Assembly (NCBI GenBank): GCA_037133055.1 | Contig: JBAXOY010000062.1 | Span: forward strand, 1 to 17,897 | Origin: Chlamydiota bacterium | Lineage (GTDB): Bacteria > Auribacterota > Tritonobacteria > UBA1439 | Length of the DNA stretch: 17,897 bases | Direction: 5' to 3' | Part shown: piece after piece, positions 1 to 17,897 of the stretch | Numbering within the stretch: the stretch's first letter is position 1 | Layout of the letters: every line of letters starts with the position of its first letter | The notes under the pieces: model-generated | The model's input: the letters and a program-made list of their open reading frames with translations, nothing else | Databases searched by the model: none | Told to the model about the DNA's origin: nothing | Position numbers and translations under genes: made by a program

Positions 1-25
1 CGATGCTAACGCGTCAGGGAGGTAG

Positions 26-55
26 TTGCCTATCATATTATCAGACCTCTACTAT
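26..55 (+). promoter_or_regulatory. Putative sigma70 promoter (TTGCCT-18-TACTAT) for the DUF2062 gene, probably leaderless
   Basis: TTGCCT at 26-31 and TACTAT at 50-55; ATG at 61 follows 5 nt after the -10, with no Shine-Dalgarno. Confidence 0.35.
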
Positions 56-60
56 TGACT

Positions 61-537
61 ATGAGCACGCTTCGCGGGAAATGCGCGGCGCTCCTGAACG
101 CCCACTCGTCCAATCACGAGATCGCCCTCGGCCTCGCCGTCGGCGTGTGCGTGAGCTTTTTCCCGGTGTATGGGCCGCAGATACCGGCCTGCCTGGCCCT
201 CGTGCTGGTATTCAGAAACCTGAACAAGGTCGCCGTGCTGCTCGGCGTCCAGTTCTCGTGGCTGTATCCGGTGGTGGTCTACCTCGACTACCGGGCGGGG
301 CGGCTCCTGATACCGGGAGACTATTCATCGGTGTCCCTTCCCCCGCTCGCGGAGATACGCGCGCGCGGCATCGGCTTCCTGTGCGCCCGCCTGGCGACCA
401 TGGTGAAGGAGCTCTTCCCGATGATGCTCGCGGGCAGCGTGCTCGCGGGGGCGGCGGCGGGGATGCTGACGTACCTGCTCGCGCGGTGGCTGCTCGGGGC
501 GTTCAGAAAAAGACCCGTGAACGTAGACGCAGGGTGA
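61..537 (+). CDS. DUF2062 family membrane protein
   Basis: S-x-H-E-I-A-L-G-L-A-V-G-V-x-x-S-F-F-P pattern, R-x-L-N-K motif and hydrophobic C-terminal helix (GSVLAG) typical of DUF2062; host-like codon usage. Confidence 0.8.
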   Translation: MSTLRGKCAALLNAHSSNHEIALGLAVGVCVSFFPVYGPQIPACLALVLVFRNLNKVAVLLGVQFSWLYPVVVYLDYRAGRLLIPGDYSSVSLPPLAEIRARGIGFLCARLATMVKELFPMMLAGSVLAGAAAGMLTYLLARWLLGAFRKRPVNVDAG

Positions 538-554
538 AAGAGGAGGAGAGTGGG

Positions 555-2216
555 ATGAAACAATGCACCCGTCTCGTACTGGGGATGGCGCTTGTCGCCC
601 TCCCCTCATTTCTCGCGGCCGCGGCGGAGAAATCCCCCCCGGTGAAGTCGGACATCACGGCCGTCACGGTGTACACGGACCGGGCGCTGGTGACGCGCCG
701 GGCGGAGCTGAAGCTCGAGGCCGGGCAGCAGCCGGCGGTCTTCGCCGGACTGCCGGCGGGGCTCGTCGAAAGCTCGCTGCGCGCGGGGGGAAGGGGATCG
801 GCGAGGGTGGCGATACTGGGGACGGAGATGGAGCCCGAGTACCTCACCGAGGCGAAGGACGCGCGCGTGAAGGAGCTCGAGAAGGAGATCGAGGGCCTCG
901 AAGACAAGGCGCGCGGCATCGAGGACAGCGGGAAGGCGGTGGAGCTCCAGATGAAGTTCGTCGAGTCGATCAAGTCCTCGATGGCGGAGGGGATCTCGAA
1001 GGAGATGCTCCTGAAGCCGCCGACCCCCGCCGAGTGGGGCAAGGTGGTCGCGTACCTCGGCTCCGAGAGCGACGCGCTCGCCCCGCGTCTCCGGGAGACG
1101 CAGCGGAAGAGCCGCGACGTGAAGAAGGAGATCGACGCGGCGAAGAAGAAGCTCGAACGGATCGTCTCTGAATCGCCGAAGGAGCAGAAGAACGTCCGGG
1201 TGACGCTCGACGCGGCGCAGGGGGGCGACTTTACGCTGGAGCTCACCTACATGGTGTACGGGGCGGGCTGGCAGCCGCTCTACGACGCGCGGGCGGAGCG
1301 CGAGTCGGGGAAGGCGGAGCTCACTTACTGCGGGCAGGTCCGGCAGAACACGGGCGAGGACTGGAGCGACGTGACGCTCGAACTCTCGACCGCCCGGCCC
1401 TCCGTGAGCGGCCGTCCGCCCGATCTCGATCCGTGGTACATCGAATTCGAGAGGCCCAGGGTGATGGCCAACAAGATGATGCGCATGGCCGCCGCGCCGA
1501 TGGCCGAGAAGGCGGATCTTTTGCAGGCATCCGAACAAGGCAGGGGCGGGGCGGAGGCCGAGGTCGCCACCGCAGAGGTCGGGCGCCGCGGCGAAGCGGT
1601 CACCTTCACCGTGAAGCGGAAGGAGACGGTGCCGAGCGACAACAACCCGCACAAGACCGTGGTCGCGACGTTCCCGCTCAAGGCCGAGTACGAGTATTTC
1701 ACCGTGCCGAAGCTCGCCGAGTTCGCCTACCTGATGGCGAACGTGAAGAACGAGACCGGCTTCCCGCTCCTCGCGGGCGAGGTGCAGGTCTTCCTCGGGC
1801 CCGAGTTCGTCGGGACCTCGTCGATGGAGCACGTGGCGAACGGCGAGACGTTCCACCTCTACCTCGGCATCGACGAGGGGATCCGCGTGAAGCGGAAGCT
1901 CCTCTCGGCGGAGGCGGAGAAGGGGCTGGTGCGCCGCCGGACGGGCTTCAGGAGCTACCGCTACCGGATCGAACTCGAGAACCTCAAGGAGAAGAAGGAG
2001 ACGGTCACCGTCCTCGACCAGGAGCCGGTCTCGAAATCCCCCGACATCGCCGTGGCGCTCGGCTCCGCGACGCCCGAGCCGGTGAAGATCGAGGAGCGGG
2101 AGAAGCCGGGGACGCTCGCGTGGAAGCTCGACCTCGAGCCGAAGGAGAAGAAGACGATCGAGTTCGAGTTTACGGTCCAGTACCCGAAAGACCGCAAGAT
2201 CGAGGGGCTGGAATAA
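555..2216 (+). CDS. Exported DUF4140/DUF4139 protein (MuiA / TIGR02231-like)
   Basis: AGGAGGAG RBS before ATG 555; signal peptide; motifs ITAVTVYTDRALVTR, coiled coil, AGWQPLYDAR, VRQNTGEDWSDVTLELSTARP, LYLGIDEGIRVKR. Confidence 0.9.
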   Translation: MKQCTRLVLGMALVALPSFLAAAAEKSPPVKSDITAVTVYTDRALVTRRAELKLEAGQQPAVFAGLPAGLVESSLRAGGRGSARVAILGTEMEPEYLTEAKDARVKELEKEIEGLEDKARGIEDSGKAVELQMKFVESIKSSMAEGISKEMLLKPPTPAEWGKVVAYLGSESDALAPRLRETQRKSRDVKKEIDAAKKKLERIVSESPKEQKNVRVTLDAAQGGDFTLELTYMVYGAGWQPLYDARAERESGKAELTYCGQVRQNTGEDWSDVTLELSTARPSVSGRPPDLDPWYIEFERPRVMANKMMRMAAAPMAEKADLLQASEQGRGGAEAEVATAEVGRRGEAVTFTVKRKETVPSDNNPHKTVVATFPLKAEYEYFTVPKLAEFAYLMANVKNETGFPLLAGEVQVFLGPEFVGTSSMEHVANGETFHLYLGIDEGIRVKRKLLSAEAEKGLVRRRTGFRSYRYRIELENLKEKKETVTVLDQEPVSKSPDIAVALGSATPEPVKIEEREKPGTLAWKLDLEPKEKKTIEFEFTVQYPKDRKIEGLE

Positions 2217-2228
2217 AGGGAGGTGAAG

Positions 2229-2927
2229 ATGAACAAGGCAGGGGTGGAGATGGTGCTGATCGAGCCGGGGGAGTTCATGATGGGGAGCCCGGAGACGGAG
2301 AAGGAGAGATCGAGCGACGAAGGCCCCTGGCACAAGGTGAAGATCACGAAGCCGTATTATCTCGGTAAATACGAAGTGACACAGGCGCAGTACGAGGCAG
2401 TGATGGGAAATAACCCGAGCTATTTCAAGGGAGAGAATAACCCCGTGGAGAGAGTTTCCTGGAACGATGCGAAGGCATTCTGCGGCAAAATCGGATGCCG
2501 TCTGCCGACGGAGGCGGAGTGGGAGTACGCCTGCCGGGCGGGGACGACGACGCCGTTCTCATTTGGGGAGACCATCTCGACGGATCAGGCGAACTACGAC
2601 GGTAACTACACCGTGATCAAGGGGGTGTATGGGGTGTATCGGCAAAAGACTATGCCCGTGGGGAGTTTTCAGCCGAATGCCTGGGGTCTGTACGACATGC
2701 ACGGGAACGTGTGGGAGTGGTGCGAGGATGTGTGTCACGACAGCTACGCGGGTGCGCCGACGGATGGGAGCGCATGGACTACGGGGGGGCTCTATCAGGA
2801 GTGGGGAATCCTTCGCGGGGGCTCCTGGGTCAGCCCTCCCCATCTCCTGCGTTCGGCGAACCGCGACGGGATCGTTCCCGGGCTCAGTTACGACAGGCCC
2901 GGGTTTCGTGCCGCCTGGACTCCATAA
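2229..2927 (+). CDS. FGE-sulfatase (SUMF1/CLec-fold) domain protein; probable DGR target gene
   Basis: PGEFMMGS, KYEVTQAQY, PVERVSWNDA, RLPTEAEWEYACRAG, PNAWGLYDMHGNVWEWC, RGGSW...RSANR...GFR; GGAGGT RBS before ATG 2229 (GTG 2223 is an alternative); immediately upstream of avd. Confidence 0.92.
   Translation: MNKAGVEMVLIEPGEFMMGSPETEKERSSDEGPWHKVKITKPYYLGKYEVTQAQYEAVMGNNPSYFKGENNPVERVSWNDAKAFCGKIGCRLPTEAEWEYACRAGTTTPFSFGETISTDQANYDGNYTVIKGVYGVYRQKTMPVGSFQPNAWGLYDMHGNVWEWCEDVCHDSYAGAPTDGSAWTTGGLYQEWGILRGGSWVSPPHLLRSANRDGIVPGLSYDRPGFRAAWTP
2802..2927 (+). other. Putative DGR variable region (VR) and IMH at the 3' end of the target gene
   Basis: RGGSW-VSPPHL-LRSANR-DGIVPGLSYDRP-GFR occupies the canonical CLec VR position; codons at the usual Asn positions are nearly all NNY; boundaries approximate because no TR is available. 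Confidence 0.6.
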
Positions 2928-2930
2928 AAG

Positions 2931-2972
2931 TTACCCTTTGCTCTTTTACGCTTTTACCCTTTGCGGTTTTTT
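2931..2972 (+). repeat. Pyrimidine-rich ~8-nt-period imperfect tandem repeat after the VR
   Basis: TTACCCTT TGCTCTTT TACGCTTT TACCCTTT GCGGTTTT; TTACCCTTTGC occurs at 2931-2941 and 2954-2964. Confidence 0.7.
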
Positions 2973-2987
2973 GAAAGGCACGAGCAC

Positions 2988-3344
2988 ATGAGCATTGAAA
3001 AACCGGGCGGCGTGATGGAGATCGAGGTCATCACGCGGATGTACGACTTCCTGCTCTGGCTCCTGCCCCACGTGGAGAAGTTCCCGCGTTCGCACAAGTT
3101 CACGATGGGCGACAGGATCGAGAACGCGGGTCTTGATGTGCTGGATCTTCTCCTCGATGCGAAATACAGGTCGCTGAAAGTCGATGTGCTCAGGAGAGCG
3201 AACCTGAAACTCGAGCAGTTGCGGTTTCTTCTCAGGTTGAGCAAGGACCTGCGCATGCTGAACGTGAAATCCTACCTTCACGGGTGCCGCCTTTTGAACG
3301 AGGTGGGAAAACAGGTCGGCGGGTGGATAAAGAGCGCGAAATGA
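2988..3344 (+). CDS. avd: DGR accessory variability determinant Avd (four-helix bundle)
   Basis: YDFLLWLLPHVEKFPRSHKFTMGDRI ... ANLKLEQLRFLLRLSKDL ... EVGKQVGGWIK is the characteristic bAvd-like pattern; basic 118-aa protein (start could be 3015). Confidence 0.9.
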   Translation: MSIEKPGGVMEIEVITRMYDFLLWLLPHVEKFPRSHKFTMGDRIENAGLDVLDLLLDAKYRSLKVDVLRRANLKLEQLRFLLRLSKDLRMLNVKSYLHGCRLLNEVGKQVGGWIKSAK

Positions 3345-3412
3345 AAAGATTCGGCGGTCTCTTCGACAAGGTCATCAGTTTCAGTTTTTTGATTTTTTTA
3401 CGACATGCGTAA
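3341..3412 (+). pseudogene. N-terminal remnant of a DGR reverse transcriptase
   Basis: ATGA overlap with the avd stop; reads MKRFGGLFDKVISF, resembling the typical DGR RT start (MKR-x-GNLF-x-KI-x-SFENL), then runs into a T-rich tract and TAA at 3410-3412. Confidence 0.7.
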
Positions 3413-3435
3413 GGCGGAGTAAAGACCTCCATATC

Positions 3436-3462
3436 CTCTGTGGGCTCTGTGCCCTCTGTGGC
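3436..3462. repeat. 9-nt-period repeat (CTCTGTGNN x3)
   Basis: CTCTGTG at 3436, 3445 and 3454. Confidence 0.75.
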
Positions 3463-3495
3463 GACAATGTACGTTTCATTTTAAGGGATAACACA

Positions 3496-4842
3496 ATGAT
3501 CGTGATGAAGTTCGGCGGCACCTCGGTGGGGGGCGCCGGGGCGATGCGGCGGGTGCGCCGGATCGTGGCGGACCGCCTTGCGCTCCGCCCCGTCGTGGTG
3601 GTGTCGGCGGTGGGCGGGATCACCAACCTTCTCCTCGAGAACGCCCAGCGCTCGCGCGAGCGCTCCCGCGAGGGGATACGGCTCCTCGAGAAGTTCTGCG
3701 CCGTCCACGACGGGATTATCCGCGAGCTCGACCTGCCGGCGGGGCTGGCGGAGGAGGGGTTCGTCCAGCTCAGGGAGCCGCTCCCCGGCGTCTACTATTT
3801 GGGCGACCTGACCTCGCGGGCGCTCGCCTATGTCGCAAGCTTCGGCGAGCGGGTTTCGGCGAAGATCGTGAGCGCCCTGTTCAACGCGGCGTGGATCCCC
3901 AGCCGCCCCTATACGGGCGCGGAGGCGGGGATCGTCACCATCGACGAGCACGGCAACGCGAGCCCGCTCCCGTCGACCTACGCCTTGATACGGAGGCGGC
4001 TCAGGGGCGTGAAGAAGCTCCCTGTGGTGACCGGCTTCATCGCCAGGAACGCGCGCGGCGAGATCACCACGCTCGGGCGCGGCGGGAGCGATTTCACCGC
4101 CGCGATCATCGGGCGCGGGGTGGGCGCGCGGGAGATACAGATCTGGACCGACGTGACCGGCATCATGACCGCCGACCCGCGCGTGGTAAAAGCGGCGCGG
4201 ACGATCCCGAAGCTCGGCTTCACCGAGGCGGCCGAGCTCGCCTACTTCGGGGCGAAGGTGCTGCACCCCCGGACGATCGAGCCGGCGGTCGAAAAGGACA
4301 TACCGGTCAGGATCCTCAACACCTTCGATCCGGACGCCGCGGGGTCGCTCGTGGTGCGCCAGGCGCCGCGGCCGCGGAACGCGATCCGCGCCATCGCCTG
4401 CAAGAAGCGCAACACCCTCTTCACCCTGCGCTCCACCCGGATGCTCGACGCGCACGGCTACCTCGCCCGGATTTTCGAGGTGTTCAAGCACTACGCCGTT
4501 CCCGTGGACCTGATCGCCACCTCGGAGGTCAGCGTCTCCGTGACGGTGGACGCGGTCGCCGCGCCGAAGCTCAAGGGGATCATCGCGGACCTCGGGCGGA
4601 TCTGCACCGCCCGCATCTACGAGAACAGGGCCATCGTCTGCCTCGTCGGGGAGGGGATCGGCGACACCCCGAACATCGCGGGGAAGATATTCAGCGCCGT
4701 CGGGCGGGCGGGGGTGAACGTCGAGATGATCTCGCAGGCGAGCTCGGCCCTGAACATAAGCTTTCTCGTGAAGGACGAGGACGCCGACGGGACGGTGCGG
4801 CTCCTGCACCGCGAGTTTTTGGAGAAGGGGCGGGGGGGATGA
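3496..4842 (+). CDS. lysC: Aspartate kinase (monofunctional, two C-terminal ACT domains)
   Basis: MKFGGTSV, VVVSA, SFGE, TTLGRGGSD, IWTDVTGIMTADPR, EAAELAYFGAKVLHP, VDLIATSEVSVS, NVEMISQ. Confidence 0.96.
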   Translation: MIVMKFGGTSVGGAGAMRRVRRIVADRLALRPVVVVSAVGGITNLLLENAQRSRERSREGIRLLEKFCAVHDGIIRELDLPAGLAEEGFVQLREPLPGVYYLGDLTSRALAYVASFGERVSAKIVSALFNAAWIPSRPYTGAEAGIVTIDEHGNASPLPSTYALIRRRLRGVKKLPVVTGFIARNARGEITTLGRGGSDFTAAIIGRGVGAREIQIWTDVTGIMTADPRVVKAARTIPKLGFTEAAELAYFGAKVLHPRTIEPAVEKDIPVRILNTFDPDAAGSLVVRQAPRPRNAIRAIACKKRNTLFTLRSTRMLDAHGYLARIFEVFKHYAVPVDLIATSEVSVSVTVDAVAAPKLKGIIADLGRICTARIYENRAIVCLVGEGIGDTPNIAGKIFSAVGRAGVNVEMISQASSALNISFLVKDEDADGTVRLLHREFLEKGRGG

Positions 4843-5453
4843 TCGTCCGCGTCGGGTCCATGAACCGGGTGAAGCGCTCCGCGGCGGAGGAGGTCTGCCG
4901 GGAGATATTCGGTGCGGTGACGGTCGTCTGCTGCAGTGCGGACCCCGGCGTTTCCGCGACCCCGCGCACGGACGAGGAGATGATCACGGGCGCCCTCGCG
5001 CGCGCGCGGCAGGCGTTCGCGCTCGGCGGAGCGGACCTCGGCGTCGGCCTCGAGGGGGGCGTGACGCCCTCTCCGCACGGCCCGCTCCTGAAGGGCTGGG
5101 CCGCGGTGTGCGACGGGACCCGCGAGTCCATCGGCGCGACCCCGTCGGTTCCGTTCCCCGCGCATCTCCTCGAGAGGGTGGGGGAGGGGGGCGAGCTTGC
5201 GCGCGTGATGGACGAGGTGAGCGGGCGAAAGGGCGTGCGCGAGAACGAGGGTGCGTTCGGCATCCTCACCCGCAACCGCATCACCCGGACGGAGAGCTTC
5301 AAGCTCGCGCTGGTGTGCGCCCTCGCGCCGATCGTCAATCGGGAGATGTACTCGGGCCCCGGCCGCGGGGGGACTGAAGTCCCCCCTACTGATAAGGGAA
5401 TCACCGATCGTGAACCGGGAGATCTATTCCGGCGGATGATGGAGGGGGCCTGA
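4839..5453 (+). CDS. yjjX: Inosine/xanthosine triphosphatase (YjjX / DUF84 family) with an extended C-terminal tail
   Basis: ATGA overlap with lysC; GSMNRVK, GVSATP...E...GA..RA, DLGVGLEGG, ELARVMD, GAFGILT...TR motifs. Confidence 0.85.
   Translation: MIVRVGSMNRVKRSAAEEVCREIFGAVTVVCCSADPGVSATPRTDEEMITGALARARQAFALGGADLGVGLEGGVTPSPHGPLLKGWAAVCDGTRESIGATPSVPFPAHLLERVGEGGELARVMDEVSGRKGVRENEGAFGILTRNRITRTESFKLALVCALAPIVNREMYSGPGRGGTEVPPTDKGITDREPGDLFRRMMEGA
5328..5433 (+). repeat. Imperfect 30-bp direct repeat of the yjjX 3' end (5328-5357 and 5404-5433)
   Basis: CCGATCGTCAATCGGGAGATGTACTCGGGC vs CCGATCGTGAACCGGGAGATCTATTCCGGC; 25/30 identical, all differences at third codon positions. Confidence 0.85.
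5367..5389 (-). repeat. GTAG-type REP-like palindrome
   Basis: Minus strand reads GTAG-GGGGGACT-TC-AGTCCCCCC: a GTAG tetranucleotide followed by a perfect hairpin. Confidence 0.6.
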
Positions 5454-5457
5454 TCGT

Positions 5458-6030
5458 ATGAGTAATCGATTGTGGTGGATGAGCACGTTTGTCCTGTGGT
5501 TGATATGGCCGCTCTCCCTTCCCGCTGCAACAGGTGTGCCCGGTGCAACTTCTCACGCATGGAAACCTGCATGGCTCTCCGCCATTGAAGTCCCCGCCGA
5601 TACCGGGGAGTTGCGTGTGAATGAGGAGAACGGGAAAATAACTTCGGTGGAGGTCGAGGGTTCGCCGCTCAAAGGAGAGTTCACACGCCTTAACGGTTTC
5701 CATGCGATCACGCTAAAACGTCAATCCGGCGAGAAATTTACCTGCAGTGGCTGGATATATATAGGTATTTCAGATCCTCTCGGAACGCTGGATTGGGCTT
5801 TTGCAATAGATGACGTGACGAGTATGCCGAAGTGGGTTAAGGATGCGGCTCGCGAATGTAACAAGGCTGATGGCGGAAACATGTTCCTCCAGAAAGGAAG
5901 GGACTTTCACTCCGGCGGTGACGCGAAGCCATTCACCGGCGAGGAGTTCAGCTCGGGATGGCGATTGTTTCTTGTAGGGAAGATGGTTAAGGTCAAAGGG
6001 CGCTGGGAGTTCCAACTCACACCGCGATAG
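5458..6030 (+). CDS. Hypothetical exported protein
   Basis: 190-aa ORF with GGAGG RBS and a hydrophobic N-terminal signal-like segment; visibly AT-richer codon usage than the flanks; no family recognised. Confidence 0.6.
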   Translation: MSNRLWWMSTFVLWLIWPLSLPAATGVPGATSHAWKPAWLSAIEVPADTGELRVNEENGKITSVEVEGSPLKGEFTRLNGFHAITLKRQSGEKFTCSGWIYIGISDPLGTLDWAFAIDDVTSMPKWVKDAARECNKADGGNMFLQKGRDFHSGGDAKPFTGEEFSSGWRLFLVGKMVKVKGRWEFQLTPR

Positions 6031-6064
6031 GATGATGAACGGGGATGGGAATCGCATCCTGTAA

Positions 6065-6073
6065 TGGTATACT
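6065..6073 (+). promoter_or_regulatory. Extended -10 promoter (TGnTATACT) of hicBA
   Basis: TGGTATACT about 20 nt upstream of the hicB ATG, followed by a GGAGGTGAGG RBS. Confidence 0.6.
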
Positions 6074-6093
6074 AGTAATCGGAGGTGAGGATC

Positions 6094-6300
6094 ATGAGGG
6101 AAGTCATGATTTATCGCGGCGAAGACGGGTTTTGGGTGGCCGAATGCCCCAGCCTTCCCGGCTGTATCAGCCAGGGATCGACAAAAGAAGAGACGATTGC
6201 AAACATTAAAGAGGCGATCGAAGGGTATGTCGGGGCATTGAAAGAGGATAACCTGCCCATTCCTCCTGAAAATTTCGAGGCATTCGTGGTAGCGGTATGA
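6094..6300 (+). CDS. hicB: HicB family antitoxin (short form, no DNA-binding domain)
   Basis: EDGFWVAECPSLPGCISQGSTKEETIANIKEAIEGY; overlaps hicA (ATGA); GTG 6085 is an alternative start. Confidence 0.92.
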   Translation: MREVMIYRGEDGFWVAECPSLPGCISQGSTKEETIANIKEAIEGYVGALKEDNLPIPPENFEAFVVAV

Positions 6301-6518
6301 CCCAGCTCCCCAGGATCTCCGGCGCCGAGTGCGTCAAGGCTCTGTGTAAAGCGGGGTTTTATTTCAAGCGTCAGCACGGAAGCCACATTATCCTTCGCAG
6401 AGATAATCCTTTCGCTCAACTCGTTGTGCCGAATCATAAAGAACTGGACCGGGGAACACTCAGGGCAATAATCCGTCAGGCCGATCTGTCTCTCGATCAA
6501 TTTATCCGGCTGCTGTAA
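6297..6518 (+). CDS. hicA: HicA family toxin (dsRBD-like mRNA interferase)
   Basis: KAL-x-KAGF...RQHGSH, VVPNHKEL..GTLRAIIRQA. Confidence 0.93.
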   Translation: MTQLPRISGAECVKALCKAGFYFKRQHGSHIILRRDNPFAQLVVPNHKELDRGTLRAIIRQADLSLDQFIRLL

Positions 6519-6549
6519 CCGTTTCTCAAGATGAAACATCTCTTACACC

Positions 6550-6589
6550 CACACACGCCGATACGCCCATGCGCCCACACGCCGACACA
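6550..6589. repeat. 8-nt-period imperfect tandem repeat
   Basis: CACACACG CCGATACG CCCATGCG CCCACACG CCGACACA. Confidence 0.7.
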
Positions 6590-6646
6590 TGCGGCATGCA
6601 CCCGTGATGCGGAATCCAGAATCACATTCGTAAAGGACCAGGAACC

Positions 6647-8164
6647 ATGCAGGGAATATACTGGGGCGGACTGTGGTGGGTGATATTTTTCTACGCGGTC
6701 GTATTCTGGGTGGGAGTCTATTACTCGAAAAGGCGGGACACAGGCACCACCGCCGACCTTCTCCTCGCCGGAAGGAACATGCCGCTCTGGCTCGCGTTGG
6801 TCACCATGACCGCGACATGGGTCTGCGGCGGGTACCTCAACGGCACCGCGGAAAATATTTACAAGAACGGAATCACGTGGGGGGCGCAGGGGGGGCTCTG
6901 CTATTCCATGAGCCTTATCATCGGAGGGCTGTTTTTCGCACGCATCATGAGGCGCCTCGAGTTCACCACCCTCCTTGACCCTTTTGAGAAACGCTTTGGC
7001 AAGGGAGCGGCGGCGGTCCTGTTTTTCCCCGCGCTTGCCGGCGAGATATTCTGGAGCGCGGCCATCCTCCTTGCCCTCGGGACGACGTTCGGGACGATCC
7101 TGAACGTGGGCCTGACCACGTCGATCATCATATCCTCGGGGGTGGTCATCGCGTACACGGTCGTCGGCGGGCTCTGGTCGGTGGCGTACACGGACGTCGT
7201 GCAGCTCGCCTTCATCTTCGTCGGCCTGATCGCCGCGATCCCGTTCGCGGTCGGCCACGTGGGGGGCTGGGCGGGAATGGTCGAACGCTACCACGCCATG
7301 GGCGGATCGTTCACCTCGTTCTTCCCCCCCGTCCGCAACCTTTCCCACAACCCGTCCTGGACGCTGCCCCAGGTGCTCAACTGGTGGGATTGGTCGTTCC
7401 TGCTCATGCTCGGCGGGATACCGTGGAACGTCTATTTCCAGAAAGTGCTCGCCGTTCCGAATGAGAAGATCGCGTCGAGGTTCTCGATCTACGCCGGGTT
7501 CCTGTGCGCGCTCGCGGCGGTGCCGCCGCTCATCATCGGCATCATCGGGAGCATCTTCCCGTGGAAGACGCTCAACCTCGGCATGGAGTACCCCGCGATG
7601 GTCCTCCCGTACGTGCTCCGCTACCTGACGCCCTACTGGGTCGGCGTGCTCGGCCTCGGCGCGGTCGCGGCGGCCGTGATGTCGTCGGTGGACTCCTCGT
7701 TCCTCTCGGCCTCGACGATGTTCACGTGGAACTGGTACTGGAGGATCATCAACCCGGGGTGCAGCGAGCGCTCGCTGCGGGTCGTGCTCAGGATCTCCAC
7801 CGTCGCCGTCGGCGTCGCCGCGACGGTGATCGCCCTGAAGATCAGGAGCGTGCAGGCGCTCTGGTACCTGTGCAGCGACTTCGTCTACGTCATCCTCTTT
7901 CCGCAGCTCGTGATGGCGCTCTTCTCGAAGAGCGCGAACCGGGCGGGCTCGATCGCGGGGCTCGCCGTCTCGTTCGTCCTCAGGTTCGGCGGGGGGGACC
8001 CTCTCCTCCACATCCCGCAGTTCATCCCCTATACGTGGTGGGACAAGAACGCGGGCACGCTTTTTCCATTCAAGACGATCGCGATGCTGGGCGGGCTCTT
8101 GACCATTTTCCTCGTCTCGAGGGCGACCGCCCGCCTCTGCCCCCCGCGGCCTCTCGAAGGCTAA
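6647..8164 (+). CDS. Sodium:solute symporter, CHT1/SLC5A7-like probable choline transporter
   Basis: About 13 TM segments; TMTATWVCGGYLNGTAE, GEIFW, YTVVGGLWSVAYTDVVQL, LMLGGIPW..YFQ.VL, AAVMSSVDSSFLSAS, LWYLCSDFVYVILFPQL closely follow recalled CHT1 motifs. Confidence 0.88.
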   Translation: MQGIYWGGLWWVIFFYAVVFWVGVYYSKRRDTGTTADLLLAGRNMPLWLALVTMTATWVCGGYLNGTAENIYKNGITWGAQGGLCYSMSLIIGGLFFARIMRRLEFTTLLDPFEKRFGKGAAAVLFFPALAGEIFWSAAILLALGTTFGTILNVGLTTSIIISSGVVIAYTVVGGLWSVAYTDVVQLAFIFVGLIAAIPFAVGHVGGWAGMVERYHAMGGSFTSFFPPVRNLSHNPSWTLPQVLNWWDWSFLLMLGGIPWNVYFQKVLAVPNEKIASRFSIYAGFLCALAAVPPLIIGIIGSIFPWKTLNLGMEYPAMVLPYVLRYLTPYWVGVLGLGAVAAAVMSSVDSSFLSASTMFTWNWYWRIINPGCSERSLRVVLRISTVAVGVAATVIALKIRSVQALWYLCSDFVYVILFPQLVMALFSKSANRAGSIAGLAVSFVLRFGGGDPLLHIPQFIPYTWWDKNAGTLFPFKTIAMLGGLLTIFLVSRATARLCPPRPLEG

Positions 8165-8165
8165 G

Positions 8166-8335
8166 TGGGGTCAGGCCTTAACTATTAACTACGCTATCCA
8201 TCGCCGGAAATGGTCATGCCCGGTATGACAATCCGGCCTCTCGCAGGGCTCGTCGTAGTTGATAGTGCGTGTCTCGTGTCTGACCGCGACGATGTGGCCG
8301 GCGAGGGTGTAGTTAATAGTTAAGGTCTGACCCCA
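8166..8335. mobile_element. 170-bp MITE/REPIN-like element with 27-bp terminal inverted repeats
   Basis: TGGGGTCAGGCCTTAACTATTAACTAC (8166-8192) vs GTAGTTAATAGTTAAGGTCTGACCCCA (8309-8335), 26/27 complementary; no convincing coding capacity. Confidence 0.65.
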
Positions 8336-9033
8336 GAACGGGCGGAGATCCCGCCTCCGCGGAGATTGATCCAGAACGAGGCGAGGAAGTAGTAGCAGGG
8401 ATAGGCGAGGGAGAGGCGGACGAGAAGGGGGTCGGCCCGTTTCGCGGTGAAGACCAGCCAGAGGATCAGCGCCGCCCAGGCCATGGTCAGGGGCGCGGTG
8501 AATGCCCGCAGAGGTTTCGTCTTCAACGGGTCGATATACTTGATGGGGACGAAGACCATCAGGGAGAATCCGAGGACGACCGCGAGGTTGAACGCCCTCC
8601 CGCAGTGGAGCAGGAACAGGTAGAAGACCACGAAGTTCCAGTAGCTGGGGAACCCCGTGAAAAAACCGTCGTCCGTCTTCGCGCGCTCCTGGCAGAACCC
8701 GTAGGCGCTCGCAACGATGGGGATGAGCGCCCAGGCCCACTGCCGTTCGGGGAGCATCTCCGCGAAGGCGAGGATGAACGCGGGGACGAGGACGAAGTTG
8801 AGGAAGTCGACGAGGTCGTCGAGCCTCCTCCCGTTGAACTCCGGGAGGACCCGGGCGGTGCGGAAGCGGCGGGCGAGCGGGCCGTCGGTGGCGTCGATGA
8901 TCGTGGAGAGCGCGAGGAGGAGGAACGCCTGGCGCGGGCTCTCGTCGAGCCATGCCCGCACGGCGAAGAAGCCGGTCGCGAGGCCGAGCGCAGTGTAGGC
9001 CTGGACGCCCCAGGCGATCAGTTTCGGGTTCAT
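8320..9033 (-). CDS. pcs: Phosphatidylcholine synthase (CDP-alcohol phosphatidyltransferase family)
   Basis: AWGVQAYTALG N-terminus, D-x-x-D-G-x-x-A-R...G-x-x-L-D-x-x-x-D motif, ASAYGFC..KT.DGFFTGFPSYWN, VFVPIKY; Pcs-type rather than PgsA/PssA-type. Confidence 0.82.
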   Translation of the reverse strand: MNPKLIAWGVQAYTALGLATGFFAVRAWLDESPRQAFLLLALSTIIDATDGPLARRFRTARVLPEFNGRRLDDLVDFLNFVLVPAFILAFAEMLPERQWAWALIPIVASAYGFCQERAKTDDGFFTGFPSYWNFVVFYLFLLHCGRAFNLAVVLGFSLMVFVPIKYIDPLKTKPLRAFTAPLTMAWAALILWLVFTAKRADPLLVRLSLAYPCYYFLASFWINLRGGGISARSGVRP

Positions 9034-9040
9034 CGCGGGC

Positions 9041-9049
9041 ACTATACCA
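9041..9049 (-). promoter_or_regulatory. Extended -10 (TGnTATAGT) for a leaderless pcs transcript
   Basis: TGGTATAGT on the minus strand, 7 nt before ATG 9033, with no SD. Confidence 0.55.
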
Positions 9050-9053
9050 AACG

Positions 9054-9191
9054 AAATCCCAAATCCCAAATCCCAAATCCCAACAAAAGATATGCGCTAT
9101 CGGGTTCTCACCACGAAATAAATGCACCGGCGTCACGTTTTTAGCCTGCGCGGGTGTCAACATTTTCCCCTTGTTTTGGGATTTGGGATTT
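9054..9191. repeat. Inverted pair of heptamer arrays: (AAATCCC)x4 at 9054-9081 and (GGGATTT)x2 at 9178-9191
   Basis: Exact heptamer copies read directly; the two arrays are mutually complementary. Confidence 0.85.
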
Positions 9192-9209
9192 TGTCCGGGC
9201 GGTGGCTCA

Positions 9210-9238
9210 TTGAAGTGCCCTCCGGGCTGTCGTATAAT
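9210..9238 (+). promoter_or_regulatory. sigma70 promoter of trxB (TTGAAG-17-TATAAT)
   Basis: Perfect -10 with a 17-nt spacer; 11 nt to ATG 9250. Confidence 0.75.
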
Positions 9239-9249
9239 GGAAGGCGTCC

Positions 9250-10176
9250 ATGACCGACCATCTGCACGACTTGATCATCATCGGCGGGGGCCCCGCGGGG
9301 CTTGCCGCGGGAATCTACGCGGCGAGGGACGGGCTCGACTGCATCCTCCTCGAAAGCCGTACCCCCGGCGGACAGCTCGCGAATACTGCGGGAATCGCCA
9401 ACTACCCGGGGTTCCCGGGAGAGGTCTCCGGTTTCGAACTCGCCGAAAAGATGCGGGAGCAGGCGGTCGCCTTCGGACTGAAGATCGAGGAGGGAGAGGC
9501 GCGCGGCCTCGCCCGCGACGGCGCGCGGATCAGGGTCGAGTGCGCCGCCGGCGCGCACGAGGCGCGGGCGGTCGTCGTCGCCACCGGCGCGACCCGGAGA
9601 AGGCTGGGCGTGCCGGGCGAGGACCGGCTCGGCGGGCGCGGGGTCTCCTACTGCGGGACCTGCGACGGCCCCCTGTTTCGGGACATGCGCGTCGTGGTGG
9701 CGGGCGGGGGGGACACGGCGGTCGAGGAGGCGGTCTTCATCGCGCGCTTCGCGTCGAGGGTGACGATCGTCCACCGGAGAGACCGGCTCCGGGCGAGCCC
9801 GGGGCTGCAGCGCCGGGTATTCGCCGAGAAGAAGATCGATTTCTGCTGGGGCTCGGTTATCCGCGAGATACGGGGGGAGGGACGGGTGTCCGGCGTCCTG
9901 GTCGGGGATGCGCGCGGCGGCGGCGTCCGAGAGATCCCCTGCGAGGGGGTGTTCATATTCGTCGGGAGCACGCCCAACACCGCGTTCCTGAAGGGGGCGC
10001 TCGCGCTCGACGAGGCAGGCTGCGTGGTCGCCGATATCACGATGGCGACCTCGCTGCCCGGGGTGTTTGCCGCGGGCGACGCGCGCCGGGACTCGGTGCG
10101 GCAGATCGCCGCCGCGGTCGGCGACGGGGTCACGGCCGTCATACAGGCGGAGCGCTATCTCGGCGCCCGCGGCTGA
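9250..10176 (+). CDS. trxB: Thioredoxin-disulfide reductase
   Basis: IIGGGPAGLAA, NYPGF, ATGA, GRGVSYCGTCDG (CxxC), GGGDTAVEEA, HRRD, TSLPGVFAAGD, RQIAAAVGDG. Confidence 0.95.
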   Translation: MTDHLHDLIIIGGGPAGLAAGIYAARDGLDCILLESRTPGGQLANTAGIANYPGFPGEVSGFELAEKMREQAVAFGLKIEEGEARGLARDGARIRVECAAGAHEARAVVVATGATRRRLGVPGEDRLGGRGVSYCGTCDGPLFRDMRVVVAGGGDTAVEEAVFIARFASRVTIVHRRDRLRASPGLQRRVFAEKKIDFCWGSVIREIRGEGRVSGVLVGDARGGGVREIPCEGVFIFVGSTPNTAFLKGALALDEAGCVVADITMATSLPGVFAAGDARRDSVRQIAAAVGDGVTAVIQAERYLGARG

Positions 10177-10298
10177 GGAGCGGTGGTTTCACCCCCCACC
10201 CCGACCCTAAGGGGGAAGGGGGATACTGTGCGGGCCCCCCCAAGAGTGACCCAGTACGTAAGGTGATGGATTATGCTGGCGCACGCGCCTCCGGGATG

Positions 10299-10307
10299 TG
10301 CTATAGT
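10299..10307 (+). promoter_or_regulatory. Extended -10 (TGnTATAGT) upstream of the comEA-like gene
   Basis: TGCTATAGT about 60 nt upstream of the GAGGAGGA RBS and ATG 10369. Confidence 0.5.
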
Positions 10308-10368
10308 GTTTTGTCGTTGTATGAGCGTGGCGTGCTGATCCGGTTGCGAGGTCGAGAGGAGGACGGGC

Positions 10369-10869
10369 ATGAAGAGTGGAGTGGTATGCGCGTGCGCGTT
10401 GTGCATCCTCGCCGTGTGCGGGGTGCTGCTGCCGGCGGGCCCCGTGAATGCGTCGCCGGCGCGGGCGGATGTCGCGCTGCTCGGGGACAATGGGTTTTCG
10501 GCCCCGATCATCGGCAGCGGATCCGCGATGGATACCGCGCCCATGATGCTCGCAAAAAAGAAAAGCAAGAAGAAGAAGAAGAAGGGCGACGATGACGTTG
10601 CGGGCGACAAAAGCGGCGCGGTGCGCGTCGATCCCAACACCGCGAAGCTGAGCGAACTGAAGGTGCTCCCCCTCGTCGACGAGCAGACCGCGCAGGCAAT
10701 CATCGCCCATCGCCCCTACAAATCCGCCGAGGACCTCATCAACGTCCCCGAGGTGGGGCCGAGCAAGTACCGGATATTCAAGCACCTCATCGAGATCAAA
10801 CAGCCCGAGGTGACGTTGGCCGAGGTATCGACGGCGACGGGAGCGGAAGTGATCGAGAATGCGCCCTGA
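10369..10869 (+). CDS. ComEA-family helix-hairpin-helix DNA-binding protein
   Basis: Signal/TM segment, poly-Lys linker, VDPNTA...EL..LP.V....AQAII..RPYKS.EDL..VP.VGP tandem HhH domain. Confidence 0.85.
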   Translation: MKSGVVCACALCILAVCGVLLPAGPVNASPARADVALLGDNGFSAPIIGSGSAMDTAPMMLAKKKSKKKKKKGDDDVAGDKSGAVRVDPNTAKLSELKVLPLVDEQTAQAIIAHRPYKSAEDLINVPEVGPSKYRIFKHLIEIKQPEVTLAEVSTATGAEVIENAP

Positions 10870-10884
10870 GGTTCTCCCTCAGGG
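10864..10884. terminator. Hairpin between the convergent comEA-like and LysM genes
   Basis: CCCTGAGG-TTCTC-CCTCAGGG, an 8-bp stem overlapping the stop codon; no U tract. Confidence 0.4.
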
Positions 10885-10920
10885 GTGGGCGCCCGCGGGG
10901 TCTCGTACACACGCGCGCAT

Positions 10921-11532
10921 TCAACGGGCGGGCCGGGGGATTTTGAGCTTCCGGCCCGCCTGAATCATATCCGGGTCCGTGATCCCGTTCGCCTGCATGA
11001 TCTCCCGCGCACGCACGCCGTGGTTCCGCGCAATGTCGGCGAGCGTGTCCCCCGGGCGGACCGTGTACTCTCCGCCCGCAGGCGACGCGCCTTCCCGGAT
11101 GCCCGACAGCGCCCCCCGGAGTTGCGCGTTCTCCGTCTTCACCACTTCGATGACCGCCTGCATCTTCCTGTCCGCCGTCGTCCGCTCCGCCACCGCCTCC
11201 TTCTCGATCGCCGCGAGCCGCCCCTCCAGCGCGTCAAGCCGCTCGCCGAGGCGGGCGGCGCGCTCCTGGAGCGGGCGGGCGAAGGCGTCGTCCGAGTAGC
11301 GGTGCTCAAGCTCCTCCTGGGATGCCCGGAGCGCGCGGAGGTCCTGCTGCAGGTTCTTCAGTTCCTCGGAGAGCGAGGCCTGCCGGGCAATGAGCGCGGT
11401 CTGCGGCGACGCCGCGCCGCCGCCCCCGAGTTCCGCGCAGCCGCAGAGCGCCGCGCAGAACGCGATGACCGCCGCGCTCGAAACGCGCCGAGATCCATTG
11501 CTCGGACAGGCTCCCCGATGCGGTGCGCGCAT
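10921..11532 (-). CDS. LysM-domain lipoprotein with N-terminal coiled coil
   Basis: Lipobox-like LCGC, long heptad-rich region, C-terminal YTVRPGDTLADIARNHGV....IMQANGI.DPD.IQAGRKLKIP LysM; start uncertain. Confidence 0.88.
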   Translation of the reverse strand: MRAPHRGACPSNGSRRVSSAAVIAFCAALCGCAELGGGGAASPQTALIARQASLSEELKNLQQDLRALRASQEELEHRYSDDAFARPLQERAARLGERLDALEGRLAAIEKEAVAERTTADRKMQAVIEVVKTENAQLRGALSGIREGASPAGGEYTVRPGDTLADIARNHGVRAREIMQANGITDPDMIQAGRKLKIPRPAR

Positions 11533-11556
11533 GACAGCCCTTCGGGAAAACGCACA

Positions 11557-11588
11557 GCAAAAGGCCCGGGCGGTGAAGCCCGGGCCTT
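11557..11588 (-). terminator. Intrinsic terminator/attenuator downstream of pal
   Basis: AAGGCCCGGGC-6 nt-GCCCGGGCCTT stem, ending in TTTT on the minus strand. Confidence 0.65.
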
Positions 11589-11612
11589 CGCGCGATCCGA
11601 CTGTGGCGCCGC

Positions 11613-12173
11613 TCAGGCCTTCGGCGCCTGCTGCGTGAGGCCGAGGAGGAAATGCCCGCGGCGATTTTTCGCCCAGCACGTCTCCTTCTGCTCCGTGCAA
11701 AGGGGGCGCTCCTCGCCGTAGCTGATCGTGTAGATGCGCTCGGGCGCGATGCCGAGGTTGGCGAGGTAGCTGCGGATGCTCAACGCGCGGCGCTCGCCGA
11801 GCGCCAGGTTATACTCGTTCGAGCCGCGGTCGTCGCAGTGTCCCTCGACCTTGATCGTCAGCGTGGGATGCTCCTTCATGTAGCCCGCGATCCCCTCGAT
11901 GATCGGGCGCTCGCTCCCCCGGATGTCGGATTTGTTGTAGTCGAAATGCACGTCGACGAAGATCTCCCTGGCCGCGGGATCGGGATAATTCTCCGGCTCC
12001 GCGAACGGCCCCTCGGGGTTCTCGGTCAGCGGAATGCCGCCCGGCCCCACCCCCTCGTCGCCGAACATGCCCTTGCCGGGCGCGGGTATGGTGACCTTCG
12101 CCTTCGGGGTACAGCCCGCGACGGCGACGACCATCGCGGCCGCTATGGCGGAAAACAGCAACCACTTCTTCAT
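11613..12173 (-). CDS. pal: Peptidoglycan-associated lipoprotein Pal (OmpA_C domain)
   Basis: Lipobox VAGC; VHFDYNKSDI, VEGHCDDRGSNEYNLALGERRA, TISYGEERP, WAKNRR. Confidence 0.95.
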   Translation of the reverse strand: MKKWLLFSAIAAAMVVAVAGCTPKAKVTIPAPGKGMFGDEGVGPGGIPLTENPEGPFAEPENYPDPAAREIFVDVHFDYNKSDIRGSERPIIEGIAGYMKEHPTLTIKVEGHCDDRGSNEYNLALGERRALSIRSYLANLGIAPERIYTISYGEERPLCTEQKETCWAKNRRGHFLLGLTQQAPKA

Positions 12174-12227
12174 CCTCAACCCTCCCTCACTGTAGGTGGT
12201 GTGATCATCCCTCACGTTACGCGGCAC

Positions 12228-12256
12228 ATACTACACCAAATCGCAAAGCCCCTCAA
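12228..12256 (-). promoter_or_regulatory. Putative pal promoter (TTGAGG-17-TAGTAT)
   Basis: Read on the minus strand in the intergenic gap upstream of pal. Confidence 0.4.
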
Positions 12257-12276
12257 GCATTTTCGTCTGCACTCCT

Positions 12277-13338
12277 TTAGTACTTGTAGGTGCTGCCCCC
12301 GATGAACTCCCTGAGCAGCGACGTCCCCGGCACGCACGAGTCGTCCTCCCTGACCTCGATCTCGTCGAGCATCTTCTGGACGCGCATCGCCCGGAGGAAC
12401 GCGTCCTGGCGCTTCGGATTGCCCCTGTACTCCTCGATCGCCTTCGCGAAGTACGGGAACATGAACTTCTTGTGGATCGGGAGTTCGAACGGAAGCGAGC
12501 CGTTCAGCACGAAGTCCACGCTCGTGATGAAGGGGACGATGTGGCGCATCTCGCTCCTCCGGACGTAGTGCCAGTGGCCGATCGTCCTCACGGGGTCGTA
12601 GCTCCGGTGCCAGGAGTCGCGCACCATCCGCCGCAGCAGGCGGGTGTCGGTCCAGCGGATCCAGTTTCCCTCGTTGTCCTTGATCTGGGTCAGGGTCTCG
12701 ATGTACAGCCTGAACTTCAATTCCCGCGGCACGCTGCGGGTCATCTTCTCGTAGAGCCCGTGCAGGCTGTCGATGAGGAGGACCTGGTTTTTCTCCAGCC
12801 GGAGCGGGTCGGTCTCGGCCTCGCGCTTTCCCGTCTTGAAGTTGTAGCGGGGGATCTGGACGGTCTTGTAGTCGATGAGGGCGGCGAGGTGATCGTTGAT
12901 GAGCTGCAGGTCCAGCGCCTCGGGGACCTCGAAGTCGTAGTCCCCGAACTCGTCCTTCGGGTGCATCTCGAGGTTGAAGAAGTAGTTGTCCAGGTTGATG
13001 GGGACGATGCTCATCCCCGCCTGCTTGAGGCGCTCGTTCAGTTTGATCGTCGTGGTGGTCTTGCCCGAGGACGACGGGCCCGCGATGATGGCGATCCGCA
13101 CCCTGTCCCGGTGCGCGATGATCTCATCGGCGGCCCGCGTGACGTTTCCGTGGTATTGCTCGTCCCCCTCCCGCACGAGGTCCGGGAAGGACCCGTCGAG
13201 GACCCTCCTGTTCAAGCCCGCGACGGTGTCGACCCCGTGGGCGATGTTCCAGTCCAGGACGTTCTGGATGACCACCCTTGGGATACTCTGCCTTTCGCAG
13301 CGTTCGAGGCCGTTATTGTCAGGGGCGATACCCTTCAT
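12277..13338 (-). CDS. Uridine kinase/phosphoribulokinase-like P-loop kinase
   Basis: IAGPSSSGKTT Walker A, LDNYF, YDFEVPEALD, PRYNFKTGKR, RLLRRMVRD; GAGGAG RBS before ATG 13338. Confidence 0.8.
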   Translation of the reverse strand: MKGIAPDNNGLERCERQSIPRVVIQNVLDWNIAHGVDTVAGLNRRVLDGSFPDLVREGDEQYHGNVTRAADEIIAHRDRVRIAIIAGPSSSGKTTTTIKLNERLKQAGMSIVPINLDNYFFNLEMHPKDEFGDYDFEVPEALDLQLINDHLAALIDYKTVQIPRYNFKTGKREAETDPLRLEKNQVLLIDSLHGLYEKMTRSVPRELKFRLYIETLTQIKDNEGNWIRWTDTRLLRRMVRDSWHRSYDPVRTIGHWHYVRRSEMRHIVPFITSVDFVLNGSLPFELPIHKKFMFPYFAKAIEEYRGNPKRQDAFLRAMRVQKMLDEIEVREDDSCVPGTSLLREFIGGSTYKY

Positions 13339-13417
13339 TGCAGCATTCTCCTCGGCCGGGGTTTTCCCGGGTGGCCGGGCGGGGCCCGGCATCAGCCCGG
13401 ACAGCCATGTGGGGAAT

Positions 13418-13445
13418 AGTGTAGCCGTGCCCTCTTGTTTGTCAA
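13418..13445 (-). promoter_or_regulatory. sigma70 promoter (TTGACA-16-TACACT)
   Basis: Perfect -35 on the minus strand upstream of the kinase gene. Confidence 0.65.
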
Positions 13446-13497
13446 TAGGTTTTTCGGGGCGGAGCGGGGCGGGGAGTCCGGACAGACCCCTCCGGCC

Positions 13498-14238
13498 TCA
13501 GGGTTTTTCAGTCGCCCATATTCCAAGGCCGAGATTCTTCGCGTACCGCTGGAGGGAATCGAAAGCCTCCCGGTACCGGTGGACGGCGGGGAGGGGGGCG
13601 GCGCGCGCCCATCCCCGCTCGATCATCTCGCCGTTTAAAAGTTTGCCATCGGAGACGACGTAGGCCTGCGGCTGCCCCCGGTTCTCGGGGCTCTGGGGGC
13701 CCGGGAAGAGGAATACATCCCGGCCCTTCACCTGTTCGGAGAGATAGCGCGCCGCCTTGCGCGTGAGCGCTTTGTCCGCCGATTCGGGAGGGGGCGCAAG
13801 GCCGAGGAGGCGCACCGCGCCTCCGCCCTTCAGATCGAGGGTGACGGCGTCGCGCGCCCCCGTGCAGGTGACGCGTATGGGATTTTTCTTCGGCACTTCG
13901 AGACAGGGTATCGGGGCGGCCTTCCTCCCCCTGGGAAGCAGCATCCTGGCGAGGGGGAAGAAGCCGGACTGGCCCTTGGCCCGGGGCGCCGTCCCGCGGG
14001 GCATCAGGTAGTAGAGCATCCCGTCCCCGGTGGTGATCCGCGACACCTCGTCGTAGGGGTAATAGCGGCCGGGGGACGTTTCCTTCTCGCGGAGGAGCAC
14101 GCCCTTGTCGTAGGTGATGACGATCTGTCCTTCGATCTTCTTCCCGTTCTTGAGGAGCACGATTTCTGCGCGGAGGGAAGGGGCGGCGAGGATCGCCAGT
14201 GGGACCAGGAGGCACAACGCCGGTGTGCGGGCTTTCAT
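13498..14238 (-). CDS. Exported thermonuclease (SNase)-like protein with degenerate active site
   Basis: Signal peptide; N-terminal IVLLKNGKKIEGQI module; C-terminal VRLLGL, AYV...LLNGEMIERGWA, AKNLGLGIW SNase pattern. Confidence 0.75.
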   Translation of the reverse strand: MKARTPALCLLVPLAILAAPSLRAEIVLLKNGKKIEGQIVITYDKGVLLREKETSPGRYYPYDEVSRITTGDGMLYYLMPRGTAPRAKGQSGFFPLARMLLPRGRKAAPIPCLEVPKKNPIRVTCTGARDAVTLDLKGGGAVRLLGLAPPPESADKALTRKAARYLSEQVKGRDVFLFPGPQSPENRGQPQAYVVSDGKLLNGEMIERGWARAAPLPAVHRYREAFDSLQRYAKNLGLGIWATEKP

Positions 14239-14248
14239 GCGCGGCACA

Positions 14249-14331
14249 AGTATACCCCAGCCGGTTGGCGGCGTCCAGCCCCCCCCGGCCCCCCGATTCC
14301 GATTGCCCTTTCGTTCCCGGACGATTAGACT
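14249..14331. promoter_or_regulatory. Divergent promoter pair
   Basis: Minus: TGGACG-17-TATACT (-10 at 14254-14249). Plus: TTGCCC (14303-14308)-17-TAGACT (14326-14331). Confidence 0.5.
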
Positions 14332-14372
14332 ATGGCCCTGCATGCGGTGCGGATCCCCGGGGGGAAGGCGCG

Positions 14373-14957
14373 ATGAAGAGGATGCGGGCGGCCCATAACC
14401 CGAAAAGGCTCCTGGTGCTCTGTCTGCTGGTCGGATCGGCGCGCGCGGCGTGCGCCGGCGACGTCGCGTTCAGAAAGCTGTGCGGCGGCGATGACGCCGT
14501 CTACGGCGTGAAGAAGACCTCTGCGGCCCCAGAACTCGCGCTCGCCCGCGACGGTGACGAGATGCGCCGCATCTGGGCGGAGGACGTCACGGGGGCCTAC
14601 CGGGACTCGAACGGCATGCCCGCGGTCGACTGGAAGAGCGAATTCGTCGTGGCCGTCTTCATCGGGGCGCGCCCCTCCGCGGGGTACGCGGCGCGGATCG
14701 AAGGGGTGGCGCTGAAGGGGAAGGTGCTCGAGGTCACGGTGCGGGAGAGCGCCCCGTCCCCTGCGCCCGCCGGGGCAGCGCGCGCCGCCTCTCCGTACGC
14801 GATGGCGGTCTGTTCGCGCGCGGGAGTCCCCCTTGCGGATATCCTCATGCTCAGGCTCGCCGGCGGAGACGGCAGGGTCCTCGTCGAACGTCCCGCCTGG
14901 TCGTACCGGATGATGGATTCTTCCCCCGGGGCCGCCGGGGCGAAGGGCGCGCGGTGA
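14373..14957 (+). CDS. Exported protein with PrcB C-terminal domain
   Basis: Signal peptide; PAVDW..EFVVAVFIG.RPSAGY...I..V......L.V.V.E..P......SPY motif. Confidence 0.75.
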   Translation: MKRMRAAHNPKRLLVLCLLVGSARAACAGDVAFRKLCGGDDAVYGVKKTSAAPELALARDGDEMRRIWAEDVTGAYRDSNGMPAVDWKSEFVVAVFIGARPSAGYAARIEGVALKGKVLEVTVRESAPSPAPAGAARAASPYAMAVCSRAGVPLADILMLRLAGGDGRVLVERPAWSYRMMDSSPGAAGAKGAR

Positions 14958-16873
14958 GAGCCATGCCGGTTTCTCGCCTCCGGACCGCCGCAGCCTTGGC
15001 GGCCCTCGCCTCCTGCGCCGGCTGCGCGACGGTGTCCGTGGGCAGGATCCCGAGCCAGGAAGGGGTGTATCCCGCCTCGACCCGCCCCGACGCGCCGCTC
15101 GTGCTCGCCATCCCGGGGCTGAGAATCCCGACCATCCCCGTGACGCAGGAGCAGCACTTCGGGCACCTGGTGGAGATGCTCGCCGCGGAGGGTATCCCGT
15201 GCCGCATTCTCCCCTACGATACGAATGAGAACCCCCTCTCTCCCGACGCGGCGCTCATTTCCCCGAATCTTGCCATCGCGTGGACCCGCGTCGGCCCGGC
15301 GGCCGTCCACGAGCTCCAGCTCGAAAACGAGCGGCGGGCCGCCCTCGGATTGCCCCCCGCGCAAAGGGTCGTGTTTTTCGGGTACAGCCAGGGGGCGGTG
15401 ATCATGGAGCAGCTCGCGAGCCGCATCTTCTACTCGTTCAAGAATAATTACGACGACATGGCAAAACATTTCGGCGTGGAGTGGACCGCCCTGCGCAACG
15501 ATCCCGAGTTCCTCTATTTCATGAACGCGCTCGAGGACTTCCTCGTGCTGAAGAATATCAAGGTCCAGAGGGAAAAGGGGCTCAGGCGCGACCCCGACTT
15601 CAAGTACGTGTACCGCAGGGCGGAGTTGAAAGCGACCCGGCAGTTCGACGAGTTGATCCAATACCTCAACGATCCGACGGTTAAATACCCCGGCGTGGCG
15701 CGATTCGAAGAGCCCGAGACGCCGAAATACCCGAAGCGGTACCGCGCGGTGAAATTGTGCGCGGAGTACGAGAAGCACTGCTCGCTCGAACAGCGCGAGC
15801 GCATCAAGAGCTTCTTCATCGATTACGCCGAGTACCGCCATTTCCTCGACGTGCAGCCCGCGTTTATCGCGGCGGCGGGCTCATTCTTCGGTTCGCCCCG
15901 CGCGAGCGCGAGTTACGCCCTCTTCAGACGGTTCCCATTTCTGAAACTTTTCGTGCGGCGGGAGCTTAACCAGATCAGGCAGACCGAGCTCGGCGCGCCC
16001 CAGCACTGGGAGAATATCGAGACCCTCGTCCGCCTGAACAGGGACGAACGGTACCCGATCGACCCCGACAACACGCTCTTCATCGTGGGGGCGAACGGGG
16101 GAAGGGGCGACGGTCTTGTCGACCAGTCGAGCGCCCACCTCGCCGACCATTCCTTCCAGCGGGTACGGGTCATGAGGGCGGCACGGGGGAGGGAGAAGGT
16201 GGAGACGGAGGTGATCGAGCGGGACCGGCTCCCGGACCTGATCGTGGTGCCCCTCCGCCTGATGCACTTTCCGGAAACGATGATGTGGGGCATGGGCGGG
16301 CGGCGCTACGGCGCGGCGTACATGGAGGAGGGCAACCCCGCCTGGCCCTATCTGCTCAGCTTCGTCCGATGCAACGCGACGGGGATAGGAAGCAGCCTCG
16401 CCCGGGGAGAGAGGAACCTCGGCCAGTGCCTGCTGTCGCTCGCCCCCCCCGCGGTCCGCGACAGGGCGAGCGAACCGGTGAGCCTCAGGCAGTTCATGCT
16501 CGAGCTCTCCCTGCCCCCCGACGCTTGGAAGGGATCGAGCGTCAGCCGCACCGGGCGCTCGTGGAACGTGCGGATCGACAGGCTGTATCACAACGCCGAG
16601 ACGCGCTCCTGGGTCTGGACGGGGCATTTCGAGGGGAGGGGGCAGGAGATGAATCCGTTTGGCCCGGAGTCGGTCGAGGGGGCCGTCGACCTTGAGCTGC
16701 GCCTGTCCCGAGGGGAGAAGCTGCCCCTCTCCTGCACCGTCTACCCCGGGTGCAGCAGCTTCATCAAACTCGAAACCGCGGGAACCGTGTCAGCCCCGTC
16801 TTCTTCCCGTTTTTCGCCGAATAGCTCCTCTCGGACGTATGGGACCTATACCGCCAAAACACCGTCAGACTGA
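14954..16873 (+). CDS. Large lipoprotein with alpha/beta-hydrolase features
   Basis: GTGA overlap with the upstream gene (ATG 14963 alternative); lipobox-like CAGC; VLAIPGL, VFFGYSQGA nucleophile elbow, FFGSP, DGLV...SA, later HF. Confidence 0.7.
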   Translation: MRAMPVSRLRTAAALAALASCAGCATVSVGRIPSQEGVYPASTRPDAPLVLAIPGLRIPTIPVTQEQHFGHLVEMLAAEGIPCRILPYDTNENPLSPDAALISPNLAIAWTRVGPAAVHELQLENERRAALGLPPAQRVVFFGYSQGAVIMEQLASRIFYSFKNNYDDMAKHFGVEWTALRNDPEFLYFMNALEDFLVLKNIKVQREKGLRRDPDFKYVYRRAELKATRQFDELIQYLNDPTVKYPGVARFEEPETPKYPKRYRAVKLCAEYEKHCSLEQRERIKSFFIDYAEYRHFLDVQPAFIAAAGSFFGSPRASASYALFRRFPFLKLFVRRELNQIRQTELGAPQHWENIETLVRLNRDERYPIDPDNTLFIVGANGGRGDGLVDQSSAHLADHSFQRVRVMRAARGREKVETEVIERDRLPDLIVVPLRLMHFPETMMWGMGGRRYGAAYMEEGNPAWPYLLSFVRCNATGIGSSLARGERNLGQCLLSLAPPAVRDRASEPVSLRQFMLELSLPPDAWKGSSVSRTGRSWNVRIDRLYHNAETRSWVWTGHFEGRGQEMNPFGPESVEGAVDLELRLSRGEKLPLSCTVYPGCSSFIKLETAGTVSAPSSSRFSPNSSSRTYGTYTAKTPSD

Positions 16874-16909
16874 CATGAGCCCTCTCCGCTTCACCATCCG
16901 CCGCCGCTG

Positions 16910-16918
16910 TGCTAGACT
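16910..16918 (+). promoter_or_regulatory. Extended -10 (TGnTAGACT)
   Basis: TGCTAGACT upstream of the GGAGG RBS and ATG 16944. Confidence 0.55.
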
Positions 16919-16943
16919 ATCCCCGTCACCGGAGGGACTACCG

Positions 16944-17528
16944 ATGAGACTGCCGCCCGTCCTTGTTCTTGCGCTTGTCTGCGCGGGGTGTGTCGTGCCG
17001 CAGCGGAAGTTTGACGAGCTCAACAGCGAGAAGCTTCTGATCGAGGCCAAGTGCGCCGAGGTCACGCGCGAGAAGGAGAAACTCGCCGCGGAGAAGGCCT
17101 TGCTTGACGCCGTGATCGCCCGGGGCGCGCGCGATGTCGCGAAGTTTGAGCAGCGGGTGAAGGACCTCCGCGAATCGAACGTCGAGCTGATGCGGGAGCT
17201 CGGGGAGTCGCGGAAGAAGATTACCGAATACGAGAAAAAGGCCGGGGAGCTCGACGCCGCCCGGTCCAGGGCGGCGGAGGAGAGGAAGTCCATCGAGCGG
17301 AAGTGCGAGCGCGTCGAGAATGAGCGCGTCACCGTCCAGCGCCAGTACCGCGAGCTCCTCGATCAGCACAACCGGCTGCAGCGCCGCCTCGCCGAGGCGG
17401 AGCCGGTGCGGGCCGCCTCGCCCTCGCCGCCTCCCGGGACCGCCGCGCCGGCGGGCGGGGGCGCGGGCGGGGACCGCGGCGCCTCGCATGGCGGCCAGGG
17501 GCTGGACGTCTCCGGCACCGACGGCTGA
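16944..17528 (+). CDS. Coiled-coil lipoprotein, hypothetical
   Basis: RBS GGAGGG; MRLPPVLVLALVCAGC lipobox; ~130-aa coiled coil followed by a Pro/Ala/Gly tail. Confidence 0.75.
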   Translation: MRLPPVLVLALVCAGCVVPQRKFDELNSEKLLIEAKCAEVTREKEKLAAEKALLDAVIARGARDVAKFEQRVKDLRESNVELMRELGESRKKITEYEKKAGELDAARSRAAEERKSIERKCERVENERVTVQRQYRELLDQHNRLQRRLAEAEPVRAASPSPPPGTAAPAGGGAGGDRGASHGGQGLDVSGTDG

Positions 17529-17547
17529 GGCGCGGGAAGGGGAAGGC

Positions 17548-17897
17548 ATGGCGTACCGGGCGTGGTTCCAGTGCATCGGGGAGTGCGGCGAGCGGTATCC
17601 GCTCGACGAGGTCGTCTATCAGTGCCGGAAGTGCGGGGAGCTCCTCGAGGTGCGGCACGACATGGACGCGCTGCGCGCGACCCCCGGCGCGGAGTGGAGG
17701 AAGCTCTGGGACCGGAGGTACCGCCGCACCGAGTGGCCCTACGGGAGCTCGGTCTGGGGCAAGAAGGAGCTCGTCTGTCCAGGGGTCAGGGACGAGAACA
17801 TCGTTTCGCTCTACGAGGGGGGGAGCAATCTCTTCCGCGCGTTCAGGCTCGGCGCCGAGATAGGCGTCGGCGAGCTGTGGGTGAAGCTCTGCGGCAA
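17548..17897 (+). CDS. thrC: Threonine synthase, plant-like subfamily (5' part; runs off the window)
   Basis: My translation: MAYRAWFQCIGECGERYPLDEVVYQCRKCGELLEVRHD...WPYGSSVWGKKELV...IVSLYEGGSNLF...LWVKLCG, matching plant-type TS N-terminal motifs. Confidence 0.88.
   Translation, partial: MAYRAWFQCIGECGERYPLDEVVYQCRKCGELLEVRHDMDALRATPGAEWRKLWDRRYRRTEWPYGSSVWGKKELVCPGVRDENIVSLYEGGSNLFRAFRLGAEIGVGELWVKLCG

Follow-up and report, generated by a model that had tools for sequence, protein, structure and literature searches.

Organization of the locus

The window analyzed here (17,897 nt) is the whole of contig C62 of the draft genome G000, which comprises 2.99 Mb in 191 contigs and is 92.2% complete and 0.7% contaminated. 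Between a gene of the MuiA family and the aspartate kinase gene lysC, we found a gene coding for a stand-alone FGE-sulfatase/CLec-fold protein, an intact avd, and a very short open reading frame (ORF) that starts like the reverse transcriptase (RT) of a diversity-generating retroelement (DGR) and then breaks off into a T-rich sequence (Table 1). The initial annotation, made from the sequence alone, had read this arrangement as a decayed DGR with target gene and avd intact, the RT cut to about 14 codons and the TR absent.

Table 1. Features of the locus, in coordinates of the window
Feature	Position	Strand	Evidence
Host gene DUF4139/DUF4140 (MuiA family), left flank	555..2216	+	Pfam, TIGR02231
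Former DGR target, stand-alone FGE-sulfatase/CLec-fold protein, 232 aa, open frame	2229..2927	+	PF03781, TvpA match
Presumed variable repeat (VR), including its 3' end; borders approximate	2802..2927	+	Gapless alignment to foreign TRs
Target-avd spacer, pyrimidine-rich, of DGR type, without GC-rich hairpin	2928..2987	+	Matches pieces of other lake-run elements
avd, intact, 118 aa, predicted pI 9.8	2988..3344	+	NF033474, PF22296
First 13 codons of a DGR reverse transcriptase, ATGA-coupled to avd	3341..3379	+	RT N-terminus profile, sister element
Post-break T-rich sequence, ends the stub ORF at TAA 3410-3412	3380..3423	+	Sequence; contigs bridge it unchanged
Host interspersed repeat arm	3424..3466	+	Many copies in G000 and G004; alignment with G002
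Host aspartate kinase lysC, right flank	3496..4842	+	PF00696 + ACT domains, TIGR00657

The target gene and its presumed variable repeat

In a Pfam profile search, the target product matched FGE-sulfatase (PF03781) with 192.7 bits over profile positions 4 to 254 of 255, and it resembles the Treponema DGR target TvpA (2Y3C; E 3.9e-25). Neither a stop nor a frameshift was found in its frame, the letters GGAGG at 2219-2223 read as a ribosome-binding sequence ahead of it, and no signal peptide was seen in its sequence. The first 42 codons (2229-2354) have a host-like GC3 (39/42, versus 141/190 in the remainder, with a boundary picked post hoc), and positions 2222-2374 match an FGE gene of the relative G004 at 70%. 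Judging by composition and likeness, the front end of the target may come from a family-resident gene.

At the other end of the gene lies the presumed VR, whose borders are approximate because the cognate TR is missing. Its stretch from the RGGSW to the GFR motif has the same length as the TRs of the DGRs G024 and L024, and the gapless alignment of the target 3' end with the L024 TR places mismatches at 24 of 32 adenines versus 19 of 70 other positions (p 9e-6). Fifteen control FGE genes, some of which may themselves be DGR targets, show a similar adenine bias, and the VR stands only weakly above them. It has the fewest non-adenine mismatches to foreign TRs (17/68, compared with 19 to 36 in the controls) and is tied for the most pyrimidine third positions (12/13, equalled by three of the 15 controls). 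That the tip of the target was once a VR thus rests more on its context than on its own letters.

A GC-rich hairpin behind the VR is described as required for efficient homing in the Bordetella phage (Guo et al. 2011, PMC3240598). No such stem appeared in a DNA fold of 2915-2995, and the target-avd spacer folds with -4.5 kcal/mol versus -13.6 for the spacer of G024. This is perhaps no sign of decay, since the sister element described below seems to lack a hairpin too. Further elements in the metagenome runs X6 and X8 have a post-target spacer in common with window positions 2928-2976. One of them, in X8, has a target end like that of the window and no avd after it, and might serve a related DGR as remote target; another, in X6, runs on from the same spacer into a short GC hairpin.

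Avd and the remnant of the reverse transcriptase

An FGE gene lying beside an IVS-type four-helix bundle, with a short ORF behind it by chance, would resemble this locus without being a DGR, and bundles of this type are common in the family and give weak matches to the Avd model. The product of 2988-3344 nevertheless passes both curated Avd cut-offs, with 109.9 bits against the NCBI DGR-Avd model NF033474 (cut-off 80) and 73.9 against PF22296 (bAvd; cut-off 40), while it stays below that of the IVS family PF05635 (17.7, cut-off 33.8) and has no match to the IVS bundle model TIGR02436 at E 0.1. For a genuine IVS bundle, taken from G006, the scores are reversed (144 bits for TIGR02436 and 52 for the Avd model). 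These scores, together with the RT stub and the sister element, uphold the assignment of the small protein as Avd and leave a non-DGR origin a practically negligible chance. The PF22296 domain was present in 120 of 120 Avd homologues among the matches listed; the nearest is protein P0002 (81% identical), and the Avd proteins of the B2 DGRs G024 and Prosthecochloris pPAES01 are 40 to 45% identical. Scans with six exact Avd peptide patterns, all of which would miss a P0002-like sister, recovered two loci in genome contigs and three in metagenome contigs (one contig being common to both) and none in viral contigs. No Avd match was found in a phage collection, six plasmid records matched (pPAES01 is the one examined), and phmmer found no solved Avd structure.

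The stop of avd and the next start overlap as ATGA (3341-3344), an overlap also seen in three RT-bearing loci (L022, L024 and pPAES01). The ORF that begins there has 23 codons (3341-3412), with RT homology over codons 1 to 13 (to 3379) and possibly codon 14 (Phe). We built a profile from residues 1 to 25 of five natural DGR RTs, leaving the window sequence out, and searched the genome in six frames with it; the stub came first among 72,423 segments (E 0.0038; the next scored 1.7), and its likeness to an RT exceeds chance. At the break, located at about 3379-3382, a 6-base unit occurs twice in tandem (3375-3386), which could be either a footprint of slippage or a coincidence.

A relative of the element is present in lake metagenomes. 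In run X1, a 546-nt contig tracks window positions 2984-3379 (396 nt) with 59 differences and two gaps and then continues for 148 unrelated bases. This sister is about 85% identical in DNA over avd and the start of the RT (a similar piece occurs in X4), and its listed substitutions agree with protein P0002; the Avd of the sister, being P0002-like, is 81% identical to that of the window. The first 30 sister bases past the break are in frame with the stub and were translated by hand to an ENL-type motif, which follows the same position in the five natural DGR RTs. In the sister (X1, X4, X8), known from an assembled 546 nt and read for 30 nt past the break, the RT frame thus runs on past 3379, and therefore the RT of the window breaks after codon 13, or 14 counting the Phe. 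The truncation originally reported stands, with its length refined from about 14 to 13 codons in an ORF of 23. So does the ATGA-coupled RT remnant, being the top profile match genome-wide and continued as an RT in the sister, and with it the remark that the TR did not lie between avd and RT, which overlap directly at an RT-like start.

The junction and the insertion site

The metagenome runs that hold this stretch of the window are mainly from freshwater and lakes, and their contigs bear on whether the break is an assembly artifact. Probable errors do lie nearby, since the run contigs covering lysC disagree with the window at 11 of its positions (3754-3941). Contigs of four of the seven runs compared (X1, X3, X4 and X5), however, bridge position 3379 with at least 31 bases on each side and no differences there, so that an artifact is extremely improbable; the T-rich junction is real and not a misassembly. 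The X2 contig stops 29 bases past 3379, that of X6 ends at 3367, and X8 has no contig of the window allele across 2775-3423. On the left, the join to the DUF4139 gene is bridged by contigs in X1, X2 and X4. The 11 lysC positions are likely assembly errors in a low-coverage stretch; X1, which may be the source run, also disagrees at the first four of them.

The DUF4139 gene and lysC are neighbors in four of five relatives (G001-G004), with a spacer of 28 to 222 nt versus 1279 nt in the window, whereas G005 had no match to either gene. Because the two genes adjoin directly in these four relatives, the 1.2 kb between them in the window is a lineage-specific insert. Its left border lies 12 nt past the DUF4139 stop. 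On the right, the DUF4139-lysC spacer of G002 aligns with the window from about 3424 on, and since the repeat arm found there is also in that spacer, host DNA has resumed by 3424. The repeat arm has 64 pattern matches in G000, only four of them with an opposite arm within 250 nt upstream.

An Avd above the cut-off occurs in three of 79 genomes of the phylum, the target had no match at E 1e-30 in seven other genomes of the family, and the GC content of avd (0.55) and of the target (0.60) is lower than that of the flanks (0.67 and 0.69). For these reasons the element is probably a horizontal insert. In G002, about 4.6 kb of extra genes lie between DUF2062 and DUF4139 (L046:890-5200), so that insertion into this operon region is not confined to the lineage of the window. 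Elsewhere in the window, a HicB-HicA toxin-antitoxin pair occupies 6085-6518, beside a 190-aa ORF (5458-6030) that matched nothing in Pfam.

No promoter or terminator pattern was found between 2216 and 3496. Since no terminator pattern separates the neighbors, the target is likely read through from the DUF4139 gene and co-transcribed with it and the genes around it; a small RNA run from the sample of X1 contains almost no words of 2000-3700 and is uninformative on expression. Selection for renewed read-through into lysC, as a cause of the deletion, found no support, given the lack of promoter or terminator patterns and the existence of a second aspartate kinase homologue, on contig C47.

Search for an RT and a TR elsewhere in the genome

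Searches of G000 for an RT came up empty with PF00078, with the RT of the G024 DGR as query (a query that detected RTs in 16 of 79 genomes from the phylum) and with a profile run unfiltered (best E 2.5). The initial annotation had found no TR copy in the window; this was confirmed and widened to the whole assembly, as neither blastn of the VR against the window and the 2.99 Mb (92.2% complete) nor an adenine-tolerant scan of the assembly, in which genome adenines match anything, nor an AAY-density scan revealed one. An nhmmer TR profile failed to recover the VR itself and carries little weight. The only candidate in the genome, on C38 near 8564-8623, was rejected as a chance match in a simple repeat (8/39 non-adenine mismatches). 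Neither a second avd nor a second FGE target gene was found in G000. As the assembly lacks about 8% of the genome, the negative result for RT and TR falls short of proof.

The presumed VR (2802-2927) is free of differences in X1, X2, X3, X5 and X6 over its whole length and in X4 from 2833 onward, and the run contigs pass through it unbroken. These runs come from studies P1 to P5 (2018-2020); X1 is possibly the sample from which the genome came, the 2018 studies could belong to a single campaign, and the studies may share a lake. Their contigs are consensus sequences at a depth of 3 to 7, from which rare variants drop out. The comparison shows that the VR is a stable majority allele, rare variants being outside the reach of contigs. 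With a read-based test, DGR activity is described as underdetected even at 20-50x (Roux 2021, PMC8144416).

The same data bear on whether the target could be a remote one, for which an RT and a TR at another place in the cell would still supply variation in trans, with the avd of the window as helper. Service in trans is reported for incomplete loci in Thiohalocapsa PB-PSB1 (Dore et al. 2024, PMC10907252), the assembly is incomplete, a close RT-bearing sister lives in the same waters, and the Avd is intact. Against it, neither an RT nor a TR occurs in the 2.99 Mb, and the VR is constant across runs. The sister does not appear in the X5 and X6 listings, where the window locus is present at depth 3 to 6, and its pieces occur in X8 without the window locus, so that it probably resides in another genome. 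A putative piece of the sister VR differs from the window VR, by eye, at four of nine third codon positions, and TRs hold zero to two third-position adenines in 33 codons, so one TR is unlikely to serve both VRs. The lack of a GC-rich hairpin after the VR also speaks against homing here, with the reservation that the sister seems to lack it too. We consider service in trans quite improbable. The suggestion that an intact avd keeps this option open holds to that small extent only, and the intact gene is not evidence of use in trans, because it is expected after a recent loss.

Comparison with complete and degenerate DGRs

Mutagenic retrohoming requires TR-RNA, RT and Avd, according to Wu et al. 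(2018, PMC5758913), whose B2 DGRs with FGE/CLec targets have, likewise, an upstream target, a pyrimidine-rich spacer, avd and an overlapping RT start. Our B2 comparison loci were G024 (L045) and the Prosthecochloris aestuarii plasmid pPAES01 (NC_011061.1, L047). Related loci do carry an RT after avd, directly behind it in five of the eight distinct Avd loci examined (G024, G040, L022, L024 and pPAES01); in L021 the RT is upstream on the opposite strand, and L020 and G047 have no RT nearby. In complete target-avd-RT-TR loci, VR/TR mismatches fall at TR adenines in 13 of 13 cases (G024) and 8 of 8 (pPAES01). Judging by G024, G040, L024 and pPAES01, the TR of the ancestor would have lain downstream of the RT, and measured against complete loci about 1.3 kb is therefore missing in the window. 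The window differs from B2 DGRs in that its RT ends after 13 codons and its TR is absent; its target, unlike the B2 comparison targets, is a stand-alone domain without a PEP-CTERM tail or N-terminal domains, and the locus has no HRDC gene such as that of pPAES01.

Some of the loci compared have peculiarities of their own. The avd of L020:132-470, from a Planctomycetota MAG (L023 is on the same contig), is cut after about 75 residues and has no RT behind it, which makes it another decayed DGR. L043 (G047:C277, reverse strand) has a VR, a TR and an avd, and of its 28 mismatches 21 fall at TR adenines; the 6.8 kb searched around them showed no RT. The TR of pPAES01 (L047:5374-5490) is apparently some 24 nt shorter than the two VRs, as though a cut between repeated runs of Asn codons had removed the difference.

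Truncated or degenerate DGRs are already well documented. Wu et al. (2018, PMC5758913) dropped more than half of their candidates because of stops, truncations, poor repeats or short contigs. Thiohalocapsa PB-PSB1 is described as holding degenerate DGR loci, some served in trans, with DGR 1 invariant (Dore et al. 2024, PMC10907252). As in the window, key machinery there is missing or pseudogenized and one locus is without variation; the same genome is reported to keep a complete DGR per class, with some service in trans, whereas none was found in G000. In Nostoc PCC 7120, all3226 is an orphan variable-protein paralogue, for which removal of the machinery after selection has been proposed (Vallota-Eastman et al. 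2020, PMC7517822); as described, that genome retains a DGR, while the window instead keeps avd and an RT stub beside the target. Against this background, the locus is a case of ordinary decay.

Origin and fate of the element

We conclude that the locus is very probably the inactive remnant of a target-avd-RT-TR (B2) DGR in a host operon, the variable end of its target being likely frozen, since the RT stops after 13 codons and no TR was found. The agreement of Avd, RT stub, sister and complete loci bears out what was proposed initially, namely that the locus derives from a DGR, that its order was avd-RT-(TR) and that both RT and TR have been lost. Of the two outcomes then left side by side, the frozen variant is favored, and the absence of RT and TR from the assembly together with the unvaried VR speaks against a target served in trans.

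A complete B2 element would have entered between DUF4139 and lysC in the lineage of the window, where it would have rewritten the tip of the target by adenine-directed mutagenic retrohoming until one deletion removed the roughly 1.3 kb of RT body, TR and flanking RNA. In another course of events, the fragment was truncated before it arrived, by partial horizontal transfer or as a partial copy, and this site never saw any activity of the element. This would fit the absence of an intact allele at the site from the contigs of X1, X5, X6 and X8 (the four runs with a full listing of loose contig ends), the lack of a second target or avd copy in the genome, the left border next to the DUF4139 stop, and the fact that no transposase or integrase was recognized among the nine window genes scanned. 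The origin of the 44 nt after the break is unassigned, which counts against it indirectly, and two degenerate loci of PB-PSB1 are described as having intact structural variants, so that decay in place does occur (Dore et al. 2024, PMC10907252). We therefore regard arrival in truncated form as unlikely, if a reading to be taken seriously, and deletion in place as reasonably probable.

Structural variants of that kind also suggest a mixed population, with the deletion in most cells and an intact, active element at the same site in a minority; contigs lose rare alleles. In X1, X5, X6 and X8, however, no contig of at least 99% identity departs from the window at the break, and only the 85% sister does. 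The comparison of contigs at 80% likeness was dominated by FGE genes of other organisms and listed 15 of 44 joints, so that an empty-site allele may also exist in the lakes. A mixed population appears highly improbable.

With the RT and the TR-RNA gone, the cassette would no longer be able to diversify its target, and Avd would lack a partner. A recent loss is likely the only reason why avd is still whole. What is left of the target's role would be that of an ordinary cytoplasmic protein of the CLec fold, binding a ligand through a single, invariable surface. The deletion may instead have been a selected lock-in, or domestication, in which the host removed RT and template to keep one winning lectin-fold variant; the target would then work in the DUF4139-lysC operon together with Avd, which, without an RT, would have taken on a new role in binding nucleic acids. 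Lake samples over three years show the deleted form and no other. We see no more than a small chance of a lock-in; if true, it would be a natural test case for the removal of a DGR once a good variant has been found.

On its own the locus matters little, being one more decayed DGR. What modest value it has is that of a clean specimen: the break point is defined, relatives show the empty site, a sister has an RT, and lakes were sampled repeatedly. Should the target and Avd turn out to be expressed and subject to selection, the proposal that DGR variants become locked in could be tested here.

Follow-up and report, generated by a model that had tools for sequence, protein, structure and literature searches.

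The best solved match to the transporter studied here, covering its residues 4-503, is sfCHT of Salimicrobium flavidum (PDB 9RWS/9RWT; PMC13220886), a Na+-dependent, hemicholinium-3-sensitive choline transporter published in 2026. That paper gives no genomic context for the protein; it describes the roles that prokaryotic CHT homologues play in physiology as unclear and proposes osmoadaptation or nutrition (PMC13220886). The choline-cage residues of sfCHT are given there and those of human CHT1 (SLC5A7) in PMC11589582, where the CHT1 chloride is described as held by backbone nitrogens and W141. The phosphatidylcholine synthase (Pcs) pathway occurs in Sinorhizobium, Agrobacterium, Pseudomonas, and Legionella, with rhizobial choline entering via the ChoXWV ABC importer (PMC3972451, PMC7867332); in three annotated reference pcs regions, we found no annotated sodium:solute symporter (SSS) within 2.5 kb. 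Bacillus licheniformis and B. (Priestia) megaterium carry an SSS gene within their gbsAB clusters (PMC6207618). The P. megaterium protein is of the CHT family, is 51% identical to the transporter studied here, and adjoins a choline-using pathway, but the choline sink is glycine betaine rather than phosphatidylcholine (PC), and the helix-8 Na+ ligands S346, S347, D349, and S350 align to Ala. The two protein families were known before, as was choline transport by bacterial CHTs, and novelty is to that extent limited; our literature search found no paper on a link between CHT and Pcs.

The window is the whole 17,897-nt contig JBAXOY010000062.1 of assembly GCA_037133055.1 (G000; 3.0 Mb, 92% complete), from a Chlamydiota bacterium (GTDB Auribacterota; Tritonobacteria; UBA1439). 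The feature studied, positions 6647..9033, holds two genes: a CHT1/sfCHT-type SSS, predicted to import choline with Na+ (P0001; 6647..8164, plus strand, 505 aa) and recognized by Pfam SSF and PDB matches, and a Pcs-type CDP-alcohol phosphotransferase (P0002; 8320..9033, minus strand, 237 aa), recognized by Pcs profiles and motif. The two ORFs converge, with 155 bp separating their stop codons, and the junction is spanned without mismatch by contigs from two other runs belonging to two studies (X2, 7882-8490; X4, 8044-8341). ORFs, profiles, and junction contigs thereby confirm the tail-to-tail pair described in the initial annotation. The case for both proteins is computational: gene identities, conservation of binding residues, co-occurrence, and adjacency are all read from sequence.

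Among solved proteins, phmmer gave the transporter 533 bits against sfCHT, 354 against human CHT1, and at most 70 against the remaining SSS; the E values were 1e-158 for sfCHT, 2e-104 for human CHT1, and 2e-18 for the next SSS. Pfam SSF scored 112.5 bits (curated cut-off 22.8) and TIGR00813 scored 152.6, under its cut-off of 184, while the PutP model reached 71 bits (cut-off 515) and the PanF model 60 bits (cut-off 328). Membership of the proline or pantothenate clades, an outcome that the initial annotation had asked to be looked for, is thus unsupported. The transporter has at least 2,698 near-length homologues. In a tree that included eukaryote-type rows, it falls inside a 57-row bacterial group (99/98), separate from the six eukaryote-type rows on which the root was placed, and this split was unchanged when the root was put on another SSS. 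To call the protein an "animal" CHT1-like symporter, as was done initially, is therefore misleading, since it is closer to sfCHT and lies among bacterial homologues. Its strong similarity to human CHT1, together with the frequent importance of PC in bacteria-host interactions (PMC3972451), might still suggest acquisition from an animal or protist by a scavenger that lives with a host and imitates eukaryotic membranes. We regard such an origin as very improbable, given the nearer relationship to sfCHT and the position in the tree, and nothing that we examined gave any indication of a host.

The initial annotation had also described motifs nearly identical to those of CHT1. All five are present (TATW, 55-58; CYS, 85-87; EIFW, 133-136; GIPW, 257-260; LWY, 405-407), but the likeness is close rather than exact, with VCGGY for VGGGY, CYS for GYS, and IPWN for IPWQ in human CHT1. 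In the phmmer alignments, read by eye, the cage residues W58/Y86/W136/W260/W406 correspond to W62/Y91/W141/W254/W406 of human CHT1 and to W99/Y126/W176/W298/W445 of sfCHT, and Y63, the counterpart of human Y67, completes the six aromatics. The Na2 ligands (A56, V59, A343, S346, and S347) and Na3 ligands (D183, D349, and S350) are kept, as are T57 and Q186 of the sfCHT Na+ site (A97/T98/V100/Q226 in sfCHT). On these alignments, the residues that PMC11589582 and PMC13220886 assign to the cage, Na2, and Na3 are all retained. The putative exit path, R43/Q265/K266/A269, differs from that of sfCHT only in R304 to K266 and S307 to A269, R43 and Q265 being unchanged from R84 and Q303; position 266 is Arg in 118 of 119 homologues, and position 269 is Ala in 48 of the 119. 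Further substitutions relative to sfCHT are Q299 to N and G101 to C, the second core helix is one residue longer, the N-terminal ~40 residues are missing, and the setting differs in being a freshwater organism with pcs as the neighboring gene. The chloride contact equivalent to human W141 is shared, but Cys60 stands in the chloride loop (VCGGY here, VGGGY in human CHT1) and the long C-terminal tail of human CHT1 is missing; the protein's part is likely in the synthesis of lipid, not of acetylcholine.

The enzyme carries DATDGPLAR-x8-P-x3-G-x3-D-x3-D at residues 47-76, and DG-x2-AR-x8-P-x3-G-x3-D-x3-D is the version of the CDP-alcohol motif found in Pcs (PMC7867332). This 12-residue spacer with its Pro, the eight helices, and a KT-D-x-x-F-x-GFP-x-x-WN segment are shared with known Pcs. 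Five NCBIfam Pcs models scored 129-164 bits, all under the curated cut-offs (300-440) of the genus-level equivalogs NF045884-NF045888, and none of the five subfamilies was assigned; the range nevertheless falls within that of annotated Pcs scored on the models of other genera (134-240 for S. meliloti and 119-173 for L. adelaidensis). Identity to the annotated Pcs of Sinorhizobium, Pseudomonas, and Legionella adelaidensis is 30-37%. The predicted structure (pLDDT 93.6) has eight helices of at least 11 residues, in keeping with the eight TM helices of Pcs (PMC3972451), although a crude hydropathy scan gave only four. The ATG at 9033 was chosen over a TTG at 9069 because family homologues begin at the same place. 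We also checked the alternative that the enzyme makes phosphatidylserine. The PssA model scored 37 bits (36.6; TIGR00473 cut-off 107), the Pcs motif is exact, and the PssA motif AR-x5-S/T-x2-G-x3-DS-x2-D (PMC3972451) is absent from P0002 and present in the PssA-like gene beside psd on contig C56. That gene, one resembling pgsA, and a further CDP-alcohol transferase, which are the three others in the genome with a readable motif, have an 8-residue spacer and match P0002 with a blastp E value of 0.006 or worse. The sequence thus predicts a Pcs-type enzyme and not a type II PssA.

Two features of the enzyme, and several of the transporter, would also suit a pair handling ethanolamine or its mono- or dimethyl derivatives, with a separate N-methyltransferase completing the head group. 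The nearest solved fold to P0002 is phosphatidylserine synthase, listed with other CDP-alcohol transferases in a fold search that does not discriminate head groups; a PDB sequence search gave no match. Gln11 stands where all three reference Pcs, and 38 of 39 Pcs from the tandem loci described below, have a His (numbered 20 in the S. meliloti record). Cys60, Asn261, and Lys266 of the transporter point the same way, as does an OlsG/PmtA-like methyltransferase found by protein search in seven of the eight family genomes. Some Pcs enzymes accept methylethanolamines. We nonetheless judge a choline-free pair unlikely. The trimethylammonium cage is complete; His and Gln are mixed among orthologues of the same locus (Gln in five of eight family genomes), suggesting a tolerated change, and the N-terminal His was not taken as defining for Pcs. 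The methyltransferase, moreover, fits OlsG (107 bits) better than PmtA (54 bits) and occurs in 15 genomes of the phylum that have neither transporter nor pcs, though it might provide a choline-independent source of PC.

Each gene of the pair has one match across the 3.0-Mb genome, making the chance of their being neighbors about 1 in 1,000 by our own estimate; because of this and of recurrence in other genomes, the adjacency exceeds chance. The gap is occupied by a REP-like inverted repeat (8166..8335; 27-bp arms, 96% complementary, 116 nt apart), whose right arm encodes the final codons and stop of pcs. The hairpin has a predicted energy of -99 kcal/mol, arm copies are found by blastn on eight other contigs, and a sister variant occupies the same junction in the relative G006; the element is possibly a two-way terminator. 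A promoter-like consensus match for pcs (TTGGGA-17-TATAGT with TG; 9041..9069, minus strand) ends 8 nt upstream of the ATG and would make the mRNA leaderless or nearly so; three such sites were found, against 1.1 +/- 1.0 in shuffled sequence. Beyond the module, trxB (thioredoxin reductase; 9250..10176, plus strand; TIGR01292, 346.6 bits, over cut-off) diverges from pcs and adjoins it in all six relatives with that side assembled. On the other flank, a 190-aa ORF without assigned function and hicB-hicA (5458..6518, plus strand; Pfam HicB and HicA) separate the ITPase gene from the transporter and are lower in GC. They were seen in G000 only: tblastn against the regions fetched from relatives gave no match, and in these the transporter immediately follows the ITPase gene. 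A diversity-generating retroelement (DGR) beside the locus was considered and rejected, as 2701-3500 has no second copy in the genome.

Co-occurrence was examined across the phylum: pcs is present in all eight genomes of the family and the transporter in seven, and neither gene occurs in the 71 other genomes. The genes are adjacent tail-to-tail in six of the eight; they lie 11 kb apart in G003, and G005 (95% complete) has pcs but no transporter, and no BCCT or OpuAC match. However, gene order from DUF4139 to udk is conserved throughout the family, and better so for pcs-trxB than for transporter-pcs. Because of this, and because a convergent pair is not an operon, local adjacency alone is weak evidence. 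A single-protein scan of the genome collection gave one locus from 61 candidates, and among viral contigs, none of 119 candidates was confirmed.

A second lineage, from soil and sediment metagenomes, has transporters 46-51% identical to the one studied here. In 80 loci representing one related clade, chosen by similarity to a single query, a same-strand pcs lies downstream of the transporter in 48, and within 300 bp in 43; where at least 300 bp of downstream DNA was available, pcs was present in 46 of 67 and not seen in 21. No alternative neighbor was shared among the 24 inspected loci without pcs. The two families are those of the studied pair, and the transporters share with it a W-N signature and an insertion of one residue, GxQ[AG]G. 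The tandem genes are co-oriented, in an arrangement that appears operon-like, whereas the studied genes are convergent and, from their layout, transcribed separately. In the tandem-clade transporters, the chloride loop contains Asp, the Na3 Asp is replaced by Ser, and Y91 is mostly Phe, whereas the studied transporter keeps the CHT1-like sites. One 776-aa protein (P0242, the one match in a longer-protein search) resembled a CHT-Pcs fusion, but in the protein sequence, from which alone it was judged, CHT similarity stops near residue 410 and a non-homologous stretch leads into an intact Pcs; we interpret it as two tandem genes joined by a frameshift, and none of 391 proteins provided a second match to both families. 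The transporter tree unites the two pcs-linked clades weakly (85/49; 93/94 with P0253), and the Pcs tree, whose bootstrap had not settled, keeps them apart, although an AU test does not reject their union (p 0.34). One could imagine a CHT subfamily, marked by the insertion and the W-N change, that is dedicated to membrane lipid synthesis, with an old two-gene module carried across phyla, the full CHT1-like Na+ sites kept in the freshwater family, and the chloride site and one Na+ site traded for a fixed Asp in the tandem branch. We put this forward tentatively, as more doubtful than not; if true, supplying PC synthesis would be a main, and possibly the ancestral, job of the CHT1 family, preceding its use in nerve.

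It may be asked whether both proteins function as predicted but are adjacent merely by inherited synteny, with choline going mainly to another use, for example glycine betaine or carbon and nitrogen supply. The high general synteny of the family, the loss in G005, and the separation in G003 would allow this, and the P. megaterium homologue adjoins betB(gbsA), an Fe-alcohol dehydrogenase, and a regulator, as PMC6207618 notes. G000 itself encodes GbsB-like and GbsA-like proteins (38% identity in each case), namely a generic Fe-alcohol dehydrogenase and an aldehyde dehydrogenase, but these are below cut-off, score best on other models, and lie on other contigs, unlinked to the locus. The genome had no match to BCCT, OpuAC, CutC, GMC/BetA-type, choline-kinase, LicD, MttB, or GbsR; OpuAC and CutC were absent from all eight family genomes, and fragmentary matches occurred in G001 only (one BCCT and one MttB). 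The organism comes from fresh or lake water, a setting in which osmoprotection is presumably of less importance. With both genes restricted to the same family and an operon-like tandem in another lineage, we consider mere synteny improbable, slightly more so than the ethanolamine alternative.

Na+-driven choline uptake feeding PC synthesis is thus the reading that we hold to be probable, with good though not full confidence. A CHT1-type symporter feeding Pcs is supported by residue conservation, co-occurrence in the family, the operon-like second lineage, and the lack, among the families searched, of other recognized choline importers or sinks. The transporter likely co-imports choline and sodium. 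The rotor of the V-ATPase is predicted to be of the Na+ type, L63/T66/Q67/Y70/Q117/E146 of its K subunit being spaced as the Na+ ligands of E. hirae, and an RnfD/NqrB gene was found; a Na+ gradient maintained by such systems would power high-affinity uptake through the aromatic cage, and choline would leave through R43/Q265/K266. On the cytoplasmic side, Pcs, with a divalent metal, would then convert choline and CDP-diacylglycerol to PC and CMP, and the two genes together would form a choline-salvage route to membrane lipid.

The initial annotation saw in the locus support for the substrate of bacterial CHT1 homologues, but that point is already settled by sfCHT (PMC13220886); what the locus bears on is physiological use. 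Since the pair recurs in other bacteria, these CHT-type transporters likely import choline for membranes, beyond any part in salt resistance. The CHT-pcs loci offer lipid synthesis as a third testable role for prokaryotic CHTs, beside osmoadaptation and nutrition, and would place an SSS alongside the importers already known to supply Pcs. The natural variants of the chloride loop (Gly, Cys, and Asp) and of Na3 form a series for asking whether chloride dependence arose later, a question raised in PMC13220886. The loci lead us to expect PC made from choline in an uncultured lineage that lives in fresh water, is probably anaerobic, and is related to Ca. Auribacterota.

The transporter (505 amino acids, positions 6647-8164, + strand) and the Pcs-type enzyme (237 amino acids, 8320-9033, - strand) are convergent, with 155 bp between their stop codons, and their junction is spanned by contigs from two further sequencing runs with zero mismatches. 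We think it quite probable that the pair serves Na+-coupled choline uptake feeding phosphatidylcholine (PC) synthesis: the transporter would take up choline with high affinity in a Na+-coupled manner and release it into the cytoplasm, and Pcs would condense it with CDP-diacylglycerol to yield PC and CMP. The two genes would be transcribed separately. A REP-like hairpin (8166-8335) lies between them, one arm making up the end of pcs (GVRP-stop), and arm copies occur on eight other contigs; in one relative, G006, both genes terminate in the same arm type (GVKP-stop). The hairpin may possibly terminate both messages.

In a phmmer comparison with solved structures (14 hits), the transporter matched PDB 9RWS/9RWT best, at 533 bits; this is sfCHT of Salimicrobium flavidum, a Na+-dependent, hemicholinium-3-sensitive choline transporter (PMC13220886). 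Human CHT1 was second at 354 bits, and the remaining SSS proteins scored 70 bits or less. With positions read from the phmmer alignments, all six aromatic residues and all Na2 and Na3 ligands defined for CHT1 in PMC11589582 are retained. Two trees placed the protein among bacterial CHT-family homologues, separate from the eukaryote-type rows, which were assigned by motif and length and include one that by eye barely differs from the human chain. Bacterial CHT proteins are widespread, with at least 2,698 matches among 8,000 scored. Thus, of the "animal CHT1/SLC5A7-like symporter" originally described, the CHT family and the intact cage stand, whereas the animal part does not: the protein is closer to sfCHT and, from its tree position, is a member of the bacterial family and no animal import, as far as sequence can tell. 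A eukaryotic origin, for all the similarity to human CHT1, is very improbable given that separation in both trees.

The enzyme was correctly named as Pcs-type. Its CDP-alcohol motif is of the Pcs form described in PMC7867332 and PMC3972451, and alignments along its length show 30-37% identity to three annotated Pcs proteins. Five genus-level Pcs models give it 129-164 bits, versus 37 bits for PssA. Those Pcs scores fall under every cut-off, as expected: on models from foreign genera, the S. meliloti and L. adelaidensis proteins annotated as Pcs reach 119-240 bits. Structure prediction gives eight long helices, and a fold search found phosphatidylserine synthase nearest, with no Pcs among the matches listed. 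The genome encodes four further CDP-alcohol transferases, three with a readable motif, all short-spacer; one adjoins psd. A protein of 472 amino acids, P0274, combines a Pcs-like part with a HAD hydrolase domain and may be either a real fusion or a read-through. Both partners depart from their relatives at some positions. The transporter carries Cys60 (chloride loop), Asn261, Ala269 and Lys266, the last at a position where 118 of 119 homologues have Arg. In the enzyme, Gln replaces a His that reference Pcs proteins conserve, as it does in five of the eight family genomes and 19 of 120 near homologues. That the pair acts on a different amino alcohol is nonetheless unlikely in our judgment.

The expected co-occurrence was borne out in single-protein searches of 79 genomes of the phylum, many of them incomplete: pcs is present in 8/8 and the transporter in 7/8 family genomes, and both are absent (0/71) from the rest. 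The genes are directly convergent in six of the eight. In G003, 11 kb is inserted between them, and in G005 the transporter is absent and an ITPase gene ends 16 bp from pcs. Large proteins, secreted or at the surface, are encoded in the G003 insert (6461-17193 of that region, L018); among them are a 1,412-amino-acid ORF and one protein with collagen-like repeats. The block around the genes is syntenic, so family-wide adjacency counts as a single inherited event.

A distant clade bears on the pairing separately. P0242 reads as a frameshifted read-through of a tandem transporter-pcs pair, and this predicted pair is support independent of the family synteny. A metagenome scan with P0243, a clean relative, gave at least 474 confirmed stretches, of which the best 80, mutually related and without taxonomy, were taken. 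Among these 80, pcs lay downstream on the same strand in 48 (43 within 300 bp), or in 46 of the 67 with at least 300 bp of downstream DNA; it lay upstream or on the opposite strand in none. Forty loci were tried, giving 39 Pcs frames, all with the Pcs motif. Family and tandem-clade transporters have one insertion and a W-N signature in common. A transporter tree including 33 of the best 80 loci united the two pcs-linked clades weakly, and a Pcs tree (20 of the 39 frames) kept them apart, though their union was not rejected. The chloride-loop position is Asp (VDGGY) in all of these best 80 (L033-L112), the Na3 Asp is Ser in 79, and Y91 is Phe in 78, substitutions that hint at changed chloride or sodium coupling.

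In this genome (92% complete), no match was found to BCCT, OpuAC, CutC, GMC oxidoreductase, choline kinase, LicD, MttB, or GbsR; every one of these family searches gave hits in one or more control genomes, those for CutC only below its cut-off. Generic Fe-alcohol and aldehyde dehydrogenases are present, unlinked and below cut-off. Chance synteny with another use for choline we hold to be quite improbable. An OlsG/PmtA-like lipid N-methyltransferase (L124, 2820-3380, from contig C30; SAM motif with FGPGTA), found in 22 of the 79 phylum genomes, could independently provide methylated lipids. A V-ATPase K subunit shows the set of Na+ ligands reported in PMC2359735, and the genome also has an RnfD/NqrB gene, which makes a Na+ gradient plausible. 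The nearest titled relative, whose transporter is 87% identical, is a Ca. Auribacterota MAG; members of that phylum are inferred to be fermentative anaerobes (PMC9324843). Five runs each contain at least half of the sampled words; all are metagenomes of freshwater or lake water, they come from four studies, and one of them may be the source.

Other features of the window were observed. Directly upstream of the transporter, lower-GC DNA (5458-6518) encodes a 190-amino-acid secreted-looking ORF, without a Pfam or NCBIfam match, and a hicB-hicA pair; relative to the related regions compared, this insertion occurs in this genome only. Inverted arrays of the heptamer AAATCCC (9051-9089 and 9170-9194) separate pcs from trxB and also turn up on contigs from numerous other sequences in the examined runs. 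Between DUF4139 and aspK, an FGE-sulfatase-fold gene precedes a bAvd-like gene (2223-3344), which we take to be parts typical of a diversity-generating retroelement; neither matched the relatives' regions compared, and no template copy was found in the genome. A 639-amino-acid lipoprotein-like ORF (14954-16873) without a Pfam match has a GYSQG motif, presumably lipase-like.

Both protein families are already known, and bacterial CHT activity has been published. No paper tying a CHT-type SSS protein to pcs was found in the literature covered, which left most subscription journals outside its scope; a word search of the main text of PMC13220886 gave no genomic, operon, or phylogenetic mention, and phosphatidylcholine only in a reference. 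In the single context obtained from the sfCHT-like branch, a Priestia megaterium CHT-family gene (L032, 7812-9524) is divergent from betB(gbsA), an Fe-alcohol dehydrogenase gene, and a regulator, a betaine-synthesis neighborhood already noted in PMC6207618; in its product, the alignment puts four Ala at the positions of the helix-8 Na+ ligands. With pcs here and betaine-synthesis genes there, the CHT family adjoins two different choline sinks. PMC13220886 describes the physiological roles of prokaryotic CHT homologues as still unclear; the new element would be a CHT-type symporter as the choline supplier of the Pcs pathway.
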